A stretch of DNA of 64,000 bases from an uncultured Candidatus Saccharibacteria bacterium (GTDB lineage Bacteria > Patescibacteriota > WWE3 > UBA101185 > UBA10185): NCBI GenBank assembly GCA_964385105.1, contig CAYLMU010000001.1, positions 369,936-433,935 of the forward strand, written 5' to 3'. A program made the translations under genes and the position numbers. Under the pieces are notes generated by a model. It was given only the letters and a program-made list of their open reading frames with translations. It made no database searches and had not been told where the DNA came from. Positions 1 to 64,000 of the stretch are shown here, piece after piece. Positions within the stretch are counted from its first letter, which is position 1. Every line of letters starts with the position of its first letter.

Positions 1-604
1 TGCACACGAACTTTTAAAGGACAATAAGAATAAAGAAATTATTTATGACGTTAAATGTTCACAGTTACTTGAAGACCTTGTACCGCAATGGGGTGGTATA
101 CCCAAAATGATTAGAACAGGTCATGCGTTTTTTGTAGAACAAGTGCGTAAAGCCGAGTCAATCGGTGGTGAATACTCAGGACACATGTATTTTGCCGACA
201 GATACTTTGGATATGATGACGGTTTATATACTGCATTGAGACTGATTGAACTGATGGAGTCAAAGAATATGAAACTATCGGAATTAATGAAGAATTTTCC
301 TGTACGGGTAAATACGCCTGAAATAAAAATAGCAGTTGATGACAAGAAAAAATTTGAAATAGTAGAAGCAGTGAAAAACGAAATTTATAAGCAAAAAGCT
401 ACATACAAAAATATTTCCACAATAGATGGAATAAGGGTTGCTGTTAGTGATTCTGGATGGTTTTTGATAAGGCCGTCTAACACAAATCCATATTTAAGTA
501 TTAGAGCCGAAGGTGAAAATAACGAAGAAGTTTCAAGTTTGGTAACAACAATTATTGATTTATTACGAAAAGTCGGTGTTGATGTAAATGACCAAATCTA
601 TTAA
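1..604 (+). CDS. phosphoglucomutase/phosphomannomutase, C-terminal part (5' end lies outside the window)
   Basis: The frame is open from position 2 with no upstream stop. The GEYSGHMYF motif matches the GE(S/Y)SGH phosphohexomutase motif, and the C-terminal alpha/beta domain is conserved. Confidence 0.7.
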   Translation, partial: AHELLKDNKNKEIIYDVKCSQLLEDLVPQWGGIPKMIRTGHAFFVEQVRKAESIGGEYSGHMYFADRYFGYDDGLYTALRLIELMESKNMKLSELMKNFPVRVNTPEIKIAVDDKKKFEIVEAVKNEIYKQKATYKNISTIDGIRVAVSDSGWFLIRPSNTNPYLSIRAEGENNEEVSSLVTTIIDLLRKVGVDVNDQIY

Positions 605-613
605 CATGAATAT

Positions 614-2989
614 ATGAATAAAAATACTGCTCATATACTTTGGTTTGACGAAATTCACAAAGATGACATTCCATATGTAGGAGGCAAGGGTGCAAATCTG
701 GGTGAAATGGTAAATGCGGGAATTCCGGTACCAAATGGATTTGTTGTAACTGCCAAAGCATATTATGACTTTTTAAAGTCCACTTCACTGAAAGAAAAAA
801 TAACAACAGAATTAACCGGACTTGACATGAATGATTCAAATAAGCTGATTGCAGCATCACAGCATATTGAAACGGCAATTATGGCAGCTGAAATGCCCGC
901 AAAAATACAACAGGAAATAAAGGAGGCTTATCATAAATTATCGGGTGAGTTTGATAAATTAGTTGCTGTTAGATCTTCGGCAACTGCGGAAGATTTACCT
1001 GACGCATCATTTGCAGGTCAACAGGAGACTTTTTTAAACATAAAAGGTTATAAGGATGTTGTAAAACATGTTCAAAAAGCCTGGGCTTCATTATTTGAGC
1101 CTCGAGCAATTTTTTATAGAACAGACAAGGGATACGACCACCTTAAAGTTGGAATTGCTGTACCGGTACAGCTTATGATTCAATCTGAAATTTCAGGAAT
1201 TATGTTTACCGTGAATCCGTTAACAAATGATAAAGGCGAAGTTTCAGTTGAAGCTGCCTGGGGACTTGGACAGCCTATTGTTTCAGGTGAAATAACCCCT
1301 GATCAATTTATATACAACAAATCGCAAGACAAAATTGTTTACAAACATATTGCTGAACAAACATGGCAGTTTACATTGGCAGGAAAAGTTCCCGTTTCAA
1401 AAGCATATCAGAATGTTCAAAAAATGTCGGACAAACATGTGAAAGAACTTGCACAAATGGGTGTAAAAATTGAGAAACATTATGGAAGGCCACAGGATAT
1501 TGAGTGGGGAATGGAAGGAGGAAAGCTTTATATTGTGCAATCCCGACCGGTGACTACAATAAAGGATGAGTCTGAATCAAAGGAAGATTTTGAGGTTAAA
1601 GTTGATATTAAAAATGCAGGTGTGTTTATTGCCGAAGGTTTAGGTGCATCCCCCGGAGTTTCAAGCGGAAAAGTAAAAATAATCAAAGATCCATCTGAAA
1701 TTCACAAAGTAAAAGATGGAGATATTTTGGTAGCAGAAATGACAAATCCGGACTATGTTCCGGCAATGCGTAGAGCTAGTGCCATTGTTACCGATATGGG
1801 CGGCAGAACTTCACACGCAGCAATTGTTAGCCGGGAATTGGGAATTCCTGCAATTGTGGGTTGTGGAAATGTAACAAAGGTCTTAAGAGAAGATGAGGTT
1901 ATAACAGTAGATGGATTTGAAGGAAAAATATATGAGGGGGAGCATTTAATCAAAGAAAAAATTGAAAACAGCAAAAAGGCAAACGCAGACCTTAAAACAG
2001 CAACAAAAATATATGTAAATCTTGCAGAACCCGAACTTGCAGAAGACTTGGCCAAAAGAAATGTTGACGGTGTGGGGTTATTGAGAGCCGAGTTTATGAT
2101 TGCAGCAATTGGGAAACACCCGAGAAAATTTATTGAAGAAAAAAAACAACAGGAATTTGTTGATCAGCTGGTTGACGGGCTTGAAAAATTTGCAAAAGCA
2201 TTTTACCCAAAACCCGTTGTTTATCGAGCAACCGATTTTAGATCAAATGAATATAAAAACTTAATCGGCGGTGACAAATATGAAGAAGATGAACCAAACC
2301 CCATGATCGGATTTAGAGGTGCTTATAGATATATTGTAGATGATGAAGTTTTTACGCTGGAACTTGAGGCAATAAAAACCGTTAGAAATAAGCTTGGTTT
2401 TAAGAATTTACATATGATGATTCCTTTTGTGAGAACAGTTGAACAGTTGCGGGAAGTTAAAAAAATAATGTCTTCGAATTATTTAAGAAGAAGTGGTTCA
2501 TTTAAGCTATGGATGATGGTTGAAATTCCGTCAAATGTGATAATGCTGGATGAATTTATAAAAGAAGGTATTGACGGTGTATCAATTGGAAGCAACGATT
2601 TAACAATGCTTATTTTAGGTGTAGATCGAGATAACGCCAAGGTGGCAGATGTTTATAATGAACTTGATCCTGCAGTTTTGGCTAGCTTGGAAAAAATTGT
2701 TACAACATGCAAAAGGCACAAAATAACGTGTTCAATCTGCGGGCAAGCTCCGTCAGTTTACCCTGAATTGGTAGAAAAGCTAGTTGAATGGGGAATAACG
2801 TCTGTATCAATTAGCCCTGACATAATTGAATCCACACGAGAAAATGTTTATAACGCTGAAAAAAAACTATTAGGTGATAGAAATAAGCATAATACAAAAT
2901 CTAAAGCGCCTGCAAAAAAGATTGTTAAAACAAAATCTGAAACAAAAGCTAAGAAAACCTTTTCAAAAACAAAAACAAAGAAAAAATAG
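614..2989 (+). CDS. ppsA: phosphoenolpyruvate synthase (pyruvate, water dikinase)
   Basis: 791 aa with the PEP-utilising-enzyme phosphohistidine mobile domain motif GGRTSHAAIVSRELGIPAIVGCG. It also has an N-terminal ATP-grasp-like region and a C-terminal TIM-barrel PEP-binding domain. There is an unusual ~35-aa Lys-rich C-terminal tail. Confidence 0.9.
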   Translation: MNKNTAHILWFDEIHKDDIPYVGGKGANLGEMVNAGIPVPNGFVVTAKAYYDFLKSTSLKEKITTELTGLDMNDSNKLIAASQHIETAIMAAEMPAKIQQEIKEAYHKLSGEFDKLVAVRSSATAEDLPDASFAGQQETFLNIKGYKDVVKHVQKAWASLFEPRAIFYRTDKGYDHLKVGIAVPVQLMIQSEISGIMFTVNPLTNDKGEVSVEAAWGLGQPIVSGEITPDQFIYNKSQDKIVYKHIAEQTWQFTLAGKVPVSKAYQNVQKMSDKHVKELAQMGVKIEKHYGRPQDIEWGMEGGKLYIVQSRPVTTIKDESESKEDFEVKVDIKNAGVFIAEGLGASPGVSSGKVKIIKDPSEIHKVKDGDILVAEMTNPDYVPAMRRASAIVTDMGGRTSHAAIVSRELGIPAIVGCGNVTKVLREDEVITVDGFEGKIYEGEHLIKEKIENSKKANADLKTATKIYVNLAEPELAEDLAKRNVDGVGLLRAEFMIAAIGKHPRKFIEEKKQQEFVDQLVDGLEKFAKAFYPKPVVYRATDFRSNEYKNLIGGDKYEEDEPNPMIGFRGAYRYIVDDEVFTLELEAIKTVRNKLGFKNLHMMIPFVRTVEQLREVKKIMSSNYLRRSGSFKLWMMVEIPSNVIMLDEFIKEGIDGVSIGSNDLTMLILGVDRDNAKVADVYNELDPAVLASLEKIVTTCKRHKITCSICGQAPSVYPELVEKLVEWGITSVSISPDIIESTRENVYNAEKKLLGDRNKHNTKSKAPAKKIVKTKSETKAKKTFSKTKTKKK

Positions 2990-2992
2990 TTT

Positions 2993-4207
2993 ATGTCAAA
3001 AATAAAATCCATTACATGTCACAAAGTGCTTGATTCCAGGGGAAACTGGACAATTGAAACACATGTAGAGCTTGAAGACGGTTCTCAAGGTGCACAAACA
3101 GTTCCTGATGGAGCCTCAAAAGGCGAGAATGAAGCAATATATGTTTCAGCTGATAAAGCTATTGAAATAGTACAACATCCAATTGCAGATTTGTTGAGGG
3201 GAAAAGATGCTACTGATCAAAAAGAAATTGACCGGTTAATGCTTGAAATGGACGGAACCATTAACAAATCACATTTAGGCGGAAATAGTATGTTATCAGT
3301 TTCATTAGCCAATGCAAAAGCTGCCGCACAATTTAAGAAAGTAGAGTTATTTGAACATTTAGCAAGTCTTGGGGGTTATTCAGTTATAAACCCAAAACTT
3401 CCAACACCGGTTTTTAACGTTTTGAATGGTGGTAAACATGCACATAATGGATTGTCATTTCAGGAATTTATGGTAATTCCAAACAGTGCAATGGAATTTG
3501 ATAAAGCAATGGAGCTTGGTGTAGCAGTGTATCACTCTCTAAAAGAAAAGCTTAGCCAAGACGGTTATGATACCGACGTAGGTGATGAGGGGGGATTTGC
3601 GCCAAACAATTTTACTGTTGAAAAAGCTTTGGACTATTTAGTTAAGGCAATTGAGGGCAATTACAAATTAGGCGAAGATGTATTTTTTGGAATGGATGTT
3701 GCAGCAGAAAGCTTTTATGACCATAAAAATTACATAATTAAAGAGCAGGAACTTATTTTGAACTCTGTTGAGCTTGGTGGGTTTTATGCAAAATTGTTAA
3801 AAAAATATCCGTTGATTTACCTTGAAGACCCGTTTTATGAGGGAGATTACAGTGCGTGGAAAGAGTTTTGTGAAAAGTATGGCGCTCAATTAATGGTTGT
3901 TGGTGATGATTTAGTAGTAACAAATCCAAGATACTTGAAAAAAGCAATAAATGAAAAGTTAGCAAACGCAGTTATTGTAAAGCCCAATCAAGTCGGAACT
4001 TTGACTGAAACATTGGAATTTGTTAAAAATGCTCAAGACGCCGATATGGCAATATGCATTTCTCACAGAAGCGGAGATACAGGTGAAGATACATTCATTG
4101 CAGATTTAGCGGTTGCGGTTGGTGCCGAATTTATGAAATCTGGTGCGCCTGCGCGTGGTGAAAGAACGGTTAAGTATAATAGATTGTTGGAAATTTACGG
4201 CAATTAA
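2993..4207 (+). CDS. eno: enolase (phosphopyruvate hydratase)
   Basis: 404 aa containing the enolase signature SHRSGDTGEDTFIADLAVA and an N-terminal enolase fold. The gene starts 3 nt after the ppsA stop. Confidence 0.95.
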   Translation: MSKIKSITCHKVLDSRGNWTIETHVELEDGSQGAQTVPDGASKGENEAIYVSADKAIEIVQHPIADLLRGKDATDQKEIDRLMLEMDGTINKSHLGGNSMLSVSLANAKAAAQFKKVELFEHLASLGGYSVINPKLPTPVFNVLNGGKHAHNGLSFQEFMVIPNSAMEFDKAMELGVAVYHSLKEKLSQDGYDTDVGDEGGFAPNNFTVEKALDYLVKAIEGNYKLGEDVFFGMDVAAESFYDHKNYIIKEQELILNSVELGGFYAKLLKKYPLIYLEDPFYEGDYSAWKEFCEKYGAQLMVVGDDLVVTNPRYLKKAINEKLANAVIVKPNQVGTLTETLEFVKNAQDADMAICISHRSGDTGEDTFIADLAVAVGAEFMKSGAPARGERTVKYNRLLEIYGN

Positions 4208-4222
4208 TTATTTTACAATTAG

Positions 4223-4927
4223 CTATTTTATTGAGTACGCTGCATAATCTCTACCAAGAGGTGTTTCAATATGAGCTGTTTCTTCATCCGTGAGGCCTTC
4301 AAAGCGTTGCCTTATTCCTCTTATCGAATTACCGTGGCACGATATTGCCACATTTAATTTATGTTCCCTCATCAAAGGCAAAATCTCGTCTAAAAATTCG
4401 TTAACGCGTTTAATCACCATTTCCATGCTTTCACCATTTGGCGGCACGGTTGAGTAGCTGCGGCGATATTTGTCGCTTAGCTCAGGATTTTCAAGATAAA
4501 ATTCAAGCTTGCTTTTGCCTTGCAGGTCGCCGTAGCTGCGTTCTTTTATTCGCGGGTCTTTTATGATTTCTAAAGTTTTTGCGTGTTCGTTTTTTGACAC
4601 GGCAATTTCCATGGTTTTTATTGCTCGAATCAGGTCAGACGCCACTAAAATGTCAAACTTTTTGTCTTTTAAACTTTCAGCCAGTATTTCTGCCTGTTTA
4701 ACGCCGTTCTCGGTTAAATCAACATCCCGCCACCCGCTGTGCAGCATGTCTGCGTTGTCTTGGGTTTCACCATGTCTAAAAACATATAAAATGGGGTAAT
4801 TAGGGTTTTCATCTTTTGGCAGCGGGTCAACATTTTTGTATGTTAAATATTTTATCGCTTCATCTACTTTGTCTTTACCGTATTTTTTGTAATAAATTTC
4901 AAATTGGGCAGGAGTCAACATAAACAA
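4223..4927 (-). CDS. histidine phosphatase family protein (phosphoglycerate mutase-like)
   Basis: It carries the RHGETQDN catalytic RHG motif and a downstream His (ISCHGNSIR) typical of the GpmB/histidine phosphatase superfamily. It is convergent with eno. Confidence 0.8.
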   Translation of the reverse strand: MFMLTPAQFEIYYKKYGKDKVDEAIKYLTYKNVDPLPKDENPNYPILYVFRHGETQDNADMLHSGWRDVDLTENGVKQAEILAESLKDKKFDILVASDLIRAIKTMEIAVSKNEHAKTLEIIKDPRIKERSYGDLQGKSKLEFYLENPELSDKYRRSYSTVPPNGESMEMVIKRVNEFLDEILPLMREHKLNVAISCHGNSIRGIRQRFEGLTDEETAHIETPLGRDYAAYSIK

Positions 4928-4965
4928 ATAGTAGCATATATAAGATCATCTGTTAAAATGGTCAC

Positions 4966-5640
4966 ATGCATATTTTCTCAACAATTACTGCTTACCTTGA
5001 AGATTTGTCAAAAGTAGTACCGGTTGACATTTTTACTTTCGTAGGAGCATTAGTTGAGGAAATTATTGCTCCGATTCCATCGCCGGTAATTATGACATTG
5101 GCTGGATCAATTTCGAGTTCACAAGATAAAGCTATGTTATTTTTGTTATGGCTGGCGTTTGTTGGAGGACTGGGAAAAATAATAGGCTCGGTATTTTTGT
5201 ATGTTGTTTCAGATAAAGCTGAAGATGTATTGCTTGGACGATTTGGTAAATTTATAGGAATCACTCATAAAGAGGTTGAAGGTTGGGGAAAACACTTTAA
5301 CGGAGGAAATAAAGAATTTTTATTAATTTTAGTTTTACGTGCAATACCCATTGTTCCAACCGCTCCAATATCTGTGGTTGCCGGTGTGCTTAAACTAAAC
5401 TTTAAATCTTACATTTCAGGCTCGTTTATTGGTTATATAATAAGAAACTTAATTTATTTGTACATTGGTTATGTAGGTCATGAATCTTACCAGAACATAC
5501 TTGAGGGTCTTGATAGTGTTGAATCAATTGTACAGTTGTTGATAGGCGGCACACTAGTTGGAATTGTGGGATGGATGTACTACAAACGTAACAAAGTTGA
5601 CGCTGTTGAGATCATTAAATCCCGCATGAACCGCAATTAA
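4966..5640 (+). CDS. DedA/VTT-domain membrane protein
   Basis: Multi-TM protein with the conserved DedA/SNARE-associated core (EEIIAPIPSPVIMTLAG ... G). Confidence 0.65.
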   Translation: MHIFSTITAYLEDLSKVVPVDIFTFVGALVEEIIAPIPSPVIMTLAGSISSSQDKAMLFLLWLAFVGGLGKIIGSVFLYVVSDKAEDVLLGRFGKFIGITHKEVEGWGKHFNGGNKEFLLILVLRAIPIVPTAPISVVAGVLKLNFKSYISGSFIGYIIRNLIYLYIGYVGHESYQNILEGLDSVESIVQLLIGGTLVGIVGWMYYKRNKVDAVEIIKSRMNRN

Positions 5641-5654
5641 GCTATACCCTTAAA

Positions 5655-6287
5655 TTATTTATTGTATTTTCTAATTACTCCAGTTACTTTGCCTTGAATC
5701 TGAAGATTTTCAGCATCAACAATAATAGGATCCATTTGACTGTTTGCCGGTTGTAATCTTATTTTCCCGTTTTTTTCTCTATAAAATGATTTTAAAGTGG
5801 CAAACGATTCATCAAGTAGAGCAACAACTATGTCACCGTCTTCTGCAGTTTCCTGGTGCTGAATTACAACAAAATCACCGTCAAATATACCTTCTTCTAT
5901 CATAGAATCACCTCTAACCTGCAAAACATAGCATCTTTTAACTTTTGATACTAAGTCAGGTGACACTGAAATTGTTTCTAGAGGGTTTTCAATAGCTTCA
6001 ATAGGTTCGCCCGCTGCAATGTAGCCTACAAGAGGGAGATCAATACCATGAAGTGCTGCGCTTACTGATTCATCTACTATTTCGATTCCTCTAACAGCAC
6101 CTTCAAATCTTTTAATTACATTTTTTCTTTCTAAGGTTTGCAGGTGTTCATGAACTGTAGCAAGTGATGAAAGGCTCATAGCGTCTGCTATTTCCTGCAA
6201 AGTCGGGGAACACCCGTTTTTTTGAATATATTGAGAAATATAGTCTAGAATTTGTTTTTGACGTTTATAAAGTGTTACTGGGCTCAT
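5655..6287 (-). CDS. lexA: LexA repressor (S24 peptidase)
   Basis: N-terminal winged-helix region (LQEIADAMSLSSLATVHEHLQTLERKNVI), an Ala-Gly cleavage region, and a C-terminal S24 domain with VRGDSM and a Lys dyad. It is divergent from uvrB. Confidence 0.9.
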   Translation of the reverse strand: MSPVTLYKRQKQILDYISQYIQKNGCSPTLQEIADAMSLSSLATVHEHLQTLERKNVIKRFEGAVRGIEIVDESVSAALHGIDLPLVGYIAAGEPIEAIENPLETISVSPDLVSKVKRCYVLQVRGDSMIEEGIFDGDFVVIQHQETAEDGDIVVALLDESFATLKSFYREKNGKIRLQPANSQMDPIIVDAENLQIQGKVTGVIRKYNK

Positions 6288-6366
6288 TAAAGTTTCCTTA
6301 AATTTAATACTTTGGCTTTTTTTCGGCTGAATAAATAATACCGAACTCTACCCGAAGATGTCAACA

Positions 6367-6380
6367 CTCAAATTTTTGAG
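6367..6380. promoter_or_regulatory. perfect 6-2-6 palindrome CTCAAA-TT-TTTGAG in the lexA/uvrB divergent intergenic region; candidate LexA operator
   Basis: Seen directly, about 40 bp upstream of the uvrB ATG and overlapping the likely -35/-10 region. It matches no canonical SOS-box class, so the operator call is inference. Confidence 0.3.
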
Positions 6381-6421
6381 ATTTTCCAAACAAAACCCAA
6401 AAGTCATGATAAAATAGCTAT

Positions 6422-8497
6422 GTGTTTGATTTACAATCCAATTACAAACCAACAGGTGATCAACCGAAGGCAATTGAGCAGCTAACCAAAGGTGTACTGG
6501 ATGATAAGAAACACCAGGTTTTACTTGGTGTCACGGGTAGCGGAAAAACTTTTACCGCGGCAAATGTAATACAAAATGTTTCAAAACCATCTCTTATTAT
6601 TTCCCACAACAAAACATTGGCGGCTCAGCTGTACCAGGAGTTTAGGGATTTTTTTCCAAATAATGCTGTTGAGTTTTTTGTAAGTTATTACGATTATTAT
6701 CAGCCCGAAAGTTATATTCCTCATACTGATACATATATTGAAAAAGACGCGGATATTAATGAAGAGATTGACAAATTAAGGCTGTCTGCCACAACGTCAC
6801 TTATGACAAGAAAAGATGTAATTATTGTTGCGTCGGTATCCTGTATTTATAACCTGGGATCGCCTGCAGAATATTCCAAAGTAGCTTTAGAATTGAAAGA
6901 GGGCATGAAACTTAGACAATTAGACTTGTTGAAACGTTTGGATCAGATTCATTATGACCGAGATGAGTATGATTTTAAGCGCGGTACATACAGAGTTCGT
7001 GGGGATGTAATTGATGTGTATCCGGCTTATTTGGAGTATGCGGTACGGCTTGAACTTTTTGGTGATAATTTGGCAAATATTAGTTTTTTTGACCCTTTAA
7101 CCGGAAACCAGGTAGACAGAACAGGTTTACCCGTTGAAAGAAGAGGCAGCCATACAAAATCACAAACTATGGATGAACAGACTTACAACGAACTGCGTAT
7201 GAAAGAAGGCGGATTTGTTGAAATTTATCCTGCCAAGCACTATATAACCGCAGAAGAAAGAAGAGAAAGTGCATTGCAACAAATTGAATTTGACCTTCAA
7301 CTAAGGTTAAAAGATTTAAGAGATATGGGTAAAATGGTTGAAGCATATCGTCTTGAACAAAAAACCATGTATGACCTTGAAATGATTCGTGAAATTGGTT
7401 ATTGCAAAGGAATTGAGAATTATTCCAGGTACTTTGACGGACGTGCTCCGGGTGCCAAGCCTTATACACTCATGGACTTTTTTCCGGAAGATTATTTAAT
7501 TATTATTGATGAATCTCATATAACGATTCCGCAAATTAGAGGTATGCACAATGGTGATCAGGCAAGAAAAAAGAATTTGATTGATTACGGATTTAGACTC
7601 CCTTCGGCTTATGATAACAGGCCTTTAAATTTTGATGAATTTATGCAGAATACTAATCAGCTGGTTTATACCAGTGCTACCCCCTCGACGTGGGAATTGG
7701 AAATTTCAAACAAAAACATTGCCGAACAATTAATAAGGCCCACAGGAATTACAGACCCCATAATTCACCTCAAACCGACAAAAGGTCAAATGGAAGACTT
7801 GCTTAGTTTGATTAAAGAAAGAACAGCAAAAGGTGAGCGTACATTGGTAACTACCTTAACAAAAAGAATGGCAGAAGAATTATCGTCATATTTGGTTGAA
7901 AAAGAAGTAAAAGTAACTTATTTGCATTCAGACATTGTAACGCTTGAGCGAACCAATATTCTTGATGATTTACGTCGCGGGAATTACGACGTGCTTGTGG
8001 GAATTAATTTATTGCGTGAAGGTCTTGACCTGCCTGAAGTATCATTGGTAGCAATATTGGATGCAGATAAAGAAGGCTTTTTGAGATCGGAATCATCGCT
8101 TATACAAACAATGGGAAGAGCTGCAAGACATATTAGCGGTGAAGTGGTGATGTACGCCGATAATGTCACCGGTAGCATGAAGAAAGCAATAGAAGAGGTT
8201 GAAAGAAGAAGAAAAATTCAGGAAGAATATAACCGTGAACACAACATTATTCCAATGAGTATTCAAAAACCGGTTAGAGAAAAGCTCATTGACGAAATAC
8301 TGCAGGAGCAACTTGCCAATAAAAATAAAATTGTGCATGAAGTTGATTATATGCAGCTCCCTCCAAATGAACTTAAAAAAGAAATTAAGAAGCTTGAAGA
8401 AACAATGAGATATGAAGCCGAGACCCTAAACTTTGAAAAAGCAGCATCATTACGCGATGAAATACGAAAAATTAAGAAAATGACAAAAATCAATTAA
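6422..8497 (+). CDS. uvrB: excinuclease ABC subunit B
   Basis: 691 aa with the helicase Walker A motif GVTGSGKTF, the UvrB beta-hairpin region, and a C-terminal UVR domain ([20 protein letters not shown]). Confidence 0.95.
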
Positions 8498-8603
8498 CAT
8501 TAGTTCATTTATCCTGTAGTTGTCTATATAATACATATACAAGAATAGTTTTTTTGACGTGTCCGGTGCTTAATTTAAGTCCGGATTTATTAAATTAGCT
8601 CCT

Positions 8604-10937
8604 ATGACAAATGAAAAGATACCTGCCAAGACAACTGAAGAGAGTTTGTTTGTACACATTCTGCTTTTCCCCTTGGGCTTTGTGAACAGTTTAGGGTCGG
8701 TGATACTCACAGCTATTGAAAAACTGATTAAATTCGGCAGGAATTTTTTGCGCATCAAGTTTCAAGTTAAAATTCCAAAATTTAATAAAAAAACTTTAAA
8801 ATTAGATTCTTTGAAAGTACGTTATAGTATTTTTAATAAAAAAAACACCAAGTCAGCCACACAAAGAGCTAAAGCCAAAAAAAATAAGAAAATCCGAAAA
8901 AAGCCAAAACAGGTAAAAAAGGCAAAAGTCAGGCGAAAAGGCATTTTACGCCCGGTTGGAGCTTTTGCAACCGGAAGTATGCTTACTTTTACTTTAACAG
9001 TTTTACCTGTATATGCTTATATTTGGTTCAAAGAGTTGCCGCAGCCGGAATTACTAACGCAGCAAGGTCATAATCAGTCCACCAAAATTCTTGATAGAAA
9101 AGGCAGATTATTATATGAAATTTATATAGACAAAAATTATGACAGGGTTGAGCTTAACGAGATCCCTGAGCATGTTATTCAGGCAACTTTAGCCATTGAA
9201 GATGCCGGGTTTTACACTCACCATGGATTTAATTTATCAAGCATAGTTAGAGCAGCTAAATCTACACTTATTGATAATAAAGTACAAGGAGCATCTACAA
9301 TTACCCAGCAATTAATAAAAAATGTACTTTTAACCCCCGAGCAAACTATTTCAAGAAAAGCAAAAGAGCTTGTACTGGCGGTTTTAGTGGAGAAACAATA
9401 CTCAAAAGATGAAATACTTGAACTATATTTAAACAATATTCCTTATGGAGGCACTTCTTATGGAGTACAAGCCGCTTCAAAGAAGTATTTTGGTAAAAGT
9501 GTTGGGGAGCTTGACTTGGCTGAAGCTGCAATGTTGGCCGGGTTACCAACTGCTCCGTCAATTTATTCACCTGTAAGCGGTGACTATGAGTTGGCCAAGA
9601 AACAGCAAAAACTAACTTTAGATAGAATGGTTGATCTTGGTTATATTTCACGCCAAAAGGCAGATGAAGCGTATGCTCAAGAACTTACTTTTGCACCTCA
9701 AACTGATTACATTAGAGCGCCGCATTTTGTTACTTATGTTAGAAATGAGCTTTATGAAATGTATGGACAAAGAATGGTAGATTTAGGCGGTTTAACGGTT
9801 ACAACAACATTAGATTTGGATATGCAGGAAGAGGTTCAGAATATTGTTCGAGAAGAAGTAAAAAATCATTCCCAGTATAATATTTCAAATGGAGCAGCAA
9901 TTGTGCTTGATTCGCGTTCCGGCGGGATATTAGCTTATGTTGGTTCGGTTGATTATTTTTCTGAAGAAGACGGCAAGTTTGATGTTGTTTCGGCATATAG
10001 ACAACCGGGATCTTCAATAAAGCCCGTGACTTATGCACTAGCTTTTGAGAATGGGTATACACCTGCAACAACAATAAATGATTCCAAAGTAACATATCAA
10101 TATGACGGCCAATCTTATACACCCAAGAATTATGATAATAAATTTCGTGGCATGGTTACTTTACGCCAGGCTTTGGCAAATTCTTATAATATACCGGCAG
10201 TAAAACTTTTAAATTCGGTGGGAATGCATAAAATGGTTGAGCTTGGGAATGAATTGGGGTTAAAGAATTGGACGGCACGTGATAATTCATATGGTTTGTC
10301 TATAACATTGGGAGGAAAAGAAGTGAGACTGCTTGATCTTACCAATGTTTATGCCACATTTTCACGAGGGGGGATTTATAAAGAAACAACGCCATTTATT
10401 ACTATAAAAGATTCTTACGGGTTTGTAATATATGACTTGGGCAGTGTTAACGAAAAAAGAGTATTAAAGCCGGAAACAACATATATTTTAACAAGCATTT
10501 TGTCGGACAATAATGCTAGGGCATCAGCTTTTGGCTCAAACAGTAAACTAGTTATTCCGGGTCATACGGTTGCAGTAAAAACAGGCACAACTAACGATAT
10601 AAGGGATAATTTAACTTTAGGATACACTCCTACATATACTGTTGGGGTTTGGGTTGGCAACAACAATAATGAGCCAATGAATCCCAGGCTTGCGTCGGGC
10701 TTGACGGGGGCAGCCCCGTTATGGAATCGCATTTTTACATCTGTGCTTGAAAATACACCAAATGAACCATTTGTAATTCCCGAAGGAATCGCAATAAAAC
10801 ACGACAGTACTTGTAATAGGGTTGAGGTGTTTAACAAAGAGTTTAAGATACCCGATAATTTGTGTAATAATATTCGCAAAGCCAGTGCTGCTCCAGATGA
10901 AGAAGACAGAGATAAAGAAATAAATCAGCCGCTGTAA
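8604..10937 (+). CDS. class A penicillin-binding protein (bifunctional GT51 transglycosylase / transpeptidase)
   Basis: GT51 motifs (IEDAGFYTHHGFN, TITQQL) and the transpeptidase motifs SSIKP (SxxK), SYN and KTGTT. It has an N-terminal Lys/Arg-rich segment followed by a TM helix. The true start may be an internal Met. Confidence 0.85.
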   Translation: MTNEKIPAKTTEESLFVHILLFPLGFVNSLGSVILTAIEKLIKFGRNFLRIKFQVKIPKFNKKTLKLDSLKVRYSIFNKKNTKSATQRAKAKKNKKIRKKPKQVKKAKVRRKGILRPVGAFATGSMLTFTLTVLPVYAYIWFKELPQPELLTQQGHNQSTKILDRKGRLLYEIYIDKNYDRVELNEIPEHVIQATLAIEDAGFYTHHGFNLSSIVRAAKSTLIDNKVQGASTITQQLIKNVLLTPEQTISRKAKELVLAVLVEKQYSKDEILELYLNNIPYGGTSYGVQAASKKYFGKSVGELDLAEAAMLAGLPTAPSIYSPVSGDYELAKKQQKLTLDRMVDLGYISRQKADEAYAQELTFAPQTDYIRAPHFVTYVRNELYEMYGQRMVDLGGLTVTTTLDLDMQEEVQNIVREEVKNHSQYNISNGAAIVLDSRSGGILAYVGSVDYFSEEDGKFDVVSAYRQPGSSIKPVTYALAFENGYTPATTINDSKVTYQYDGQSYTPKNYDNKFRGMVTLRQALANSYNIPAVKLLNSVGMHKMVELGNELGLKNWTARDNSYGLSITLGGKEVRLLDLTNVYATFSRGGIYKETTPFITIKDSYGFVIYDLGSVNEKRVLKPETTYILTSILSDNNARASAFGSNSKLVIPGHTVAVKTGTTNDIRDNLTLGYTPTYTVGVWVGNNNNEPMNPRLASGLTGAAPLWNRIFTSVLENTPNEPFVIPEGIAIKHDSTCNRVEVFNKEFKIPDNLCNNIRKASAAPDEEDRDKEINQPL

Positions 10938-10961
10938 AATTGCTATAATTTTATAAAGGGG

Positions 10962-11387
10962 GTGATAAGTGTGAAATTAAATAATAAATTAGAATCTATT
11001 GTAAACAAATTCAAAAAAGACAATCCGAATGCTAACTGGAAAAATTTAATTACCGGTATTTTAATTATTATTATTGCAGGTTTATTTAGCGTTTGGTATT
11101 TGTCAAATAATGCTCAGCAGGCAGAGTTAATAACTGATGTTTCAAACCAATCCCCTGAGCTAATACTTGAAGAAAATTCATTAAACGGAAATAGCGCTGT
11201 TCAAAGTGTTAATGATGGAGAAACGGTAGTTGTTGAAGCTCGTGAGGGCTTATGGCATGTGGCAAAAAGAGTTTGCGGGGATGGTGAAGCTTACAGATAT
11301 ATGGCTCAAGCAAACAATTTAAATGTTCGAAATGCAAGGCTTGCTGTAGGTCAGGAATTAGTGGTAAAGTGCGGACCTTCTGATTAA
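10962..11387 (+). CDS. LysM-domain membrane protein
   Basis: N-terminal TM helix and a C-terminal LysM-like motif (GLWHVAKRVCGDGEAYRYMAQANNL...LAVGQELVV). Confidence 0.55.
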   Translation: MISVKLNNKLESIVNKFKKDNPNANWKNLITGILIIIIAGLFSVWYLSNNAQQAELITDVSNQSPELILEENSLNGNSAVQSVNDGETVVVEAREGLWHVAKRVCGDGEAYRYMAQANNLNVRNARLAVGQELVVKCGPSD

Positions 11388-11468
11388 CTTATATGTCGGC
11401 TTTTCTAACTTTCTGCCCGGTTAGAAAATGCTTTACAAACCCGAATATTCCCCGTAAAATGATGGGGT

Positions 11469-14444
11469 ATGTCATCAGCACTCGACCATATAATTGTTAA
11501 GGGAGCCAGAGAGCATAACCTTAAAAATATAGATTTAGAAATTCCAAAAAATAAGTTTGTGGTGTTTACCGGTGTATCCGGTTCGGGCAAGTCTTCATTT
11601 GCCATGGACACGATTTATGCCGAAGGGCAAAGACGTTATGTTGAAAGTTTATCAGCGTATGCCAGACAATTTTTAGGTGTAATGGGCAAACCTGATGTTG
11701 ACAGTATTGAAGGTCTTTCTCCCGCAATAGCAATAGACCAAAAAACAACATCCAAGAATCCCAGGTCGACCGTTGGAACTATTACCGAAGTATATGATTT
11801 TTTAAGGTTGTTGTATGCACGAGCAGGTCATCCTTATTGTCCTCAATGCGGCAGAGAAATAAGCCGACAAAGTTCTGAGCAAATACTTCATTCCATAATT
11901 GAAATTATAAAATCCGACCCTGATTATAAATCACATCGGGGAGTCAGATTTATTTTAATGTCGCCTATTGTTAAAGATAGAAAAGGCGAGTATTCACAAT
12001 TATTATCAAATTTAAAAAAGCAAGGAATAGCCAGAGCCAGAATTGACGGTACAATAAGAAATTTAAATGATTCACTTCACTTGATTAAAACTAATAAACA
12101 CAGCATTGACGCAATTATAAGCAGACAAATAATAAATCATAAAAAACTTGAAGATGAAGAAGAACGAAAGCAACTTGAAAGCACTTTATATCAAAATATT
12201 GAAACCGCTTTAAAAATGAGTAATGGTAATGTAACTTTATCTATTGTTAAAGACAATGATTTTGATTTTGCATCCGATCCCAAAGACTTGGTAGATCATT
12301 TGTTTTCTGAGAATTTTGCCTGCCCTGAATGTAATATTTCTTTGCAGGACTTGGAACCAAGAAGTTTTTCATTTAATTCACCTCATGGAGCTTGCCCTGA
12401 ATGTGACGGGTTGGGAACTCAGCTAAATGTAAGTGAAGAATTAATTTTAAACAAAAACTTTTCGATTGCAGAGGGTGGGATATTGCCGTGGAATAAACTT
12501 TTTGAACGTGATTCCTGGATGTCAAAAGTGATTGGGGCTGTAGCAGATGAGCATGGACTTCCTTTAAACACACCGATTAAAGATTTGAGTGAGAAACATT
12601 TGAACTTGGTACTTTATGGGCCTGAAAATAAAGAAAGAAAATATACTATTCGTTATAAAACCAGAAGTGGTGCTGTTAATACCTATGAAGCATCATATGA
12701 AGGGGTTATTCCTAATTTGTTAAGAAGACACAAAGAAACAAAGTCAGATTATATTAGGCGTGAGATTGAAAAATATATGATTCAGGAGAATTGCCCTAAA
12801 TGTCACGGAACAAGATTAAAAGACGAATCTCTAGCTGTGGTTGTAGACGGTAAAAATATATGGGAAGTAACCGATTACTCAATTGAGGAGTTTTGGGCAT
12901 GGTCAAAAGTTCTTAACGAAAAATTAAGTGAAAGGGAACGCATAATATCAGAGCCGATTATGAAAGAGATAAACTATAGAATTAAGTTTTTGCTTGATGT
13001 TGGTTTAAGTTATTTAAGTTTAAGCCGTGCGTCTGCACATTTATCTGGTGGGGAGGCACAAAGAATAAGACTAGCATCACAGATCGGCTCAGGATTGTCG
13101 GGAGTTTTGTATGTACTTGATGAACCCTCGATTGGGCTTCATCAGCGTGACCAAGGAAGATTAATTGAAACCTTAAAACATCTAAGAGATTTAGGAAACA
13201 CGGTCGTAGTTGTTGAACATGACATGGAAACAATGCTTGAAAGTGACTTTATTGTGGACTTTGGCCCCGGTGCCGGAGAACATGGTGGCGAGGTTATTGC
13301 CAGAGGTACTCCCGATGAAATAAAAAAAGATTCTGATTCAATAACCGGAAAGTATTTGTCGGGCAAGAAGAAAGTTGGACATGACATAACGCCGAAAAAA
13401 ATAGATTTACATGATGAAGAAAACGGTAAAGTGAAAGAAAAAATTAAAAATCAATCAATAATGCTATATGGTGCAAAAGGAAGAAATTTGAAAAATATTG
13501 ATGTTGAATTGCCTCTTGGGAAATTTATTTGTGTTACGGGTGTTTCAGGTTCGGGAAAATCAACATTGATAATGGATACTTTTTATACAGCACTAAGACA
13601 GGAATTTGGATTAAAAATTGAGCAAAGACCGGAACCACACGATGGATTAATAGGGCTTGAATATATAGATAAAATTATTGCCATTGACCAAACACCAATC
13701 GGAAGAACCCCCAAATCAAACCCTGCAACATACACAAAGGCATTTGACGGAATTAGAGAATTATTTGCCAAAACGGAAGACGCAAGAGTTAGAGGGTATA
13801 AAGCAGGTAGGTTTAGTTTTAATGTTAAAGGAGGAAGATGCGAAGCATGTGGTGGTCAGGGGCAGATTCAAATAGAAATGCAGTTTATGCCTGATGTATT
13901 CATAAATTGTGAGGTATGTGAAGGTAAAAGATATAATCGTGAGGCTTTGGAAATTATGTACAAAGGCAAAAACATAAGTGATGTGCTGGATATGACTGTA
14001 GAAGAAGCACTTGAATTTTTTAAAAATGTACCGTCAATACACCGAAAGCTTGAAACACTTTATGACGTTGGTCTGGGATATATTAGGCTTGGACAGCCTG
14101 CACCCACACTTTCAGGTGGAGAGGCGCAAAGGGTTAAACTTGCACTTGAACTCTCAAAACAGGCAAGAGGTAGTACTTTATACATATTGGATGAGCCTAC
14201 AACAGGACTTCATTTTAAAGATCTTGAAAGGTTAATAGCTATTATAAAAAGACTAAAAGCAAAAGGTAATACTGTGTTGGTTATTGAACACAATCTTGAT
14301 GTTATTGCCAATGCAGAATGGATTATTGATTTTGGCCCCGAAGGCGGCGACGCAGGAGGTCAAGTGGTTTTTTCCGGGCCACTGGACGAGCTATTAAAAG
14401 TAGAAAACTCATACACAGCCCAGTCGCTAAGAGAGTTAAGCTGA
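11469..14444 (+). CDS. uvrA: excinuclease ABC subunit A
   Basis: 991 aa with two ABC ATPase modules (two Walker A motifs GVSGSGKSS and GVSGSGKST, two LSGGE signatures) and Zn-finger CxxC pairs. Confidence 0.95.
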   Translation: MSSALDHIIVKGAREHNLKNIDLEIPKNKFVVFTGVSGSGKSSFAMDTIYAEGQRRYVESLSAYARQFLGVMGKPDVDSIEGLSPAIAIDQKTTSKNPRSTVGTITEVYDFLRLLYARAGHPYCPQCGREISRQSSEQILHSIIEIIKSDPDYKSHRGVRFILMSPIVKDRKGEYSQLLSNLKKQGIARARIDGTIRNLNDSLHLIKTNKHSIDAIISRQIINHKKLEDEEERKQLESTLYQNIETALKMSNGNVTLSIVKDNDFDFASDPKDLVDHLFSENFACPECNISLQDLEPRSFSFNSPHGACPECDGLGTQLNVSEELILNKNFSIAEGGILPWNKLFERDSWMSKVIGAVADEHGLPLNTPIKDLSEKHLNLVLYGPENKERKYTIRYKTRSGAVNTYEASYEGVIPNLLRRHKETKSDYIRREIEKYMIQENCPKCHGTRLKDESLAVVVDGKNIWEVTDYSIEEFWAWSKVLNEKLSERERIISEPIMKEINYRIKFLLDVGLSYLSLSRASAHLSGGEAQRIRLASQIGSGLSGVLYVLDEPSIGLHQRDQGRLIETLKHLRDLGNTVVVVEHDMETMLESDFIVDFGPGAGEHGGEVIARGTPDEIKKDSDSITGKYLSGKKKVGHDITPKKIDLHDEENGKVKEKIKNQSIMLYGAKGRNLKNIDVELPLGKFICVTGVSGSGKSTLIMDTFYTALRQEFGLKIEQRPEPHDGLIGLEYIDKIIAIDQTPIGRTPKSNPATYTKAFDGIRELFAKTEDARVRGYKAGRFSFNVKGGRCEACGGQGQIQIEMQFMPDVFINCEVCEGKRYNREALEIMYKGKNISDVLDMTVEEALEFFKNVPSIHRKLETLYDVGLGYIRLGQPAPTLSGGEAQRVKLALELSKQARGSTLYILDEPTTGLHFKDLERLIAIIKRLKAKGNTVLVIEHNLDVIANAEWIIDFGPEGGDAGGQVVFSGPLDELLKVENSYTAQSLRELS

Positions 14445-16230
14445 CATAGAATAATTCTTTAGACTCAGAAGATTTTGATTTTTTAACGGTTATGGTATCA
14501 ATATTAAACGGTGTTGCATTATTTGTAGCATCTCTTATTAGTATGACGGATTCACCTTTGTTCAAATATATGTACTTATTTTCACCAGGAAGTACCGGAA
14601 CTCTTGCACCGTTATCGTTGTAGTAAATTACTGAGAGCCCCCCATTGTGTAAATTGTATCTATTTTGCTGATTTAAAACTTTAACTGGATTAAAGTTAAA
14701 AATTTCTCTCAGTTCGGGTCTTGGTAAAAAGTCACTTTCACTTACTTTTTGTGAAAAATCAACTTCTACCTGTTTTTCATTACCGTCTAATTTGTATGTA
14801 CCCGCAGGGAATGGAAATTCGGAATCAAGACCTTTTATTGAGAATGCAAAGTGATTAGTATCAAGTTTAGTGAAATAATCGATTCCTGAAGTTGCACCCC
14901 ACGTTGGATCAACAGGTACCCATCCGAACTCCGTGTCATAAAATTCAGCCCATGAGTGTAGCTGATCTCCGCCTTGCAAACTAATGGATATTGGAGTTTT
15001 TGTATTCCCTTCACTTACAAAGGCATATCCATTAATTTCTCTGGCAGGTATACCCATTGCTCTTACAATCGAAATAAACAAGTCAGTAAATTCCATGCAC
15101 CCGTTTTTTAATTTAGGAGATTTTAAGGCTTCCAAGGCGCCCTTTCTTTCAACATATGGTTCATTCAAAATATCAAAGTCATAAGTTAAATTATTTATTA
15201 CAAAACTGTATGCATTTTGAGCATTTTCGGCAGCACTTATTTGCGGGTCAAAAAGCTTTGTAGCAATCTCTTTAATTTGCGGATTATTAACTTCCCAGTA
15301 TTTATCTTCATTTGTATATTTTTTAATTAAGTCTGCTGGAATTTGTTCTTTTTTTACACCATAATGGGGTTTTATCTGCTGACCCAAAATTCTTGCAGTA
15401 CCTATGGCCGTTACTTCAATTTGTTCCTTGCCTTTTAAACGGTAAACTGCAATTGTGTTGCCATCTTGATCTGTTTTTAATGAGTGTGGTTTTGGTTCTA
15501 AACTTTTGTATGCAACCTGTTGAACATTTACCATGTCGGGGGGTAGAGCTATTTCTTGAGATGAGGTAAAGTATGATGGATTCTGGAGTGAATATTTAAG
15601 TTTAAAATTTAGCACCTGATACTCACCAAAGGATGCAGTTAAACCGGTATCTTTTAGTGTTTCCATGTCAAATTTGTAAAAAATTTCATTAACTTCTTCT
15701 ATTTTTTCAGTCGGGCTTGGGGATACAAATTTTTCAGGACCGAAACCCGCAGGTATAGAAAGAACCACATTGTATGAAGTAGTTGACGGAAGCATTGTTA
15801 CTTTTGGAATAGTGACGCTCCACACTTCGCCTACTTTTGAGGTCAAATCCATGGTTTTATAATTAATTGTAAATTGGGTCTTTTTACCCTGGCCAATGAC
15901 ATTCCGATCAAAAATTACCTTAATGGTGGTACTGTCAGTTGTTTCATTTACTTCTGTTTGCAACGGAGCTTTTTGTGCCGATTCAGCCGTGATGTCATGA
16001 ATTGCCATTTGATTTACGGTTAGATAGTAATTTGTGGCAACAACATCACTTTCCTGGTTTGTTATTGTGATATCTTGTGTAACTTCTGTAATTCCGTCTG
16101 GCAGAACCTTATATAAAATAGAATAATCCGCCGAAAATTGTTCTTGTGCATATAAACCGCGGGGTAATACACTAATTAACAATGCTGTAATAACGTAAAT
16201 TAGTTTTCTCACAAGACCATGATACAACAT
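14323..16230 (-). CDS. exported transglutaminase-like (Cys-protease fold) protein with C-terminal membrane anchor
   Basis: Signal-peptide-like N-terminus (MLYHGLVRKLIYVITALLISVLPRGLYAQ). It has the transglutaminase core NGCMEFTDLFISIVRAMGIPAREINGY with downstream His/Asp, and a C-terminal TM helix. The longest ORF starts at 16302, but that overlaps uvrC, so the Met at 16230 is preferred. The 3' end overlaps the uvrA 3' end by 122 nt. Confidence 0.6.
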   Translation of the reverse strand: MLYHGLVRKLIYVITALLISVLPRGLYAQEQFSADYSILYKVLPDGITEVTQDITITNQESDVVATNYYLTVNQMAIHDITAESAQKAPLQTEVNETTDSTTIKVIFDRNVIGQGKKTQFTINYKTMDLTSKVGEVWSVTIPKVTMLPSTTSYNVVLSIPAGFGPEKFVSPSPTEKIEEVNEIFYKFDMETLKDTGLTASFGEYQVLNFKLKYSLQNPSYFTSSQEIALPPDMVNVQQVAYKSLEPKPHSLKTDQDGNTIAVYRLKGKEQIEVTAIGTARILGQQIKPHYGVKKEQIPADLIKKYTNEDKYWEVNNPQIKEIATKLFDPQISAAENAQNAYSFVINNLTYDFDILNEPYVERKGALEALKSPKLKNGCMEFTDLFISIVRAMGIPAREINGYAFVSEGNTKTPISISLQGGDQLHSWAEFYDTEFGWVPVDPTWGATSGIDYFTKLDTNHFAFSIKGLDSEFPFPAGTYKLDGNEKQVEVDFSQKVSESDFLPRPELREIFNFNPVKVLNQQNRYNLHNGGLSVIYYNDNGARVPVLPGENKYIYLNKGESVILIRDATNNATPFNIDTITVKKSKSSESKELFYVSLTLLATGLCMSFLLLIARPVARKKPLDLLRRRLRGQNQ

Positions 16231-16262
16231 TTCTAATTTTAAGGTGATAAAATGCGAATGAT

Positions 16263-17606
16263 ATGAGAAGTATGTTAATGAAAAAAGTAAATAATCTTCC
16301 AAAAAGCTCCGGGATATATAAATTCATCAATAGTGAGGGTGTTGTAATTTATATTGGCAAAGCTAAAAACTTAAAATCCAGGGTTAATTCGTACTTTAAT
16401 ACAGGTATAGACAAACTCTCAAAAACTGGCATTTTGGTGAGCCAAATTGCCGACCTTGAATATATTGAAACAATATCAGAGCTTGAGGCACTTATACTTG
16501 AGGCGGAGTTAATTAAAAAGCATCGTCCAAAATATAATATCGTTCTTAAAGATGACAAGTCATACTTGTATATTGTTATTAGAAACGAAAAGGTGGAAAT
16601 AAACGGCAAAAAAGTAAAATTGCCTAAAATATTATCTGTTAGAGCAACCGATGTTTATGAAGATGACATTGTTTTTGGCCCATACCCTAATACAAATACT
16701 GCAAGATATATTTTAAGAACTATAAGAAGAATTTTTCCGTACAGAGATTGCAGTGTTTCCAAGTTTAATAGGTACAAGCGTATTAATAGGCCTTGTTTAT
16801 ATGGTTACATAGGAGTTTGTCAGGCTCCGTGTGTTGGCAGAATTACTCCGCAAAAATATCGAACCGAAATAAAAAGAATTGAAAGTCTCTTGTCAGGTGA
16901 AAGTTCAAAGATTACCTGGGATCTTGAGCGAAAAATGAAAGCTGCATCAAAAAATCAGGATTTTGAAAAAGCTGCGTGGTACAGAGATATTTTGGAAAAA
17001 TTTAAATACGTAAGAAATACAACACGTTCGCCTGAATCATACATAGAAAATCCTTATTTAGTACAGGATATTCGTGAGAAATCGTTACAGGAGTTAAGTG
17101 ACAATATTGAAATTTTATCTGATATACCAGAGAGAATAGAATGTTATGATATTTCAAATTTATCAGGAACTGATGCAGTGGGGTCAATGGTAGTGGCGCT
17201 TGACGGTGTAATTCAAAATAGTGAATATCGACGATTTAAAATTAAAAGAAAAAAAACTCCGGATGATTTTGATATGATGAATGAAGTTTTGGGTAGGCGC
17301 TTAAAGCGTGAAATATCTACCGTTCACAAAGTAAAAAAGTGGGGCATGCCGGATTTAATTGTTGTGGACGGAGGAAAAGGTCAGGTTTCTGCGGCAATTA
17401 AAGTATTAGACAAGCTGAACTTAAACATTCCGGTTATAGGTTTGGCAAAAAAACATGAGATTATTGTTTATTTTTATAATGAGGAGTTTGTTGAGCTTGA
17501 GTTGCCCCGAGATAATGAAGGGCTTAAACTATTACAGCGATTACGGAACGAAGCACATAGATTTGCCCAAGCCTATCATCATAAGCTAAGATTAAACAGA
17601 ATATGA
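16263..17606 (+). CDS. uvrC: excinuclease ABC subunit C, short form lacking the C-terminal (HhH)2 domain
   Basis: GIY-YIG motif (SSGIYKFINSEGVVIYIGKAKNLKSRVNSYF), a UvrB-interaction region and an RNase-H-like endonuclease domain. It is only 447 aa, whereas typical UvrC is about 600 aa. Confidence 0.85.
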   Translation: MRSMLMKKVNNLPKSSGIYKFINSEGVVIYIGKAKNLKSRVNSYFNTGIDKLSKTGILVSQIADLEYIETISELEALILEAELIKKHRPKYNIVLKDDKSYLYIVIRNEKVEINGKKVKLPKILSVRATDVYEDDIVFGPYPNTNTARYILRTIRRIFPYRDCSVSKFNRYKRINRPCLYGYIGVCQAPCVGRITPQKYRTEIKRIESLLSGESSKITWDLERKMKAASKNQDFEKAAWYRDILEKFKYVRNTTRSPESYIENPYLVQDIREKSLQELSDNIEILSDIPERIECYDISNLSGTDAVGSMVVALDGVIQNSEYRRFKIKRKKTPDDFDMMNEVLGRRLKREISTVHKVKKWGMPDLIVVDGGKGQVSAAIKVLDKLNLNIPVIGLAKKHEIIVYFYNEEFVELELPRDNEGLKLLQRLRNEAHRFAQAYHHKLRLNRI

Positions 17607-18037
17607 AAACACTGCTCAGAACATTTGTTTTTTCTTTTCTTGCCCTTTATTTCACCAGGTTAATTGTTGATAGTATGGTTTTTGGCGGAAATTATAATAT
17701 TACTCTTTTATTAGTTTTGTTGGCACTTACTTTATTGAATTTGTTTCTTGAACCCATACTCAAAATTGTTTCGCTCCCTCAACGAGGGCTGGCGGGTCTT
17801 TTTTTAAGATTTATGCTAACAGCTTTAATTTTTTTTGTATTATCGTATATGCTGCCAACATTTAAAGTAGTTTCTGCAGAGGTATCGGAGTTGATAATAT
17901 TGGGAATTGTGCTACCATCTAAGAGTCTGTCTAAAGCCTGGTCTTTGGTGTATTCAGCATTGTTATTTACTGTTATTTACAGTTTTTTTATGTGGGTAAC
18001 CAAAGGAAAAATTAAAACAAAGGGCAAAAAGAAATGA
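17603..18037 (+). CDS. small integral membrane protein (4 TM, DUF360/holin-superfamily-IV-like)
   Basis: Hydrophobic 144-aa protein with four predicted helices. Its start overlaps the uvrC stop by 4 nt. Confidence 0.45.
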   Translation: MKTLLRTFVFSFLALYFTRLIVDSMVFGGNYNITLLLVLLALTLLNLFLEPILKIVSLPQRGLAGLFLRFMLTALIFFVLSYMLPTFKVVSAEVSELIILGIVLPSKSLSKAWSLVYSALLFTVIYSFFMWVTKGKIKTKGKKK

Positions 18038-18258
18038 GCTTATTATACGTTTCAAAGATAATTCAAATAGTTGTGTCCGTAGTTTTGGTTTTATTGGTTT
18101 TAATCCAAGGAAAAGGCGGGGGATTGTCTAGTTCGGTTGGAGGTTCGATTACTTTTTACAGGTCAAAAAGAGGAATTGAAAAAACCGTATTTATTTTAAC
18201 TATAGTATTGGGTATAGCTTTAATTGTAAACTCGCTGTTCATACTATATTTAAGCTAA
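18034..18258 (+). CDS. secG: preprotein translocase subunit SecG
   Basis: 74 aa with two TM helices flanking a Gly-rich loop (LIQGKGGGLSSSVGG), the characteristic SecG pattern. Confidence 0.7.
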   Translation: MSLLYVSKIIQIVVSVVLVLLVLIQGKGGGLSSSVGGSITFYRSKRGIEKTVFILTIVLGIALIVNSLFILYLS

Positions 18259-19598
18259 TGGCTTCTATTCAAATACAGGGCGGGATTCCATTAAACGGTT
18301 CCGTAAAAATATCAGGCGCAAAAAATTCAGCACTTAAATTATTGCATGCTTGCATGTTTTCTAATGATGATGTGATTTTAAATAATGTTCCTCGTATAAA
18401 AAACATTGAAGTTGACATGGAAATTTTAAAATCAATCGGAGGTACGGCTGAATGGCTTGGTAGTAATAGGATTAGATTAAACGGTTCAGGCATTGAGTCT
18501 TATGAAGTTCCTTATGAGCTTGGGTCTAAATATAGAACAGCATCGCTACTGGCAGCTCCGCTTGTGTACAGATTTGGTAAGGCAAAAATTCCATTACCGG
18601 GCGGGTGCAAAATAGGATACAGACCAATAAATCGCTGGATTGAGACGTGGAAAATATTGGGGATGAAAGTTACTGAAGATGACAACTTTGTTTATATTGA
18701 AGCCGAAAGACCTGTGGGTAATGATGTAAATTTTAAAATAAACACACATTCAGGAACTGATAATGCTATTTTATCTGCTGTTTTTGCTGAGGGTGAAACT
18801 ACCATATATAACGCGGCCGAAGAACCCGAAGTTGATGATTTAATTAATTTATTCAATTCAATGGGCGCCGAAATTAAGAGAATTGAGCCAAGAATTATAA
18901 AAATAACTGGAACAAAGCATTTTCACGGCACAGAGTTTACGGTTCAACCTGACAGGTCAGAAGTAGTTACTTATGCTATAGCTGCTTTAATGACAAAAGG
19001 CAATGTCACGATTTCAGGAGTCGAAAAAGCAACTTTATTGGCTTTTACAAGTGTTTTAAGCAAGATAGGTGGAAAATTTGAATTTAACGGAGATGAAATG
19101 AAAGTTTGGTATCAGGGTGATAGCTTTGAACCTGTAAACGTGACAACAGCTCCGGCTCCCGGCTTTATGACAGATTGGCAACCATTAATTACTCTATTAT
19201 TAACACAAGCTGAAGGCGTAAGTTATGTGCATGACACGGTTTACACCGACCGATTCGGGTATACAAAAGATTTAAACAGGATGGGAGCAAATATTGAATT
19301 AATCAAACCTTCAGATTTAAATGTTGACCTTGTAATTAGCGATGATTCATACGATTTGGAAAAATTGGGAGAACCCAAAACAATAGCAAAAATAACCGGT
19401 AAAACAGATCTGACTGGCGCGCAGTTAAAAATACCGGATTTAAGAGCAGGTGCAACTCTTGTTATTGCCGCACTCTCAGCCGACGGTGTAAGCGAATTGA
19501 CCGGATATGAACATGTAGTTAGAGGTTACGAAAACTTTGCCGATAAATTAACAAAACTTGGTGCCGTTATTGAAGTTTTAGACGATGAATCTAAATAG
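18258..19598 (+). CDS. murA: UDP-N-acetylglucosamine 1-carboxyvinyltransferase
   Basis: 446-aa EPT-family protein. The N-terminus GSVKISGAKNSALKLL is conserved, with the active-site loop region. Confidence 0.9.
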   Translation: MASIQIQGGIPLNGSVKISGAKNSALKLLHACMFSNDDVILNNVPRIKNIEVDMEILKSIGGTAEWLGSNRIRLNGSGIESYEVPYELGSKYRTASLLAAPLVYRFGKAKIPLPGGCKIGYRPINRWIETWKILGMKVTEDDNFVYIEAERPVGNDVNFKINTHSGTDNAILSAVFAEGETTIYNAAEEPEVDDLINLFNSMGAEIKRIEPRIIKITGTKHFHGTEFTVQPDRSEVVTYAIAALMTKGNVTISGVEKATLLAFTSVLSKIGGKFEFNGDEMKVWYQGDSFEPVNVTTAPAPGFMTDWQPLITLLLTQAEGVSYVHDTVYTDRFGYTKDLNRMGANIELIKPSDLNVDLVISDDSYDLEKLGEPKTIAKITGKTDLTGAQLKIPDLRAGATLVIAALSADGVSELTGYEHVVRGYENFADKLTKLGAVIEVLDDESK

Positions 19599-19615
19599 TT
19601 TGATATACTTTAGTT

Positions 19616-20707
19616 ATGCTTAATCAGCTCCTTTACTTTTTTATTACCTGTACAGTAACATTTGCGCTTTACCCGATATGGATTAATTTTGTTTATAAAT
19701 TTCAGATGCGCGAAAAAATTCGTACTGAAGGACCTGAAACTCACTTAAAAAAACAAGGAACTCCAACAATGGGAGGTTTTGTATTTATTTTTACGGTGTC
19801 TGTTATAACATTATTATTTAACCGTTCGCGAACTCAAACCTTATTACCTGTTTTAATTGCTTCTATGGCAGGATTGTTTGGTATTTTAGAAGATTTTTCA
19901 AAAGTTTACAAAACGTCTGATTTAAGGGAAATTTTAAGATTGCGCAGAAGAACTAGCAAAGTATTAGACCCGGCTTATAAAGTAACACGGAACATTCCGG
20001 TAATTTCTGCTGTGTGGAAGGGTTTTAAAGAACTTTCAAGAATTGTGGGCAGTTCTTCGGGGCGGGGAATTCAAACTTACCAAAAATTTCTTATTCAATG
20101 GATTATTGCAGGTTTTGTATCATATTGGACATATTTTAAGTTGGGCTGGGATTATATATGGTTTCCTTTAATCGGCAATGTTCATATAGGGTGGCTGTAT
20201 CCCATTTTTATTTTTATATTATTTTTGACGGTATTGAATTTTGTAGCATTTACCGACGGTTTGGACGGTTTAGCCGGAGGATTGGCTATAATTACGTTTG
20301 CAGCCTATTGGGTTTTAGCTTCTCAACTTGGGTATAATTCACTGGCACTATTGGCAGCAACATTTGTAGGTGCTTTATTGCCATTTTTATATTTTAATGT
20401 TCATCCCGCGCGAATATTTATGGGAGATGTGGGATCGCACGTTTTAGGAGCTTCATTAGGACTTTTTGCCGTAGTTATGCATCGTGAGGTTGCACTTTTG
20501 GCAATTTTAGCAGTATTTTTAGCAGACGGTATTTCAAGCCCATTACAGCAATTATCAGTAAAATTAACAAAAAAAAGGTTATTTAGAATGGCGCCTTTGC
20601 ATCATCATTTTGAAATGCTTGGATGGCCTGAAACAAAAGTAACTTTAAGATTCTGGATTTTTGGTGCCTGGTTTGCACTCCTAGGAATTTTTATTGCCTT
20701 GTTGTAA
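19616..20707 (+). CDS. mraY: phospho-N-acetylmuramoyl-pentapeptide transferase
   Basis: Polyprenyl-phosphate transferase family with the GTPTMGG motif, the DD motif region and a C-terminal His-rich loop (PLHHHFE). Confidence 0.9.
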   Translation: MLNQLLYFFITCTVTFALYPIWINFVYKFQMREKIRTEGPETHLKKQGTPTMGGFVFIFTVSVITLLFNRSRTQTLLPVLIASMAGLFGILEDFSKVYKTSDLREILRLRRRTSKVLDPAYKVTRNIPVISAVWKGFKELSRIVGSSSGRGIQTYQKFLIQWIIAGFVSYWTYFKLGWDYIWFPLIGNVHIGWLYPIFIFILFLTVLNFVAFTDGLDGLAGGLAIITFAAYWVLASQLGYNSLALLAATFVGALLPFLYFNVHPARIFMGDVGSHVLGASLGLFAVVMHREVALLAILAVFLADGISSPLQQLSVKLTKKRLFRMAPLHHHFEMLGWPETKVTLRFWIFGAWFALLGIFIALL

Positions 20708-20718
20708 CATAAATTTGC

Positions 20719-21924
20719 ATGAAAAAGTCTCAAATATATGCTGCCCGAAATAAGAACCCTTCTGCCAAAATTTCGCGCAATACCCGCGAACAACCCGATA
20801 AAGGACTTTTAATTTTAATCGCCGTTTTTTTAGGATTTGGCCTAATTACAATTTACGATGCTACTGCAATACTTGCACAAGACATTTACGGAAATGCTTA
20901 TAGATTTGTGATAATGCAGTTGGCATGGATTATTGTAGGATTATTTGGTTTTTACTTTTTTTTGAATATAAAGCTTGACTTTTTACGGAAAATTTCTGTG
21001 GTGTTGTTTACTATATCTTTGATTTTTTTAGGTACATTGGCACTTTTTGGCGTTTTGCCTTGTTCTGTTGATTTTATATTTGCCCCTTGTATAAACGGTG
21101 CAAACAGATGGTTGTACATAAATCCCCCTCCGCTGCCGGGAATTCCTGTTTTGGGAATATTGGGTTTACAACCTAGCGAATTTGCAAAATTTTCATTAAT
21201 AATATTTTTAGCAGGTGCACTTGAAAAAAGCATAAAATTAAAGCAGGAGCCATTTTGGACTTTTGTGAAAGTTGCAGGCGTTGTGGCCGGATTAATTATG
21301 TTACAGCCTAACATGTCAACTGCAACACTTATTTTTATGGTTGCTGCAACAATGTATTTTGTATCAGGTGCTAATTTAAAACCGCTTTTTTATTCACTTC
21401 CCGTATTTGGTTTATTTGGAGCTTTAGTGATGGTATTTTCACCACATTCACGCCAAAGAATTTTAACTTTTTTGGCTTTAAACAGTGAAGCAGAGCAAAC
21501 GACCGGATACCACATAAAACAAATTTTAATTGCTTTGGGTTCTGGAGGCATATTTGGAGTGGGGTTTGGTCAATCACGTCAAAAATTTCAATACTTGCCC
21601 GAAGTCTTTGCCGATTCTATTTTTGCGATAATAGGCGAAGAATTGGGTTTTTTAGGAACCTCATTTTTACTCATTTTGTTTACATTACTGATTTACAAAG
21701 GTTACTCAATCGCAAAAGATACCCCAAGTTTGTACGGCAAGCTTCTTGCAGTTGGTATAACTACATGGATTTCTATTCAAACATTTGTAAACATAGGTGC
21801 TATGACCAAAGTAATTCCTCTAACCGGAATTCCGCTTCCTTTAATTTCTTATGGAGGGTCTTCGTTGGTGTTTATTTTGATGGGTTTGGGTGTTTTGGCT
21901 AATGTTTCGAAGAAATCAGCATAA
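20719..21924 (+). CDS. ftsW: SEDS-family peptidoglycan glycosyltransferase FtsW/RodA
   Basis: 10-TM SEDS protein with a conserved C-terminal region (LPLTGIPLPLISYGGSS). Confidence 0.85.
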   Translation: MKKSQIYAARNKNPSAKISRNTREQPDKGLLILIAVFLGFGLITIYDATAILAQDIYGNAYRFVIMQLAWIIVGLFGFYFFLNIKLDFLRKISVVLFTISLIFLGTLALFGVLPCSVDFIFAPCINGANRWLYINPPPLPGIPVLGILGLQPSEFAKFSLIIFLAGALEKSIKLKQEPFWTFVKVAGVVAGLIMLQPNMSTATLIFMVAATMYFVSGANLKPLFYSLPVFGLFGALVMVFSPHSRQRILTFLALNSEAEQTTGYHIKQILIALGSGGIFGVGFGQSRQKFQYLPEVFADSIFAIIGEELGFLGTSFLLILFTLLIYKGYSIAKDTPSLYGKLLAVGITTWISIQTFVNIGAMTKVIPLTGIPLPLISYGGSSLVFILMGLGVLANVSKKSA

Positions 21925-21954
21925 ACTATAACTTATTAGTGTAAAATTTGAGAT

Positions 21955-23055
21955 ATGAAACTCGTTATAACCGGTGGGCATCATAGTTCTGCACTCCCGG
22001 TAATTAAAAAACTGCGTGAGAAAAAGCCCGATGTTGAAATATCTTGGTTTGGGCATAAGCACACTTTAAAAGGTAGTTCATCAGAAACACTTGAATTTAA
22101 GGAAATCTCAGAATTAAATATCCCTTTTTATGACCTAAAGGCCGGAAAGCTTTATAAAACATTTGATCCGGTGAGGTTGGCAAAAGTTCCGTTTGGCGTT
22201 GTTCATGCAGTTTTTTTGTTAAATAAAATAAAACCGGATTTAATTTTGTCATTTGGTGGTTATTTGGCCGCTCCTACTGTTATTGCCGGATGGTTGCTTG
22301 GTGTACCTTCTTTAACTCATGAGCAAACAGTTACTGCGGGCTATTCAAATAAATTAATTGCGCGTTTTGCAAAAAAAATTCTTGTGTCGTGGCCCCAGTC
22401 TGCACAGTATTACCCGAGTGAGAAAGTGGTGAATACGGGAATTCCCTTGAGACAAGAGATTTACAACACGCAAAGTAATAATTTTGAAATAAATTTAAAT
22501 TTACCAACTGTTTACATTACAGGGGGTAAAACCGGGTCTCATAAAATAAATCTTGCCGTTTTAAATGCATTAGAAGAATTGTTGATGGTAAGTAATGTTA
22601 TTCATCAAACAGGCGCGCATTCGGAATTTAAAGATATTGATGCATTAAGAGAAAAATATAAAAAAATAGAATCCAAGGTTAAAGGAAGGTATATTGCCCA
22701 AGAATTTATATTGGGTAATGAGGTGGGTGAAGCGTATAAAAAAGCTGATGTTGTTGTTTCAAGGTCGGGGGCGCACACAATTGCTGAGATATTGGCGCTT
22801 GAAAAACCTGCAGTTTTAATTCCTATACCATGGGTATCGCATAATGAACAAATGGAAAATTCAAAAATTGTTGAAAAAGCAGGTTTGGGAACTATTTTAG
22901 AAGAAAAAAATTTAAGCGGTGAAAATTTGTTTAAGTCAATAAACGAGGTACTGGGCAATAAACAAGAATATATATTAAAAAATCAGAGTTTTAAACAAGC
23001 TATCGCCTTAGATTCTGCAGAACTTATAGTAGATGAAATCCTTAAGTTTGAATAA
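21955..23055 (+). CDS. murG: undecaprenyldiphospho-muramoylpentapeptide beta-N-acetylglucosaminyltransferase
   Basis: GT28 family with the N-terminal GGHHS-like motif (ITGGHHSSA) and a C-terminal UDP-GlcNAc-binding Rossmann domain. Confidence 0.85.
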   Translation: MKLVITGGHHSSALPVIKKLREKKPDVEISWFGHKHTLKGSSSETLEFKEISELNIPFYDLKAGKLYKTFDPVRLAKVPFGVVHAVFLLNKIKPDLILSFGGYLAAPTVIAGWLLGVPSLTHEQTVTAGYSNKLIARFAKKILVSWPQSAQYYPSEKVVNTGIPLRQEIYNTQSNNFEINLNLPTVYITGGKTGSHKINLAVLNALEELLMVSNVIHQTGAHSEFKDIDALREKYKKIESKVKGRYIAQEFILGNEVGEAYKKADVVVSRSGAHTIAEILALEKPAVLIPIPWVSHNEQMENSKIVEKAGLGTILEEKNLSGENLFKSINEVLGNKQEYILKNQSFKQAIALDSAELIVDEILKFE

Positions 23056-23058
23056 AAT

Positions 23059-23850
23059 ATGGGCAAAGTTATTTATCACAACACTAAAATACCTCAAAAA
23101 AAGCGCCAGCGGGTTAAAAGCAAAAAAGTGTATATTCGAAAAATTTCGCCTTTTTTGAATTATGCACTAATTGTTACTTTTTTTTCACTTGTAGCTTTTG
23201 GTTTATTCAGACTTAAAAAAACGCAGTATTTTAATGTAAAAGCTATATCAGTAAATGGTACACAAAATTTTGTTAATTCTACTGATTTAAAAACTATGGC
23301 TGAGCAACAGGTGTTAAACAAACCCATATTTAATATTGAATCCGAAAAAATAGAAAGTGTGCTTGAAAGCAGTTTTCAGGGTGCCAAAGACATTCAGGTG
23401 GTGAAAAGCTGGCCTGATAGTATAGAAATTGCCGTTTCAGAGCGAGTGCCATTAGCACTACTAACTAATACAGCCGATTCTGAAAGTTATCTTGTTGATG
23501 AAGATGGTTATGTACTTGGAATTGTTGATGAGAGCAAGACCAATTTGCCCAAAATTAACTATAATGGAAAAATTCACGTTGGAAATTTTATTGATAAAGA
23601 CCTTGTTCCGTTGTATTTAGAACTATTGTCGTCGGTGGATGAACAGGGTTTAAAGGCAAGTTCTGTAAGTGTGAGTGACCACTATATAGATTTTTATCTT
23701 GATAATAAGGTAAATGTTTATATCGGTAAGTCAAAAGACATAAAAAAGTCGGTTATTATAATTTCGGAACTGTTTAATCAGCTTAAGTATGAGGGAAAAG
23801 ATGTTAAGAAAATTGATTTGCGATATGATAAAGTAGTAGTAGAATATTAG
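23059..23850 (+). CDS. ftsQ: cell division protein FtsQ/DivIB (POTRA domain)
   Basis: Basic N-terminus, a single TM helix, and a POTRA-like beta domain. Its position between murG and ftsA supports the call. Confidence 0.6.
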   Translation: MGKVIYHNTKIPQKKRQRVKSKKVYIRKISPFLNYALIVTFFSLVAFGLFRLKKTQYFNVKAISVNGTQNFVNSTDLKTMAEQQVLNKPIFNIESEKIESVLESSFQGAKDIQVVKSWPDSIEIAVSERVPLALLTNTADSESYLVDEDGYVLGIVDESKTNLPKINYNGKIHVGNFIDKDLVPLYLELLSSVDEQGLKASSVSVSDHYIDFYLDNKVNVYIGKSKDIKKSVIIISELFNQLKYEGKDVKKIDLRYDKVVVEY

Positions 23851-23860
23851 TTACGTTCTT

Positions 23861-25114
23861 ATGCCCAGAGAAAAAATAATTACAGGAATAGATGTAGGTT
23901 CCACCAAAGTTAGTACAATAATAGCCGCAATTACAGATAACAGGGTTTCTGTTATAGGCGTGTCGGGTAGAACCCCCTCAAATGGTATTAATAGAGGATA
24001 CGTAGTTGATATTGATGATACTGTAGAATCTATTTCAAATAGCTTAGAAAGAGCCGAAAGAATGGCAGGTGTTTCGGTATCCTCGGCTTTTGTAACTGTA
24101 AACGGAAGCCACATTAAGACCCAAAATTCTCACGGTGTTGTTGCCGTTTCACACCAAAATTCAGAAATTTCAACAGAGGATGTTTTTCGTGTCACAGAAG
24201 CCGCACAAGCGGTTTCTTTACCTTCATCAGAAGAAATTATTCATGTAATTCCACGTGACTTTATTGTAGATTCTCAAAGAGGCGTTCGTGACCCGGTTGG
24301 AATGTCGGGTATAAGGCTTGAGGTTGAAACAAATATTATTTACGGCTCGACAACTTCAATGAAAAATTTATCTAAATGTGTACAGCAGGTTGGTGTTGAA
24401 GTGAACGATATGATTTATACCGCGCTCGCATCTGCGGAAGCAGTATTGACCGATACCGAAAAAGAGCTTGGAACATTACTCATCGATATTGGGGGTGGAA
24501 CAACATCATTTATTGCATATTTAGAAGGGAGTCCTTTGTATTCGGGTGTGTTGCCTATTGGAGCTACACATATAACTCATGACTTGGCAATTGGGCTGCG
24601 AACAAGGCTTGAAGAAGCAGAAAAGATAAAACTTAAGTTAAGTAGAGGAAAAAATGCCCTTATGTCAATTGACGCAGACAGTTCTGATGATTATCTCAAC
24701 GTTTCTGAATTTGGTTTGGAAGATGAAGAAATGCCAAAAAAGTTTTTATATGATGTAATAGATGCACGTTTAAATGAAATATTTAAACTGGTTGCACTTG
24801 ACCTTGAAAAAGTAAAATTAACAAACAAATTACCTGCAGGTGCCGTGTTAACCGGCGGCGGTGCTTTAACAGCAGGAGTAGAAAGAAGTGCTAAAAAATC
24901 TTTAAAAATGCCGGTACGCATAGGTTCACCAAAAGGTGTAACGGGGCTGATTGATGAAATTCAAGGCCCTGATTTTGCAGCAACAGTTGGTTCGGTGCTT
25001 TTAGGTATTAAAGCCGTTGAAGCGGGTGCTGTTCTTTCTTCTGATTCGGGAGGGGGAAATATAGTTAGAACAATTGGTGAGGCTATCGGTAAAATAAAAT
25101 CATTCCTGCCCTAG
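23861..25114 (+). CDS. ftsA: cell division protein FtsA
   Basis: Actin-fold ATPase with the ITGIDVGSTKV phosphate-1 motif, DIGGGTT and LTGGGA. It sits directly upstream of ftsZ. Confidence 0.85.
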   Translation: MPREKIITGIDVGSTKVSTIIAAITDNRVSVIGVSGRTPSNGINRGYVVDIDDTVESISNSLERAERMAGVSVSSAFVTVNGSHIKTQNSHGVVAVSHQNSEISTEDVFRVTEAAQAVSLPSSEEIIHVIPRDFIVDSQRGVRDPVGMSGIRLEVETNIIYGSTTSMKNLSKCVQQVGVEVNDMIYTALASAEAVLTDTEKELGTLLIDIGGGTTSFIAYLEGSPLYSGVLPIGATHITHDLAIGLRTRLEEAEKIKLKLSRGKNALMSIDADSSDDYLNVSEFGLEDEEMPKKFLYDVIDARLNEIFKLVALDLEKVKLTNKLPAGAVLTGGGALTAGVERSAKKSLKMPVRIGSPKGVTGLIDEIQGPDFAATVGSVLLGIKAVEAGAVLSSDSGGGNIVRTIGEAIGKIKSFLP

Positions 25115-25132
25115 AAAGTAGTAAAATAAACT

Positions 25133-26248
25133 ATGTTCGTAAAACCAGAAATTGAAAGATTTGCGAAAATCCGTGTCGTTGGTGTAGGTGGTGCCGGATG
25201 TAATGTGCTAAATACTTTAATTGATTCTCAGCAAATTGCCGGTGTTGAGTTTATTGCCGTAAATACCGATGCTCAGGCTTTATCTGTGAATAAGGCTTTT
25301 GTAAAAATACCAATCGGTCAGGAACTTACTCATGGTTTAGGAGCGGGTGCAAACCCCACTATAGGTAAAAAAGCCGCTGAAGAATCTATTGAAAGTATAA
25401 GGTCAAATTTGGAAGATTCGGATATGGTTTTTGTTACCGCCGGAATGGGCGGAGGTACAGGTACAGGTGCGGCTCCTGTTATTGCAAAAGTGGCAAAAGA
25501 ATCCGGTGCTCTAACTGTAGGTGTTGTTACAAAACCATTTATTTTTGAGGGCGCTAAAAGGATGGAAAATGCCGAAAAGGGTATCGCCGAACTAAAAAAT
25601 CAAGTAGATGCGTTAATTACTATTCCTAATCAAAAATTGCTTGAAGTTTCAGATAAATTATCTATTGTGGATGCATTCAAGGTATCAGATAGTGTGTTGA
25701 GTCAGGGTGTACAGGGCATCTCAGACCTCATAGTTATGCCCGGATTAATAAATGTAGACTTTGCCGATGTAAAAACAATAATGAAAGACGCCGGCTCTGC
25801 GTTAATGGGCATTGGTATTGGAACAGGTGAAAATCGTGCGGAAGATGCTGCAAGAGCTGCAATTTCATCCCCACTTTTGGATGTATCGATTGCAGGAGCG
25901 ACTGGAATATTATTCAACGTAATTGGTGGAAATGATATTACTATGACCGAAGTTAACCTGGCTGCAAAAGTAATTAGTGAATCCACCAGTTCTGAAGCAA
26001 ATACAATTTTTGGAGTAACAATTGATGAATCTATGAGAGATCAGGTGAAAATTACAGTTATTGCAACAGGTTTTGATCAGGAGAAACAACTGAGATCGCG
26101 ATTAAATTTGCTTTCTGAAGATAGGGTCGATACTCAAACTGAACATGAATCTCAAACCACTGATCAACCAGAAGAAAATGAAGAAGAAAATAAAAAACGT
26201 GATGATAACGATATTTATGATATACCCGCATTTTTAAGAGGAAGATAA
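25133..26248 (+). CDS. ftsZ: cell division GTPase FtsZ
   Basis: Tubulin signature [10 protein letters not shown], an NTDAQAL motif and an acidic C-terminal tail. Confidence 0.95.
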
Positions 26249-26468
26249 AATATAATTTCGCATTACACAAACAATTTAAATTTTTTGACTCCTTTATTTC
26301 AACCAAAAACAAGCTTACAATAACCGGCATTAGTGGTAACAAAAAAAATTTTCTGATTAGATTGATATACGCTCAAATTGGGCAGCAGTTTATAAAATTC
26401 ACTAATTTCTTAAATCAAGAGTCTTGAAGGCAGTACAAGCCTGTTGATTTGGGAAGTCAGCACAAACC

Positions 26469-28940
26469 ATGAATTGGCTTAAACCTTCAAATTCAGTAGC
26501 TACAACCACATCAGATAAATCTGATACTAAAAACGAGACTAAGCTCAAAAAAGATGAACACATAGAATTGAGCGATAACTCAAGAACTATACTTGAACGT
26601 AGATATTTACGTAAAGGTTCAGACGGATTACCCGCAGAAACCATTGAAGAAATGTTTGAAAGAATAGCAAATGTTGTGGCAGAACCCGATGCACCATACA
26701 GAGACGTAGAAACAAGCAAAATCGAGTTTTACAATCTATTAACTACAAAAAAGTTTTTTCCTAACTCACCGACATTTACCGGCGCGGGTACTCCTTTAGG
26801 GCAATTGGCCGCCTGTTTTGTTCTACCTGTCGAAGATGATTTAGGACGTGAAAGAGCAAGTATTTTTGAGACATTGAGAGTAGCTGCGTTAATTCAACAA
26901 ACCGGCGGTGGTAACGGGTTTTCATTTTCAAGGCTAAGAGGTAAAGGAACTCTTGTATCAAAAAGCGGCGGTAAGGCAACAGGCCCGGTTGGATTTTTGG
27001 AAGCATATGATGCTGCTTTTGGGGTTATAGCTCAAGGTGGTGTTAGACGCGGTGCAAATATGGGCGTATTAAGGGTAGACCATCCCGATATTCGTGAATT
27101 TATTAAATGTAAATCTAGCGAGGGCAAAGTTGCCAACTTTAATATTTCGGTTGCAATAACTGATGAGTTTATGAAAGCCGTTCAAAATGACACAACATAT
27201 AACCTTGTTGACCCACACACTAACGAAGTTGTGGAGTCTCCACAGGCACGGGAAATATTTGAAATGATTGTTAAATACGCACATCACAACGGTGAGCCGG
27301 GAGTATTATTTATTGATGCAGCAAACAGAACTAATCCCGTACCACATTTGTATGAACTTGAAGCAACCAATCCATGCGGCGAGCAGTGGCTTGGACCCTA
27401 TGAAAACTGCTGTTTGGGCTCTGTTAATTTAGCTCAGCACCTTGATGAAAATGGTGAACTTGACTGGGATGAACTCGCCGAAACAATTGAGCTTTCAACC
27501 AGATTTTTAGATAACGTGGTTTCAGCCAATAAATATGTACCCGAAATTCCTGAACTTGAAAATGCAGCTATGAATGTAAGAAGAATTGGGCTTGGATTTA
27601 TGGGACTTGCCGATGTGATGTACTCGTTGGGTATTAGGTATGGAAGCGCTGAAGGCCAGGAGTTTGCAGCCCAGCTATCAGAATTTTTCAGATATCATGC
27701 AATGAAAACTTCAGTTGAACTTGCTGAAGAACGCGGGCCTTTTGTTAAAATCAAAGGAAGCATCTACGACCCTGAAAATTTAAGTTGGGAAGCACCAAAG
27801 CCATTAAAACCATACTCAAAAGATTTTGGCAGACCAAAACTACACTGGGACACAATTGTAGAAGGTATAAGAGAGCATGGAATTAGAAACGGTGCACAAA
27901 CCACAGTTGCTCCAACAGGTACTATTTCTACAGTTGCAGGAATTGAAGGTTATGGTTGTGAGCCTACATTTGCTCTTGCTTATTTACGTAATGTTTATCA
28001 GGCAGCGGGTGATGCAGAAAAGCTTACTTTAACCTATGTTAGTCCGTTATTTGATAAAGCACTCGATACATTAGATCTTGAAGATACAGCCCGAAAAAGA
28101 ATTGTTGATAAAATAGTTGAACGTGGTACATGCCAAAATATTGAAGAACTTCCACAAAAAGTTCGTGATGTGTTTGTTGTTTCGGGTGATATAACTCCCG
28201 AAGAGCACATAAAAATGCAGGGAGCAATTCAAGCATTTATTGATAACTCAATCTCAAAAACATGCAATTTTCCTGAAGGTGCAACCGAAGAAGATGTAGC
28301 TCAGGTTTATATGCAAGGCTGGGAGCTTGGATGCAAGGGATTAACCGTTTACGTTACAGGAAGTCGTGACGAGGTAGTTCTTGAAACAAAAGAAACCCAG
28401 AGTAAAAAAGCACTTGGTGAAATAACACAAGCATCAAAAGCCGGTGGTAAAGAGCGAGGGTATAGACTTTCTGGTAATACCTACAAAATACACACACCAC
28501 AAGGTAAAGCCTTTATCACAGTTAACAAAGATGAAAACGACGAACCATTTGAAGTATTTGTTGGAGTAGGTAAAGCAGGTAGTGATGTAGCAGCTTTGTC
28601 AGAAGCATTAGGAAGACTTTTGTCAGGGTGGCTTAGAGCGTCATACAATCCAGCGCTAACTGCAAAAGAAATAATCTCACAACTAATTGGTATTGGCGGA
28701 GCAAGATCGGTGGGGTTTGGACAAAATAGGGTTTCCTCAATTCCCGATGCTGTTGCAAAAGTATTAGCTGATGAATTTGATATTGCAGTAAAGTCAAACG
28801 GCTCAAATGTTGTGGAAGAAACAAAAAAAGAAATAACAGTATTTTCGCACGTAGATATGTGCCCTGAATGTGGCAATTCGTCATTTATTCAGCAGGAAGG
28901 TTGTGCCAAGTGTTATGAGTGTGGTTATAGTGTTTGTTAG
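26469..28940 (+). CDS. nrdJ: adenosylcobalamin-dependent ribonucleoside-diphosphate/triphosphate reductase (class II)
   Basis: 823-aa class II RNR core with the NPCGEQ thiyl-radical Cys loop and a C-terminal Zn-ribbon (CPECG...CAKCYECG). Confidence 0.9.
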
Positions 28941-28967
28941 CGTTCAAATTCTGTGTTAACTTAAATC

Positions 28968-29510
28968 ATGGCTATTTACACAAAAACTGGCGATGAGGGC
29001 GAAACTTCATTACTTGGTAAAAAAAGAGTTTCTAAATCAAATGCCGTTTTTTCACTTTTAGGCACATTTGATGAATTAAATGCAAGTCTTGGGGTAATTA
29101 GCGATACACAACCAAAAACAAAAGAAATCCTAAATAACATTCAAAATGATATTTTTATGCTTGGTTCTATATTGGCAGGTTATAAAGAAAGTGCTGATTT
29201 TGATGTAAAATTAAATAATCGGGTTGAGGAATTTGAAAGTAATATTGATGAGATTAGTACCGAATTGCCCGAACTTACCAATTTCATTTTACCGGGGGGA
29301 TGTGATTCGGCAGCAAAGCTTCATTTTAGCAGGGCGGTTTGCAGAAGGTTAGAAAGAGAAACAGTTGCATTTTTTGAATCAGAGCCTAAAGCAAAGTATA
29401 AAAGTGTGATTTTAAAATATGTGAATCGGCTGTCTGATTTGCTGTTTGTTTTGGCACGATATGAAAATTACAAAAAAGGCGTTCAAGACATAATATGGAA
29501 AGGAAACTAA
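28968..29510 (+). CDS. ATP:cob(I)alamin adenosyltransferase, PduO-type
   Basis: N-terminal IYTKTGDEGETSL motif diagnostic of PduO/MMAB adenosyltransferases. It lies immediately downstream of the B12-dependent RNR. Confidence 0.85.
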   Translation: MAIYTKTGDEGETSLLGKKRVSKSNAVFSLLGTFDELNASLGVISDTQPKTKEILNNIQNDIFMLGSILAGYKESADFDVKLNNRVEEFESNIDEISTELPELTNFILPGGCDSAAKLHFSRAVCRRLERETVAFFESEPKAKYKSVILKYVNRLSDLLFVLARYENYKKGVQDIIWKGN

Positions 29511-29671
29511 ACTACAAATACTTATTCTTGTTAATATTATTACTATTTTTTGGTGCAGTTGTAACAGGAATCTTAATTTATAGAGCTCATCAAACAGACT
29601 TATTTTTTGAATCGGCTGGAAGTGAATTAACTGGTCAAGAAAATGAAGATATTGTAATATAGCTAAATAGT

Positions 29672-32533
29672 ATGTTTACTACACCGCAAAATAAAAAAAT
29701 CCCGGAGCTTGAGAATGATATAACTGAATTTTGGAAAAAAAACAAAATTTTTGAAAAATCTGTAGAACAAAGACCGGAAGATAACCTATATGTTTTTTAT
29801 GACGGACCGCCTTTTATTTCGGGAATGCCTCATTATGGTCATTTACTTGGTTCAATTGCAAAAGACATAATTCCCAGATACTTTACTATGAAAGGCAAAA
29901 GAGTTGAAAGAGTGTGGGGATGGGATGCACACGGTTTAACAGTAGAAAACAAAGTACAAAAGCGTTTAAATATTAAAACCAGGCGAGACATTGAAGAATA
30001 TGGCCTTGAAGCCTTTACTCAAGCATGTTACGCCTACACCTCAGAGATTTCTGAAGAATGGAAATGGTACATTGACCGCATCGGACGCTGGGTGGATATG
30101 GAAAATGCTTACAAAACAATCGACCAGACGTATATGGAATCGGTAATTTGGGTGTTTAAGCAACTTTATGACAAAGGTCTAATTTATGAGGGGGTTAGAA
30201 CTTCGCTATTTTGTACAATATGCGGCACTCCTGTATCTGATTTTGAAGTGGCAATGGATAATAGTTACAAAGATGTTGAAGACCCGTCGGTTACGGTTAA
30301 ATTTAAAGTTGAAAGTGAAGGAAAATTTAAAGGAGCAAATTTGTTGGCCTGGACGACAACTCCATGGACATTGCCGTCAAACAGAGCTTTAGTTGTTGAT
30401 GAATCAGCTGTTTATGTTTTGGTTGATTATAGCGGAGAACCCCTGATACTGGCAAAAGACCGCGTCGAGCCGGTACTTGGTGATAGCCAATATAAAGTTA
30501 GTGAAGAATTCCTGGGAAGCGAACTAATTGGATTGAAATATGAGCCTTTGTACACTTTTTATAAAAGTAACGATGAAGAGTTTAAGGTGTATTCGTATGA
30601 AGGTATGGTAAATATGAGTGACGGTACCGGAATTGTTCATTCGGCTCCCGGTTTTGGAGAAATAGACACTGAAATGGGAAGACATTACGGCTTGACTATA
30701 ATGCTAACGTTGACTGATGAGGGTAAATATATTCCCGGAAATGCCGGAAAGAATTCTTATGAAGGTGTTTTTTATAAAAAAGCCGATAAACTTATTATCG
30801 AAGACCTAAAGCAACGCGGGTTACTGTTTAAAGAAGAAACTATAATTCACAGATTTCCTTATCATGATCGATGTAACACACTTTTGATTCAACGGGCGCA
30901 AAATTCGTGGTTTGTTGATGTGCAAAGTTTAAAACAACGAATGGTTGAAACAAATGAAAATATTAATTGGGTTCCTGAGCACTTAAAATATGGAAGATAT
31001 AAACAAGTTGTTGAAACTGCTCCTGACTGGAGTATTTCGCGAAACAGGTTTTGGGCAACTCCTATGCCGGTATGGGAAGCAGAAGACGGCGACAGAATAG
31101 TAATTTCTTCCATTTCTGAACTTGAAGAACTTTCGGGGCAAAAGGTTGTTGACTTGCATAGACCTTATATTGATGAAATAACAATAAAAAAAGACGGTAA
31201 GGAGTATAAAAGAAGACCTGAGGTTTTGGATTCATGGTTTGAAGCAGGTTCAATGCCATATGCCCAGTATCATTATCCTTTTGAAAATGAGAAAAAATTT
31301 GAAGAAAACTTTCCGGGTGATTTTGTAGTTGAATATATTGCACAGGTTCGCGCCTGGTTTAACGTTATGCATCGACTTTCAGTTGCTTTGTTTGATGTGA
31401 ATCCTTTTAGAAATGTTATATCAACGGGCGTAATGGCAGGAAGCGACGGAAGAAAAATGAGTAAAACCTATGGCAACTACACCGACCCTAAAGAAATACT
31501 TGAAAAAATCGGCGGGGATGCTTTGCGATTGTATTTGATGAATTCCCCTTTGATGGTAGGAGGTAACACCAATTTTGACGAGCAGGAGCTAAAAACAAAA
31601 TTAAATAATGTATTAAATCCGCTTTGGAATTCATTAAAGTTTTTTTTGATTTACGCTGTTGAACATGAATTTACACCTGATAAAAGCGTTCCTTCAAACA
31701 ATTTGCTTGATAAATGGATTATAGCCAGACTGCATGAAACAATTAAAGAATTTACGGTAAACATTGAAAATTATCTTGTTCCTCCTGCAGTACAGCCAAT
31801 TGAAACCTTTGTTGATGATTTATCAAGATGGTATGTTAGAAGGTCAAGAGATCGAATATCATCGGGGGATTTAGAAGCAATGTCTACTTTATATTATGTT
31901 TTGGTTGAGTTAGCTAAGGCCTCCGCCCCAATAATTCCTTTTATGGCAGAACAAATTTATCAAAGTCTTGTTGTACCTGTTGACAAAAATGTACCTGAAT
32001 CTGTTCATTTGTGTATGTATCCCAAGTTTGACCAAACAATTATTGATTCAAGCTTGTCGCTAATACAAGATATGCAGCTAACCCGTGATGTTGTTTCTTT
32101 GGCATTAAATTTAAGAACCGAAACTCAAATTAAAGTTAGACAACCACTAACAGCTATATATATAGAAAATAATTCAAAAAAAGCAAGTGTAATTGAAGAA
32201 TTAGTTATGGATGAGGTTAATGTTAAATCTATTGTAAGCTCGGTTCCTGCAAACGACTTGCCAATAGCCGAACAAAAAGAACTTAAAGTGTGGCTTGATA
32301 CCAGCATAACACCAGAATTGGAAGTTGAAGGATTTTCACGTGAATTAATTAGAACAATTCAGGATTTAAGAAAAAAAGCCGGGTTAAGTGTTGCCGATGA
32401 AATTAATGTAGTGTATTTAAGTAATGAAGAAAATGAAAAAGCTGTAAATTCCTATGGAGAAGAGATTAAACAAAAAGTATCTGCAGTACAGCTTGAGCCT
32501 GGTGAAGATTATCAAATAAAAAAAGTATCGTGA
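29672..32533 (+). CDS. ileS: isoleucine--tRNA ligase, type 2 (archaeal/eukaryote-like)
   Basis: HIGH-type motif PPFISGMPHYGHLLG (type-2 IleRS pattern PPFATGLPHYGH), KMSKTYGN (KMSKS), and a CP1 editing domain. 953 aa. Confidence 0.8.
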   Translation: MFTTPQNKKIPELENDITEFWKKNKIFEKSVEQRPEDNLYVFYDGPPFISGMPHYGHLLGSIAKDIIPRYFTMKGKRVERVWGWDAHGLTVENKVQKRLNIKTRRDIEEYGLEAFTQACYAYTSEISEEWKWYIDRIGRWVDMENAYKTIDQTYMESVIWVFKQLYDKGLIYEGVRTSLFCTICGTPVSDFEVAMDNSYKDVEDPSVTVKFKVESEGKFKGANLLAWTTTPWTLPSNRALVVDESAVYVLVDYSGEPLILAKDRVEPVLGDSQYKVSEEFLGSELIGLKYEPLYTFYKSNDEEFKVYSYEGMVNMSDGTGIVHSAPGFGEIDTEMGRHYGLTIMLTLTDEGKYIPGNAGKNSYEGVFYKKADKLIIEDLKQRGLLFKEETIIHRFPYHDRCNTLLIQRAQNSWFVDVQSLKQRMVETNENINWVPEHLKYGRYKQVVETAPDWSISRNRFWATPMPVWEAEDGDRIVISSISELEELSGQKVVDLHRPYIDEITIKKDGKEYKRRPEVLDSWFEAGSMPYAQYHYPFENEKKFEENFPGDFVVEYIAQVRAWFNVMHRLSVALFDVNPFRNVISTGVMAGSDGRKMSKTYGNYTDPKEILEKIGGDALRLYLMNSPLMVGGNTNFDEQELKTKLNNVLNPLWNSLKFFLIYAVEHEFTPDKSVPSNNLLDKWIIARLHETIKEFTVNIENYLVPPAVQPIETFVDDLSRWYVRRSRDRISSGDLEAMSTLYYVLVELAKASAPIIPFMAEQIYQSLVVPVDKNVPESVHLCMYPKFDQTIIDSSLSLIQDMQLTRDVVSLALNLRTETQIKVRQPLTAIYIENNSKKASVIEELVMDEVNVKSIVSSVPANDLPIAEQKELKVWLDTSITPELEVEGFSRELIRTIQDLRKKAGLSVADEINVVYLSNEENEKAVNSYGEEIKQKVSAVQLEPGEDYQIKKVS

Positions 32534-32545
32534 TAGAATATAAGT

Positions 32546-33901
32546 ATGTCTAATCTTGTTGTCTCATTAAACAGAAATCATCTAAAAATCACACTTAATG
32601 AAAAAAATGAATTTAAAAAAGCTATGGCTGAGCTACCTGATGATGTAGTGAGAGATTCGGAAATTGTTGATATTGACCTATTTTCAAGCGCATTATCAAA
32701 TTTACTTGGTACATTGCATGATGTAAACAGAAAAAAGGCTGAAGTTACATTTTTGGTACAACCGTCCGATGTAATTTTAAGATTTCTTACTCTGTCAAAG
32801 AATCAAAACGAGGCTAATTCACCTGAACATTTTATACAACTGATTAAAGAGAAAGTAAGTGAAATTAATCTTGAGAATTATTATTTTTCATATCAAAAAA
32901 TAGCACCTTTTGTGTATCAATTTGTGGCTATAGAAAAGGCTAAACTTGAAAAATACCTGGAAGTTGCAAATAAGGCCGAACTTTCATTAAAAGCTGTTGT
33001 TCCATGGGATGTATTATTGCCCAAATTCTTAAATGATAACGATCCTTGTGTGTTTTTAGTTCAGGACGGTCATGAACAGACTTTAGCTTTGTCTGAACTC
33101 AACGGTATTTATTTTACCGAAACGTTTAACAGTGCAATGACCGGAGTTGAACTTAGAGAATTGATTGAAAAATTGTCGGTATACAAGAGAAATCGCCCGA
33201 TAAAAAAGGTTTATACCATTACAGACAAAGAATTTGAACTTGAAGGATATGAAGTTGAGCCACTGCTTGTTCTAATAAGTGATTTTAGAGACGCTGAAGG
33301 ATATGAGATTCATTTGCTAACCGAAGAGGTTATGAGTTCAAATCCTGAATATTATGCAACCCAGATTAATCTTTTAACCTTATTGCCTATGCCTGTTGAA
33401 GTAAAAAGAAATCTTGTACCGTTTTATGCCGGAGTTGGCGCATTTTTATTACTTGCTTTAATTGGTGCAGGTATTTATGCATTTGGATTTAAAAGCAGTG
33501 ATGACAATGGGGAACTAGCTAATAATACACAAAATACCCCTGTTGTGTTAAGTGAACAGGAACCGGCCGAACCAGAAGTTGAAGAGAAACAGGAAGAAGT
33601 ACAAGAGTTAAATAAAGCCGATCTTTCTATTAGAGTGCTTAACGGTGCAGGAATTCCCGGTGTGGCCGGAGAAATGCAGACTTTTCTTGAGGAGAAAGGT
33701 TATACAGTTGAAAGTGTAGGAAATGCCGAAACACAGGATTTTACCGATACAGTAGTTAGAATGAAAGCTGATGCTTCAAAATACACAGATGTTTTAATAA
33801 GTGATTTGCAGGAAGAACGAACCGGTATTTTATATGATGAAGAGGTTTTAGATGAAGCAGAACCTTACGATGTGCTGCTCATAGTCGGTGTTTCGGAGTA
33901 A
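32546..33901 (+). CDS. membrane protein with C-terminal LytR_C (LytR/CpsA/Psr C-terminal) domain
   Basis: Cytoplasmic N-terminal domain, TM helix (FYAGVGAFLLLALIGAGIYAF), an acidic linker, and the LytR_C-like segment LSIRVLNGAGIPGVAGEMQTFLEEKGYTV. Confidence 0.5.
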   Translation: MSNLVVSLNRNHLKITLNEKNEFKKAMAELPDDVVRDSEIVDIDLFSSALSNLLGTLHDVNRKKAEVTFLVQPSDVILRFLTLSKNQNEANSPEHFIQLIKEKVSEINLENYYFSYQKIAPFVYQFVAIEKAKLEKYLEVANKAELSLKAVVPWDVLLPKFLNDNDPCVFLVQDGHEQTLALSELNGIYFTETFNSAMTGVELRELIEKLSVYKRNRPIKKVYTITDKEFELEGYEVEPLLVLISDFRDAEGYEIHLLTEEVMSSNPEYYATQINLLTLLPMPVEVKRNLVPFYAGVGAFLLLALIGAGIYAFGFKSSDDNGELANNTQNTPVVLSEQEPAEPEVEEKQEEVQELNKADLSIRVLNGAGIPGVAGEMQTFLEEKGYTVESVGNAETQDFTDTVVRMKADASKYTDVLISDLQEERTGILYDEEVLDEAEPYDVLLIVGVSE

Positions 33902-34200
33902 TGAAAAATTTTGAGTGTAGCAATTGCGGTAAAAAAGTACCGATTGATGCCCCCGGTACAAAAAACAGAAACCATTGTCCTTTTTGCCTATTTTCACTTC
34001 ATGTTGATATTGAGCCTGGTGACAGATTGAATGAATGTGGCGGTTTAATGCCGGCAATCGGAAAATTATATAAAAAAGATGGTGAAGAAGTTCTTGTACA
34101 TAAATGCTTGAAATGTGGCTTTGTAAGAAAAAACCGCGTCGCGGGGGACGATAGCTATAAACTGGTAGAAAACCTTGATGTAGTAGGGGATATAGTGTAA
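33901..34200 (+). CDS. RNHCP-domain zinc-ribbon protein
   Basis: CxxC ... RNHCPFC ... CxxC arrangement (CSNCGK, NRNHCPFC, CLKCG). Its start overlaps the preceding stop (TAATG). Confidence 0.55.
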   Translation: MKNFECSNCGKKVPIDAPGTKNRNHCPFCLFSLHVDIEPGDRLNECGGLMPAIGKLYKKDGEEVLVHKCLKCGFVRKNRVAGDDSYKLVENLDVVGDIV

Positions 34201-34213
34201 TATATCAAAGTCT

Positions 34214-34621
34214 ATGAAATACGCAGTTATAAAACTAGCAGGAAAACAATATAAGGTCTCGGAAGGAGACATTTTTGAATTGGAACGCCAGGAAAATCTG
34301 GATTTTGAAGTGTTGATGCTATCTGATGAAGGCAAAGTTCAAATTGGAACTCCTGTTTTAAAAGATATAAAGATTTCGGCAGCTATTTTGGACAATAAGC
34401 TAGGTGATAAGATTAATGTTTCAAGATATAGATCAAAGTCACGATACAGAAAAAACAAAGGTCACAGACAGCCTTTAAGTGTGGTTAAAATTGAGAAAAT
34501 CGGTGACGGTAAAGAAAAAGCCATTCAAGAAACTACAGAAAATAAGAAGACTGTAAAATCTGAAAAGGCTGTGAAGTCAGAGAAAAAAGTAACAAAAAAG
34601 AGAACCAAAAAGGAGGAATAA
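34214..34621 (+). CDS. rplU: 50S ribosomal protein L21 with Lys-rich C-terminal extension
   Basis: MKYAVIKLAGKQYKVSEGD N-terminus typical of bL21. The C-terminal ~35 aa are Lys-rich. Confidence 0.9.
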   Translation: MKYAVIKLAGKQYKVSEGDIFELERQENLDFEVLMLSDEGKVQIGTPVLKDIKISAAILDNKLGDKINVSRYRSKSRYRKNKGHRQPLSVVKIEKIGDGKEKAIQETTENKKTVKSEKAVKSEKKVTKKRTKKEE

Positions 34622-34624
34622 TAA

Positions 34625-34885
34625 ATGGCACATAAAAAAGCAACAGGATCAAAAGCAAGACAAGGATCAAATGTAATAGGAAAAAGGCTTGGAATTAAGG
34701 TCTCAGGCGGAAGCCTTGTAAATCCCGGTCAGATTATTGTGAGACAAAGAGGAAGAACATTTGTTCCGGGAAATAACGTTGGAATGGGCAAAGATTTTAC
34801 AATCTACTCAAAAATAAGCGGAATTGTTCAGTTTGTTAACCACACCAAACGACAAAAAAAGATCAACGTGGTCGATAATTCTTAA
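34625..34885 (+). CDS. rpmA: 50S ribosomal protein L27
   Basis: MAHKKATGSKARQGSNVIGKRLGIKVSGG matches the bL27 N-terminus. Confidence 0.9.
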   Translation: MAHKKATGSKARQGSNVIGKRLGIKVSGGSLVNPGQIIVRQRGRTFVPGNNVGMGKDFTIYSKISGIVQFVNHTKRQKKINVVDNS

Positions 34886-35416
34886 ATTACTAATCGGGTA
34901 ATATACCAGTACAGCCTTTCCAAGAATTTTATCTTTTGATATAGGCCCAAAATCCCGGGAGTCGGTACTATTTTCTCTATTATCACCAAGTAAAACATAA
35001 GAATTCTCATTTAGTTTAACAGCAGTATTTTCTTTTATAGTTTCTTTGCCGATTGTTGACTGATTGTTTAAATATGGCTCGTTTAAGTTTTTATCATTTA
35101 TATAAATCTGACCCTGTTTTATTTCTAAAGTTTCGTTGGGAAGGCCAATAACACGTTTAATCAAGTATTTATTCTTTGTTTCGGGACTTTCAAATACAAT
35201 AATATCTCCTCGCTGTATTTCACCAAAGCCGAGTGTTACTTTTTCAATAAGAACCTGTTCTTTGTTTTGTAATGTAGGTTCCATTGATTCGCCGGTAACT
35301 TCAACGAGTTCGGCCAAAAAAAGCCAGACCATAAAAAATACGACACCACATATAAATAACACCTCAATAATATCTATTAATGCACTTGAAAGAGAAAAAG
35401 ACTTATTTTTGGGCAT
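34808..35416 (-). CDS. lepB: signal peptidase I
   Basis: S26 motifs GESMEPTL (catalytic Ser), KRVIGLPNE (catalytic Lys region) and LGDNRENSTDSR. The 3' end overlaps the rpmA 3' end by 78 nt. Confidence 0.85.
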   Translation of the reverse strand: MPKNKSFSLSSALIDIIEVLFICGVVFFMVWLFLAELVEVTGESMEPTLQNKEQVLIEKVTLGFGEIQRGDIIVFESPETKNKYLIKRVIGLPNETLEIKQGQIYINDKNLNEPYLNNQSTIGKETIKENTAVKLNENSYVLLGDNRENSTDSRDFGPISKDKILGKAVLVYYPISNLRIIDHVDLFLSFGVVNKLNNSAYF

Positions 35417-35427
35417 AACTTGCTAAA

Positions 35428-36651
35428 TTATAGTACGAATTCAGTTCTTAATACATCCCAAAGCTCCTGGTAGCCGCCATCGTATCCGAGCGCCCAAATT
35501 CCCACGCCTTGAAGCCCTTTATTTTTTGCAAGTTGGTATTTTATTTGAAGTGATTGTGCATTTTCAAAATACACCATCCTCATAGCACCTGTATCGGGGC
35601 TTAAATAACTAAAGTAAGGTGTTTGTGCAGATTCATCCCATAAAACCTGGGAATTTGTTTCTCGAATTGTATTTATTACAGCATCATAGGTTTGAGTTAT
35701 TGAATAACCGGACCAAGGATTACCTATTAGACGAGTGGCATATGGACTTGATGAATCAACAACCCAGTTTCTTCCGTAATAAGGCACGCCTAAGATCAGT
35801 TTGTTAGCAGGGATTTGGCTTAAATAGTCAGAAAGCATGGTTTCAAGGTCGTAAAATGTATATTCTTTAACCCTTTTAATTGGTGCAATCGGACCGGCAG
35901 TATCGGAAGCGTTAACATGAAAGTCATATGCCATAATAAAAATACCGTCAGAAACAAGCGCAAGGTCTTCAACTTTTGTTACGCGCGGCCTAATTAATGA
36001 GTCTGCAAAAGTAGATACAACAACCTTAGAATCCCCGTATTCTTTATCAAGTTCCTTATTTACATATTTTACAAAATTTGTATATTGGTTTGCTGTTTGA
36101 GAATCGGTGTAAGAACCGTATTCAAAATCAATATTAACATCTTTAATGTCGTGGTGGGCAAGTTCGGTTTTTAATTCTTTTACCATTGTTTCCCAGCATG
36201 AAGTGCAGCTCAAAAAAGTATCTGACACATTATCGTCGTGTGAAATTATTGTTAATGCCACGTCAATATCTTTTGATTTAGCGTTTTTTATAAACCTGTC
36301 GAGCTGTTCACTATTTCGCCATTGGTTGTATCCGGGTTCAGTATAACCTTCGCTCGTACGCTTTTGTATGGTTCCATCACTATTTATTGAGAGTGCGAAA
36401 TAAGCAATGTCGGTTAATGAATCTGTTTGAATAAAAGGAATCTCTCCTAATTTCCAATAAGGGAGAAATCCATAAACTGTATAGTCTTTAGCCTTTTTGT
36501 CGGTAGCTGCCAGTACGCTAAACCCTTCATCTATTGGAGTGAGTGGTTTGTGGGAACGAGCAGACCTGAAGGTAAGCAGGTTAAATATGACGAGTGCCAG
36601 GATGAACGCATAAAGTCCTGTCACCAGCCTTATGTATTTTTGCATACCCAC
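35428..36651 (-). CDS. glycoside hydrolase family 18-like (chitinase/peptidoglycan hydrolase fold), membrane-anchored
   Basis: N-terminal TM anchor and the GH18 catalytic motif D-x-x-D-x-D-x-E (DIKDVNIDFEYG). Confidence 0.65.
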   Translation of the reverse strand: MGMQKYIRLVTGLYAFILALVIFNLLTFRSARSHKPLTPIDEGFSVLAATDKKAKDYTVYGFLPYWKLGEIPFIQTDSLTDIAYFALSINSDGTIQKRTSEGYTEPGYNQWRNSEQLDRFIKNAKSKDIDVALTIISHDDNVSDTFLSCTSCWETMVKELKTELAHHDIKDVNIDFEYGSYTDSQTANQYTNFVKYVNKELDKEYGDSKVVVSTFADSLIRPRVTKVEDLALVSDGIFIMAYDFHVNASDTAGPIAPIKRVKEYTFYDLETMLSDYLSQIPANKLILGVPYYGRNWVVDSSSPYATRLIGNPWSGYSITQTYDAVINTIRETNSQVLWDESAQTPYFSYLSPDTGAMRMVYFENAQSLQIKYQLAKNKGLQGVGIWALGYDGGYQELWDVLRTEFVL

Positions 36652-36692
36652 CTATTTTGCAATTATTGAAAGCAGATGTCAAATGGTAGAAT

Positions 36693-37895
36693 ATGCGTAT
36701 GGTTAAAGTAAAAAATGCTCTAAAAAATGCAAACCGTATTTGGTATATATTTGGGTTTTTTGTTTTTTTGGGTTTTGCATTGTACCTGGCATATATGCAA
36801 TGGGATTTATCTCACGATGATTCGTTTGATTACACTTTAAACACTAAATCAGCTTCAAACGATGTTTTGTCATGTGACACATCACAAACCATTGAATATT
36901 TGTACTATTTACCGGAAATTGAGGAAAAAAGGAATAACAAGTTTGGACTATATATTTATGCTGAAAATAGAGACCATCTTACTTTGGCAGAGGAACTTGT
37001 TAATTCAAACGGAGGAGATTGGGGTTATGTACTTTTGCCTTTTAACGTACGTGACCGCGACAGGGTAAAATGGACATCCGTATTTACACGTTTGCGTGAG
37101 AAACACTTAATTCCCATCATCCAACTTCATGACGTTAACTTAAACAGATACGAAGATGAAACTAAAGGTGCCGCTGAGTTTCTTGATGATTTTGTGTGGC
37201 CGGTAAGACAGCGCTACATAAGTGTATATAACGAGCCAAATGATGCAAAATTTTGGTATGGCAAGGTGGATCCCAGGGAATATGCAAGAATTTTAGATTA
37301 TACAGTTGAAACATTTAAAAAAACTAACCGCGATTTTTTTATGCTAAATGGTGCGTTTAATGTTAGTGCCCCCAATTCAGGAACTTACATGGATTCGTTT
37401 GATTATATGGCAGTAATGAATGATGAAGTTCCGGGTATTTTTGAGAAACTGGACGGTTGGGCATCACACCCTTATCCGCAGCCAAACTTTAGCGGCAGTC
37501 CGCATGATTCCGGAAGATGGAGCATTAAAGCCTATGAAGATGAATTAAAATTTTTGGAATCCGAGCTGGGAGTAAGTAAAGATTTACCTGTTTTTATTAC
37601 AGAGACGGGTTGGGCACATGCCGAAGGGCAAAATTATGACGGAAGCTTTTTACCCGCTCAAAAAGTTGCCGAAAACTTAAAGATTGCTTATGAACAAGTA
37701 TGGCTTCCTGATGATCGTGTGGTAGCAGTTACGCCATTTACTATTTGGTATGACCCGCCGTTTGATCATTTTTCGTGGGTAAACAAAGATTTGGTTCCTT
37801 ACATACAATTTGAAGTGATAAAATCAATGAAGAAAGTAGAAGGCACTCCACAACGTTTGCAAACGGGTAGAATATCGTCGGGGTGCCGTAATTAA
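36693..37895 (+). CDS. clan GH-A (GH5-like) glycoside hydrolase, membrane-anchored
   Basis: N-terminal TM helix. A NEP acid/base motif (SVYNEPNDAKFW) and a TE-G nucleophile motif (VFITETGWAH) are spaced as in (beta/alpha)8 clan GH-A enzymes. Confidence 0.5.
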   Translation: MRMVKVKNALKNANRIWYIFGFFVFLGFALYLAYMQWDLSHDDSFDYTLNTKSASNDVLSCDTSQTIEYLYYLPEIEEKRNNKFGLYIYAENRDHLTLAEELVNSNGGDWGYVLLPFNVRDRDRVKWTSVFTRLREKHLIPIIQLHDVNLNRYEDETKGAAEFLDDFVWPVRQRYISVYNEPNDAKFWYGKVDPREYARILDYTVETFKKTNRDFFMLNGAFNVSAPNSGTYMDSFDYMAVMNDEVPGIFEKLDGWASHPYPQPNFSGSPHDSGRWSIKAYEDELKFLESELGVSKDLPVFITETGWAHAEGQNYDGSFLPAQKVAENLKIAYEQVWLPDDRVVAVTPFTIWYDPPFDHFSWVNKDLVPYIQFEVIKSMKKVEGTPQRLQTGRISSGCRN

Positions 37896-37910
37896 AGACA
37901 ATATATTCTA

Positions 37911-39188
37911 ATGAAGAACTCAAGCACGGCCAGGGCGGTAGCAAATAACACTTTTTATCAATTATTAGGAAAAATAATTAGCATGTCTATTACTGTTTTG
38001 GCTACGGTAATTATTGCACGTTTATACAGTAGAGAAGGGTATGGTGAGTTTAATTTAATGCAGGGTATTCCTGCCCTTTTTTTTATTATTGCTGATTTTG
38101 GCATAAATGCTATTGCGACAAGAGAGCTTTCAAAAGACTATTCACTAGCCGAAAAATACTTTGGGAATGTTTTACTGATGAGATTATGTTTTTCGGCATT
38201 ATTAATGCTTTTAGGGGGAATTGTGATTACCTTCTTTCCGTATTCGTATTCTTTAAAGGTGGGAATTTATCTAAGTTTGTTTTTAATTCTGACACAAGCC
38301 TTGTATGCAACAACTAACATAATATTTCAGGTAAAACTTAGATATGATTATTCAACAATCGGGTATGTTGCCGGAAGCGCGGTTATTTTGTTTTTGGTTT
38401 TGATTTTGTCTTATTTACGCGTGAATATTATGTGGGTGAATTTTAGTTATGTAATCGGAGGTTTTGTTACGTTTTTAATAAATATATTTTTAATTAAACA
38501 AAAGCTTGATTTGAATATTAAGCTTCAATATGACCCGGTTCTTTGGAAGTTCTTACTTATTCAAAGTTTACCCCTTGGTTTAATGTTTATTTTCAGTCAG
38601 ATTAACTTTAAGGCCGATTCTATATTACTTTCATTGCTTGACGTGCCTAATTTTATTGAATTATCAAAAACCGAAGTTGTAGCAGTTTATGGGTTAGCAT
38701 TTAAAGTGTTTGAAGTTGGTCTTGTGGTGCCTACCTTTTTTATGAATGCGGCTTTTCCGGTTTTGGTGAGACATCAATTAGAAGGCAAAGAAAAGCTGAA
38801 AAGTACTTTTTTTAGGTCATCGCTAATATTATTGGGTTTGGGAACTATTGCCAGTGCCGCCGGAATAGTGCTATCACCATGGGTAATAAATGTTATAGGT
38901 GGGGATGATTTTTCATGGTCGGTAACTGTTTTAAGGATTTTATTAGCAGGAATTCCTGTTTTTTATGTTTCACAACCGCTTTCATGGCTAATTGTCGCAT
39001 TAAATAACCAAAAGTATCTTCCGCATATATATTTAGTCGGTGCAGTTATTAATTTGAGCGGAAATATTATTTTCATTCCTCAATATTCGTTTTACGCTTC
39101 AGCGGCACTAACGTGGGCTTCTGAGCTAATTATTTTATCATTGCTGGTCATTTTGGCACTTAAATCCTGGAGAAAAGCTTATGCTTAA
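37911..39188 (+). CDS. polysaccharide biosynthesis protein / Wzx-like flippase (MOP superfamily)
   Basis: 12-14 TM helices. The N-terminal region is typical of the PST/Wzx family (YQLLGKIISMSITVLATVIIARLYSREGYGEF). Confidence 0.7.
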   Translation: MKNSSTARAVANNTFYQLLGKIISMSITVLATVIIARLYSREGYGEFNLMQGIPALFFIIADFGINAIATRELSKDYSLAEKYFGNVLLMRLCFSALLMLLGGIVITFFPYSYSLKVGIYLSLFLILTQALYATTNIIFQVKLRYDYSTIGYVAGSAVILFLVLILSYLRVNIMWVNFSYVIGGFVTFLINIFLIKQKLDLNIKLQYDPVLWKFLLIQSLPLGLMFIFSQINFKADSILLSLLDVPNFIELSKTEVVAVYGLAFKVFEVGLVVPTFFMNAAFPVLVRHQLEGKEKLKSTFFRSSLILLGLGTIASAAGIVLSPWVINVIGGDDFSWSVTVLRILLAGIPVFYVSQPLSWLIVALNNQKYLPHIYLVGAVINLSGNIIFIPQYSFYASAALTWASELIILSLLVILALKSWRKAYA

Positions 39189-40368
39189 GCTCTTGTTTTA
39201 TATTAGCCTGGGCACTTTAAGTTTGGGTCAATTTGCAAACTTATTTAAAGATTCGGGTTTTAATGTGTATATTTTTGACATTATTATTGCAGTTTTTTTT
39301 ATACTGGGTTTAGGTTACTTTTTGACAAAAAAAAGTTTAACAGTTCCAAAAAGTTATCTTTTGTATATTTTATTCATATTTTGGTCATTAATTACGCTTT
39401 TACAACCTTTGTTTGTGATGAATACAGTTGATTTTATAGTTTCACTTTTTTATCTGGTTAGATTGGGATTATATTTAGGTGTAGGTATAGTGTTATTTAA
39501 CATGTTAAAAGCAGACCAAATTGGCTTTGATGAAGTTTTAAATGCAATTGTCATTTCGGGAATTTTTATTTCCTTAGCCGGTTTCATACAGCTTATTTTA
39601 TTACCGGACTTTGAAACTTTAGATCCGGCGTTAGGCTGGGATCCTCATAAAAACAGACTTGCTTCAACTTTTTTTGATCCCAACTTTACAGGAGGTTATT
39701 TGGTTTTGTGTTTATGTATTGTAATGTACAGGTTTTTTGTTCAAAAAATTAGAAATAAACTAACTTATTCATCAGGAACTGTTTTGTTAATTGCTTTGTT
39801 TTTGACGTTTTCCAGAAGTTCGTGGGCAGCCTTTGCTGTTGTTGTGCTTGTTTTTGGATTATTAAAAAGTAAGTGGCTTTTGGTATTTGCGGCAATATTG
39901 GCTTTTTCTGCATATTTTGCTGTTCCGCGTGTGCAAACAAGACTTTCAGGTATTACAGATCCGGCAGACTCTGCACATTTTAGACTCATATCCTGGGGAA
40001 ATGCTCTTTCTATTGCACAAGATAACTTACTTTTAGGTACGGGTTACAATACTTTTAGGTACGCGCAGGTCGATTATGGTTTTGTTGAACCCGGTACAAT
40101 TGGAGGTAATTCAGGGGCAGGTTCTGATTCAAGTTTTTTACTTATTTTAGCTACAACAGGAATAATAGGTTTTGTAATTTACCTATTTGCCTATTTCACA
40201 CCACTTTTTGCCATATATAAACTAAATTCAAGACATGGAATTTTGATAATCGCGGTTTTTCTTAGCATTTTTGTGCAATCCCAGTTTATTAACGCCATTT
40301 TTTTCCCGCAAATTATGTTTTTATGGATTATTTTACTGACCGCTTTGTCTAATGTACTGAACGCTTAA
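39181..40368 (+). CDS. O-antigen ligase/polymerase-like membrane protein (Wzy_C)
   Basis: Multi-TM protein with the LTFSRSSWAA motif of the O-antigen ligase family and a large periplasmic loop. It overlaps the flippase gene by 8 nt. Confidence 0.65.
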   Translation: MLKLLFYISLGTLSLGQFANLFKDSGFNVYIFDIIIAVFFILGLGYFLTKKSLTVPKSYLLYILFIFWSLITLLQPLFVMNTVDFIVSLFYLVRLGLYLGVGIVLFNMLKADQIGFDEVLNAIVISGIFISLAGFIQLILLPDFETLDPALGWDPHKNRLASTFFDPNFTGGYLVLCLCIVMYRFFVQKIRNKLTYSSGTVLLIALFLTFSRSSWAAFAVVVLVFGLLKSKWLLVFAAILAFSAYFAVPRVQTRLSGITDPADSAHFRLISWGNALSIAQDNLLLGTGYNTFRYAQVDYGFVEPGTIGGNSGAGSDSSFLLILATTGIIGFVIYLFAYFTPLFAIYKLNSRHGILIIAVFLSIFVQSQFINAIFFPQIMFLWIILLTALSNVLNA

Positions 40369-41058
40369 TTCTTCAACAGTTACATTGCCTGCTTCGTCGG
40401 TTGCCTCAATTTTTATTTCGTTTATGCCCTCTTTTATTCCCAGTAATATTTCAAATGTGAAATCAGGCCTTAATACTGCAAGACGCTCATTTACTCTAAC
40501 AGTAGCTTTTTCGTTTAATTTACCTTGTATATTTACTCTTTCATTCAGATTTCTAATAACTTCTTCGTCTTTTGGGGAAGTAATTTCTATTTCGGGGCTT
40601 TTAGTGTCCATTTCTATATTTATACTTTGTGAAGAGTCACTTTCTAGCCCTTGTTGATTCGTTGCTTTTGCATGGATAGTGTTTCTTCCCTCAATAAGTG
40701 TCACATTCTCAAACGAAAAAATTCCGTCATTTGTGGTTATTGTTTCATGAGTTTGAGGACCGTTTACAAAAAGTCTCACAACTGTACCCGGCTCGGAAAA
40801 TCCATTTAATGAAATTGTGTTTGAATTTGTGGCCTTAGGTGCATTACGAAATATAGGAGGAGTTGGTTTTACCATTGTGTCACCATTTTGACCTCTGTTT
40901 ACCGATACCAAACCAAACAATACTCCGATTTTTGGCCCGAATAAAATAAATGCTATTAGTACTGCAAGTGGAATAATAATCATTGCAATGAGATTTCTTT
41001 TTAGTTTTTGTTGCAGGTGTATTTCATGATGTTTTGGGTTGTATCTTTTTTGTGCCAT
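40333..41058 (-). CDS. membrane-anchored secreted protein with Ig-like beta domains
   Basis: N-terminal TM helix and beta-rich repeats resembling bacterial Ig-like folds. No catalytic motif was seen. Confidence 0.4.
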   Translation of the reverse strand: MAQKRYNPKHHEIHLQQKLKRNLIAMIIIPLAVLIAFILFGPKIGVLFGLVSVNRGQNGDTMVKPTPPIFRNAPKATNSNTISLNGFSEPGTVVRLFVNGPQTHETITTNDGIFSFENVTLIEGRNTIHAKATNQQGLESDSSQSINIEMDTKSPEIEITSPKDEEVIRNLNERVNIQGKLNEKATVRVNERLAVLRPDFTFEILLGIKEGINEIKIEATDEAGNVTVEELSVQYIRQSGQ

Positions 41059-41115
41059 ATCAATGTATATTATACGATTTTTTCCGAATTTGTGCTTAGT
41101 TAATTGGTTGTATAT

Positions 41116-41883
41116 TTAAAGTAATCTATCATTAACAAAATTATAACTCCAATCTTTGTTCTCGGTTTCATTTAGTATAAAGCACATATCAATTCCAAAG
41201 TCATTTTCTATGTAAACCCACACACTTTTTATATCAGGTAATTTTAGTGCCTCGACAAAAAGTTTAGCAAAATCCTCATACTTTTCATTAATTTGGACAT
41301 CAATTTGAATAAGTGGCGTGGAAGATTTATCAAAAGAAACTATTTCTATTTTTGGTTTCCTATTTATTGAGTAATTTATTTTTACTTCTGAATTTATCTC
41401 TTTTTTAGTAGCTGGTAAAATAAAATCCCAGTTTGCATCATCCAGGTGTTTTGGAAATGTATGATAAAGGCAGCGATTTTTCAATATTTCTCTTAATTCA
41501 AGAATTTTAGGGTGAATCCCATTAAAAAAGGGTAAGTTAAAACCTGTATGGTCTATTGTAATAAGTTTAAAAAATGACATTCGGCGAGTAAATTCTGTTA
41601 TTGATATATATGAATATTGATGCGGACTAAATTTTAATTCGTTTGTAATATTTGATAAAGCAACCTTTATAAATGTATCATCACTAAAAACGAAACAAAC
41701 GTGGGGAGCTTCAATATCTGAAAACGAAATAGTGGTATTTGGAATAAAATCTTCATTTGTTTTGTTTAATACAATTGAATTTCTCTGAACTTTTCCCATT
41801 GTTTTTAAATAGTTAAGAAAGCTAGAAGTGAAGTTTATATCGGTGTTTGGTAATTTATAATGTACTTGCTCCAGGTAAACCAC
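41116..41883 (-). CDS. hypothetical protein (very AT-rich gene)
   Basis: 255-aa ORF with no recognisable motif. It is markedly lower in GC than neighbouring genes and lies next to the tRNA cluster. Confidence 0.4.
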   Translation of the reverse strand: MVYLEQVHYKLPNTDINFTSSFLNYLKTMGKVQRNSIVLNKTNEDFIPNTTISFSDIEAPHVCFVFSDDTFIKVALSNITNELKFSPHQYSYISITEFTRRMSFFKLITIDHTGFNLPFFNGIHPKILELREILKNRCLYHTFPKHLDDANWDFILPATKKEINSEVKINYSINRKPKIEIVSFDKSSTPLIQIDVQINEKYEDFAKLFVEALKLPDIKSVWVYIENDFGIDMCFILNETENKDWSYNFVNDRLL

Positions 41884-41939
41884 ATGAATATTTTAGCACT
41901 TCGTATTGTAAAAACTTTAAATGGGGTTTCTGCTAGTTT

Positions 41940-42015
41940 TGGAGCCGGTGGTCAGAATTGAACTGACGACCTACCCCTTACGAAGGGGTTGCTCTGCCAA
42001 CTGAGCTACACCGGC
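41940..42015 (-). tRNA. tRNA-Thr (anticodon CGT), CCA encoded
   Basis: The reverse complement folds as a cloverleaf: acceptor GCCGGTG/CACCGGC, anticodon loop TTCGTAA, T-arm GGTCGTCAGTTCAATTCTGACC. Confidence 0.85.
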
Positions 42016-42023
42016 TGAGTTAT

Positions 42024-42098
42024 TGGAGCGGGTGAAGGGAATCGAACCCTCAACCTTCTCCTTGGGAAGGAGACACTCTGCCATTGAGCCACACCCGC
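42024..42098 (-). tRNA. tRNA-Gly (anticodon CCC), CCA encoded
   Basis: Reverse complement GCGGGTGTGGCTCAATGGCAGAGTGTCTCCTTCCCAAGGAGAAGGTTGAGGGTTCGATTCCCTTCACCCGCTCCA. The anticodon loop is TTCCCAA. Confidence 0.85.
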
Positions 42099-42175
42099 AA
42101 ACATACAAATTATATCACCACAAGTCTAACCACTTGCTCAATTAAAAATATTTAGTTTATTGTTATGAACCAACA

Positions 42176-42825
42176 TTATACTGGTATTACCAGCGATTGT
42201 CCTGTAATAATAAGTGCTTGTTGCCCATTTGCCAAAAATCCTACCGAATCACTATTTGCCTCTAAAATTCTTGTCCATTGTGCACCATCTCCGTATGCGC
42301 CTTCTGCAAGTTCCCACAATGTGTCACCGTATTGAACAGTGTAATTTCCTGTATCTATATCACCTTCGTCATAATCATTTGCTACCCAAACTTGCCCTGT
42401 CGCAAAATTGTTAGTGCCGCTTGTTGTGGATGTATTGTTTGTATTGCCGTTTGTACTGCCGTTTGTTGAGTCTGTGTCACCTGCTACATTACTTTCATCA
42501 TCTGATTCTTCCCTTCTTGTAGTACTGTCTGAACTAATGTCATCACTTTCGTCTCTATCCGTACCGCCAATATTAATAATATTTGAGAACCTGTCTGTTA
42601 AATTAACATCAGCGTTGTTGAAATATTGATAACCGAAAAATCCTAAAGCTGCCACGAAAATAATTGATAAAATAAGTGCAATTGTGTCTCTGCTGTCTTT
42701 TGGTTCACCTGTAGTGTTTTTTACTCCATTCATAGACCTGCGACTGTTTTCATTGTTAACATCTATTTCGGCAGGTTCGTTGTTAGAAGAGTCCCGACTT
42801 TCGTCTTTAATATATTTTTTTGCCA
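42176..42825 (-). CDS. LysM-domain protein with TM anchor and Ser/Thr/Asn/Asp-rich low-complexity linker
   Basis: C-terminal LysM (YTVQYGDTLWELAEGAYGDGAQWTRILEANS). The longest ORF runs to 42919 but would overlap tRNA-Asp, so the Met at 42825 (MAKKYIKDE) is preferred. Confidence 0.6.
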
Positions 42826-42906
42826 TTTTAAATTTCTTTAATTTAATACTTAATTTGTTTTGGCAGTAAGGGGTAGTGTTATTGCGTAGTAAAGCAGGTA
42901 ACCTCT

Positions 42907-42983
42907 CTGGCGGGACCAACGGGGCTCGAACCCGCGACCTCTGCCGTGACAGGGCAGCGCTCTAACCAACTGAGCTATGGCCC
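42907..42983 (-). tRNA. tRNA-Asp (anticodon GTC), CCA encoded
   Basis: Reverse complement GGGGCCATAGCTCAGTTGGTTAGAGCGCTGCCCTGTCACGGCAGAGGTCGCGGGTTCGAGCCCCGTTGGTCCCGCCA. The anticodon loop is CTGTCAC. Confidence 0.85.
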
Positions 42984-43069
42984 CCCGCTTTTTCATTTAC
43001 TAAAGGTGTTCGAATATTAACAAATTGTGTATTTAGCGTCAATAAAATGATAAATGTTATTATGGCAAT

Positions 43070-44821
43070 ATGAATAATTTTAGTTTTTCAAATAGTGAAG
43101 TAGTTAAACATCTCAAAGAAGTTTCTGCAGCTATGGAAGTAAAAGAAGTAAATAGATTTAGAATCAGAGCTTATGATAATGCAATAGATTCAATATCAAG
43201 TGCAACTTTTAGTATTGAAGATTTATGGAAAAACGGACGGTTACACGAAATACCCGGAATTGGTGCAAGTATTGCCCAGCATCTCGATGAGTTATTCAAA
43301 ACAGGAAAAGTAAAGGACTTTGAAACTTTAAAAGCAGATTTACCTCAAGGAATGTTTGAGTTAATAGGTATTCGGGGAATTGCTGCTAAAAGGGCATATA
43401 AACTAGCGCATGCTTTTAAAATCTCTAAAAGAGATAATGCAGTTCAAAAGCTCAGGGAGGCTGCAGAAAGCGGTCAAATACGTGAACTCGAAGGATTTGG
43501 CGAAAAATCAGAAAAAGAGATTCTAAACGCGATTATGGAGCTTAAAAAGCATAAAAATGAAGTTCAACGGATGCTTTTAACTGACGCCGAAGAAATAGCT
43601 TCCAGAATTTTAGAATATCTGTTAAGTAATGATGATGTAAAAAAAGCAGATGCACTCGGTTCCCTAAGACGAAGAGAAGCAACTGTAGGGGATATAGATT
43701 TGGCTGTAGCTACAGTAAAAAGTGACGAAATTATAGATTATTTCTGTGATTATAGTGAGATAAAAGAAGTTGTTTCTAAAGGTAATAAAAAGGTAAGTGC
43801 TGTTTTAAAAACAGGTGTTCCGGTTGATTTACGAGTAATAGAACCTTCTGCGTATGGCTCAATGTTGCAGTATTTTACCGGATCCAAACAACATAATGTA
43901 ATTTTACGAACTTTTGCACTTGAAAAAGGACTATCTTTGTCAGAATACGGCATTAAGCAAAACGGTGACTTATTAACTTATGAAAATGAGCAAGGGTTTT
44001 ATGAAAAAATTGGGCTTAAGTACATTGAACCTGAATTGAGACAAGGAAGAAACGAAGTAGAACTCGCTGCAGAAGGTAAGTTACCTAATTTAGTGGTGTT
44101 AAATGATATAAAAGGGGATTTACACATGCACACCACTTTTTCTGACGGTATAAATACATTGGCAGAAATGGTTAACTCATGTATTGAACTTGGGTATGAG
44201 TATATTGGAGTTGCTGATCATGCACCCAGCACCGTTTCAAGAGGGGAAAATGAAGTAATGAGTATAATAAATACTCGCAAGAGAGATATTGAACAAATAA
44301 ATAGTTCAAAATATGAAATAAATGTGCTATTTGGTTATGAAGTGAATATTTTGTCGGATGCTACACTTGGTATGCCTGATGAATTTTTGATGATGTTAGA
44401 TTATGCCATTGCATCTATTCACACGGCGTTTGATCAACCTCAAGCACAAGTGACAGACAGAATGCTTGCAGCTATAGAAAACCCATATATCACAATAATA
44501 GGACACCCATCTGGAAGATTGATAAATGAACGTTCAGGAGTAGCATTAAATTGGGATGAAGTTTTTAATGCAGCCTTAAAACACAATAAAATTTTAGAAA
44601 TTAACTCTCAGCCCAACAGACTCGACTTAGCAGACGATCTTGTTTATGAAGCAATTAAACGTGGAGTTAAATTAATAATTAACACTGACGCTCATTCTAT
44701 ACAAAATTTGCAATTCATGAAAAATGGTATAGATGTTGCAAGACGTGGTTGGTGCACAAAACAAAATATTGTTAATACTTTACCAAAAGACGAATTTTTG
44801 AGATTATTAAGTCGTAAATAG
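43070..44821 (+). CDS. family X DNA polymerase with C-terminal PHP phosphoesterase domain
   Basis: N-terminal HhH/8-kDa and Pol-beta-like nucleotidyltransferase domains (GSLRRREATVGDIDLAV) plus PHP motifs (GDLHMHTTFSDG ... NTDAHS). Confidence 0.85.
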   Translation: MNNFSFSNSEVVKHLKEVSAAMEVKEVNRFRIRAYDNAIDSISSATFSIEDLWKNGRLHEIPGIGASIAQHLDELFKTGKVKDFETLKADLPQGMFELIGIRGIAAKRAYKLAHAFKISKRDNAVQKLREAAESGQIRELEGFGEKSEKEILNAIMELKKHKNEVQRMLLTDAEEIASRILEYLLSNDDVKKADALGSLRRREATVGDIDLAVATVKSDEIIDYFCDYSEIKEVVSKGNKKVSAVLKTGVPVDLRVIEPSAYGSMLQYFTGSKQHNVILRTFALEKGLSLSEYGIKQNGDLLTYENEQGFYEKIGLKYIEPELRQGRNEVELAAEGKLPNLVVLNDIKGDLHMHTTFSDGINTLAEMVNSCIELGYEYIGVADHAPSTVSRGENEVMSIINTRKRDIEQINSSKYEINVLFGYEVNILSDATLGMPDEFLMMLDYAIASIHTAFDQPQAQVTDRMLAAIENPYITIIGHPSGRLINERSGVALNWDEVFNAALKHNKILEINSQPNRLDLADDLVYEAIKRGVKLIINTDAHSIQNLQFMKNGIDVARRGWCTKQNIVNTLPKDEFLRLLSRK

Positions 44822-44854
44822 TATTTATTTAAGTTTTAATTATGAGGAGGAAAT

Positions 44855-45415
44855 ATGGTTTTTGGTTTACCGATATTAATATTACTGGGAGTTGTTGTAC
44901 TGGCTGTTTTTTATGTTATTTCAGTTTATAACTCGTTACATAAATTAAAAGTGCGTATTCAAGAAGCATGGAGTCAAATTGATGTTCAACTAAAAAGAAG
45001 AGTTGATTTAATACCGAATCTTGTTGAGACAGTAAAAGGCTATGCAGCTCATGAAAAAGAAGTATTTGAAAATGTTACAAAAGCAAGATCTGCTTTGATG
45101 AATGCCGGAAATGCAACAGAGGCAGCCGCAGCAGATAACATGCTTACCGGAGCTTTAAAAAGTCTTTTTGCAGTAGCAGAAGCTTATCCTGAATTAAAAG
45201 CCCAGGAAGGGTTTGTTAATCTGCAAAACCAGCTTACAGACACTGAAGACAAAATCTCATATGCAAGACAATTTTATAACACTGTGGTCAGAGATTTTAA
45301 CCAGATGCTAGTTATGTTTCCAAGTAATGTAATTGCGTCAATGTTTGGGTTTAAACAGGAAGACTTTTTTAAAGCGGGTGAAGATGAGCGCGAGCCGGTA
45401 AAAGTGGATTTTTAA
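44855..45415 (+). CDS. lemA: LemA family protein
   Basis: N-terminal TM helix plus the conserved LemA core ([46 protein letters not shown]). Confidence 0.85.
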
Positions 45416-45424
45416 ACTTTAATT

Positions 45425-46318
45425 ATGGCAAGTATATATACCCATATAGCGGACAACAAACGTGACACTTGGTTGATTATGTTTTTGTTTATTGCGATTA
45501 TTTCGGCAATAGGATGGGTTTTTGGTGAAATTTATGCCGGCGACGGTTTGTTTATACTGGGTTTTGCTTTGATATTCTCGGGAATAGCAAGTTTTTTTAG
45601 CTATTACAATTCAGACAAAATAGTTTTGGCGCTTTCTAACGCAAAAAAAGTTACAGAAGCTGAAGCTCCTCAATTGCATGCTTTGGTTGAAAACATGTCT
45701 ATTGCCTCCGGTTTGCCTAAACCCAAAATTTATGTAATTGAGGATTCCGCTATGAATGCTTTTGCCACAGGAAGAGACCCCGAACATGGAGTTATTTGCT
45801 TTACAACCGGAATAATTCAAAACCTTGAAAAGCGCGAACTTGAAGGGGTAATTGCTCATGAAATGTCGCATATAGGAAATTATGATATTAGGCTTATGTC
45901 TATTGTATCTGTACTTGTTGGTTCTATAGCACTTTTGGCAGATTGGTTTACTCACGGCATGTTTTATGGCTCAAGGCGACGTGACTCAAATAGGGGAGGC
46001 GGAATTTTAATGATTGTTGGCCTAGTGCTTATTATTTTAAGCCCGATTATTGCAACATTAATTAAAATGGCAGTTAGTAGAAAACGGGAATACTTGGCTG
46101 ATTCAACGGCTGCAATGATTACAAGATACCCACAGGGGCTGGCAAATGCCTTGCGTAAACTTTCTGAAGATAGGGAAGTGCTTGAGGCCGCAAATGGTGC
46201 CACTGCACACTTATATATATCAAATCCGTTAAAAGGTGGGGGAAGAAGTACGTTGGCAAGTTTATTTAGTACACATCCTCCAATTGAAGAGCGCATTAGA
46301 AGGCTTGAAAGCATGTAG
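45425..46318 (+). CDS. htpX: M48 family zinc metalloprotease HtpX-like
   Basis: HEMSH (HExxH) in the context GVIAHEMSHIGNYD, with 4 TM helices. It is paired with upstream lemA. Confidence 0.85.
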   Translation: MASIYTHIADNKRDTWLIMFLFIAIISAIGWVFGEIYAGDGLFILGFALIFSGIASFFSYYNSDKIVLALSNAKKVTEAEAPQLHALVENMSIASGLPKPKIYVIEDSAMNAFATGRDPEHGVICFTTGIIQNLEKRELEGVIAHEMSHIGNYDIRLMSIVSVLVGSIALLADWFTHGMFYGSRRRDSNRGGGILMIVGLVLIILSPIIATLIKMAVSRKREYLADSTAAMITRYPQGLANALRKLSEDREVLEAANGATAHLYISNPLKGGGRSTLASLFSTHPPIEERIRRLESM

Positions 46319-46338
46319 TTTTTTGATATTCTTACATT

Positions 46339-46644
46339 GTGGCTGAGAACGTAATCACAAAAGAACAAGTTAAAAAAATTGCACAATTGTCAAAACTGGA
46401 GTTAAGTGAGTCTGAAATAGTGAATTTTGCCGAACTATTCACTCAAACACTTAAATATATAAATGTGCTTGATGAATTAAATACTCAGGATTATGAACCT
46501 ACATTTCAGGTAACAGGTTTGATTAACGTATTTATGCAAGAGAATCAAAATAAAGCCACGCTTTCACAAAGTGAAGCATTATCAAATGCTACAAAAGTGA
46601 TAAATAACTTATTTGCTACAGGCGCCGTGTTTGATAGAGTATAA
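46339..46644 (+). CDS. gatC: Asp-tRNA(Asn)/Glu-tRNA(Gln) amidotransferase subunit C
   Basis: ~100-aa helical protein with the ITKEQVKKIAQLSKLELSESE N-terminus typical of GatC. It is immediately upstream of gatA. Confidence 0.8.
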   Translation: MAENVITKEQVKKIAQLSKLELSESEIVNFAELFTQTLKYINVLDELNTQDYEPTFQVTGLINVFMQENQNKATLSQSEALSNATKVINNLFATGAVFDRV

Positions 46645-46645
46645 A

Positions 46646-48100
46646 ATGGAGCTCAATAAATTAACTTTAAAACAAGCTATAGATGGTTTAAAAAATGAAG
46701 AGTTTACATCAGTTGAATTATCAAGAGCTTGTTTAAATCAAATTAAAAAGTTTGATAAAAAGATTAATTCGTTTATAACTGTAATCCCCGAAGACGTGGT
46801 TTTAGCTGAAGCTCAAAAGTCAGATGAAGAAATCAGCAAATTGGGTGAAAATGCCTGGAATGAAAAACCGCTGCTTGGAATACCTTATGCTGCAAAAGAT
46901 AACTTTAGTACAAAAGGAATAAGAACAACCGCAAGTTCAAAAGTTTTAGACAATTATATTCCCCCTTTTGATTCAACGGTTACGTTAAGATTAAAAAATG
47001 CCGGTGCTATTTTGCTTGGCAAAACAAATATGGATGCATTTGCTCACGGATCATCTACTGAAACCTCAGATTATTTTGTAACAAAAAACCCATGGGATAT
47101 AAGTCGAATACCCGGCGGTTCTTCTGGAGGGTCGGCAGCTGCTGTTGCAGCAAATATGTGCATTTTTGCAATTGGTAGTGAAACTGCCGGTAGTATACGC
47201 GGCCCTGCATCTTGGAGCGGAATTACAGGTTTTAAGCCAACTTATGGAAGAGTAAGCAGGTACGGAGTTGTTGCTATGGCATCTTCAACCGATTCCCCTG
47301 GCCCCATGACAAAAACAATAGAAGACAGTGCAATTATTTTAAAAGTTATCGCAGGAAAAGATTCGTTTGATGCAACTACTTCGAGTATTCAAGTTGAGGA
47401 TTATGTAAAGAATCTACAAAATATTGTTGATTTTAAAATGAGTGATGTAAAAATTGGTGTACCAAAATCTTATTTTGAAATTGATATGCAACCCGGTGTG
47501 AAAGAGTTGGTATTGCAGACTACGGAAAAATTTAAAGAATTTGGTGCAAAAATTATTGAAATAGAATTGCTTGATCCAAAATATTCTATTGCCGTGTACA
47601 CAATTTTACAGCGGTCTGAAGTGTCGTCGAATTTGGCAAGATACGATGGTATTCGATACGGCAATGACAGAACCGCATTTGGGTTTGAAGCTAAAAAAAG
47701 AATGATGCTTGGTGCATATGCATTAAGCGCCGGATATTATGATGAGTACTATGCAAAAGCTCAAAAAGTAAGAACAATGATTATTGAAGATTTTAATAAG
47801 GCATTTGAGCAAGTTGACATGATAATTGGGCCTACAATGCCAAATGTTGCAATGAAATTAGGCGAATCGGATGAAAATCCTTTGTTTGGTGAGTTTATAG
47901 ACATGTTGCAGGAACCAAGCTCTATCGCAGGTTTAACAGCTGTAAGCTTGCCGGCCGGATTGAGCGAGGGTTTACCTGTGGGAGTGCAGCTTATCGGTCA
48001 ACAGTTTAGTGAAAATAAATTATTTTGTGCCGGACATGTGTTTCAACAAAATACTGATTTTCACACAAAATTTCCCAGTTTAGAAAATTTGGAGGAATAA
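46646..48100 (+). CDS. gatA: Glu-tRNA(Gln)/Asp-tRNA(Asn) amidotransferase subunit A (amidase signature family)
   Basis: Amidase-signature GGSSGGSAAAVA with the Ser-cisSer-Lys triad context. The start is taken at the Met just after the gatC stop (the ORF track extends to 46613). Confidence 0.9.
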   Translation: MELNKLTLKQAIDGLKNEEFTSVELSRACLNQIKKFDKKINSFITVIPEDVVLAEAQKSDEEISKLGENAWNEKPLLGIPYAAKDNFSTKGIRTTASSKVLDNYIPPFDSTVTLRLKNAGAILLGKTNMDAFAHGSSTETSDYFVTKNPWDISRIPGGSSGGSAAAVAANMCIFAIGSETAGSIRGPASWSGITGFKPTYGRVSRYGVVAMASSTDSPGPMTKTIEDSAIILKVIAGKDSFDATTSSIQVEDYVKNLQNIVDFKMSDVKIGVPKSYFEIDMQPGVKELVLQTTEKFKEFGAKIIEIELLDPKYSIAVYTILQRSEVSSNLARYDGIRYGNDRTAFGFEAKKRMMLGAYALSAGYYDEYYAKAQKVRTMIIEDFNKAFEQVDMIIGPTMPNVAMKLGESDENPLFGEFIDMLQEPSSIAGLTAVSLPAGLSEGLPVGVQLIGQQFSENKLFCAGHVFQQNTDFHTKFPSLENLEE

Positions 48101-48490
48101 ATGGGTTTTTTTAGTAAATTATTTAAAATAAGCAATATCGGTCGGATGACTGTATCGACTCAAACAAAAAGCAGAATACAATCCGACTGGAACCAAATTA
48201 AAATTTTGATTGACGGAGGTTCGCCAAGTCAAATGCGTCAAGCGCTAATAACCGCAGACAAAGCTTTAGACAATGCATTAAGAGATGTTGTTGCAGGAGA
48301 AACAATGGGTGAAAGGTTAAAGTCCGCGTCTAACAAATTTGACAAGGTAACGTACGATAAAATTTGGAGGGCGCATAAAATGAGAAACGCTTTGGTACAT
48401 GAATCAGGGTATGAACCAAGCTACGGAATGCTTAAAAATGCTATTGAAGACTTAAGAAAGGGCTTAAACAAGTTAGGTGTAAATGTTTAA
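48101..48490 (+). CDS. small alpha-helical protein with HEPN-like R-x4-H motif, inserted between gatA and gatB
   Basis: 129 aa. Its start abuts the gatA stop and its end overlaps the gatB start by 8 nt. The RNALVHE motif matches HEPN Rx4-6H, but family membership is unproven. Confidence 0.45.
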   Translation: MGFFSKLFKISNIGRMTVSTQTKSRIQSDWNQIKILIDGGSPSQMRQALITADKALDNALRDVVAGETMGERLKSASNKFDKVTYDKIWRAHKMRNALVHESGYEPSYGMLKNAIEDLRKGLNKLGVNV

Positions 48491-49784
48491 ACTTGTACTT
48501 GGCTTAGAAATACACATACACGTTAAAACATCGCTAAAGATGTTTTGCGGTTGCGATGCTAATATTTATAACGCCGAGCCAAATACACATACATGCCCGG
48601 TTTGCTTGGGTTTACCCGGAGCATTGCCGGTTCCTAATGCTGAAGCTGTTGAAAAAACTCAATTGCTTGGAATGGCTCTAAACAGCAAATTAAATGAAAA
48701 CTCAAGATTTGACCGAAAACACTATTTTTACCCAGATTTGCCTAAAGGTTACCAAATAAGTCAATACAAACAGCCATTATGTGAAGGAGGGTATTTAGAG
48801 TTAGAAAGCGGCAAAAAGATTGAAATCGAACGAATTCACCTTGAAGAAGATACGGCAAAATCATTTCACGAGGGAAATTTTACTTTAATAGATTTTAATA
48901 TGTCGGGAATGCCCTTGGTAGAGCTGGTTACAAAACCGGTTTTTGAATCGGCTGCTGATGCAGGAGAATTTGGTAGGAAATTAAGAGATTTAGTTAGGCT
49001 CATTGGAATAAGTGATGCAGACCTGGAAAAGGGTCAAATGAGAATTGAGCCCAACATCTCGGTGAGAACAGTTGAAATGGCTGAAAAACAGGAATTGCCC
49101 GATTACAAGGTTGAAGTAAAAAACATAAATTCATTCAAATTTATGGAAAGAGCGGTTGAATATGAATTTGAGCGACAAAAGAATTTATTGGAAAAAGGTG
49201 AAAAAGTATTGCAGGAAAATAGAGGATGGAATGAAAACTCAAATCAAACCGTTTCACAGCGAGAAAAAGAAGAAGCACATGATTATAGATATTTTCCTGA
49301 GCCTGATGTACCACCAATGTTTTTTGATGAAGATTATATTAAAGAGCTAAGTGCAAAATTACCTGAATTGCCACATCAGCTAAAAACAAGACTAAAAACT
49401 CAGTATGGCTTAAATGAAAATAATGCGAAATTGTTGTCAGAAAACCCCGGGATTAGTTTATTGAACAATTTTGAAGAAGTTGCTCAAAACACAAATATAG
49501 AGCCGAATAAGGTTGCAAACTTGCTATTAAACAAACCTGAATTCAGAAACATAGAGGTTGAAAAATTTGAACAGCTTGTTAAGGAATCTGAAGAAAAAGT
49601 TGAAGATGATTCTGTTTTAGAAAATGCTGTAGCTGAAGTTTTGAGCGAAAACACAAGTGCAGTTGAAGACTTTAAAAACGGAAAAGAAAGCGCACTACAA
49701 TATTTACTTGGACAGGTAATGAGAAAAACAAAAGGTAAGGCAGATCCGCAAAAGAGTCTTGAAATTATTAAAAAATCACTTTAA
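48483..49784 (+). CDS. gatB: Asp-tRNA(Asn)/Glu-tRNA(Gln) amidotransferase subunit B
   Basis: N-terminus MFKLVLGLEIHIHVKTSLKMFCGC and a C-terminal YqeY-like tail (ALQYLLGQVMRKTKGKADP). Confidence 0.9.
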   Translation: MFKLVLGLEIHIHVKTSLKMFCGCDANIYNAEPNTHTCPVCLGLPGALPVPNAEAVEKTQLLGMALNSKLNENSRFDRKHYFYPDLPKGYQISQYKQPLCEGGYLELESGKKIEIERIHLEEDTAKSFHEGNFTLIDFNMSGMPLVELVTKPVFESAADAGEFGRKLRDLVRLIGISDADLEKGQMRIEPNISVRTVEMAEKQELPDYKVEVKNINSFKFMERAVEYEFERQKNLLEKGEKVLQENRGWNENSNQTVSQREKEEAHDYRYFPEPDVPPMFFDEDYIKELSAKLPELPHQLKTRLKTQYGLNENNAKLLSENPGISLLNNFEEVAQNTNIEPNKVANLLLNKPEFRNIEVEKFEQLVKESEEKVEDDSVLENAVAEVLSENTSAVEDFKNGKESALQYLLGQVMRKTKGKADPQKSLEIIKKSL

Positions 49785-49829
49785 CTCAATGTGCATTTCT
49801 GTAAAAAAGTGTGTATAAAGTTATAATCT

Positions 49830-51686
49830 ATGAGCATGGAGTTAAAGTTTGACCCGAATAAACCTAAATACGAGTATATAACTTCTCATTCTGAGGCGGA
49901 AAAAGTATTTGAGAAATTAAAAGATGAAAAAATGCTTGCGGTTGACGTAGAGGCGAGCAGTCTTGATCCGTTTACCGGTATTTTGTTTTTGGTTCAAATT
50001 GGAACAGCCCACATTAGCTACGTTTTTGATGCAAGAACCGTTTCCTTAAAAGATATTAGCTTGTACAAACAAATCATGGAGGACAATAAAGTAATAAAAC
50101 TTTTGCACAATGCATCTTTTGACTATAAATATTTAAAATTGCATACAGGGGTTGAGCTAAAAAATATATATGACACGATGTTGGCCGAGGGAATTTTAAC
50201 TTCTGGTATGTCGTCTCAAAGAACATCACTTATTGAGACGGTAAAAAGGCACTTGGATGACGGAATTATTGAAAAAGATACTCAAATGTCATTTACCAAA
50301 ATGTCTCCTAATGAGCGCATGACTGAAGATCAGTTAATTTATTCTGCAAAAGACACTTTGGTGTTGTTTCCGTTGTTTGAAATTCAGTCGCCGAAGTTAA
50401 AAAAAGAAAATCTTATAAACATAGCAAAACTTGAATTTGCCGTTGCGCCGGTTGTTGCCGAAATTGAACTAAGAGGTGTGTATTTAAATGCAGAAAAGTG
50501 GCGAGATATTATAAAAAATCTTCAGACCAAACGAGATGCGCTGGCGGCAGAGTTTCAAGAAGCGATTAGGCCTTATTACTCAGTTTCTCAATCGGGTTTA
50601 TTTGGAGGTCAGGCCGATTCAATTAATATGAATAGCCCGGTACAGTTAATGGAATTGTTTAACGGTAAACTGGGATTAAATGTTCCTTCAACTGGTAGTC
50701 AGATATTAACAACAATAAATCATCCGGTAGTAAATTTGCTAAGTCAGTATCGCGGATATGAAAAGCTTATTTCAGCATTTGGAGACAGCGTGCTTGAGAA
50801 AATTAATCCCAAGACCGGTAGAATTCATCCTCACTTTATTCAGTTGCAAACTGCCACAGGAAGATTTGCGTGTGCCAGTCCTAACATACAGCAGATTCCC
50901 AGAAATTCAGAAGAAGCACCTTTTAGAACATGTTTTAATCCGGCTGAAGGGTATAAGCTGGTTGTTTCAGACTATTCTTCATTTGAGATGAGAATTCTGG
51001 CTGAGCTTTCGGGTGATGAAAAAATGATTCATGCTATTAAAGATGATTTGGATATTCATTCATATACAGCTTCATTAATGTTTGATAAGCCGTATTCTGA
51101 TGATTTTAAGAAAAAGTACCCTGATTTAAGACAAATGGCTAAGCCAATCGGGTTTGGTTTAATGTATGGTATGGGTCCGCAAGGTTTGGTTTCATCAATT
51201 AGAACACAGTCGGGTACCGATGTTACGGTTGAGCAAAGCGAAGACCTAATCAACAGGTACTTTAAGTCATATCCAAGTGTTAAGAAATTTTTGGATAATC
51301 AGGCACGAAACGCAGTAAGATTGGGTTATAGCACAACACCTGCCGGAAGAAAAAGATGGTATCAAATACCTGAAAAATCAGACCCCGATTACAGAAGAAA
51401 AATAGGCAAAATTGAACGGGAAGCCAAGAACCACCCGATTCAAGGTACAAATGCAGATGCAATTAAGTTTGCTCTAAACTTTGTTCATCAGAGAATGAAA
51501 AAAGACGGGATTGACGGGGGCATAATTTTGACTGTTCATGACGAAATTGCATGTGAAGTACGTGAAGATCAGGCCGAAGATTTTGCTGAGGTATTGTCAT
51601 ATGAGATGAGACGTGCCGGTGAGCTGTTTTTAAAGACAGTACCTGTTAAATCAGACCCTTTTGTAGGCGATGTATGGGAACATTAG
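49830..51686 (+). CDS. polA: family A DNA polymerase (Klenow-like: 3'-5' exonuclease + polymerase; no 5'-3' exonuclease domain)
   Basis: Exo motifs (LAVDVEASSLDPFTGILFLVQIG), Pol A motif B (RQMAKPIGFGLMYGMGPQGL) and motif C (ILTVHDEI). 618 aa. Confidence 0.85.
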   Translation: MSMELKFDPNKPKYEYITSHSEAEKVFEKLKDEKMLAVDVEASSLDPFTGILFLVQIGTAHISYVFDARTVSLKDISLYKQIMEDNKVIKLLHNASFDYKYLKLHTGVELKNIYDTMLAEGILTSGMSSQRTSLIETVKRHLDDGIIEKDTQMSFTKMSPNERMTEDQLIYSAKDTLVLFPLFEIQSPKLKKENLINIAKLEFAVAPVVAEIELRGVYLNAEKWRDIIKNLQTKRDALAAEFQEAIRPYYSVSQSGLFGGQADSINMNSPVQLMELFNGKLGLNVPSTGSQILTTINHPVVNLLSQYRGYEKLISAFGDSVLEKINPKTGRIHPHFIQLQTATGRFACASPNIQQIPRNSEEAPFRTCFNPAEGYKLVVSDYSSFEMRILAELSGDEKMIHAIKDDLDIHSYTASLMFDKPYSDDFKKKYPDLRQMAKPIGFGLMYGMGPQGLVSSIRTQSGTDVTVEQSEDLINRYFKSYPSVKKFLDNQARNAVRLGYSTTPAGRKRWYQIPEKSDPDYRRKIGKIEREAKNHPIQGTNADAIKFALNFVHQRMKKDGIDGGIILTVHDEIACEVREDQAEDFAEVLSYEMRRAGELFLKTVPVKSDPFVGDVWEH

Positions 51687-51776
51687 CGCAGTCTATGGGT
51701 TATGTTCGGTAAAAGTGTTTATAAATCAGCTTATCAGACGGGTTGCAAGAGTGCTAATTTGTGGTAATATCTATTC

Positions 51777-53870
51777 ATGGCTGTAATCTGTCACAAATGC
51801 GGTCAAAGACCCGCAGTAATATCCGTAAATAAAATTGTAGATGGTAAGCAGGTGTATATGGCACTCTGTGAAGTGTGTTATACCGAATTGCAAAAAGAAA
51901 CATCATCTACTTCAAAGCTTGATAAATTCGGTCGTGATTTAACTAAAATGGCAAAAGAAGGCAAGCTTGACCCGGTAATTGGCCGTGAAGATGAAATAGA
52001 GCGAGTTGTACATATACTTTCAAGACGAACTAAAAATAATCCTGTGTTAATTGGAGACCCCGGTGTTGGAAAAACCGCAATTGCTGAAGGTTTGGCTCAA
52101 CGCATTATAAAAGGGCTAGTACCTGAACCTTTAAGAAATAAAAGAGTATTTGCACTTGATCTAGCTTTAGTTGTTGCAGGAACCACTCACCGCGGAATGT
52201 TTGAAAAAAGATTAAAAGACATTTTGGATGAAATAATTGATTCTCAAGGTCAAATAATATTGTTTTTGGACGAGTTACACACTGTTGTAGGTGCCGGTTC
52301 GGCCGAAGGCTCAATGGATGCGGCAAATATATTAAAACCGTCACTTTCACGTGGAGAATTGCAAATGGTTGGTGCGACAACTATTGATGAATACAGAAGA
52401 TATATTGAAAAAGATGCCGCGCTTGAGAGAAGATTTCAACCGATTGTTGTAAATGAACCATCGCAGGAAGAAACTATAGAAATTATAGAAGGACTTCGTG
52501 AAGAATATGAAAAACATCATCAGGTAAAAATTTCAGATGAAGCAATAAAAGCATCGGTAAAGATGTCTGATAGATATATTAGTGACCGATTTTTGCCGGA
52601 TAAAGCAATAGACCTGGTCGATGAGGCTTCTGCATTGGTAAGACTTTCACAGGTTGAAGAGCCTGAAAACTTAAAACAAGTTGAAGAAAATTTAAAGAAC
52701 ATTAAAGAACAGCTTAGAAATGAGGATTTGAGTGAAGAACAGGCAAAAGAGCTTGAAGAACAGCGTGACGATTTGGAAAAAGTTAAAGAAGAGCTTATAG
52801 ATATTTGGACAAAAACAAAGCTTGAAAGAATTCCCACAGTTCAAGAAGATGATGTTCTAAAAGTTGTGTCACGTGCAAGTGGCATTCCGCTTGAAAGACT
52901 AAGCGTTGCTGAAAAAGAGAAATTGCTGAATTTAGAAAGCAAGATACATGAACGTATTGTAGGACAGAATGAAGCGGTTGAAATGGTTTCTGAGGCCATA
53001 AGGCGTGCAAGGGCAGGTTTAAAAGATCCAAAGAGGCCTATTGGGTCATTTTTGTTCTTAGGACCAACAGGTATTGGTAAAACCGAACTTTCAAAAGCAC
53101 TGGCCGAAGTATTATACGGTGACGAAGACATGTTGGTAAGACTTGATATGAGTGAATACATGGAAAAACATACTGTAAGTAAACTTATTGGAGCACCTCC
53201 GGGGTACGTGGGATTTGAAAGAGGCGGAAACTTGACTGACATTGTTAGAAAAAAGCCATTTTCTATAGTATTGCTTGATGAAGTTGAAAAAGCTCATCCT
53301 GATGTATTTAATACTTTATTACAAATTATGGAAGACGGCCGACTTACTGACAGCAAAGGTAGAACAGTAGACTTTAAGAACACAATTATAATTATGACAT
53401 CAAACGTAGGGTCTGAGTGGTTACAAAGATCTGACATTGGATTTGGTATGGCCGGAGACAAAAAGGTTAGAGGTAAAAAAGAAGACTTTGAACAAAAAGT
53501 ATTTAAAGCTTTGCGTGAAAGTTTCAGACCTGAATTTTTGAATAGAATAGATGAGATTGTGATATTTGGCACATTGACCAAAGAAGATATTATGGAAATC
53601 GCAAATAGATTGTTGGCTCATACTCAAAAACGTCTTGCAGAACAAGAAATTGGAGTTGTATTTGAACAGCCGGCAAAAGAGTTGATTGTAGAAAAAGGTT
53701 ATGACGAAGAATTTGGTGCAAGGCCATTGCGCAGAGTTATACAAAAAGAAGTAGACAACAAGCTTTCTGACAAAATAATTGCAGGTGAAATTCAAGCCGG
53801 CGATACAGTTAGTGTGAGTGCCGAGAAGGGTGAGATTATGTTAAAGGTTGAATCTAGCGTTACGGTTTAA
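51777..53870 (+). CDS. ClpC/ClpA-like double-AAA+ unfoldase with N-terminal C4 zinc ribbon in place of Clp_N repeats
   Basis: Two Walker A motifs ([18 protein letters not shown]), a UVR-like coiled-coil M-domain, and the N-terminal CHKCG...CEVC. Confidence 0.8.
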
Positions 53871-53896
53871 GTTATAGTTAATTTATAGGCAATTCC

Positions 53897-53925
53897 TTGA
53901 AATTTATGCGGTAAATAGGTATACT
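53897..53925 (+). promoter_or_regulatory. sigma70-like promoter upstream of rplS (TTGAAA-17-TATACT)
   Basis: The -35 is TTGAAA at 53897-53902 and the -10 is TATACT at 53920-53925, with a 17-bp spacer, 12 bp before the rplS start. Confidence 0.5.
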
Positions 53926-53936
53926 CACTACTGCAC

Positions 53937-54302
53937 ATGGCAGAAAATCAAGACCAAGTACAAGAAAATACATCTACAGCTATAGCCGAAGTAAAAGAAG
54001 TTCCTGACTTTAGAGCCGGTGACACGATTGAAGTTCATTACAGAATTACTGAAGGTGACAAAACCAGAATTCAGCCGTATGAAGGTGTTGTTATATCAAA
54101 AAAAGGTGAAGGTGTTTCAAAAACTTTTACTGTTAGAAAAATTGGTGCAGACGGAATTGGTGTAGAAAGAATATTTCCATTGTATTCTCCAAACATTGAA
54201 AAACTTTTGGTTAAGAAAAAGGCCAAAGTACGAAGAGCAAAGCTTTATTACCTAAGAGAAAAGAAGGGTAGAGCTGCCGTTAGACTTAAAGAACTTAAAT
54301 AA
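53937..54302 (+). CDS. rplS: 50S ribosomal protein L19
   Basis: Conserved bL19 core ([35 protein letters not shown]...FTVRKI...[11 protein letters not shown]). Confidence 0.9.
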
Positions 54303-54345
54303 TTTGCCTGTTTACGATGTTGTACGTGAATAGGCTTTGTTGTTA

Positions 54346-54372
54346 TCCTGAGTAAAATCAGGACTTTTTTTT
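54346..54372 (+). terminator. intrinsic terminator after rplS
   Basis: TCCTGA-gtaaaa-TCAGGA hairpin followed by a T8 run. Confidence 0.7.
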
Positions 54373-54456
54373 GAAAAATTGCTAAAATTAACAGGTTTTA
54401 CGGTTTTCATTCTCAAAAAGAAGGCTGTATTACTTAGGATTTTTTATGACTTTTGA

Positions 54457-54531
54457 GGGGGCGTAGCTCAGTGGTAGAGCATCTGGCTTTTAACCAGAGT
54501 GTCGTGAGTTCGATCCTCACCGCCCTCACCA
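54457..54531 (+). tRNA. tRNA-Lys (anticodon TTT), CCA encoded
   Basis: GGGGGCGTAGCTCAGTGGTAGAGCATCTGGCTTTTAACCAGAGTGTCGTGAGTTCGATCCTCACCGCCCTCACCA. The anticodon loop is CTTTTAA. Confidence 0.9.
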
Positions 54532-54571
54532 TGAAAAAACGGTAGTGCCGAAGGTACTAGCGATTTTTCAT
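54531..54571. terminator. bidirectional terminator-like hairpin directly after tRNA-Lys
   Basis: ATGAAAAA ... TAGTGCC-gaa-GGTACTA ... TTTTTCAT: an A-tract, a GC-containing stem and a T-tract. Confidence 0.45.
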
Positions 54572-54655
54572 TATGAAAGTAGGATCGAATGCCGCAGCTG
54601 CGACCTTTAATTATTTACTTTACTGAAAATAGGAATTAACATATATTATCTATAT

Positions 54656-55264
54656 ATGTATAGCGTCAAACAAATAATCCAAGGATATGCCAAAAAAATA
54701 GATAATGGCTGGTTAGCATCATCAAGCACTATACTAATTCAAGGCTCTGAAAAAAACATATTAGTAGATTCGGGGATAAATAAACTATTACTATTGGAAA
54801 CTTTAGAAAAAGAAGAACTATCAACTGACGATATAGATATTATATTTATGACTCATTTTCACCCAGATCATATTTTTCTTGTTGGTTTATTTGATAATGC
54901 GATAGCTTTAGATGGAGAAACAATCTATACAAAAGATTTAGAAGAAGAATATATTGGAAATATACCAGGTACTAATATTAAATTATTACCAACTCCCGGA
55001 CACGCAAATGAACACACCTCATTAATTGTTGAAAATGAAAACGGTGAAGTCATAGTTGTTGCTCAAGATGTATTTTGGTGGACCGATCAGGAAGAACAAA
55101 TAGTTAAAGACTATGATGCATTAATAAACAAAGAGGATCCCTTTATGGTTGATTTTTCGGCATTGAAAGAAAGTAGAAGAAAGGTTTTAGAAATTGCTGA
55201 TTATATAATACCTGGACATGGGAAGATGTTTGAGAATTTGCACAAAGGTACAATTCATGATTAA
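54656..55264 (+). CDS. MBL-fold metallo-hydrolase
   Basis: HxHxDH motif (THFHPDH) and downstream His/Asp ligands. First gene of the low-GC block. Confidence 0.75.
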   Translation: MYSVKQIIQGYAKKIDNGWLASSSTILIQGSEKNILVDSGINKLLLLETLEKEELSTDDIDIIFMTHFHPDHIFLVGLFDNAIALDGETIYTKDLEEEYIGNIPGTNIKLLPTPGHANEHTSLIVENENGEVIVVAQDVFWWTDQEEQIVKDYDALINKEDPFMVDFSALKESRRKVLEIADYIIPGHGKMFENLHKGTIHD

Positions 55265-55862
55265 AGCAATGAGTTTCGACTTAGATGGTGTGTTTTTTAC
55301 ACAACAAAGCTTTAAGGATTTTAAGAAACACCTACCTAAAAGAGTTGAAGATAAAGAGACAGTTGATTATGTTTTTCATAACTCACAAGAAATGCTTGAT
55401 TTTAAGTCAGGAAAAATATCTGAAGAAGAATTCTGGAACTTTGCAACTAAAACTCTACAAATTGAGGGTGACTTTGATGATATATGTTCTGTGTTTAGAG
55501 AAGTTTATACCATTAACAATGATGTTGCGAATTATGTAAGAGAAGTTAAAATCGCAGGTTATAAAACCTGTATTTGTTCTAACAATTTTGAAACCAGGGT
55601 TAGAGAAGTGGATAACGAATGGGGTTTCTTAGATTTGTTTGATGTAAAGATATTTTCGTATCAAGTTGGATTTCTTAAACCGGATAAAAGAATATTTCAA
55701 GCTCTTATTGATGCATCAGAAGTAAAACCAGGAGAAATAGTATATTCCGATGATGGTGAGGATAAAATACAAGGAGCTTTAGAATTAGGAATAAATGCTT
55801 TTGTTTATGAAAACTTTGAACAGTTTAAAAATAAGTTGACTAGCTTAGGAGTAAAAACATGA
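55257..55862 (+). CDS. HAD-superfamily hydrolase (subfamily IA-like)
   Basis: Motif I FDLDGVFF (DxDG), motif III K, motif IV DDGED. The start overlaps the MBL stop by 8 nt (the ORF track begins at 55218). Confidence 0.7.
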   Translation: MIKAMSFDLDGVFFTQQSFKDFKKHLPKRVEDKETVDYVFHNSQEMLDFKSGKISEEEFWNFATKTLQIEGDFDDICSVFREVYTINNDVANYVREVKIAGYKTCICSNNFETRVREVDNEWGFLDLFDVKIFSYQVGFLKPDKRIFQALIDASEVKPGEIVYSDDGEDKIQGALELGINAFVYENFEQFKNKLTSLGVKT

Positions 55863-56527
55863 ATTTGATAGACAAGTGGAATAAAAGCCATCTGGGAATA
55901 CCTAAAGATAAGAGTGTTTCAGCTTATGCTTTAGAAAAAGAGGCAGAATTTCCAAGAAATAGTACAGTCTTAGATTTAGGAGGAGGTACTGGTGTTGACG
56001 CAGTATATTTCGCTGAAAAAGGACACAATGTAACTCTAGCAGATATATCACCTTTAGCATTAGAAGTTGCAAAAGAAAAAGCTAAAAATAAAGATGTAAA
56101 CATAAAAACTGAGCAGGTAAATATAGGTAAGGATCCTTTACCGTTTGAAGACAGTACTTTCGATATAGTTTACTCCCGTCTTGTCTTACATTACTTCGAT
56201 AAAAGCACTACATCAGCTATCTTTAGTGAAATTAACAGAATATTAAAGAAAAGCGGTATTGCCTACATAACAATAAAATCACCTGATGATGAAAAAGAAA
56301 TGGAATACCTGAAATCAAATGCCTCAGAAATAGAAGAAAATGTATTTTTAGAAGAAGGTGACATAAAAAGTAGATATTCTATTGAACAATTAGAGAATAT
56401 TCTAAAAGAAGCTGGTATTGAGAACTTTGAAGTCATAGAATATGAAGAAGATTTACATGGCAGAGTTGATAAAGTTAAGTCAGGCAATAAAGTTTTATTA
56501 TTAAATGAAATATCATGGAAGAAATAA
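55859..56527 (+). CDS. class I SAM-dependent methyltransferase
   Basis: Motif I VLDLGGGTGVDAVYFAEKGHNVTLADIS and a post-I acidic residue. It overlaps HAD by 4 nt. Confidence 0.8.
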   Translation: MNLIDKWNKSHLGIPKDKSVSAYALEKEAEFPRNSTVLDLGGGTGVDAVYFAEKGHNVTLADISPLALEVAKEKAKNKDVNIKTEQVNIGKDPLPFEDSTFDIVYSRLVLHYFDKSTTSAIFSEINRILKKSGIAYITIKSPDDEKEMEYLKSNASEIEENVFLEEGDIKSRYSIEQLENILKEAGIENFEVIEYEEDLHGRVDKVKSGNKVLLLNEISWKK

Positions 56528-56922
56528 AAGACTGTATTTTTTGTAAACTAATCAAAGAAGGAAAGTTAGAAGAAAGAACTATACTCAAGTCTGAGAAATT
56601 TATAGCTTTCTTAGATGCACATCCATTAGTTGAGGGTCATACATTAGTTATACCAGTAGAACATAAAGAATGGGTTTGGGAAGTCAGTAACTTTGAAGAT
56701 TACAATAATTTTTCAAAGGAAGTAGCCAATCTTCTTAGAGAAAGACTAAACATAGCCAAGATTGATGTCCTTGTATCAGGCGGTACTGTTCCACATGCTC
56801 ATATACATCTTTTACCATCAATCGAGGGTAGATGGGCTAAAATAAAGGATTATCTAAGAGAGCAAAGAAAAGAAGTAAAAGAGCCACCGAGTGAAGAAAC
56901 AGTACAAAAACTAAGACAATGA
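56515..56922 (+). CDS. HIT (histidine triad) family nucleotide hydrolase/transferase
   Basis: CIFCKLI N-terminus and the histidine triad HAHIHLLP. It overlaps the methyltransferase by 13 nt. Confidence 0.8.
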   Translation: MEEIKDCIFCKLIKEGKLEERTILKSEKFIAFLDAHPLVEGHTLVIPVEHKEWVWEVSNFEDYNNFSKEVANLLRERLNIAKIDVLVSGGTVPHAHIHLLPSIEGRWAKIKDYLREQRKEVKEPPSEETVQKLRQ

Positions 56923-56931
56923 CCTATATAT

Positions 56932-57366
56932 ATGTCCGAAGATGTAACTATTAGAAAAATGGAAAAAACCGATTTACAAGCTGTTTCCCAGCTCTTTAGA
57001 GAAGTATTTAACAGCGAAGGTGAAAATTGGTCAGATAAAACAGCTACAAGCCATGTAGAGCAAAACTTCTTTGGCGATAGTCATTGGGTAGCAGAAAAAG
57101 GTAATAAAATAGTTGGATTTTTAATGGGTATTGTATTAACAAGAGAAAAGGGTGAAGAATTATTTATAGACTCTGTGGTAGTAGATAAGTCAGTACAGGG
57201 TAATGGGATCGGTAAAGAGCTTTGGAGTAGAGCAGAGATGTTTGTAAAAGAAAACAAATTAAAGGGTATTAGATTGTTAGCAAATCCACAGTTTGACTCA
57301 TATAACTGGTATAAAAAAATGGGCTACAACGAAAGTGAGTGGATAGAGCTTTATAGAGAGTTTTAA
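56932..57366 (+). CDS. GNAT family N-acetyltransferase
   Basis: Motif A region VVVDKSVQGNGIGKELW (Q/RxxGxG/A) and the GNAT fold length. Confidence 0.75.
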   Translation: MSEDVTIRKMEKTDLQAVSQLFREVFNSEGENWSDKTATSHVEQNFFGDSHWVAEKGNKIVGFLMGIVLTREKGEELFIDSVVVDKSVQGNGIGKELWSRAEMFVKENKLKGIRLLANPQFDSYNWYKKMGYNESEWIELYREF

Positions 57367-57398
57367 GTTTTTTTTATCCGCTAAAACTAATTAAAACT

Positions 57399-57430
57399 CA
57401 GCCAATTCAGAATCACACTTTTCTGATTCT
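57399..57430 (+). terminator. weak terminator-like hairpin after the GNAT gene
   Basis: GAATCA-cacttttc-TGATTC followed by a short T-rich stretch. The stem is AT-rich, so this is weak. Confidence 0.25.
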
Positions 57431-57474
57431 TTATCAATTCATATATTTAATATAAGTTAAGTTATAATGACTTT

Positions 57475-57762
57475 ATGTCTCTTGACGAACTTCAGGAACA
57501 AGTAAAAAAACTTTATGAAAAAAACGGTGGGAATACGCCTTCGGAGTTGTTACTTATTGCGATGCAGGAAGAATTAGGTGAAATAAGTGCAAGGTTTTTA
57601 GCTGAACATCCAGATTACAAAAAAGACATTGGTCATACACACCCACTTAATGAAGAAATCGGCGACTTAATCACTTTAATTTTAGCTTTTTGTAATAGGA
57701 ATGGTATAAATGCATCTGAATGGGTTGAGAATACGATTAATAAAAGAAGCGGTCAGGGTTAG
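57475..57762 (+). CDS. MazG-like nucleotide pyrophosphohydrolase (small all-alpha NTP-PPase)
   Basis: 95 aa with the EExxE-type motif QEELGEISARFLAEH and the helical NTP-PPase fold length. Confidence 0.55.
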   Translation: MSLDELQEQVKKLYEKNGGNTPSELLLIAMQEELGEISARFLAEHPDYKKDIGHTHPLNEEIGDLITLILAFCNRNGINASEWVENTINKRSGQG

Positions 57763-57888
57763 TCAAGTCAGGTCGTCCAATTATATTGATGTATAAACAT
57801 ATGAAATTAGTAGGGTATAATAAATATTATGCCGATTCCAAGTCATATCTTTGATAATGTGTTAAATTAACCTCACAAAATGCAATCA

Positions 57889-57993
57889 AAAACCCAAAAA
57901 TGTCCAAACTGCGGAAATTCGATGAACTCAATTAAAGGCGCAACAAAAGCAATATGTAAAAACTGTGGGCTAAAAGACGGGTGTTGTTATTGA
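57889..57993 (+). CDS. 34-aa zinc-ribbon mini-protein (MQSKTQKCPNCGNSMNSIKGATKAICKNCGLKDGCCY)
   Basis: ATG-to-TGA ORF below the ORF-track cutoff, with CxxC-x14-CxxC. It sits in the 235-bp gap before the convergent SpoU gene. Confidence 0.3.
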   Translation, partial: KTQKCPNCGNSMNSIKGATKAICKNCGLKDGCCY

Positions 57994-57997
57994 GATT

Positions 57998-58708
57998 TTA
58001 TTTATTAATGTAGCTCTTATACAACACAACCCCAACCGCCATAGACAAATTCAGTGAATCAATACTATTTTCATGCTCAATGTGCACACTTTCGCCTATA
58101 TTTAAAAACGAATCATCAAGACCGCTGCTTTCAGGGCCAAAAACCAGCGAAAAAGGTTTGGCAAAAGTTGTGTTTTTGAGTTTTTTGTTGCCATTAAGCA
58201 TAAACGTGTAAATAGAATTTTGTGGAAATTTTTGCTGATAGCTTTTAAAACTGTCGAAGTATTCAAAATTAATATCAAAAAGTGAACCCATTGATGCCCG
58301 GATTGTTTTTGGGTCAAATACATCTACACCCGGTCTTATTACAATTAAGTTATAAACCCCAAAACCTGACATTGTTCTAATAATTGTTCCTAAATTACCC
58401 GGATCGGTAGGATTAACCAAAACAAGATGATTTTCGCCATTTTTTACATTACTATCGTATTTTTTAAAAAACCCTGCTGCGTAGGTGTTTTCTTTGACCG
58501 AAACCTTTTTTAAGTTTTTTAAACTATATTCAAATTCAATGTTTTTTTCGGTGCAAAGCTTTTTTATTTCTTGAACGCCTTTGTTGGCATCACTTTTTGG
58601 ATTTAAAACAACTTTTATTATTTCGCCTGGTTTTTTATTAATTAGTTCAAGTGTTGGGTAAACTCCAAGTGTATATGTATAGTTTAATTTTTTTGTATAT
58701 TTTTTCAT
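57998..58708 (-). CDS. SpoU/TrmH family RNA 2'-O-methyltransferase
   Basis: SPOUT motifs (LVLVNPTDPGNLGTIIRTMSGFG ... FGPESSGL ... LNLSMAVGVVLY). Confidence 0.8.
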   Translation of the reverse strand: MKKYTKKLNYTYTLGVYPTLELINKKPGEIIKVVLNPKSDANKGVQEIKKLCTEKNIEFEYSLKNLKKVSVKENTYAAGFFKKYDSNVKNGENHLVLVNPTDPGNLGTIIRTMSGFGVYNLIVIRPGVDVFDPKTIRASMGSLFDINFEYFDSFKSYQQKFPQNSIYTFMLNGNKKLKNTTFAKPFSLVFGPESSGLDDSFLNIGESVHIEHENSIDSLNLSMAVGVVLYKSYINK

Positions 58709-58766
58709 ATTAGCTTTGGTAGCGGTTTCATAATATTATGTTTTTGTTATTACAGCAATGATATAT

Positions 58767-58796
58767 TTGACAAATTAAAAAAGTAAGTAGTAAGAT
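58767..58796 (+). promoter_or_regulatory. candidate promoter (TTGACA-18-TAAGAT) for the leader/ATP-grasp transcript
   Basis: Perfect -35 TTGACA at 58767-58772 and a -10-like TAAGAT at 58791-58796. The leader ORF ATG is about 17 nt downstream. Confidence 0.35.
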
Positions 58797-58812
58797 TAAG
58801 CATTAAATAATT

Positions 58813-58905
58813 ATGAAGTCACATAATTTATTAAAAGTTAATAGTTTAAGTAAAGTTTTTGGTCTCTTTATTATGTTCACGACAGAGAGGGCCGGAGGCA
58901 TGTAG
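58813..58905 (+). CDS. 30-codon leader ORF (MKSHNLLKVNSLSKVFGLFIMFTTERAGGM)
   Basis: ATG-to-TAG ORF whose last codons (GCC GGA GGC ATG TAG) are strand 1 of the antiterminator. There is no strong SD, so translation is unproven. Confidence 0.3.
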   Translation: MKSHNLLKVNSLSKVFGLFIMFTTERAGGM

Positions 58906-58966
58906 CTTAAGTTACTAACTTTTAAAAATACTAAGCCTCCGGGTAAAACCGGGGGCTTTTTGTTTT
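58892..58966 (+). promoter_or_regulatory. mutually exclusive antiterminator/terminator (attenuator or riboswitch expression platform) upstream of the ATP-grasp gene
   Basis: Seg1 CCGGAGGC (58892-58899) is perfectly complementary to seg2 GCCTCCGG (58935-58942). Seg2 also pairs with seg3 CCGGGGGC (58949-58956) as an 8-bp stem, followed by TTTTTGTTTT (58957-58966). Confidence 0.55.
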
Positions 58967-58982
58967 GCACGTTAAAAAGTTA

Positions 58983-59041
58983 ATTGATAGAGCCGTTAAG
59001 AATTTCAAATTTATTTTGGAGTTTTTTGTGGCTCTATTGAT
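58983..59041 (+). promoter_or_regulatory. 12-bp perfect inverted repeat ATTGATAGAGCC-N35-GGCTCTATTGAT immediately upstream of the ATP-grasp RBS
   Basis: Seen directly. The right arm ends 11 nt before the AAGGAG SD (59052-59057). Function unknown. Confidence 0.4.
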
Positions 59042-59064
59042 AAATAACTAAAAGGAGATTTGAG

Positions 59065-60357
59065 ATGAGTAAGGTTGTATCGCTTTTACCTGAGTATGAA
59101 GAAGAAATACTGAATTTAAGTGGGTATACATTATATTCTTTTCGGAGTTTACTTGGAGGTGATAATCAGAGTTACACTTTGCTGCCGCAAACGAGTTTTG
59201 GAGTAAACTTACCAGAAATTGAGTACCTACACGAATTAGGTTTTTGCGGCCCTGTTGAAAGAGCTTTGCATTTGCCGGGAGTGTCTATTATGCCTCAACA
59301 AAGAATCTTTGAGCCTCAAAATTCAGCTTTGCTGGAAAAGTTACGCAAAGACGGTGTAGGTATTGAGTGTGTTGATTTGCGAAGTAATAATGCAAGGTTG
59401 GCAGTAGAACTTGGAGTTATGACTAAAGATTTTGCACGGCTTCAAACTTTACTAACTGAAACAGCAGATGACAAGCTTTGGTTGCGTACAACAGCAGAAA
59501 GTTTGGGTTTAAGTCATCATTTGGTGCCCGGGGGTTGTGCAAGGTCATTAAGTGAGTTGAAAGAACTTTTTGACTGCTATATTCAACTAACAGGGCAAGT
59601 GGTATTTTTGGATAACCCAAGATTAGGAGGTGGTGTAGGATTTCATAAAGTTAAGAGTTGGGAACAATTGCTTAAACTTTTAAGTAATTTGGAATGGGGT
59701 GAGAAATTTCCACATGAGGTTTTGTTAACTTCTTACGTAGAAAAATGGTCAAGCCCTTCGATTCAATGGGATTGCAGATCTGCAACAGGACCGGAACTTG
59801 TTGGAATCACAATGCAACTCTTAAACGGGGATTTTGACCACGCAGGAAATTCCATTCCTTCAGGGCTTAGCAAAGAGCAGGAAAACGCCATAATTAACAT
59901 TACACGACCATTTGCGCAACATCTGCATGCTATTGGTTTTAGATGGGTTGCGGGTTTTGACCTGATTCATTCAAAACTTGAAAATCCTACACCAAATGGA
60001 ACCAATTTTTACGTGCAAGAATGTAATCCGAGGCATGTTGCTCCGTTTTATGCCCGCAAAGTGCAAAAACAACTGCAACATACAGGCCCAGCTTTAATGT
60101 TGAATGTGAAGCCAAGTATACCGACAACTCCAAAGGCAGTGCATAACTTACTAAAAACCAAAGGTTTGTTGTTTGGTAGATGTACTGAAGGTTGCGTAGT
60201 ACCTTATATGACCACATCCTCACAGATGAAAAATCCTAAGTTTGCGGTAGTAGTGTTGGGATCTACTCTTCAAGAGGCAAAAAGCACTGCGACGGCGGTA
60301 AAAAGGTCATTTGGCGACGAATCAAACGTTATGTACAGCTTTGAAGTTTATCAATAG
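59065..60357 (+). CDS. ATP-grasp family ligase (carboxylate-amine/thiol ligase), uncharacterised
   Basis: C-terminal ATP-grasp Mg/ATP motif GFDLIHSKLE...NFYVQECNPR (compare D-x-...-E-x-N-P-R of CPSase/biotin carboxylase/RimK) and a ~200-aa N-terminal pre-ATP-grasp region. Preceded by a strong SD. Confidence 0.6.
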   Translation: MSKVVSLLPEYEEEILNLSGYTLYSFRSLLGGDNQSYTLLPQTSFGVNLPEIEYLHELGFCGPVERALHLPGVSIMPQQRIFEPQNSALLEKLRKDGVGIECVDLRSNNARLAVELGVMTKDFARLQTLLTETADDKLWLRTTAESLGLSHHLVPGGCARSLSELKELFDCYIQLTGQVVFLDNPRLGGGVGFHKVKSWEQLLKLLSNLEWGEKFPHEVLLTSYVEKWSSPSIQWDCRSATGPELVGITMQLLNGDFDHAGNSIPSGLSKEQENAIINITRPFAQHLHAIGFRWVAGFDLIHSKLENPTPNGTNFYVQECNPRHVAPFYARKVQKQLQHTGPALMLNVKPSIPTTPKAVHNLLKTKGLLFGRCTEGCVVPYMTTSSQMKNPKFAVVVLGSTLQEAKSTATAVKRSFGDESNVMYSFEVYQ

Positions 60358-60442
60358 AGTAATGGAAGTTTTGCAAGCACAGCTTTATGTATTTAGGTTG
60401 TGCTTGCTCTCTTTAAAGTTAATTGTTTAAGATTAGGAAAAT

Positions 60443-61165
60443 ATGAAAAAAATATTATTAATTCAATTTCGTGATGATGTGACACAAGAGCATGAAGTAA
60501 AATGCTTTTTAAACAAGCTTAAAATAAACGAATCTGAATTAAAGGTTTTAAATGCAATATTAGATAATTTTGAATATGAGCCTGAAGTTTTATTACAGGA
60601 TGTTGGTGCTGTGATCTTTGGCGGGTCAGGGCAGTATGATTTGTCACTAAATCAAGAACCAATAATTAAAGCTTTTAATAACACAAAAAAACTTGTTGAT
60701 TACATTTTAAAAAATGACTTTCCTACATTGGGAATTTGTTTTGGGCATCAGCTGCTGTCGCAAAGACTGGGTGGTGTGGTTTTGCCTAATGAAAATATGC
60801 GTGAAACAGGCACTTTTGAAATTAGGTTGAATAATGAAGGAAAATCAGACAAACTATTTGGTGATTTAAAAGAAACCTTTTTAGTACAAGAAGGTCATAA
60901 AGAAAGCGTTACAAATATTCCGTCTGACGTGGTTTTGCTTGGTAGTAGTGAAAGGTGTGAAACTCAAATATTCCGCTACAAAAATAATATATATACAGCT
61001 CAATTTCATCCTGAGTTAACAAAAGAAGACATAAAATATAGATTGAGCCTATTTCCCACGTACTCGCAAGGAAAAAACATTGAAGAAGCCACAAAAGACA
61101 TAAAAGAGACTCCCGAAGCTGAAAAAGTATTGCAAAAATTTGTGAGCCTATATTTGAGTTCGTAA
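60443..61165 (+). CDS. class I glutamine amidotransferase-like (GATase1 / peptidase C26 gamma-glutamyl hydrolase-like) protein
   Basis: Catalytic Cys in GICFGHQLL and a downstream His (AQFHPEL), the conserved GATase1 triad spacing. It is a stand-alone 240-aa protein with no synthase partner domain. Confidence 0.8.
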   Translation: MKKILLIQFRDDVTQEHEVKCFLNKLKINESELKVLNAILDNFEYEPEVLLQDVGAVIFGGSGQYDLSLNQEPIIKAFNNTKKLVDYILKNDFPTLGICFGHQLLSQRLGGVVLPNENMRETGTFEIRLNNEGKSDKLFGDLKETFLVQEGHKESVTNIPSDVVLLGSSERCETQIFRYKNNIYTAQFHPELTKEDIKYRLSLFPTYSQGKNIEEATKDIKETPEAEKVLQKFVSLYLSS

Positions 61166-61191
61166 ATGAACTATAATCTATAGTAAAGGTT

Positions 61192-61578
61192 ATGGATAAT
61201 AAAGAGAACAAAAAACCACAAGACAATTCTCAGAATAATCAGCAGAATAATGGTGATATTGACTATAGAGACCCGCCAAAACCAAAAAAACAGCCTAAAA
61301 TAGATAAGATGGGGCTTGAAGTAACAAAAAATCCAAGAGATGTTTCAGGTGCGGGCAAAAAAGTTGCTATGCTTTTGCTAATTTTAGGGTCATTGGCACT
61401 ACTTTTTGGCTCTGCATACGTTATTTTCACGACTATGAACAAAAACATGCAAAATAATACAGAACTAGATAATCAGGTTAACAATGTAATAGATGAAAAT
61501 AATGCTCACCAGTCAACTCAATCACCTGAGATTTATTCCGTTTTTGGTGAATTACTAAGAAAATATGTCTCCTTTTAA
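61192..61578 (+). CDS. hypothetical membrane protein (Asn/Gln-rich N-terminus, one TM helix)
   Basis: 128-aa ORF with no recognised motif. Confidence 0.4.
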   Translation: MDNKENKKPQDNSQNNQQNNGDIDYRDPPKPKKQPKIDKMGLEVTKNPRDVSGAGKKVAMLLLILGSLALLFGSAYVIFTTMNKNMQNNTELDNQVNNVIDENNAHQSTQSPEIYSVFGELLRKYVSF

Positions 61579-61963
61579 GAAAAAAGTAATAGATGCCGTC
61601 AAAATGGTTCCTTATGGACATGTTGCAAGTTACGGACAGATCGCCTTAATGGTAGGAGTGCCTCGTGGAGCAAGAATGGTTGGTCAAATATTAAATAGTA
61701 TGGAAGAAAATATTTTTGAAAGCCGTGAAAGCTTTCCGTGGTGGAGAATAGTAAATAATGCAGGTCGAGTTAGTATTAAAGGTACAAAGTATCATTCAGC
61801 TCAGATGCAAAAAACCAAGCTTGAAAGCGAAGGAATTTTTGTAAAAGATGATTTAACATTTGATATTGAGAAATATCGATATCGGCCTGATCCTGAAGAA
61901 ATAAGTAAATTACGGCTTGATGATGAAAGTGTGCAACAAATTATAGAAAAATACTTACTATAA
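61565..61963 (+). CDS. alkyltransferase-like protein (ATL; MGMT DNA-binding domain with Cys->Trp active site)
   Basis: Helix-turn-helix YGHVASYGQIALMVGVPRGARMVG, and PWWRIV in place of the PCHRV motif of O6-alkylguanine transferases. ATLs have Trp replacing the Cys. Confidence 0.65.
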   Translation: MSPFKKKVIDAVKMVPYGHVASYGQIALMVGVPRGARMVGQILNSMEENIFESRESFPWWRIVNNAGRVSIKGTKYHSAQMQKTKLESEGIFVKDDLTFDIEKYRYRPDPEEISKLRLDDESVQQIIEKYLL

Positions 61964-62004
61964 ATATTTACAATAAGGGTTGGAATTTATTATACTAGGT
62001 ATTA

Positions 62005-62745
62005 ATGCCCAAAAATTCAAAAAGCTATACATTTTATACTTTGCACATTCCGGTATTATTTTTCATTTTAGCTTTAACACTTGTATTAAGCTTTGTTATG
62101 CGTCCTAAGGAAGACACAGCTGCAGTTGAATTGCCATATGCCATGATTCATGAGGAAGAAGTTTTAGGCTCAAATACCTCAATAATTAGTGAGGGGGGTA
62201 AGACTTCTGAAGTAACAAAAGAAGTAGTTGGAGACAGAGTAATAATTAGAATGAAAATATATGATTCCAGTGGGAATTTGAAAAGAGAAAAAGTGACTGA
62301 AAATCCTGTTAAACCGACACAAAATGAAAAGATTGAAAAAATTTCGCCAAGAATACCCGAGAGACCCGAGTCTACCGAAACACCAGGTCAACGGGAACTT
62401 CCTGCTAACACCTTTTCAAGATTTCCAATAAGAGTTAATGAAGAGACAGGAGCTTTTTACATACAAACTCGTGAAAGAATGGTTGAGCTTGGTGCAATGC
62501 CCGATTCAATTGCAGAAAAGGCTATAGCAGATGGTTCGTTAGACGAGATTGGCAATGTTCGTATTGATTCTGTAGATGACCGAGATCCCGTGTTTATTGT
62601 TGAAGGAACTCGTCAGAGAAGATTTTTGAGAATGTTTCCGGTACGTGTTAATGTTCGGGAAACTTATGATGTTGAAACAAGTGAAAAAAATACTATGGAG
62701 CTTGTGTCATTTAGAGATAAAGTTATCAACTTTTTGAGTTTTTAA
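62005..62745 (+). CDS. hypothetical exported protein (N-terminal TM/signal anchor)
   Basis: 246-aa ORF with an N-terminal hydrophobic helix and no recognised motif. Confidence 0.4.
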   Translation: MPKNSKSYTFYTLHIPVLFFILALTLVLSFVMRPKEDTAAVELPYAMIHEEEVLGSNTSIISEGGKTSEVTKEVVGDRVIIRMKIYDSSGNLKREKVTENPVKPTQNEKIEKISPRIPERPESTETPGQRELPANTFSRFPIRVNEETGAFYIQTRERMVELGAMPDSIAEKAIADGSLDEIGNVRIDSVDDRDPVFIVEGTRQRRFLRMFPVRVNVRETYDVETSEKNTMELVSFRDKVINFLSF

Positions 62746-63418
62746 GTTTTAAGCTTATATAGTAGGTAAAAATTCCGCCGACAATTATTAATGAGCTTAA
62801 CCAAATCATAACTCCCGCTGCACTTGAGAAATCTACATTTCTGAAAATATAAAATTGAGCAATAAGACGAACCGGATTAACAAATATATTTATCAGCATG
62901 TAAGTTTTAAATCTCATAGTAGTTAGACCGAATGCATATGACACAACTTCAAACAACGGAAATCCTATTAGACGGGCAATAATTAAGATATTAATTCCTT
63001 CGAGCTGTGCAAGCTTGTCTATTTCTTTAAGTGACTTTTCTCCGACCAACTTTTTTACTCTTTTTCTTCCATACTTTCGACTTATTTGGAAATTTATGGC
63101 CGAACTAAGCACACTGGCAATGTAAACACTAATTAATGTATTAAAATACCCAAAAAGAGTTATACCCAGTAAAATTCCCGGAGTTCCGGCTATAGGTGCA
63201 AAAATATGAGAAATTAATGTATAAAAAATAACAACAATTGGCCCTATAATTCCAAGACTTTCTGTGAATGTACGTATTTGTGGTGAATTTACCGAAGGCA
63301 GAAGTAAGGCAAGTACAACATACATTACCGCTAAAATTAAAAGCGCAGTTAAAATGTTATATAATTTTGTACTCACACTTGAATTATAAAGTACGCCTTT
63401 CAATTGTGATAGCGACAT
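62726..63418 (-). CDS. TVP38/TMEM64 (DedA-related) family membrane protein
   Basis: Conserved core VVIFYTLISHIFAPIAGTPGILLGITLFG and 5-6 TM helices. Second DedA-superfamily gene in the window. Confidence 0.65.
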   Translation of the reverse strand: MSLSQLKGVLYNSSVSTKLYNILTALLILAVMYVVLALLLPSVNSPQIRTFTESLGIIGPIVVIFYTLISHIFAPIAGTPGILLGITLFGYFNTLISVYIASVLSSAINFQISRKYGRKRVKKLVGEKSLKEIDKLAQLEGINILIIARLIGFPLFEVVSYAFGLTTMRFKTYMLINIFVNPVRLIAQFYIFRNVDFSSAAGVMIWLSSLIIVGGIFTYYISLKLKNSKS

Positions 63419-64000
63419 TTATGCTTACATCAGAGTTAACAGGTCGAACATTTTCAGGCATCACAAGATTAATTGGAACAATGGCCGATTCTGTGAGATT
63501 TGAAACATCGATGTTTTCTGTGAAAATTTCAGCGGGGGGTGCTGTTCCTTCGGGAATCCAAAGTTCGACTGAAGTGGGTGTAATTGCCGTGTTTGTGATT
63601 TCTAGCTCGTTGTCAATTTCGCCGGATGTTACTATCGCAATTGGTACTTCAACCAAATAATATCTTGTAGCTGTTAATAAAAATGAAGTAGGTTCAAAAT
63701 CAATAAGTGTTAAGTTGCCCGGAATGTTAATATTTCTTCTAGCAACAGTTTTTTCGTTTATCCCGTTTTGCAAATCAGCTGCATCTACATTAACCTTAAA
63801 GTCATCAGCATCTATATCATTAAAGCTTGAATCACCTCTTCCGCTTACTTTAACACGTAATTCTTTGGGGCTGTAGCTTTGAACTATAGTCGATTCAGGT
63901 ACCTGATTTAAAGTAATGGGAACTGAGTAAGTTCTTTCAATTATTCCGGCCTGATAAGCTGTAAAAAACCAAATTATAATAGAGAATGCTAAAGCTCCTA
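63384..64000 (-). CDS. beta-rich exported protein, possibly YbbR-like (3' part; start lies beyond the window)
   Basis: The frame is open to the window edge. An N-proximal TM helix (AFSIIIWFFTAYQAG in reverse complement) is followed by repetitive V/I/T/N-rich beta segments. Confidence 0.3.
   Translation of the reverse strand, partial: GALAFSIIIWFFTAYQAGIIERTYSVPITLNQVPESTIVQSYSPKELRVKVSGRGDSSFNDIDADDFKVNVDAADLQNGINEKTVARRNINIPGNLTLIDFEPTSFLLTATRYYLVEVPIAIVTSGEIDNELEITNTAITPTSVELWIPEGTAPPAEIFTENIDVSNLTESAIVPINLVMPENVRPVNSDVSINVAITIERRTL

Follow-up and report, generated by a model that had tools for sequence, protein, structure and literature searches.

A family of HEPN-domain proteins encoded between gatA and gatB in Patescibacteria, with a predicted N-terminal membrane element

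A small ORF located between gatA and gatB, here called X, encodes a protein with a predicted HEPN fold and an invariant R-N-x3-H motif, and gatA–X–gatB is the dominant genomic context of its family, kept in most sampled relatives across the Patescibacteria (CPR). The HEPN superfamily itself is already known; our data support the X proteins as a new family within it. New, too, are the family's predicted membrane tether and its conserved location within an operon for aminoacyl-tRNA synthesis. Our literature search found no paper that links HEPN with gatCAB or describes the X family; for HEPN together with Patescibacteria it returned archaeal-defence papers only, and for GatCAB together with CPR nothing relevant. 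Our preferred reading, to which we give roughly an even chance, is that X is a membrane-associated housekeeping HEPN RNase that faces the cytoplasm and is co-expressed with GatCAB.

The gatA–X–gatB arrangement

In the window (the whole 64,000-nt stretch of DNA that was analyzed), X lies in a co-directional string of genes that, by their Pfam labels, reads PolX–LemA–HtpX(M48)–GatC–GatA–X–GatB–PolA–ClpB/C-like (Table 1). As read from the sequence, the X start codon at 48101 directly adjoins the gatA stop codon, TAA 48098 to 48100, and the coordinates given by the initial annotation, a 129-aa frame right after the gatA stop with an 8-nt overlap with gatB, agree with the sequence. A scan of the window revealed no terminator-like sites on the + strand within the gene string that holds X, and promoter-like sites occurred at chance level. 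No regulatory RNA was found in the operon; the Rfam matches in the window were four tRNAs only. A longer gatA ORF, starting from a TTG at 46613, is also possible and would overlap gatC.

Table 1. Positions of X, its sequence elements and the neighboring gat genes in the window
Feature	Position	Strand	Description
gatC	46339..46644	+	101 aa, GTG start; Pfam GatC PF02686, E 5.8e-9; from ORF list
gatA	46646..48100	+	484 aa from ATG 46646, stop TAA 48098-48100; Pfam Amidase PF01425, E 6e-129
GGAGG Shine-Dalgarno for X	48091..48095	+	In gatA 3' end, 5 nt upstream of ATG; read from sequence
X	48101..48490	+	129-aa single-domain HEPN protein, ATG start
N-terminal hydrophobic/amphipathic peptide MGFFSKLFKISNIGR (type a)	48101..48145	+	At position of relatives' membrane anchor; low-confidence model
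Helix-2 acidic residues D53-K54-A-L56-D57	48257..48271	+	D53, D57 at least 90% conserved family-wide
Helix 2-3 insert G66-ETMGERL-K74	48296..48322	+	Family signature; G66, R72, L73 at least 90% conserved; short helix 69-75
Motif W89-x2-H92-K93-x-R95-N96-x3-H100-E101	48365..48403	+	Catalytic-type, C-terminal end of helix 3
R-N-x3-H part of motif	48383-48400	+	R95, N96, H100
RNALVHE	48383-48403	+	Residues 95-101; read from sequence
AGGTG ahead of gatB	48475-48479	+	Read from sequence
X/gatB overlap, ATGTTTAA	48483..48490	+	8 nt; gatB ATG at 48483, X TAA at 48488-48490
gatB	48483..49784	+	433 aa; Pfam GatB_N E 8e-106, GatB_Yqey E 6e-20

Of 127 related loci, 82 show a similarly tight junction with gatB, in which the X stop and the gatB start overlap by 1, 4 or 8 nt or lie no more than 30 nt apart. 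From these overlaps, translational coupling of X to gatA and gatB is likely. Overlaps favor coupling but are no proof of it, and the earlier wording that X "must" be co-translated with the amidotransferase was too strong.

We analyzed the gene neighborhoods of X relatives in two sets of loci. The reference set comprised 80 loci kept from 210 species-level genomes with an X relative; gatA lies upstream and gatB downstream of X in 74 of these 80. The metagenomic set, also 80 loci, was taken on purpose from the most distant branch and consists of TM-anchored members with 28 to 54% identity to their own query. Because the pattern HKxRNx[LIV][VA]HE, based on the motif, was used to find these loci, they are informative on context and not independently on motif conservation. 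In about 69 of the 80, gatA and/or gatB is adjacent to X. Specifically, 41 loci show gatA–X–gatB, 17 have one gat partner and are cut by the contig end on the other side, 10 have only one gat partner despite room opposite, and ∼11 have no adjacent gat gene. Insertions of X orthologs between gatA and gatB, raised by the initial annotation as something to look for in related genomes, are thus recurrent in related and distant genomes alike. The outer flanks vary by lineage: PolX–LemA–HtpX and PolA–Clp enclose the genes in WWE3, ligA and MscS–DnaE do so on an 842-kb contig, and locus L089 has another distinct set. Most sampled genomes keep X at the same place in this essential operon, a pattern that suggests vertical inheritance.

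Other genes also occupy this site. A ∼63-aa hydrophobic ORF lies between gatA and X at 13 loci and an SDR-like gene between X and gatB at 16; the gatA–gatB gap further harbors a ∼90-aa TM/Cys-rich ORF (5 loci), an AspRS-like gene (L030) and, at several loci, a membrane-anchored cyclophilin PPIase. The bro-1 β-lactamase gene sits in the same intergenic position in Moraxella catarrhalis (PMC8406222), an example of the known exceptions that make the statement that gatCAB operons are normally contiguous overstated. Unlike X, which is ancient and has kept its position across most sampled Patescibacteria, bro-1 is an unrelated gene and a recent strain-level acquisition. Members of the X family also occur away from gat genes, in recF-like–X–SDR–NUDIX in Woesebacteria, in GlyRS–DHH/DHHA1–X and in aminotransferase–X. 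The recurrence of unrelated cargo between gatA and gatB weakens any argument from the position of X to its function; a gene caught between two co-selected genes may keep its position without a functional tie.

The repeated presence of other cargo at the site, the Patescibacteria/CPR-wide arrangement and the family-wide N-terminal anchor described below all go beyond what had been noted before on this DNA.

Fold, motif and family of X

The AF2 model of X (pLDDT 89.5, pTM 0.80) contains five helices, formed by residues 20 to 39, 42 to 63, 69 to 75 (a short helix), 82 to 100 and 108 to 124, in keeping with its earlier description as all-helical. Foldseek searches with this model returned 2hsb/AF0298 and HepT as top matches, with a probability of 1.00 and a TM of ∼0.6 at weak E-values. 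The closest structures include the HepT toxins 5yep_B, 7ae2, 8xdj and 7bxo, and further structural neighbors are the sacsin HEPN, GlnE and the HEPN domain of Csm6. The predicted fold is thus that of HEPN, as had been proposed. X is a single HEPN domain, with no sensor domain (CARF or similar) in the model.

The relationship to HEPN is visible at the fold level only, as PDB sequence searches with X (phmmer and profile) gave no HEPN match. No Pfam, NCBIfam, PADLOC or PHROGs model reached threshold for X, whether the query was the single sequence, each member or the consensus. Comparison with profiles of HEPN families accordingly gave the earlier assignment a divided answer: there was no significant match to a described HEPN family, but the sub-threshold Pfam matches were to seven of them, Swt1, RiboL-PSP, Cthe2314, pEK499_p136, DZIP3, Apea and HepT-like_2, the last with an E of 0.049, below threshold, for the X-family consensus. 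Weak matches spread over seven HEPN families indicate that X fits the superfamily but no described family, and with no HEPN family model at threshold the catalytic reading of X rests on fold and motif. Matches to HTH_7 (E 0.017), ZorA (0.017), ribosomal S20 (0.005, with the profile of alignment A2, described below), Avr3a and Cas12a do not extend over the conserved motif and were dismissed as noise from low-complexity or helical sequence.

A bare R-x4-H is weak evidence on its own, as its chance occurrence is 0.065 per 129 aa in the long ORFs of the window, and its significance therefore comes from invariance in the family and from structural position. RN-x3-H occurs zero times in 17,772 residues of the window's long ORFs. 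Among 136 diverse representatives (alignment A2, 27 to 50% identity), W89, K93, R95, N96 and H100 are invariant, and D53, D57, G66, R72, L73 and H92 are at least 90% conserved. R95, N96, H100 and E101 are invariant in 41 WWE3-type sequences (alignment A1), and R95 and H100 are invariant also in a third alignment (A3, 52 sequences), in which E101 is at least 90% conserved. Helical periodicity, the only basis used here, supports a predicted arrangement of the invariant residues on one shared face.

In HEPN domains, a conserved Rx4-6H lies at the end of helix 3 or the start of the loop to helix 4, and its R is followed by a polar N, D or H; helix 2 carries an acidic residue and is separated from helix 3 by an insert (PMC3710099). 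X shares with the superfamily the four-helix bundle, the helix 2-3 insert, the Rx4-6H ending helix 3 (which in X ends at residue 100) and the polar residue after R, the invariant N96. X differs from it in several respects: its TMGERLK insert is the best-conserved stretch of the protein, whereas this insert is poorly conserved elsewhere (PMC3710099); it has the additional W89, H92 and K93; and its helix-2 acidic residues form D-K-x2-D rather than the typical E-x3-[KR]. The proposal that X carries an R-x4-H motif of the HEPN kind therefore held up, as the R and H are invariant among the aligned homologs and lie at the canonical catalytic position within a HEPN fold.

A word-indexed search identified 217 related proteins of ∼127 to 141 aa, assigned to candidate division WWE3, Saccharimonadales and "Patescibacteria group"; every one that has a name is called "hypothetical protein". 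When 1.84 billion representatives were searched exhaustively with an HMM, 2,212 clusters (at 50% identity) passed E ≤ 1e-3 and 714 passed E ≤ 1e-10. The best 150 representatives are all 75 to 199 aa, and none of these 150 is fused to another domain, GatA and GatB included. Members from Candidatus Woesebacteria were added by a third search seeded from the distant branch, and members from Nomurabacteria via reference genomes. The ORF between gatA and gatB might have been spurious or lineage-specific noise, as its small size and absence of annotation could suggest and nothing else does. The hundreds to thousands of homologs (217 close relatives and 2,212 distant homologous clusters) establish X as a real gene and, together with its invariant residues, confident fold and Shine-Dalgarno sequence, already refute that idea, which we give practically no credence.

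The HepT toxins among the closest structures, the similar size of these proteins (∼130 aa) and the intact RNase motif would fit a HepT-like toxin of a toxin–antitoxin (TA) or abortive-infection module lodged in the gat operon. The HepT/DUF86 minimal HEPN toxins (Shewanella SO_3166, PDB 5yep; Aphanizomenon HEPN, 7ae2) are only ∼11 to 15% identical to X. MntA AMPylates the tyrosine of the HepT RX4HXY motif, and MNT is encoded by the adjacent antitoxin gene. X lacks this tyrosine at H+2, having R95-NALV-H100-E101-S102 with E101 invariant in the WWE3 set, and no MNT/nucleotidyltransferase or small antitoxin-like partner is present in the window or in more than 160 related loci. Indeed, wherever genes were called and given Pfam labels, no nucleotidyltransferase lies beside X; its neighbors in the window are GatA and GatB, and gatA and/or gatB fill the positions adjacent to X in about 160 loci. 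PADLOC returned ZorA only, the noise match noted above, and PHROGs returned nothing. Relatives of X numbered 0 in 2.9 million viral contigs, whereas the same pattern gave >574 from metagenomes. X also differs from HepT/DUF86 in having a putative N-terminal membrane element and in its fixed place in an essential housekeeping operon, as opposed to the patchy distribution and mobile context of TA and defence genes. We thus consider the toxin-like module of the initial annotation highly improbable.

The N-terminal membrane element

The N terminus of X is a short amphipathic peptide, MGFFSKLFK, with a pLDDT of 53 over residues 1 to 10; in alignment A1 the hydrophobic pattern is conserved at residues 3, 4, 7 and 8. 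Relatives fall into three N-terminal types. In type a, to which X belongs, a short amphipathic peptide reads MG[FIL][FL]xxLFK; in type b, a VIGILKGLWWLISLPFR-like helix comes after a basic stretch; and type c has a classical single TM helix. A hydrophobic 17-mer is present at the N terminus in 82 of 136 relatives, and in a TM-anchored relative AF2 models an N-terminal helix spanning residues 2 to 24. In the type-c proteins (51 of 52), the ∼4-residue tail before the helix contains 0.08 K+R, vs. 3.96 in the 15 residues after it. Positive charges after the helix and almost none before it indicate an N-out/C-in signal anchor in the type-c relatives, an orientation that puts the HEPN domain on the cytoplasmic side, the side on which RNA is located. 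The cytoplasmic orientation of the HEPN domain in TM-anchored relatives is thus predicted from charge distribution. A Sec signal peptide was considered for the N-terminal helix and rejected, as there is no positive n-region and the positive charges follow the helix.

By analogy with these relatives, we infer that the short peptide of X may itself associate with the membrane. RNase Y has an N-terminal TM helix and RNase E an amphipathic membrane-targeting helix, and both thereby offer an analogy, and an analogy only, for a short N-terminal membrane element joined to a cytoplasmic RNase domain; their catalytic domains (HD/KH and S1/DNase I-like, respectively) are unrelated to HEPN.

Possible roles of X

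In our preferred reading, X would be a vertically inherited housekeeping protein of the Patescibacteria (CPR), a minimal single HEPN domain with an intact R-N-x3-H that its N-terminal element would hold at the cytoplasmic face of the membrane. Most relatives would have a true N-out/C-in TM helix as the anchor, of which the WWE3-type copy would keep an amphipathic peptide only. X would be transcribed with gatC–gatA–gatB and probably translationally coupled, and hence made alongside the amidotransferase. As a HEPN homodimer, it would cleave RNA endonucleolytically and independently of metal, leaving 2′,3′-cyclic phosphate ends, and its role would be RNA processing or surveillance tied to translation, with tRNA(Gln) and tRNA(Asn), mischarged or not, as the most attractive candidate substrates. 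HEPN families that keep R-[NDH]-x3-H are metal-independent endoRNases with a composite dimeric site that generate 2′,3′-cyclic phosphates (PMC3710099), and by analogy with these we infer that X is an RNase and dimerizes. The proposed substrates follow from the operon context and from a precedent, that of PrrC and RloC, which are HEPN anticodon nucleases and target tRNA (PMC3710099). Both are large ABC-ATPase–HEPN fusions encoded in restriction/defence loci, whereas X is a stand-alone protein with no ATPase, encoded in a translation operon.

Both the substrate and the functional link to GatCAB are putative. Given the other cargo at the site and the family members encoded elsewhere, a direct pathway link between X and GatCAB has no better than about an even chance. 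A bolder extension is that the GatCAB of Patescibacteria is a four-component membrane-associated machine, in which a HEPN RNase co-translated between GatA and GatB polices indirect aminoacylation; under it, X might cleave tRNA(Gln) or tRNA(Asn) left mischarged with Glu or Asp after failed amidation, or might tune the pools of these tRNAs. We regard this extension as decidedly unlikely.

The conserved TMGERLK insert and the extra invariant W, H and K could equally mark a ligand- or protein-binding surface. A tRNA-directed regulator or an accessory subunit, both suggested in the initial annotation, is plausible. The main rival to the RNase reading is a non-catalytic fourth subunit or membrane tether of the amidotransferase, in which the HEPN domain would bind tRNA, a nucleotide or GatA/GatB, and the anchor would localize GatCAB or the transamidosome. 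Operon gene order often follows assembly order, and X is encoded between gatA and gatB with overlapping stop and start codons; this placement and the close spacing recur across lineages (74/80 and ∼69/80; 82/127, respectively). The family-wide membrane anchor and an unusually conserved surface that extends past the catalytic dyad to the TMGERLK insert, W89, H92 and K93 would also suit such a protein, and the HEPN domains of nucleotidyltransferases and sacsin are binding domains (PMC3710099). GatCAB accessory factors have precedent, as Hp0100 (QueH) stimulates the GatCAB/Asn-transamidosome of Helicobacter pylori (PMC8406222). The resemblance to X would be one of role, that of a non-GatCAB protein functionally attached to the amidotransferase; Hp0100 shares no homology with X and has another fold. 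Non-catalytic HEPN domains, however, typically lose the Rx4-6H (PMC3710099), whereas the R-N-x3-H of the X family is invariant. Moreover, no fusion with GatA or GatB was found among the best 150 representatives, and some members are encoded away from gat genes. We therefore judge a subunit or tether unlikely, though it is the alternative that we take most seriously.

X could also be a regulatory HEPN protein that binds a nucleotide or small ligand, senses a metabolite or second messenger (e.g., ATP or an amide-donor signal) without cleaving RNA, and modulates the expression or activity of the neighboring gene products. The original definition of HEPN was that of a nucleotide-binding domain, and Csm6 is a cyclic-oligoadenylate-regulated enzyme; sacsin HEPN, GlnE and the Csm6 HEPN are all among the structural neighbors of X, and an extended, pocket-like conserved stripe runs over helices 2 and 3 and the insert. 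Against this, X consists of a single HEPN domain with no CARF-like sensor, the invariant R-N-x3-H is an RNase signature, and no ligand can be inferred. We hold a ligand-binding regulator to be very unlikely.

To our knowledge, HEPN RNases come almost entirely from conflict systems: TA and Abi systems, CRISPR effectors (Cas13, Csm6) and anticodon nucleases. The exceptions are a few eukaryotic RNA-processing HEPN enzymes. The X proteins, by contrast, make up a HEPN family that is large (at least 714 clusters and up to 2,212), lacks annotation and behaves like a core housekeeping gene of a bacterial radiation, and our analyses provide a name and a testable hypothesis for a "hypothetical protein" of hundreds of sampled genomes and metagenomic contigs. 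X is predicted to be a minimal HEPN protein that keeps its active site intact and is non-toxic by nature, and how such a protein is kept harmless is an interesting question. If X is an RNase, it would be a missing piece of the poorly understood RNA metabolism of the CPR; if X communicates with GatCAB, the picture of indirect aminoacylation would change; and if the policing extension were true, X would represent a new RNA-level quality control of the genetic code in organisms without GlnRS and AsnRS.

Genes adjoining X downstream or on both sides

A short-chain dehydrogenase-like gene of the SDR type (adh_short, about 230 aa) lies immediately 3′ of X, the 129-aa HEPN-fold protein of the gat operon, in two contexts. 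At 16 WWE3-type loci, it is inserted between X and gatB, and in Woesebacteria it forms part of a non-gat arrangement, recF-X-SDR-NUDIX. Because both contexts are found, the adjacency of X and this gene type, as judged by SDR gene type, recurs with and without gat genes. Five loci carry, between X and gatB, an ORF of ~90 aa that combines a single TM helix with a Cys-rich tail (C-x-C ... C-x-G-x-P-x2-C).

L130 and L132, two loci that lack gat genes, encode a P-loop protein of ~440 to 490 aa (GKSGIGKTKLLE) immediately 3′ of X, which may be a different recurrent partner of X in a minority lineage. In one Saccharimonadales-labelled lineage (L006, L007, and L010), two ORFs on the opposite strand, of 154 and 103 aa, lie on either side of X; neither had a Pfam match. 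Upstream of X in L006, only short Amidase-matching pieces were called, including a 72-aa gene; X nevertheless keeps its position between this gatA remnant and gatB.

Coordinates of genes near X and of selected window genes
Feature	Position	Coordinates	Further loci
SDR-type gene	X to gatB	L013:4384-5082	L019, L023, L031, L032, L033, L038, L050, L053, L056, L058, L061, L063, L064, L065, L078
SDR-type gene, additional X-SDR loci	3′ of X	L175:5545-6255	L095/L096
~90-aa TM/Cys-rich ORF	X to gatB	L020:2123-2398; L022:4339-4635; L042:4366-4641; L054:4324-4593; L057:4381-4659	
Cyclophilin-type PPIase	gatA to X	L089:2086-2787; L177:4278-5000	L083, L098, L111, L161
PPIase variant, probable	gatA to X		L103, L104, L124, L126, L155, L167
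Hydrophobic ORF	about 190 bp, directly 5′ of X	L013:3807-3998	L017, L019, L020, L022, L042, L050, L053, L054, L057, L063, L064, L078
AspRS-like ORF	gatA to X	L030:2235-3998	
Opposite-strand ORFs	either side of X	L006:1581-2045; L006:2575-2886	L007, L010
P-loop protein	3′ of X	L130:4290-5618; L132:4341-5816	
gatA start, ambiguous	window	46613-46646	
GatB	window	48483-49784	
Clp/Hsp100-type AAA+ protein	window	51777-53870	

Genes inserted between gatA and X

gatA is separated from X in many genomes of the WWE3 type by a strongly hydrophobic ORF of ~60 to 65 aa, probably with two TM helices, which could be a separate membrane partner of X copies bearing only the short N-terminal peptide. No such ORF is present in the gatA–X interval of the window. 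A repeatedly found operon variant has the order gatC-gatA-PPIase-X-gatB, where the PPIase is of the cyclophilin type (Pro_isomerase) with an N-terminal basic stretch and a TM helix, and thus represents a second membrane-anchored protein in the gat operon. In one genome, a 587-aa ORF that looks AspRS-like by eye from its sequence occupies this interval, so that a synthetase making the GatCAB substrate would share the operon.

Window gene boundaries and domains

In the Clp/Hsp100-type AAA+ protein of the window, a Cys-rich N terminus (CHKCG...CEVC) replaces the Clp_N domain, for which Pfam returned no match, unlike in the L175 Woesebacteria homolog, where Clp_N is present. The start codon of gatA is ambiguous. 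TTG 46613 opens the longest ORF and gives a 32-nt overlap with gatC; ATG 46646 (MELNK...) lies 1 nt past the gatC stop, a junction as tight as others in this operon. GatB has 433 aa, compared to 482 to 499 aa in relatives from other lineages. Its residues 361 to 433 matched Pfam GatB_Yqey over profile positions 75 to 148 only, and residues from about 287 to 360 matched no Pfam model. The helical/tail region of GatB that measures tRNA may be divergent or shortened in WWE3.

Follow-up and report, generated by a model that had tools for sequence, protein, structure and literature searches.

Immediately downstream of tRNA-Lys(UUU) in an uncultured Candidatus Saccharibacteria bacterium, six short enzyme genes follow one another on the same strand. 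An earlier note on this DNA had read them as one nucleotide-related pathway, possibly a resistance or defence module, brought in as an island at the tRNA. Thus, the question raised by this locus is whether the six genes form a functional or mobile unit, or whether they are the present content of a variable site. The whole stretch of DNA analysed, 64,000 nt long, is called the window.

Layout of the locus

The six co-directional ORFs on the 3′ side of the tRNA encode MBL, HAD, SAM methyltransferase, HIT, GNAT, and MazG-like proteins, and the families named earlier were all confirmed by Pfam and motifs, that of the MazG-like protein via its homologues. The features are listed below; the start codon of the HAD gene was taken from the Logan gene call.

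54457–54531, + strand: tRNA-Lys(UUU) (ARAGORN, Rfam), final member of the conserved syntenic block of genes; left boundary of the slot
54526–54576, + strand: strong hairpin starting within the 3′-terminal bases of the tRNA (−21.1 kcal/mol, z −6.3, equalled by 0 of 200 shuffles)
54533–58031, no strand: variable slot of 3.5 kb, without DNA similarity to the closest relative, L176 (blastn)
54656–55264, + strand: MBL-fold metallo-hydrolase, 202 aa, MBLAC1/TM0894-like (PF00753, 4.5e-13)
55257–55862, + strand: HAD-IA phosphatase, 201 aa, overlapping the MBL gene by 8 nt (PF00702, 1.1e-14)
55859–56527, + strand: class I SAM-dependent methyltransferase, 222 aa, overlapping the HAD gene by 4 nt (Methyltransf_25, 1e-21)
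56515–56922, + strand: Hint-type HIT protein, 135 aa, overlapping the methyltransferase gene by 13 nt (PF01230, 1.8e-12)
56932–57366, + strand: GNAT N-acetyltransferase, 144 aa, 9 nt past the HIT gene (PF00583, 6e-16)
57475–57762, + strand: MazG-like all-alpha NTP pyrophosphohydrolase, 95 aa, 108 nt past the GNAT gene (conserved motif; homologues match PF03819)
57880–57993, + strand: candidate seventh gene, a 37-aa ORF absent from the gene calls, with a CxxC...CxxC zinc ribbon (ORF list, sequence)
57998–58708, − strand: SpoU-family RNA 2′-O-methyltransferase, conserved right flank of the slot (PF00588, 2.2e-32)

The six-gene arrangement is not an assembly chimera, because an independent Logan assembly matched 53846–59601 at 100% identity, both slot junctions included. 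The junctions within the block are, in order, overlaps of 8, 4, and 13 nt and gaps of 9 and 108 nt; the overlaps of 4–13 nt described earlier are confirmed at the first three junctions. A terminator-like site was called at 54543–54559 inside the strong hairpin, which is likely a terminator or processing signal of the rplS–tRNA-Lys unit. Past this hairpin and ahead of the MBL gene, a promoter-like site lies at 54619–54647, from which the first five genes are probably expressed as one transcript. The weak hairpin that had been placed between the GNAT and MazG-like genes was no better than shuffles (z −1.6).

The slot in four related genomes

The best named matches of the ClpC protein were WWE3 bacteria at 70–74% identity; one Saccharimonadales record and one from the Patescibacteria group also fell within that range. 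The window was compared with three relatives, L176, L178, and L179 (ClpC identity of 91, 77, and 76%, respectively), each covered within 10 kb of the locus. The gene order PolX-LemA-M48-gatCAB-polA-clpC-rplS-tRNA-Lys, which spans approximately 11 kb on the upstream side, is common to all four genomes, and tRNA-Lys(UUU) follows rplS in each relative. The tRNA ends at 54531, and blastn similarity was lost at 54532 for L176 and L178 and at 54537 for L179. With L176, the window is collinear over 42948–54532, and similarity returned only at 58032, at the SpoU gene on the right side of the slot. The slot of L176 (11585–12825) measures 1.24 kb and holds two unrelated ORFs of 268 and 69 aa without a Pfam hit, compared with 3.5 kb and six genes in the window. 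The SpoU orthologue of L176 is 68% identical and has the same position and orientation, that of L179 is 47% identical and inverted, and in two of the four genomes this SpoU gene bounds the far side of the slot. The proteins encoded in the slots of the relatives are related neither to the block nor to one another, and most of them had no Pfam hits. In L176, L178, and L179, no homologue of any block protein was found in the 10 kb on either side of the locus.

Since L176 has other content between tRNA-Lys and SpoU, with similarity resuming beyond, the block occupies a variable slot directly 3′ of tRNA-Lys, and four related genomes have four unrelated contents there. The comparison shows replacement of the slot content; a gain of the block by the genome of the window does not follow from it. 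In our view, the block is probably the accessory cargo carried by a variable slot beside tRNA-Lys(UUU) in a small, gene-dense WWE3-like genome, composed of generic enzymes that act individually. The conserved core ends at tRNA-Lys, and different genes occupy the slot that follows. As no integrase or att repeat was found, the slot may most readily have been refilled by recombination through the conserved flanks, or by piecemeal gain and loss. The block is then an ordinary case of a known kind, a variable tRNA-adjacent gene slot.

Genomic islands next to tRNA genes and chromosomal hotspots of accessory genes are an established general concept. The slot resembles them in that its variable DNA sets in a few bases at most from the tRNA 3′ end, is flanked by core genes, carries cargo that differs among close relatives, and is somewhat AT-richer than the core. 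Insertion at the 3′ side of the tRNA and absence from close relatives, as expected of a tRNA island, were both found. However, the slot lacks an integrase, mobility genes, and a directly repeated tRNA 3′ end, measures only 3.5 kb, has typical codon usage, and carries generic enzymes instead of adaptive or mobile functions. As already stated in the earlier note, no integrase was detected in the surrounding genes; transposases and recombinases were likewise missing from the assigned or scanned ORFs of 43 to 64 kb. At the far boundary, no directly repeated copy of the tRNA 3′ end was present, and the best tRNA match in 54532–58100 was no better than 99–100 of 100 shuffles. The "tRNA-3′-like remnant" reported at 54572–54600 was a chance 9-nt inverted match, equalled or exceeded by all 100 shuffles, and it was discarded. 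Consequently, the proposed insertion at the tRNA holds as variable, lineage-specific DNA starting at the tRNA end, and the classic integrase-type island is not supported, for want of an integrase, an att repeat, or a tRNA remnant beyond chance.

The GC content of the block was 32.1%, compared with 36.0% (sd 1.4) for windows of the same size. This dip of approximately 4 points places the block in the lowest 1%, which bears out the reported AT-richness in direction but not in size (about 30 vs 38–40% had been claimed). Individual block genes ranged from 31.0 to 35.8% GC; GC3 was 0.21 in the first four and 0.28–0.30 in the last two, and that of rplS was 0.197. Atypical codons had been taken as a sign of an island, but the synonymous choice in the block was typical of the window (z +0.1 to +2.4). 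Moreover, the vertically conserved SpoU stretch has 31.3% GC, and the block is no more AT-rich. Because the codon choice is typical and a native stretch is equally low in GC, composition gives no clear sign of a foreign origin of the block. As a separate observation, the uniformly low GC3 of 0.21 in the first four genes fits their joint arrival, which counts against an assortment.

The typical codon choice, the equally AT-rich conserved SpoU gene, and the absence of an integrase and att site would also suit ancestral native DNA, i.e., six genes that once belonged to the core of the lineage and were lost or replaced in three relatives. An orthologue of the methyltransferase (59% identity) in a WWE3-like genome with 70% ClpC identity likewise fits vertical descent. 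However, four contents in four genomes require repeated events, whatever the direction, and the methyltransferase of that relative lies elsewhere on a 994-kb contig, beside reverse-transcriptase and Toprim genes and away from rplS. The best database matches reached only 68% identity for the MBL protein and 60% for the methyltransferase, despite the presence of the relative with 91% ClpC identity in the same database. On balance, ancestral origin is regarded as unlikely.

The enzymes and their neighbours

The MBL protein carries HxHxDH and the further His/Asp/His ligands and scored 50 bits against a Pfam cut-off of 22.7, which places it in the superfamily; the ligands H67, H69, D71, H72, H116, D138, and H188 were invariant in 44 homologues. 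Its structure model (pLDDT 96) has the alpha-beta/beta-alpha fold. The closest PDB structure was human MBLAC1 (4v0h; TM 0.78), and MBLAC1/TM0894 was also the best match in the sequence search (2.1e-10). MBLAC1 is a histone pre-mRNA 3′ endonuclease (PMC6303110). The block protein shares a compact MBL fold and a full metal site with MBLAC1 and TM0894 (1ztc), although the match is distant (29% identity to MBLAC1). In prokaryotes, the family consists of proteins of about 195 aa from bacterial and archaeal metagenome bins, without a conserved neighbour.

The HAD protein belongs to subfamily IA (FDLDG for DxDG; PF00702, 55.8 bits vs 26.4; TIGR01509, 34 vs 29.4) and scored 77 bits with TIGR02247, under the cut-off of 125. 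Its nearest PDB entry was YihX (3.5e-9), and it is closest to YihX-type sugar-phosphate and sEH-type phosphatases. The methyltransferase (PF13649, 77.8 bits vs 27) had generic PDB matches, and the GNAT protein (PF00583, 59.2 bits vs 20.7) had weak equivalog matches only. The HIT protein belongs to the Hint branch, with an HAHIHLL triad and an N-terminal His in EGHTLVIP (PF01230, 48.2 bits vs 21.5), and its nearest PDB entries were the Hit-like proteins 3l7x and 1y23. Taken alone, the MazG-like protein missed the PF03819 cut-off (19.8 bits vs 22); of the 46 aligned sequences (the query and 45 homologues), 23 matched PF03819. In its EExxE...ExxD motif, E32, E33, E36, and D64 were nearly invariant; the alignment gave six MazG-like and five PRA-PH matches to related families, and the PHROG MazG-like match was 1.5e-4. 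None of the six proteins reached an NCBIfam equivalog cut-off.

Enzymes of these kinds are generally counted among house-cleaning, metabolite-repair, or detoxification functions. The block proteins resemble house-cleaning enzymes (MazG, Hint-type HIT, and HAD phosphatases) in being small and single-domain and in their intact EExxE...D, HxHxHxx, and DxDG motifs, but all lack an equivalog-level assignment. House-cleaning enzymes are not known to share an operon with MBL, methyltransferase, and GNAT genes. All members had been linked to nucleotides; at family level, such a link is confined to the HIT and MazG-like proteins, with the methyltransferase and GNAT generic and the MBL and HAD proteins also without a specific link. 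The six genes, with perhaps the zinc-ribbon ORF, probably make up a mixed set of small enzymes of generic type, each acting on its own. In gene order, the set would comprise a metallo-hydrolase resembling MBLAC1, a phosphatase of the HAD-IA subfamily, a SAM methyltransferase, a phosphoramidase of the Hint type, a GNAT, and an NTP pyrophosphohydrolase resembling MazG.

Neighbourhoods were surveyed directly for homologues of two block proteins, the MBL and the methyltransferase. The MBL survey covered 82 loci (70 non-redundant) with homologues 46–64% identical, and neither the block nor even a three-gene sub-block occurred in any of the 70. The 119 immediate MBL neighbours matched 124 Pfam families, nitroreductase being the commonest with five occurrences. 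Around methyltransferase homologues (50–60% identity), all six contexts differed and none held the full block. Accordingly, the order MBL-HAD-MTase-HIT-GNAT, for which a neighbourhood search had been suggested, was found in neither survey. One of the six contexts, on the 994-kb contig of the WWE3-like relative, contained a partial echo, HAD(201 aa)-PNPOx-x-HIT(137 aa)-MTase, co-directional and with a 4-nt HIT/MTase overlap; HAD, HIT, and MTase lie within 3 kb, and their order differs from the block, with extra genes interposed. On contig L082, a MazG-like gene (60% identical) lies 0.5 kb upstream of an MBL gene (64% identical), and in one other lineage (L111 and L134) a distant HIT gene directly follows the MBL gene. 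These partial echoes hint at some linkage.

Overlapping starts occurred in 3 of 5 co-directional pairs of the block and 9 of 41 outside it (Fisher p = 0.10), and 23 of the 41 outside junctions were of 20 nt or less. Tight packing thus appears, as judged from the window, to be a genome-wide habit and no sign of a shared pathway, and the overlapping starts would reflect genome compaction. The conclusion that tight coupling implies one pathway was not upheld, as packing is common in the window and the block recurred in 0 of 70 MBL loci.

A single functional operon, whose products would modify, salvage, or detoxify a nucleotide or a small molecule resembling a nucleoside, would account for five genes on one strand joined by overlaps or a 9-nt gap, for nucleotides being the substrates of the HIT and MazG-like families, and for the uniform GC3 of the first four genes. 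The HAD, HIT, and orthologous methyltransferase genes of the WWE3-like relative and the MazG-like and MBL pair of L082 also favour it. However, block and sub-block were missing from all 70 MBL loci and from five of the six methyltransferase contexts, the sole partial match was reordered with extra genes, the overlap enrichment was not significant, and four of the six proteins had no specific nucleotide link. One operon is therefore held to be rather doubtful, and the block looks like a loose collection of generic enzymes of the housekeeping type, without a single pathway.

Defence, resistance and a possible seventh gene

A defence or counter-defence module would act by depleting nucleotides, as suggested earlier, or by degrading cyclic nucleotides in the manner of Apyc1. 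In its favour are the location of the block in a variable slot and several weak matches. In PADLOC, the HIT protein matched ThsC (1.3e-5), the domain of the methyltransferase matched mad2, and the MBL protein matched RTasMBL/LmuA (approximately 1e-5); all were partial, domain-level matches to superfamily folds, with no full-length component and no system assembled. PF23023 (Apyc1) gave weak precomputed matches on the MBL family but was absent from the Pfam scan at E 0.01, and no Apyc1 structure was among the top 50 structure matches of the MBL model, which is nearest to MBLAC1 and TM0894. On these grounds, the MBL protein was not assigned to Apyc1. Moreover, viral contigs scanned with the MBL, methyltransferase, and HIT proteins yielded no close relatives, and the block DNA had no match in phage and plasmid collections. 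A defence or counter-defence role is thus very improbable.

Acetylation of processed microcin C by GNAT enzymes is a resistance route, and the HIT and GNAT genes are adjacent in the block. That the two would jointly confer resistance to peptide-nucleotide antibiotics of the microcin C type is hardly credible: HIT-fold hydrolases of the MccH clade, including a tested protein from a Parcubacteria genome, confer microcin C resistance, but their signature is ExxxxxHxHxKxx with a lost N-terminal His (PMC7157772), whereas the block HIT has the canonical HxHxH and keeps both the third and the N-terminal His, so that membership of the clade was rejected.

The zinc-ribbon ORF at the right end of the slot had weak Pfam zinc-ribbon matches and is preceded by a promoter-like TAAACA-16-TATAAT at 57794–57821; a fused zinc ribbon is present in three distant homologues of the MazG-like protein.

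A variable slot beside tRNA-Lys

Six plus-strand ORFs follow tRNA-Lys(UUU), as the earlier note had proposed, and the Pfam assignments agreed with the family names given there. The features are as follows.

54457-54531, tRNA-Lys(UUU) (Rfam)
54656-55264, plus strand, MBL protein (PF00753, 4.5e-13)
55257-55862, plus strand, HAD protein (PF00702, 1.1e-14; start taken from an independent gene call)
55859-56527, plus strand, SAM methyltransferase (Methyltransf_25, 1e-21)
56515-56922, plus strand, HIT protein (PF01230, 1.8e-12)
56932-57366, plus strand, GNAT protein (PF00583, 6e-16)
57475-57762, plus strand, MazG-like protein (PF03819, about 1e-3)

The junctions of this six-gene block were, in order, overlaps of 8, 4, and 13 nt and gaps of 9 and 108 nt. 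As the region 53846-59601 was recovered at 100% identity in a second assembly (run SRR9016296), the arrangement was not a chimera. The genes from MBL to GNAT may be co-transcribed from a promoter-like site at 54619-54647. An Rfam scan found four tRNAs only, with no riboswitch or other known RNA in the intergenic gaps.

The loci of three relatives, with ClpC 91%, 77%, and 76% identical to that of the window, were found by protein search. In a separate ClpC scan of genome contigs, identity was at most 59% among the matches listed. The organism was placed by the ClpC homologues from the protein search, in which the named matches at 70-74% were WWE3 bacteria, plus one Saccharimonadales and one Patescibacteria-group record. 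All three loci shared the order PolX-LemA-M48-gatC-gatA-x-gatB-polA-clpC-rplS, with tRNA-Lys(UUU) after rplS in each, and window positions 42948-54532 were collinear with the closest locus, L176.

DNA following tRNA-Lys in the window and in three relatives (similarity positions refer to the window)
Window: tRNA, then the six genes (3.5 kb), then the SpoU gene (minus strand)
L176: ClpC 91%; similarity stops at 54532 and resumes at 58032 inside the SpoU gene; 1.24 kb with ORFs of 268 and 69 aa, then SpoU (minus strand)
L178: ClpC 77%; similarity stops at 54532; 199-aa ORF and an M29 peptidase on the opposite strand
L179: ClpC 76%; similarity stops at 54537; 389-aa ORF, then the SpoU orthologue inverted

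The slot proteins of the three relatives were unrelated to one another and to the block, the two L176 ORFs had no Pfam match, and none of the three had a block homologue at up to 10 kb from the locus. As the upstream order was shared and the contents after the tRNA differed, synteny breaks at the tRNA-Lys end and the block that follows is variable, either gained here or lost elsewhere. The suggestion of variable DNA beside this tRNA was thus borne out. The second option, an ancestral region lost in other genomes, is the best placed of the alternatives to the favored reading but is considered unlikely. The reading favored with moderate confidence is that the block occupies a variable accessory slot by tRNA-Lys in a compact WWE3-type genome and holds a co-transcribed assortment of independently acting enzymes of the house-cleaning type. 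The slot would be refilled by recombination through its conserved flanks.

Hallmarks of an integrated island were also sought. A search for att-like repeats did not find the tRNA 3' end directly repeated at the far side of the slot, and no recombinase was present among the genes around the block, in agreement with the earlier note. The tRNA-3'-like remnant reported there at 54572-54600 amounted to a 9-nt inverted match to TTCGATCCT, and 100 of 100 shuffles scored at least as high. Likewise, the weak hairpin described after the GNAT gene was no better than shuffles (z -1.6). A very stable hairpin at 54526-54576 (-21.1 kcal/mol, z -6.3), which overlaps the final six bases of tRNA-Lys at the slot edge, probably ends the rplS-tRNA unit; none of the relatives showed this sequence behind the tRNA.

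The block (54656-57762) had a GC content of 32.1%, and the window 35.9%. Among windows of the same size (mean 36.0%, sd 1.4), 1% were as low, all of them overlapping the block region. The low-GC claim therefore held as a real dip, but one of approximately 4 points rather than 30 against 38-40. GC3 was 0.206-0.219 in the first four block genes and 0.28-0.30 in the last two (gene mean 0.270, sd 0.037). The dip was not counted as evidence of foreign origin, since the synonymous codons of the block were at least as typical as those elsewhere in the window (z +0.1 to +2.4), rplS had a lower GC3 (0.197) than any other gene, and the SpoU stretch, conserved in relatives, had 31.3% GC. Separately, positions 1-11584 of L176 had 42.6% GC versus 36.5% in the collinear part of the window (42948-54532), a marked AT shift despite the 91% identity of ClpC.

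Gene neighborhoods and the single-pathway reading

Tight translational coupling had been taken to imply one pathway. Outside the block, however, 9 of 41 co-directional junctions overlapped and 23 of 41 were at most 20 nt, and the overlaps at three of the five block junctions did not differ significantly from this (Fisher p = 0.10). Close packing is thus a genome-wide habit, and the inference of a single pathway is not supported by it.

Gene neighborhoods were evaluated at 82 loci with an MBL homologue, of which 70 were non-redundant. The block was found at none of the 70. The 119 immediate neighbors matched 124 Pfam families, most commonly nitroreductase (5), methyltransferase (3-4), HAD (3), GatB (3), HD (3), and HIT (2). 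Methyltransferase homologues (50-60% identity) occurred in six different contexts: alone (contexts 1 and 5), after a TrhO-like rhodanese (2), between mnmA and pheS (3), near an HD-domain YfbR-like protein (4), and in the run Lipase-x-HAD(201 aa)-PNPOx-x-HIT(137 aa)-MTase (6). This last run, on a 994-kb contig (JGI sample 3300071358) whose ClpC has 70% identity with that of the window, was the sole substantial echo of the block; its gene order differs, and its HAD and HIT proteins were matched by family. A weaker echo was found on the contig L082, where the genes for a MazG-like protein (60% identical) and, 0.5 kb further downstream, an MBL protein (64% identical) flank a DUF5680 gene.

Consequently, a true single pathway, to which these two echoes lend something, was judged improbable and ranks after ancestral loss, given the empty count at the MBL loci and the varied methyltransferase contexts. 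As a set, the six genes are not conserved together, and two of the six families have no conserved partnership; the echoes leave a small probability for sub-modules.

The run on the 994-kb contig, which comes from a WWE3-like relative, may belong to another flexible region, as its neighbors on the opposite strand encode a reverse transcriptase (RVT_1, 708 aa) and a Toprim protein (680 aa). In five unrelated contigs (L094, L128, L159, L161, and L163), gatA is followed within approximately 2-4 kb by the MBL homologue, which apparently comes next after gatB; in the window, 4.9 kb separates MBL from the gat genes upstream. This proximity is probably a coincidence. The MBL family otherwise had no conserved neighbor across bacterial and archaeal bins (50-68% identity).

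Protein families and likely roles

None of the six proteins reached an NCBIfam equivalog cut-off. The predicted MBL model (pLDDT 96) matched human MBLAC1 best (TM 0.78, 29% identity), followed by TM0894 and then lactonases and phosphotriesterases, and no Apyc1 structure was among the top 50 matches. Its family, of approximately 195 aa, is well conserved, with 307 matches (46-68% identity) from metagenome bins of both bacteria and archaea, including Bathyarchaeia and Woesearchaeota records at 53-54%. The HAD protein was nearest to YihX and the sEH N-terminal phosphatase type, and the HIT protein was Hint-like. The MazG-like protein alone scored 19.8 bits, under the Pfam cut-off of 22, and its single-sequence model was poor (pLDDT 66; top fold match YpjD, E 0.14). 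An exhaustive search gave 50 related cluster representatives in all. PF03819 was matched by 23 of 46 aligned sequences, some others matched MazG-like or PRA-PH, and E32, E33, E36, and D64 were near-invariant; on the strength of these homologues, the protein is placed in the all-alpha NTP pyrophosphohydrolase superfamily. Every block member had been linked to nucleotides, but a family-level link was found for HIT and MazG-like only, and the methyltransferase and GNAT matches were generic. The enzymes would have house-cleaning roles, each acting alone.

A defence module is highly improbable, as PADLOC and PHROGs gave superfamily- or fold-level matches only, viral-contig scans with the MBL family, methyltransferase, and HIT found no relatives, and the slot DNA had no blastn match in phage and plasmid collections. 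Resistance to peptide-nucleotide antibiotics is just as improbable: the MccH-type resistance clade of HIT proteins is defined, according to PMC7157772, by an HxHxK motif, whereas the canonical triad is kept here, and this role was rejected for HIT.

Significance and other features of the window

Taken together, the observation in the earlier note was confirmed in part, and its interpretation is supported in part. Flexible DNA adjacent to tRNA genes is already a known kind, and the cargo is unremarkable. The block is likewise variable beside a tRNA; unlike the known kind, it has no visible mobility genes. If the favored reading is right, it adds a further case in a reduced candidate-phylum genome without visible mobility machinery. 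For annotation, this would mean that a shared strand with tight packing is not to be taken for a pathway, nor a modest GC dip for foreign origin. Wider value would arise only if the partial HIT-methyltransferase-HAD and MBL-MazG associations recur; they would then indicate a small module for repair or modification in organisms about whose nucleotide economy little is understood. A more speculative and quite doubtful extension is that cassettes of small house-cleaning enzymes are exchanged in integrase-free, tRNA-anchored slots of WWE3/Patescibacteria genomes, and that a recurrent HIT-methyltransferase(-HAD) module, and perhaps a pair of MBL and MazG-like (with a zinc ribbon), would be an undescribed unit that repairs or modifies nucleotides or metabolites. 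It might be of importance where nucleotides have to be scavenged from hosts.

An uncalled 37-aa CxxC...CxxC zinc-ribbon ORF (MQSKTQKCPNCGNSMNSIKGATKAICKNCGLKDGCCY) lies at 57880-57993 on the plus strand, 117 nt after the MazG-like gene, and is preceded by a promoter-like site (57794-57821). In three distant MazG-like homologues (P0332, P0338, and P0339), a zinc ribbon is fused to the protein, a hint that this short ORF is genuine and has a connection with MazG-like.

A second stretch without DNA similarity to L176, at 58979-61533, may be another accessory insert. It encodes a 430-aa protein with no Pfam match (weak ATP-grasp LdmS, 3e-4; gene GC 40.3%, tied for highest among the window's genes), a class I glutamine amidotransferase (PRK07567, 4.7e-42), and a 128-aa ORF with a weak protein counterpart in L176 (31% identity, 2e-13). 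The first two are possibly a ligase/amidotransferase pair.

An apparently gene-free 1.8-kb gap at 14.4-16.3 kb was rejected because a 659-aa minus-strand gene is present there. ClpC (51777-53870) does not have the usual long N-domain and starts with a CxxC...CxxC segment, with residues 4-41 weakly matching the McsA zinc-finger N-terminus (NF053706, 2.8e-4); among WWE3/Patescibacteria homologues, a length close to this (about 700 aa) is common.

Follow-up and report, generated by a model that had tools for sequence, protein, structure and literature searches.

How is a predicted ATP-grasp ligase gene controlled when it is preceded by a small ORF, two long hairpins and an intrinsic terminator, and followed by a class I glutamine amidotransferase (GATase)-like gene? 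This question arose from a 64,000-nucleotide stretch of DNA from an uncultured Candidatus Saccharibacteria bacterium (hereafter, the window), for which an earlier note had proposed a leader-peptide switch, with a riboswitch or a graspetide-type precursor system as alternatives. Our analysis favours attenuation. With a probability of roughly 0.7, we read positions 58767–59064 as a ribosome-dependent leader-peptide transcription attenuator gating a divergent PGM1/LdmS-type ATP-grasp ligase; the locus as a whole is very probably a real, undescribed example of classical transcription attenuation, placed before an uncharacterised gene pair.

A leader ORF and alternative hairpins precede the ligase gene

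All features located below are on the + strand. A promoter-like site (TTGACA-18-TAAGAT, 58767–58796), matching the consensus at 10 of 12 positions, and a 30-codon ORF (MKSHNLLKVNSLSKVFGLFIMFTTERAGGM, 58813–58905) are both present, as the earlier note had claimed. The ORF starts 16 nt past the −10 hexamer, so that it is near-leaderless with only a very short 5′ UTR, and no Shine-Dalgarno sequence was found upstream of its ATG at 58813; that it is translated is what we infer from the sequence. Taken singly, neither element is rare: promoter-like hexamer pairs in this AT-rich DNA are as frequent as in shuffles (16 observed versus 15.9 expected by chance), and chance alone could well produce an ORF of 30 codons. 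The upstream SpoU-like gene is divergent, on the − strand, so that the + strand has no upstream gene needing termination.

Past the ORF lies a strong intrinsic terminator (58933–58968; AAGCCTCCGG-GTAAAA-CCGGGGGCTT then TTTGTTTTGC) with a 10-bp stem containing 7 G-C pairs and a 6-nt loop. What matters around it are three GC-rich 8-mers, seg1 to seg3, and an upstream segment, seg0. The 5′ strand of the antiterminator, seg1 (CCGGAGGC, 58892–58899), lies in ORF codons 27–29 and ends 3 nt before the stop codon. Its perfect complement 35 nt downstream, seg2 (GCCTCCGG, 58935–58942), is common to the antiterminator, where it pairs with seg1, and the terminator, where it pairs with seg3 (CCGGGGGC, 58949–58956). 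This complementarity, the 35-nt gap and the terminator had been correctly identified before, as had the seg1/seg2/seg3 scheme, but the pairing of seg1 with the upstream seg0 (GUUUUUGG, 58856–58863) had been overlooked. The two are joined in a long imperfect hairpin (58832–58925, attenuator segments 1:2), found in both minimum-energy and centroid folds, whose 5′ arm lies within ORF codons 7–20 and contains seg0, and whose 3′ arm holds seg1. It spans 94 nt, with 36 pairs including 10 G·U, and folds at −26.6 kcal/mol, versus −16.5 kcal/mol on the opposite strand. Because seg1 pairs with seg0 in the minimum-energy fold, the window attenuator is, as modelled, a four-segment, trp-like layout.

This arrangement is not random. 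An 8-nt stretch of the leader upstream of the terminator is perfectly complementary to the terminator 5′ arm; such a complement arose in only 19 of 2,000 dinucleotide shuffles (p = 0.0095). The 174-nt leader RNA has a folding z of −6.45 and is structured in a strand-specific manner (−54.3 versus −37.9 kcal/mol on the opposite strand, with 12 G·U among 62 pairs). When folded free, it forms the terminator with a probability of 0.96.

Between the terminator and the ligase gene, a second long hairpin (58978–59047) was predicted by RNA folding at −29.0 kcal/mol (−12.3 kcal/mol on the opposite strand), with about 30 pairs including 6 G·U. It opens with the 10-mer AAAAGTTAAT, identical to the start of the first hairpin, and similarly placed hairpins were found on folding the L010, L012 and L006 leaders. 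The 12-bp perfect inverted repeat previously reported here is, at the DNA level, an imperfect repeat (58980–59044) with 30-nt arms that are 70% complementary. The Shine-Dalgarno sequence of the ligase gene, AAGGAGA (59052–59058), follows, 6 nt before the ATG.

A gap of 106 nt, room enough for a promoter, lies between the terminator stem and the start of the ligase gene. Positions 58797–58968 might thus be a gene in their own right, encoding a small RNA or a short hydrophobic protein and ending in a constitutive terminator, with the ligase promoter inside 58969–59064. By eye, a TTGGAG...TGATAAAT-like site can be discerned at about 59014–59044, and the readiness of the free RNA to form the terminator would suit such a gene. 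However, a consensus scan of 58969–59064 returned no promoter-like site, relatives allow only 21–48 nt between terminator and ligase start, and the seg1/seg2 complementarity would be left without a purpose. We therefore regard an independent gene as very unlikely.

Ribosome position is predicted to decide between the alternative folds

In the attenuation mechanism that we propose, transcription would start a few nucleotides before the leader ORF. Without a ribosome, the seg0:seg1 hairpin and the seg2:seg3 terminator would both form, and transcription would stop near 58966. Once a ribosome had reached the end of the ORF, at its last codons or the stop, it would cover seg1, and the terminator would form again. 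If instead the ribosome stalled early, with its P-site at about codons 5–21, the 5′ arm of the long hairpin would be melted and seg1 released; seg1 would then pair with seg2 ahead of seg3 transcription, and RNA polymerase would read through to the ligase gene.

Co-transcriptional folding simulations of the window leader gave this behaviour. With seg3 not yet transcribed, the probability of seg1:seg2 pairing was about 0.9–1 when the ribosome was placed at codons 5–21, and 0 for free RNA or a ribosome anywhere from codon 22 to the stop, in agreement with the previous proposal that a ribosome at the leader stop hides seg1 and favours the terminator. The full terminator was 5.6–11.5 kcal/mol more stable than the forced antiterminator, stalled ribosome included. 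As the terminator always wins at equilibrium in the window, read-through would have to rely on kinetic trapping. Antiterminator and terminator are mutually exclusive, with ribosome position deciding between them, in the window co-transcriptionally only. In the mechanism that we propose, termination in vivo would be conditional and the antiterminator kinetically trapped.

The leader architecture recurs upstream of distant relatives

The sequence collections searched contained no close orthologue of the window locus. We compared five lineages besides the window that bear a leader ORF (L010, L012, L006/L009, L014 and L015), whose ligases are only 23–27% identical to that of the window and whose DNA has 47–65% GC. 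Each has a near-leaderless ORF of 24–42 codons with an intrinsic terminator 18–28 nt past its stop, and in all five the best complement of the terminator 5′ arm ends 3–13 nt before the ORF stop (Fisher-combined shuffle p = 1.6e-5 for the complementarity between ORF end and terminator 5′ arm; joint positional chance 8.9e-5). The recurrence of the small ORF and of this complementarity in distant orthologous loci, a comparison that the earlier note had called for, supports the attenuation reading. Terminators are present in all compared leaders. TTGACA/TTGCCA promoter-like sites with 16–17-nt spacers precede the leaders of L008, L010, L012, L014, L015 and L016; alone among the five ORF-bearing relatives, L006 had no such site assigned before its ORF. 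In L008, L010, L014 and L015, the gap from terminator to ligase start is only 21–48 nt, which leaves no space for a separate promoter, so that the ligase there must be expressed by read-through.

L006 and L009 differ at 1 position in the 130 nt of post-ORF leader, versus 91 in the 1,224 nt of the ligase gene, and their antiterminators do not differ at all. Ribosome-footprint folding of L010, L012, L014, L015 and, largely, L006 gave the behaviour expected of an attenuator: terminator probabilities were 0–0.3 for free RNA or an early ribosome, climbing to 0.6 at some ribosome positions in L012 and L006, where these were few, and about 0.6–1 with the ribosome on the last 8–12 codons. The relatives are three-segment and default-ON, whereas the window is default-OFF.

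The window on its own leaves some room for chance: its terminator could be an ordinary one, and both the upstream complement and the ORF could be accidents. For this one locus p is no lower than about 0.01, and neither promoter-like hexamers nor an ORF of this length are uncommon. Coincidence would, however, have to account for a terminator on a strand with no upstream gene to terminate, and for an architecture found again in five other lineages. We consider it extremely unlikely.

At the RNA level nothing could be aligned between lineages; they have in common instead the ORF, the frame end and the ORF–terminator spacing. The leader peptides align weakly across loci, with M1, F19 and R26 invariant and a pattern of N-terminal MK(N) and C-terminal hydrophobic-R-x-G. 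Even this weak similarity could partly reflect RNA constraint, because GGN-CUU-UUU mimics the terminator 3′ arm and U-tract. No clustered codons for one amino acid occur in any of the 6 leader peptides (window and relatives), and by manual count Phe and Asn show an enrichment of no more than about two-fold across them.

Not every related locus has the ORF. In the L008/L016 and L017 lineages, alternative hairpins persist but no ORF is conserved, indicating that the ribosome is not the sensor at every locus; in L008/L016, hairpin and terminator are retained with one compensatory change. Together with the strong, strand-specific structure of the RNA, and with the S-box riboswitch found in some LdmS operons (PMC9486568), this is what would be expected if the leader bound a ligand, a protein or a tRNA, with the long hairpin as sensor, seg1/seg2/seg3 as expression platform and the ORF fortuitous. 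We find such a leader quite unlikely. A search of the leaders against Rfam 15 gave no family at gathering score and, with E allowed up to 10, only chance-level matches, none of them convincing, which gives a riboswitch no support; one such match, of the window leader to Phe_leader (20.7 bits), spans the terminator only. In the sensor region, the hairpin runs on almost without a break and shows neither a junction nor a conserved internal loop, and it is the ORF, not an alignable aptamer-like RNA, that the lineages share. We accordingly favour leader-peptide attenuation over the riboswitch alternative of the earlier note.

The ligase is a divergent relative of PGM1, LdmS and BesA

The 430-aa protein encoded at 59065–60357 is predicted by profile and structure comparison to be an ATP-grasp amide ligase. 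Its gene has a GC content of 0.40–0.42, versus 0.31–0.35 in the flanks, and about 20 relatives were detectable among 1.8 billion representative proteins. In an alignment of 18 sequences, K137, G190/G192, D299, E319, N321 and R323 are invariant or nearly so; E319, N321 and R323 form the E-x-N-x-R motif, so that the residues of the ATP-grasp superfamily are present, and the profile matches many ATP-grasp structures. The window ligase alone matches no Pfam model, and PF18604 and PF18105 were detected in 6 and 3 of the 18 relatives, respectively. The profile of the family matches 8ynd (6e-27, aligned to positions 23–402) and PGM1 (2e-19), and the structural model (pLDDT 85.8) superposes on 8ynd and 3wvq with Foldseek TM scores of 0.72–0.78 over 435–466 alignment columns. 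As judged by these profiles and models, the protein is a very divergent ATP-grasp ligase of the PGM1/LdmS/BesA clade with the full-length three-domain architecture (pre-ATP-grasp, ATP-grasp and PGM1-type C-terminal domains), and not a housekeeping Ddl or RimK. It would most likely couple a carboxylate with an amine, either an amino acid or a small peptide, via an acyl-phosphate.

Assignment as an L-aspartate–L-methionine ligase (LdmS) equivalog was rejected (NCBIfam NF047900, 19.6 bits versus a cutoff of 475). The same holds for a graspetide macrocyclase, the alternative raised in the earlier note: the nearest relatives are instead PGM1, BesA and LdmS, and PGM1 is only a distant relative of graspetide ligases (PMC8939145), which rules graspetides out on enzyme family. 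A PGM1-style peptide substrate is still conceivable. PGM1 ligates ribosomally made peptides (PMC8939145) and the nearest solved relatives are PGM1-type peptide ligases, so the small ORF, found at the same place in six lineages and weakly similar in peptide sequence, might encode a RiPP-like precursor or substrate of the ligase, the hairpin being a partial terminator that sets the precursor:enzyme transcript ratio. Such a role could coexist with attenuation. But a simple partial terminator needs no antiterminator, and yet the best complement lies in the last ORF codons at every ORF-bearing locus. The peptides, short and hydrophobic, vary greatly in both length and sequence, ligase and GATase occur with no conserved ORF in L008, L016 and L017, no leader protease or exporter was found adjoining the window genes, and LdmS and BesA, of the same clade, act on free amino acids. 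Overall, a precursor role appears improbable to us.

A more speculative extension of the attenuation reading, which we also hold to be rather unlikely, is that the leader peptide acts as a ligand-sensing arrest peptide (TnaC- or SpeFL-like) for the ligase substrate or product, or is the ligase's own acceptor peptide, in which case ribosome and ligase would together form a self-regulating peptide system, and that the GATase then amidates or trims the product, in a module spread across phyla including the genome-reduced Patescibacteria. RAPP-like arrest peptides (SecM, ApdA, ApdP, ApcA) have a C-terminal RAPP, RGPP, RAGP or RAPG core (PMC12992588). The window peptide ends in RAGG-M-stop, L014 carries RPGP and the remaining peptides R-x-G-L; these four motifs include none of them, and assignment to this class was rejected.

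The GATase is a conserved neighbour that is probably transcribed largely on its own

The second gene of the pair (60443–61165) encodes a 240-aa class I GATase-like protein with a GICFGHQ nucleophile elbow and FHPE; this motif and that of the ATP-grasp protein were already recognised in the earlier note. It matches PF00117 above cutoff (1.6e-19) and Peptidase_C26 more weakly (1.4e-5), resembles PRK07567 with a score under the cutoff, and has GMP synthase subunit A, TM1158 and gamma-glutamyl peptidase 1 as nearest structures. A class I GATase gene follows the ligase in 8 loci, so that the adjacency is conserved; the GATase family also occurs without the ligase in other Patescibacteria.

Control of the two genes as a single operon is not supported. 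The gap between them contains strong terminators in L009, L014, L015, L016 and L017 and, in L010, GC-rich hairpins whose U-run is poorer; in the window, RNA folding predicts a 13-bp stem followed by CTCTCTTT (60373–60407), possibly a weak terminator. A TTGAC promoter-like hexamer is often found between the genes in relatives. As the GATase usually lies behind its own terminator, it is probably transcribed largely on its own and not co-regulated with the ligase. Synteny suggests a functional link, in which the GATase would be either an ammonia donor or a gamma-glutamyl-type hydrolase; the sequence is just as compatible with an ammonia-donating subunit as with the make-and-break hydrolase of the earlier note. 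In the PuuA/PuuD pair, a glutamine-synthetase-like ligase is combined with a C26 hydrolase, whereas the ligase here is an ATP-grasp enzyme, so that the window pair does not qualify as one of this type.

Comparison with known systems

The trp, pheA, his and leu leaders of E. coli have a short promoter-proximal ORF and 1:2, 2:3 and 3:4 alternative pairings, 3:4 being the intrinsic terminator, and segment 2 is hidden once a ribosome has reached the leader stop. The window shares with them the promoter-proximal ORF, the four segments and a terminator more stable than the antiterminator, which means that the outcome is decided kinetically in both. Unlike them, its leader has no regulatory codon run, is near-leaderless and lacks a Shine-Dalgarno sequence, the regulated gene is an uncharacterised ligase and not an amino-acid biosynthesis operon, and the leaders of its relatives are three-segment and default-ON. 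The drug- or stall-responsive leaders of resistance genes such as ermK, bmrB-bmrCD and vmlR are short ORFs without codon runs, in which a ribosome slowed at any point of an early stretch flips the terminator to the antiterminator. Slowing early in the window ORF, equally short and free of codon runs, would likewise switch the fold, but no ABC-F, methylase or efflux gene lies near the window ligase, and nothing ties it to resistance.

In carbamoyl-phosphate synthetase, the CarB subunit is a double ATP-grasp enzyme, and its partner CarA carries an additional N-terminal domain. Like this and other GATase–synthetase pairs, the window combines a class I GATase gene with one for an ATP-grasp enzyme that would form an acyl- or carboxy-phosphate and, if the likeness extends to function, the pair would perform glutamine-dependent amidation. 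It differs from CarA/CarB in that genes of the window type are usually separated by a terminator, and in that its GATase family is also found without the ligase.

In the hmrA/ldmS operon of Staphylococcaceae, an M20D metallopeptidase gene lies upstream and control is by CodY/CymR or a SAM riboswitch (PMC9486568). There too an ATP-grasp L-amino-acid ligase of the same clade (7r8p/7r8q) adjoins a hydrolase, with a terminator-type S-box leader in some species, but the window partner is a downstream class I GATase, control would be by a putative leader peptide, and LdmS and the window ligase are only about 13% identical in structural alignment. The PGM1/pheganomycin-type ligases (3wvq, 8ynd) give the best full-length profile and structural matches to the window ligase, whose relatives have Pre-ATP-grasp and PGM1_C domains, and a small ORF is close by in both systems. 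The window ligase is nevertheless only 14–17% identical to them and has no surrounding biosynthetic cluster, and the pheganomycin system as described has no partner GATase (PMC8939145).

The proposed attenuator may couple a ligase pathway to translation

The conservation of one architecture before a single enzyme family, in DNA of 33–65% GC, is evidence that expression of the ligase is tightly coupled to translation status. Although attenuation by leader peptides is a textbook mechanism, to our knowledge few attenuator families have been catalogued beyond resistance genes and amino-acid operons, and the record for bacteria of the candidate phyla radiation is sparse. Since the ligase almost always has a class I GATase behind it, the pair may define a small amide or dipeptide metabolism. 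The attenuator offers an experimental handle on this pathway, as an agent that stalls the leader ribosome would indicate its substrate.

An attenuator-like leader precedes the ligase gene

The leader region (58709-59064) lies between a divergent SpoU-family methylase gene (57998-58708, minus strand) and the 430-codon ligase gene (59065-60357, plus strand). On re-reading the window sequence, we located every element listed in an earlier note that had proposed an attenuation switch here. All on the plus strand, these comprise a promoter-like site found by consensus scan (TTGACA-18-TAAGAT, 58767-58796), a leader ORF of 30 codons (58813-58905), segment 1 (CCGGAGGC, 58892-58899) and, 35 nt 3' of it, its perfect complement, segment 2 (GCCTCCGG, 58935-58942). 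Segment 2 can also pair with segment 3 in the only strong intrinsic-terminator-like site of the region, AAGCCTCCGG-GTAAAA-CCGGGGGCTT followed by TTTGTTTTGC (58933-58968). Three GC-rich octamers are packed inside 65 nt, in surrounding window DNA of 28-33% GC, and of 2000 dinucleotide shuffles only 19 produced a perfect 8-nt complement of the terminator 5' arm in the leader upstream of it. The RNA 58797-58970 folds with a z-score of -6.45 against shuffles, and the leader fold is strand-specific (-54.3 versus -37.9 kcal/mol for the opposite strand, with 12 of 62 pairs being G.U).

The minimum-energy fold modifies the proposed scheme. Segment 1 is not free but paired with a further segment, segment 0 (GUUUUUGG, 58856-58863). 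Both belong to a hairpin of 94 nt (58832-58925), and the leader ORF covers its 5' arm. The system thus has four segments, rather than the three of the earlier note. Its 12-bp perfect inverted repeat before the Shine-Dalgarno (SD) sequence turned out to be an imperfect hairpin of ~30 pairs that depends on G.U pairs. Both long leader hairpins start with an identical 10-mer (AAAAGTTAAT; 58833-58842 and 58975-58984) and have in common a 19-nt segment with 79% identity (58854-58872 versus 59020-59038), and nucleotides 59002-59017 are able to pair alternatively with the SD/start region (59051-59066). These features could point to duplication of a module, or to an additional layer of control at the level of translation.

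The leader arrangement recurs in distant ligase relatives

A conservation check across homologous loci bore out both the small ORF and the complementarity of its last codons to the terminator, which recur at loci of distant ligase relatives (L010, L012, L006/L009, L014 and L015). Except for L006, to which we assigned no such site, these leaders have promoter-like sites of the TTGACA or TTGCCA type with spacers of 16-17 nt. The ATG lies 7-12 nt past the -10 hexamer without an SD, so that the leader ORF is near-leaderless. The ORFs span 24-42 codons (24 in L010, 42 in L012, 42 in L006, 33 in L014 and 26 in L015), and the intrinsic terminators begin 18-28 nt past the stop codon (18, 28, 24, 22 and 22 nt, in the same order; 27 nt in the window), followed by an SD and the ligase. 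In L014, our favoured candidate ORF is 309-410; the gene caller instead annotated a 43-codon ORF (257-388) with a good SD (AAGGAG), overlapping both the promoter-like site and the candidate's start.

In each of the six loci, the best perfect complement to the terminator 5' arm falls within the last ORF codons: CCGGAGGC in the window, GGGCTTTTT in L012, TCAGGACTT in L006/L009, CGGCGG in L010 (ACCGGCGG if loop bases are counted), GAGCTT in L015 and CCTTTG in L014. It ends 3 nt from the stop in the window and 13, 9, 12, 6 and 11 nt from it in L010, L012, L006, L014 and L015, with shuffle p values of 0.0095, 0.088, 0.0065, 0.0025, 0.30 and 0.075, respectively, from the window to L015 (Fisher-combined, 1.6e-5). 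The chance of all six best complements lying in the last nine codons is ~9e-5. A chance arrangement is disfavoured by this recurrence across lineages. The ligase loci of L006 and L009 are 95% identical, and differ at one position in the 130 nt 3' of the small ORF, compared with 91 of 1224 positions in the ligase gene. Within the small ORF there are six differences (three synonymous and three non-synonymous), none of them in the antiterminator segment.

The distance from terminator to ligase is 106 nt in the window, 47 in L010, 62 in L012, 78 in L006, 34 in L014 and 48 in L015. The gap between the terminator stem and the start of the ligase is just 21-48 nt in L008, L010, L014 and L015, too short for a promoter of its own, so these ligases would be expressed only by terminator read-through, and their terminators would have to be conditional. 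An independent small gene followed by a separate ligase promoter is possible in the window only, where the 106-nt spacer would leave room for it, but a promoter scan found none there.

The earlier note had also considered a riboswitch. Scanning with Rfam 15 at the gathering score matched only four tRNAs in the whole window (Thr-CGT, Gly-CCC, Asp-GTC and Lys-TTT; 41940-42098, 42908-42984 and 54457-54531) and only tRNAs in 12 related loci; the attenuator device itself is not in Rfam. With E up to 10, the region 58700-59080 gave only low-scoring, chance-level matches driven by the terminator hairpin, such as Phe_leader (20.7 bits versus a gathering score of 55). The absence of Rfam matches argues against 6S, SRP, T-box and known riboswitches or leaders, and a riboswitch is further disfavoured by the recurring leader ORF and its complementarity to the terminator.

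Leaders without a conserved ORF, and the leader peptides

Two further lineages of ligase relatives have related elements. The L008/L016 lineage has no conserved leader ORF and keeps the promoter-like site, a hairpin with one compensatory change (U-A to C-G) and the terminator, together with a segment that mimics the terminator 3' arm. L017 has a three-segment element (GUCGGGA/UCCCGAC/GUCGGGA) without a U-tract. The presence of these elements without a conserved ORF suggests that the switch topology is more conserved than the sensor.

In a gap-rich alignment, the only residues common to the six leader peptides are M1, a Phe, and an Arg followed by Gly. None contains codon runs, and Phe and Asn are ~two-fold enriched when counted over the six. 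The C-terminus shows a hydrophobic-R-x-G pattern reminiscent of SecM/RAPP arrest cores; the peptides fall outside the definition of that motif as RAPP, RGPP, RAGP or RAPG (PMC12992588). Part of the pattern may be the GC-rich antiterminator read in frame. Alternatively, the ORF could encode a precursor peptide for a PGM1-type ligase, a function that could coexist with attenuation but leaves both the antiterminator and the ORF-less loci unexplained.

Folding simulations reproduce attenuation logic

To model translation of the leader, we masked the 27-nt footprint of a ribosome, codon by codon, and derived the ensemble probability that the terminator helix forms. With free RNA or an early-ORF ribosome, this probability was mostly 0-0.2 in L010, L012, L014 and L015 (with a brief rise to 0.6 over a few L012 codons) and noisier, 0-0.5, in L006. 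With the ribosome over the last 8-12 codons, it rose to ~0.6-1. By these simulations, the leaders of the relatives are predicted to be three-segment attenuators, in which complete translation of the leader would terminate transcription, and a stalled ribosome, or none, would allow read-through.

The window leader differs from its relatives in that, at equilibrium, the terminator always wins and the antiterminator never appears. However, when the transcript was cut just after segment 2, mimicking the moment while polymerase is still making segment 3, the probability of pairing between segments 1 and 2 was ~0.9-1 with the P-site at codons 5-21, and 0 for the free transcript or with the ribosome at codons 22 to stop. 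The antiterminator thus appears only in co-transcriptional folding, which reproduces the trp-type logic put forward earlier, with the long hairpin as the 1:2 element. The complete terminator exceeds the forced antiterminator in stability by 5.6-11.5 kcal/mol, so that read-through would require kinetic trapping of the antiterminator. Classical attenuators likewise need kinetic trapping for read-through. In structure, the device matches a classical leader-peptide attenuator, and the folding models indicate that it works like one, although it lacks regulatory codon runs.

The ligase is a divergent ATP-grasp enzyme

Single-sequence searches with the 430-aa ligase returned little. It matched no Pfam model and nothing usable in NCBIfam or the PDB, retrieved itself alone from a word-indexed search of 5.8 billion proteins (another such search retrieved four proteins), and had no record in an exact look-up. 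A genome-collection scan of species representatives found nothing, not even the window locus, a viral-collection scan was empty, and PADLOC gave no match. The only same-strain contig, L005, begins within the ligase gene. Exhaustive HMMER against 1.84 billion representatives recovered 20 relatives at E up to 1e-3 (best E = 4.5e-12; 25-31% identity).

Alignment of these relatives revealed K137, G190, G261, G297, D299, E319, N321 and R323 as invariant, the set of residues with which ATP-grasp enzymes bind nucleotide and Mg2+. Against solved structures, the family profile ranked a Streptomyces ATP-grasp peptide ligase first (8ynd, 6e-27), then PGM1 (3wvq, 2e-19) and LdmS (7r8p, 2e-18), with BesA (8yi6) and, after it, generic carboxylases and GAR synthetases below, and the relatives contain Pre-ATP-grasp and PGM1_C Pfam domains. 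AlphaFold gave a pLDDT of 35 from the single sequence, and 85.8 (pTM 0.87) with the alignment; the best structural matches of the model were the proteins of the profile search, over their full length (TM 0.72-0.78). Because invariant residues, profile order, Pfam domains and structural matches agree, we assign the ligase, from sequence and model, as a very divergent member of the PGM1/L-amino-acid-ligase clade. This placement excludes Ddl or RimK, the housekeeping identities against which the earlier note had weighed its proposal, and its graspetide alternative fails because the nearest enzymes are PGM1, LdmS and BesA, not graspetide macrocyclases. The GC content of the gene (59065-60357) is 0.40-0.42, compared with 0.31-0.35 in its neighbours, so recent horizontal acquisition is possible. 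The gene combines this higher GC with no close homologue anywhere.

A conserved ligase-GATase pair

The 240-aa protein encoded 3' of the ligase (60443-61165, plus strand) is a class I glutamine amidotransferase (GATase; PF00117, 1.6e-19), closest to stand-alone GMP-synthase A subunits, TM1158 and plant gamma-glutamyl peptidase 1. Its homologues bear Patescibacteria names, from which we take the window to be CPR-like. In its closest relatives (50-56% identical, from other Patescibacteria), the genes 5' of the GATase bear no relation to the ligase. Among ligase relatives with enough flank (L006 is truncated), a homologous GATase lies directly 3' of the ligase in eight loci (window, L008, L009, L010, L014, L015, L016 and L017), L012 being the single exception; more distant ATP-grasp relatives (L007, L011 and L013) are without a GATase.

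The adjacency seen in the earlier note is therefore conserved, but the joint control by the attenuator that it had assumed is not supported, since a strong terminator hairpin separates the two genes in most loci. The window has a 13-bp hairpin at this place, followed by CTCTCTTT, and in several loci (L009, L014 and L016) a TTGAC hexamer comes immediately after the terminator. These features indicate that the pair, while a conserved synteny module, is probably two transcription units. From the sequence, the attenuator should be credited with control of the ligase, the GATase being reached at most via read-through.

In two lineages the pair is accompanied by tRNA-Pro(GGG), a membrane-anchored thioredoxin-like CPHC protein and a Peptidase_M50 (the latter two 56% and 44% identical, respectively, between L008 and L009; L008 7457-9595, L009 1735-2154 and 4916-6256, L006 5-337). 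L008 has in addition DsbB and MgtC, and in the GATase-only Patescibacteria relatives L003 and L004 the GATase adjoins thioredoxin or DsbD genes. These neighbours may reflect a thiol or envelope link, or merely shared ancestry. L009, a Gammaproteobacteria MAG, carries another ATP-grasp gene (PF02655, 184-1371), more distantly related, ~1.1 kb 5' of the pair. In GATase-less L012 (3995-5524), thymidylate-synthase-like and YunG/dCMP-deaminase-like proteins are encoded 3' of the ligase and an ADP-ribosylglycohydrolase 5' of it, which looks like a nucleotide-modification context. In the window, a 37-codon ORF (MQSKTQKCPNCGNSMNSIKGATKAICKNCGLKDGCCY, 57880-57993) with two CxxC pairs (zinc-ribbon-like) and a Cys-rich C-terminus sits between MazG-like and SpoU-like genes.

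As a regulated amino-acid ligase adjoining a hydrolase, hmrA/ldmS, which in some species has an S-box riboswitch (PMC9486568), is functionally the closest precedent. The side-by-side occurrence of an ATP-grasp enzyme and a class I GATase is also reminiscent of glutamine-dependent synthetases of the CarAB type, and by this analogy amidation would be at least as plausible as the make-and-break chemistry suggested in the earlier note. Our literature search found no paper combining ATP-grasp, GATase and leader peptide. We rate the attenuator as a member of a known regulatory kind, attached to a two-gene module that is uncharacterised and phylogenetically scattered.
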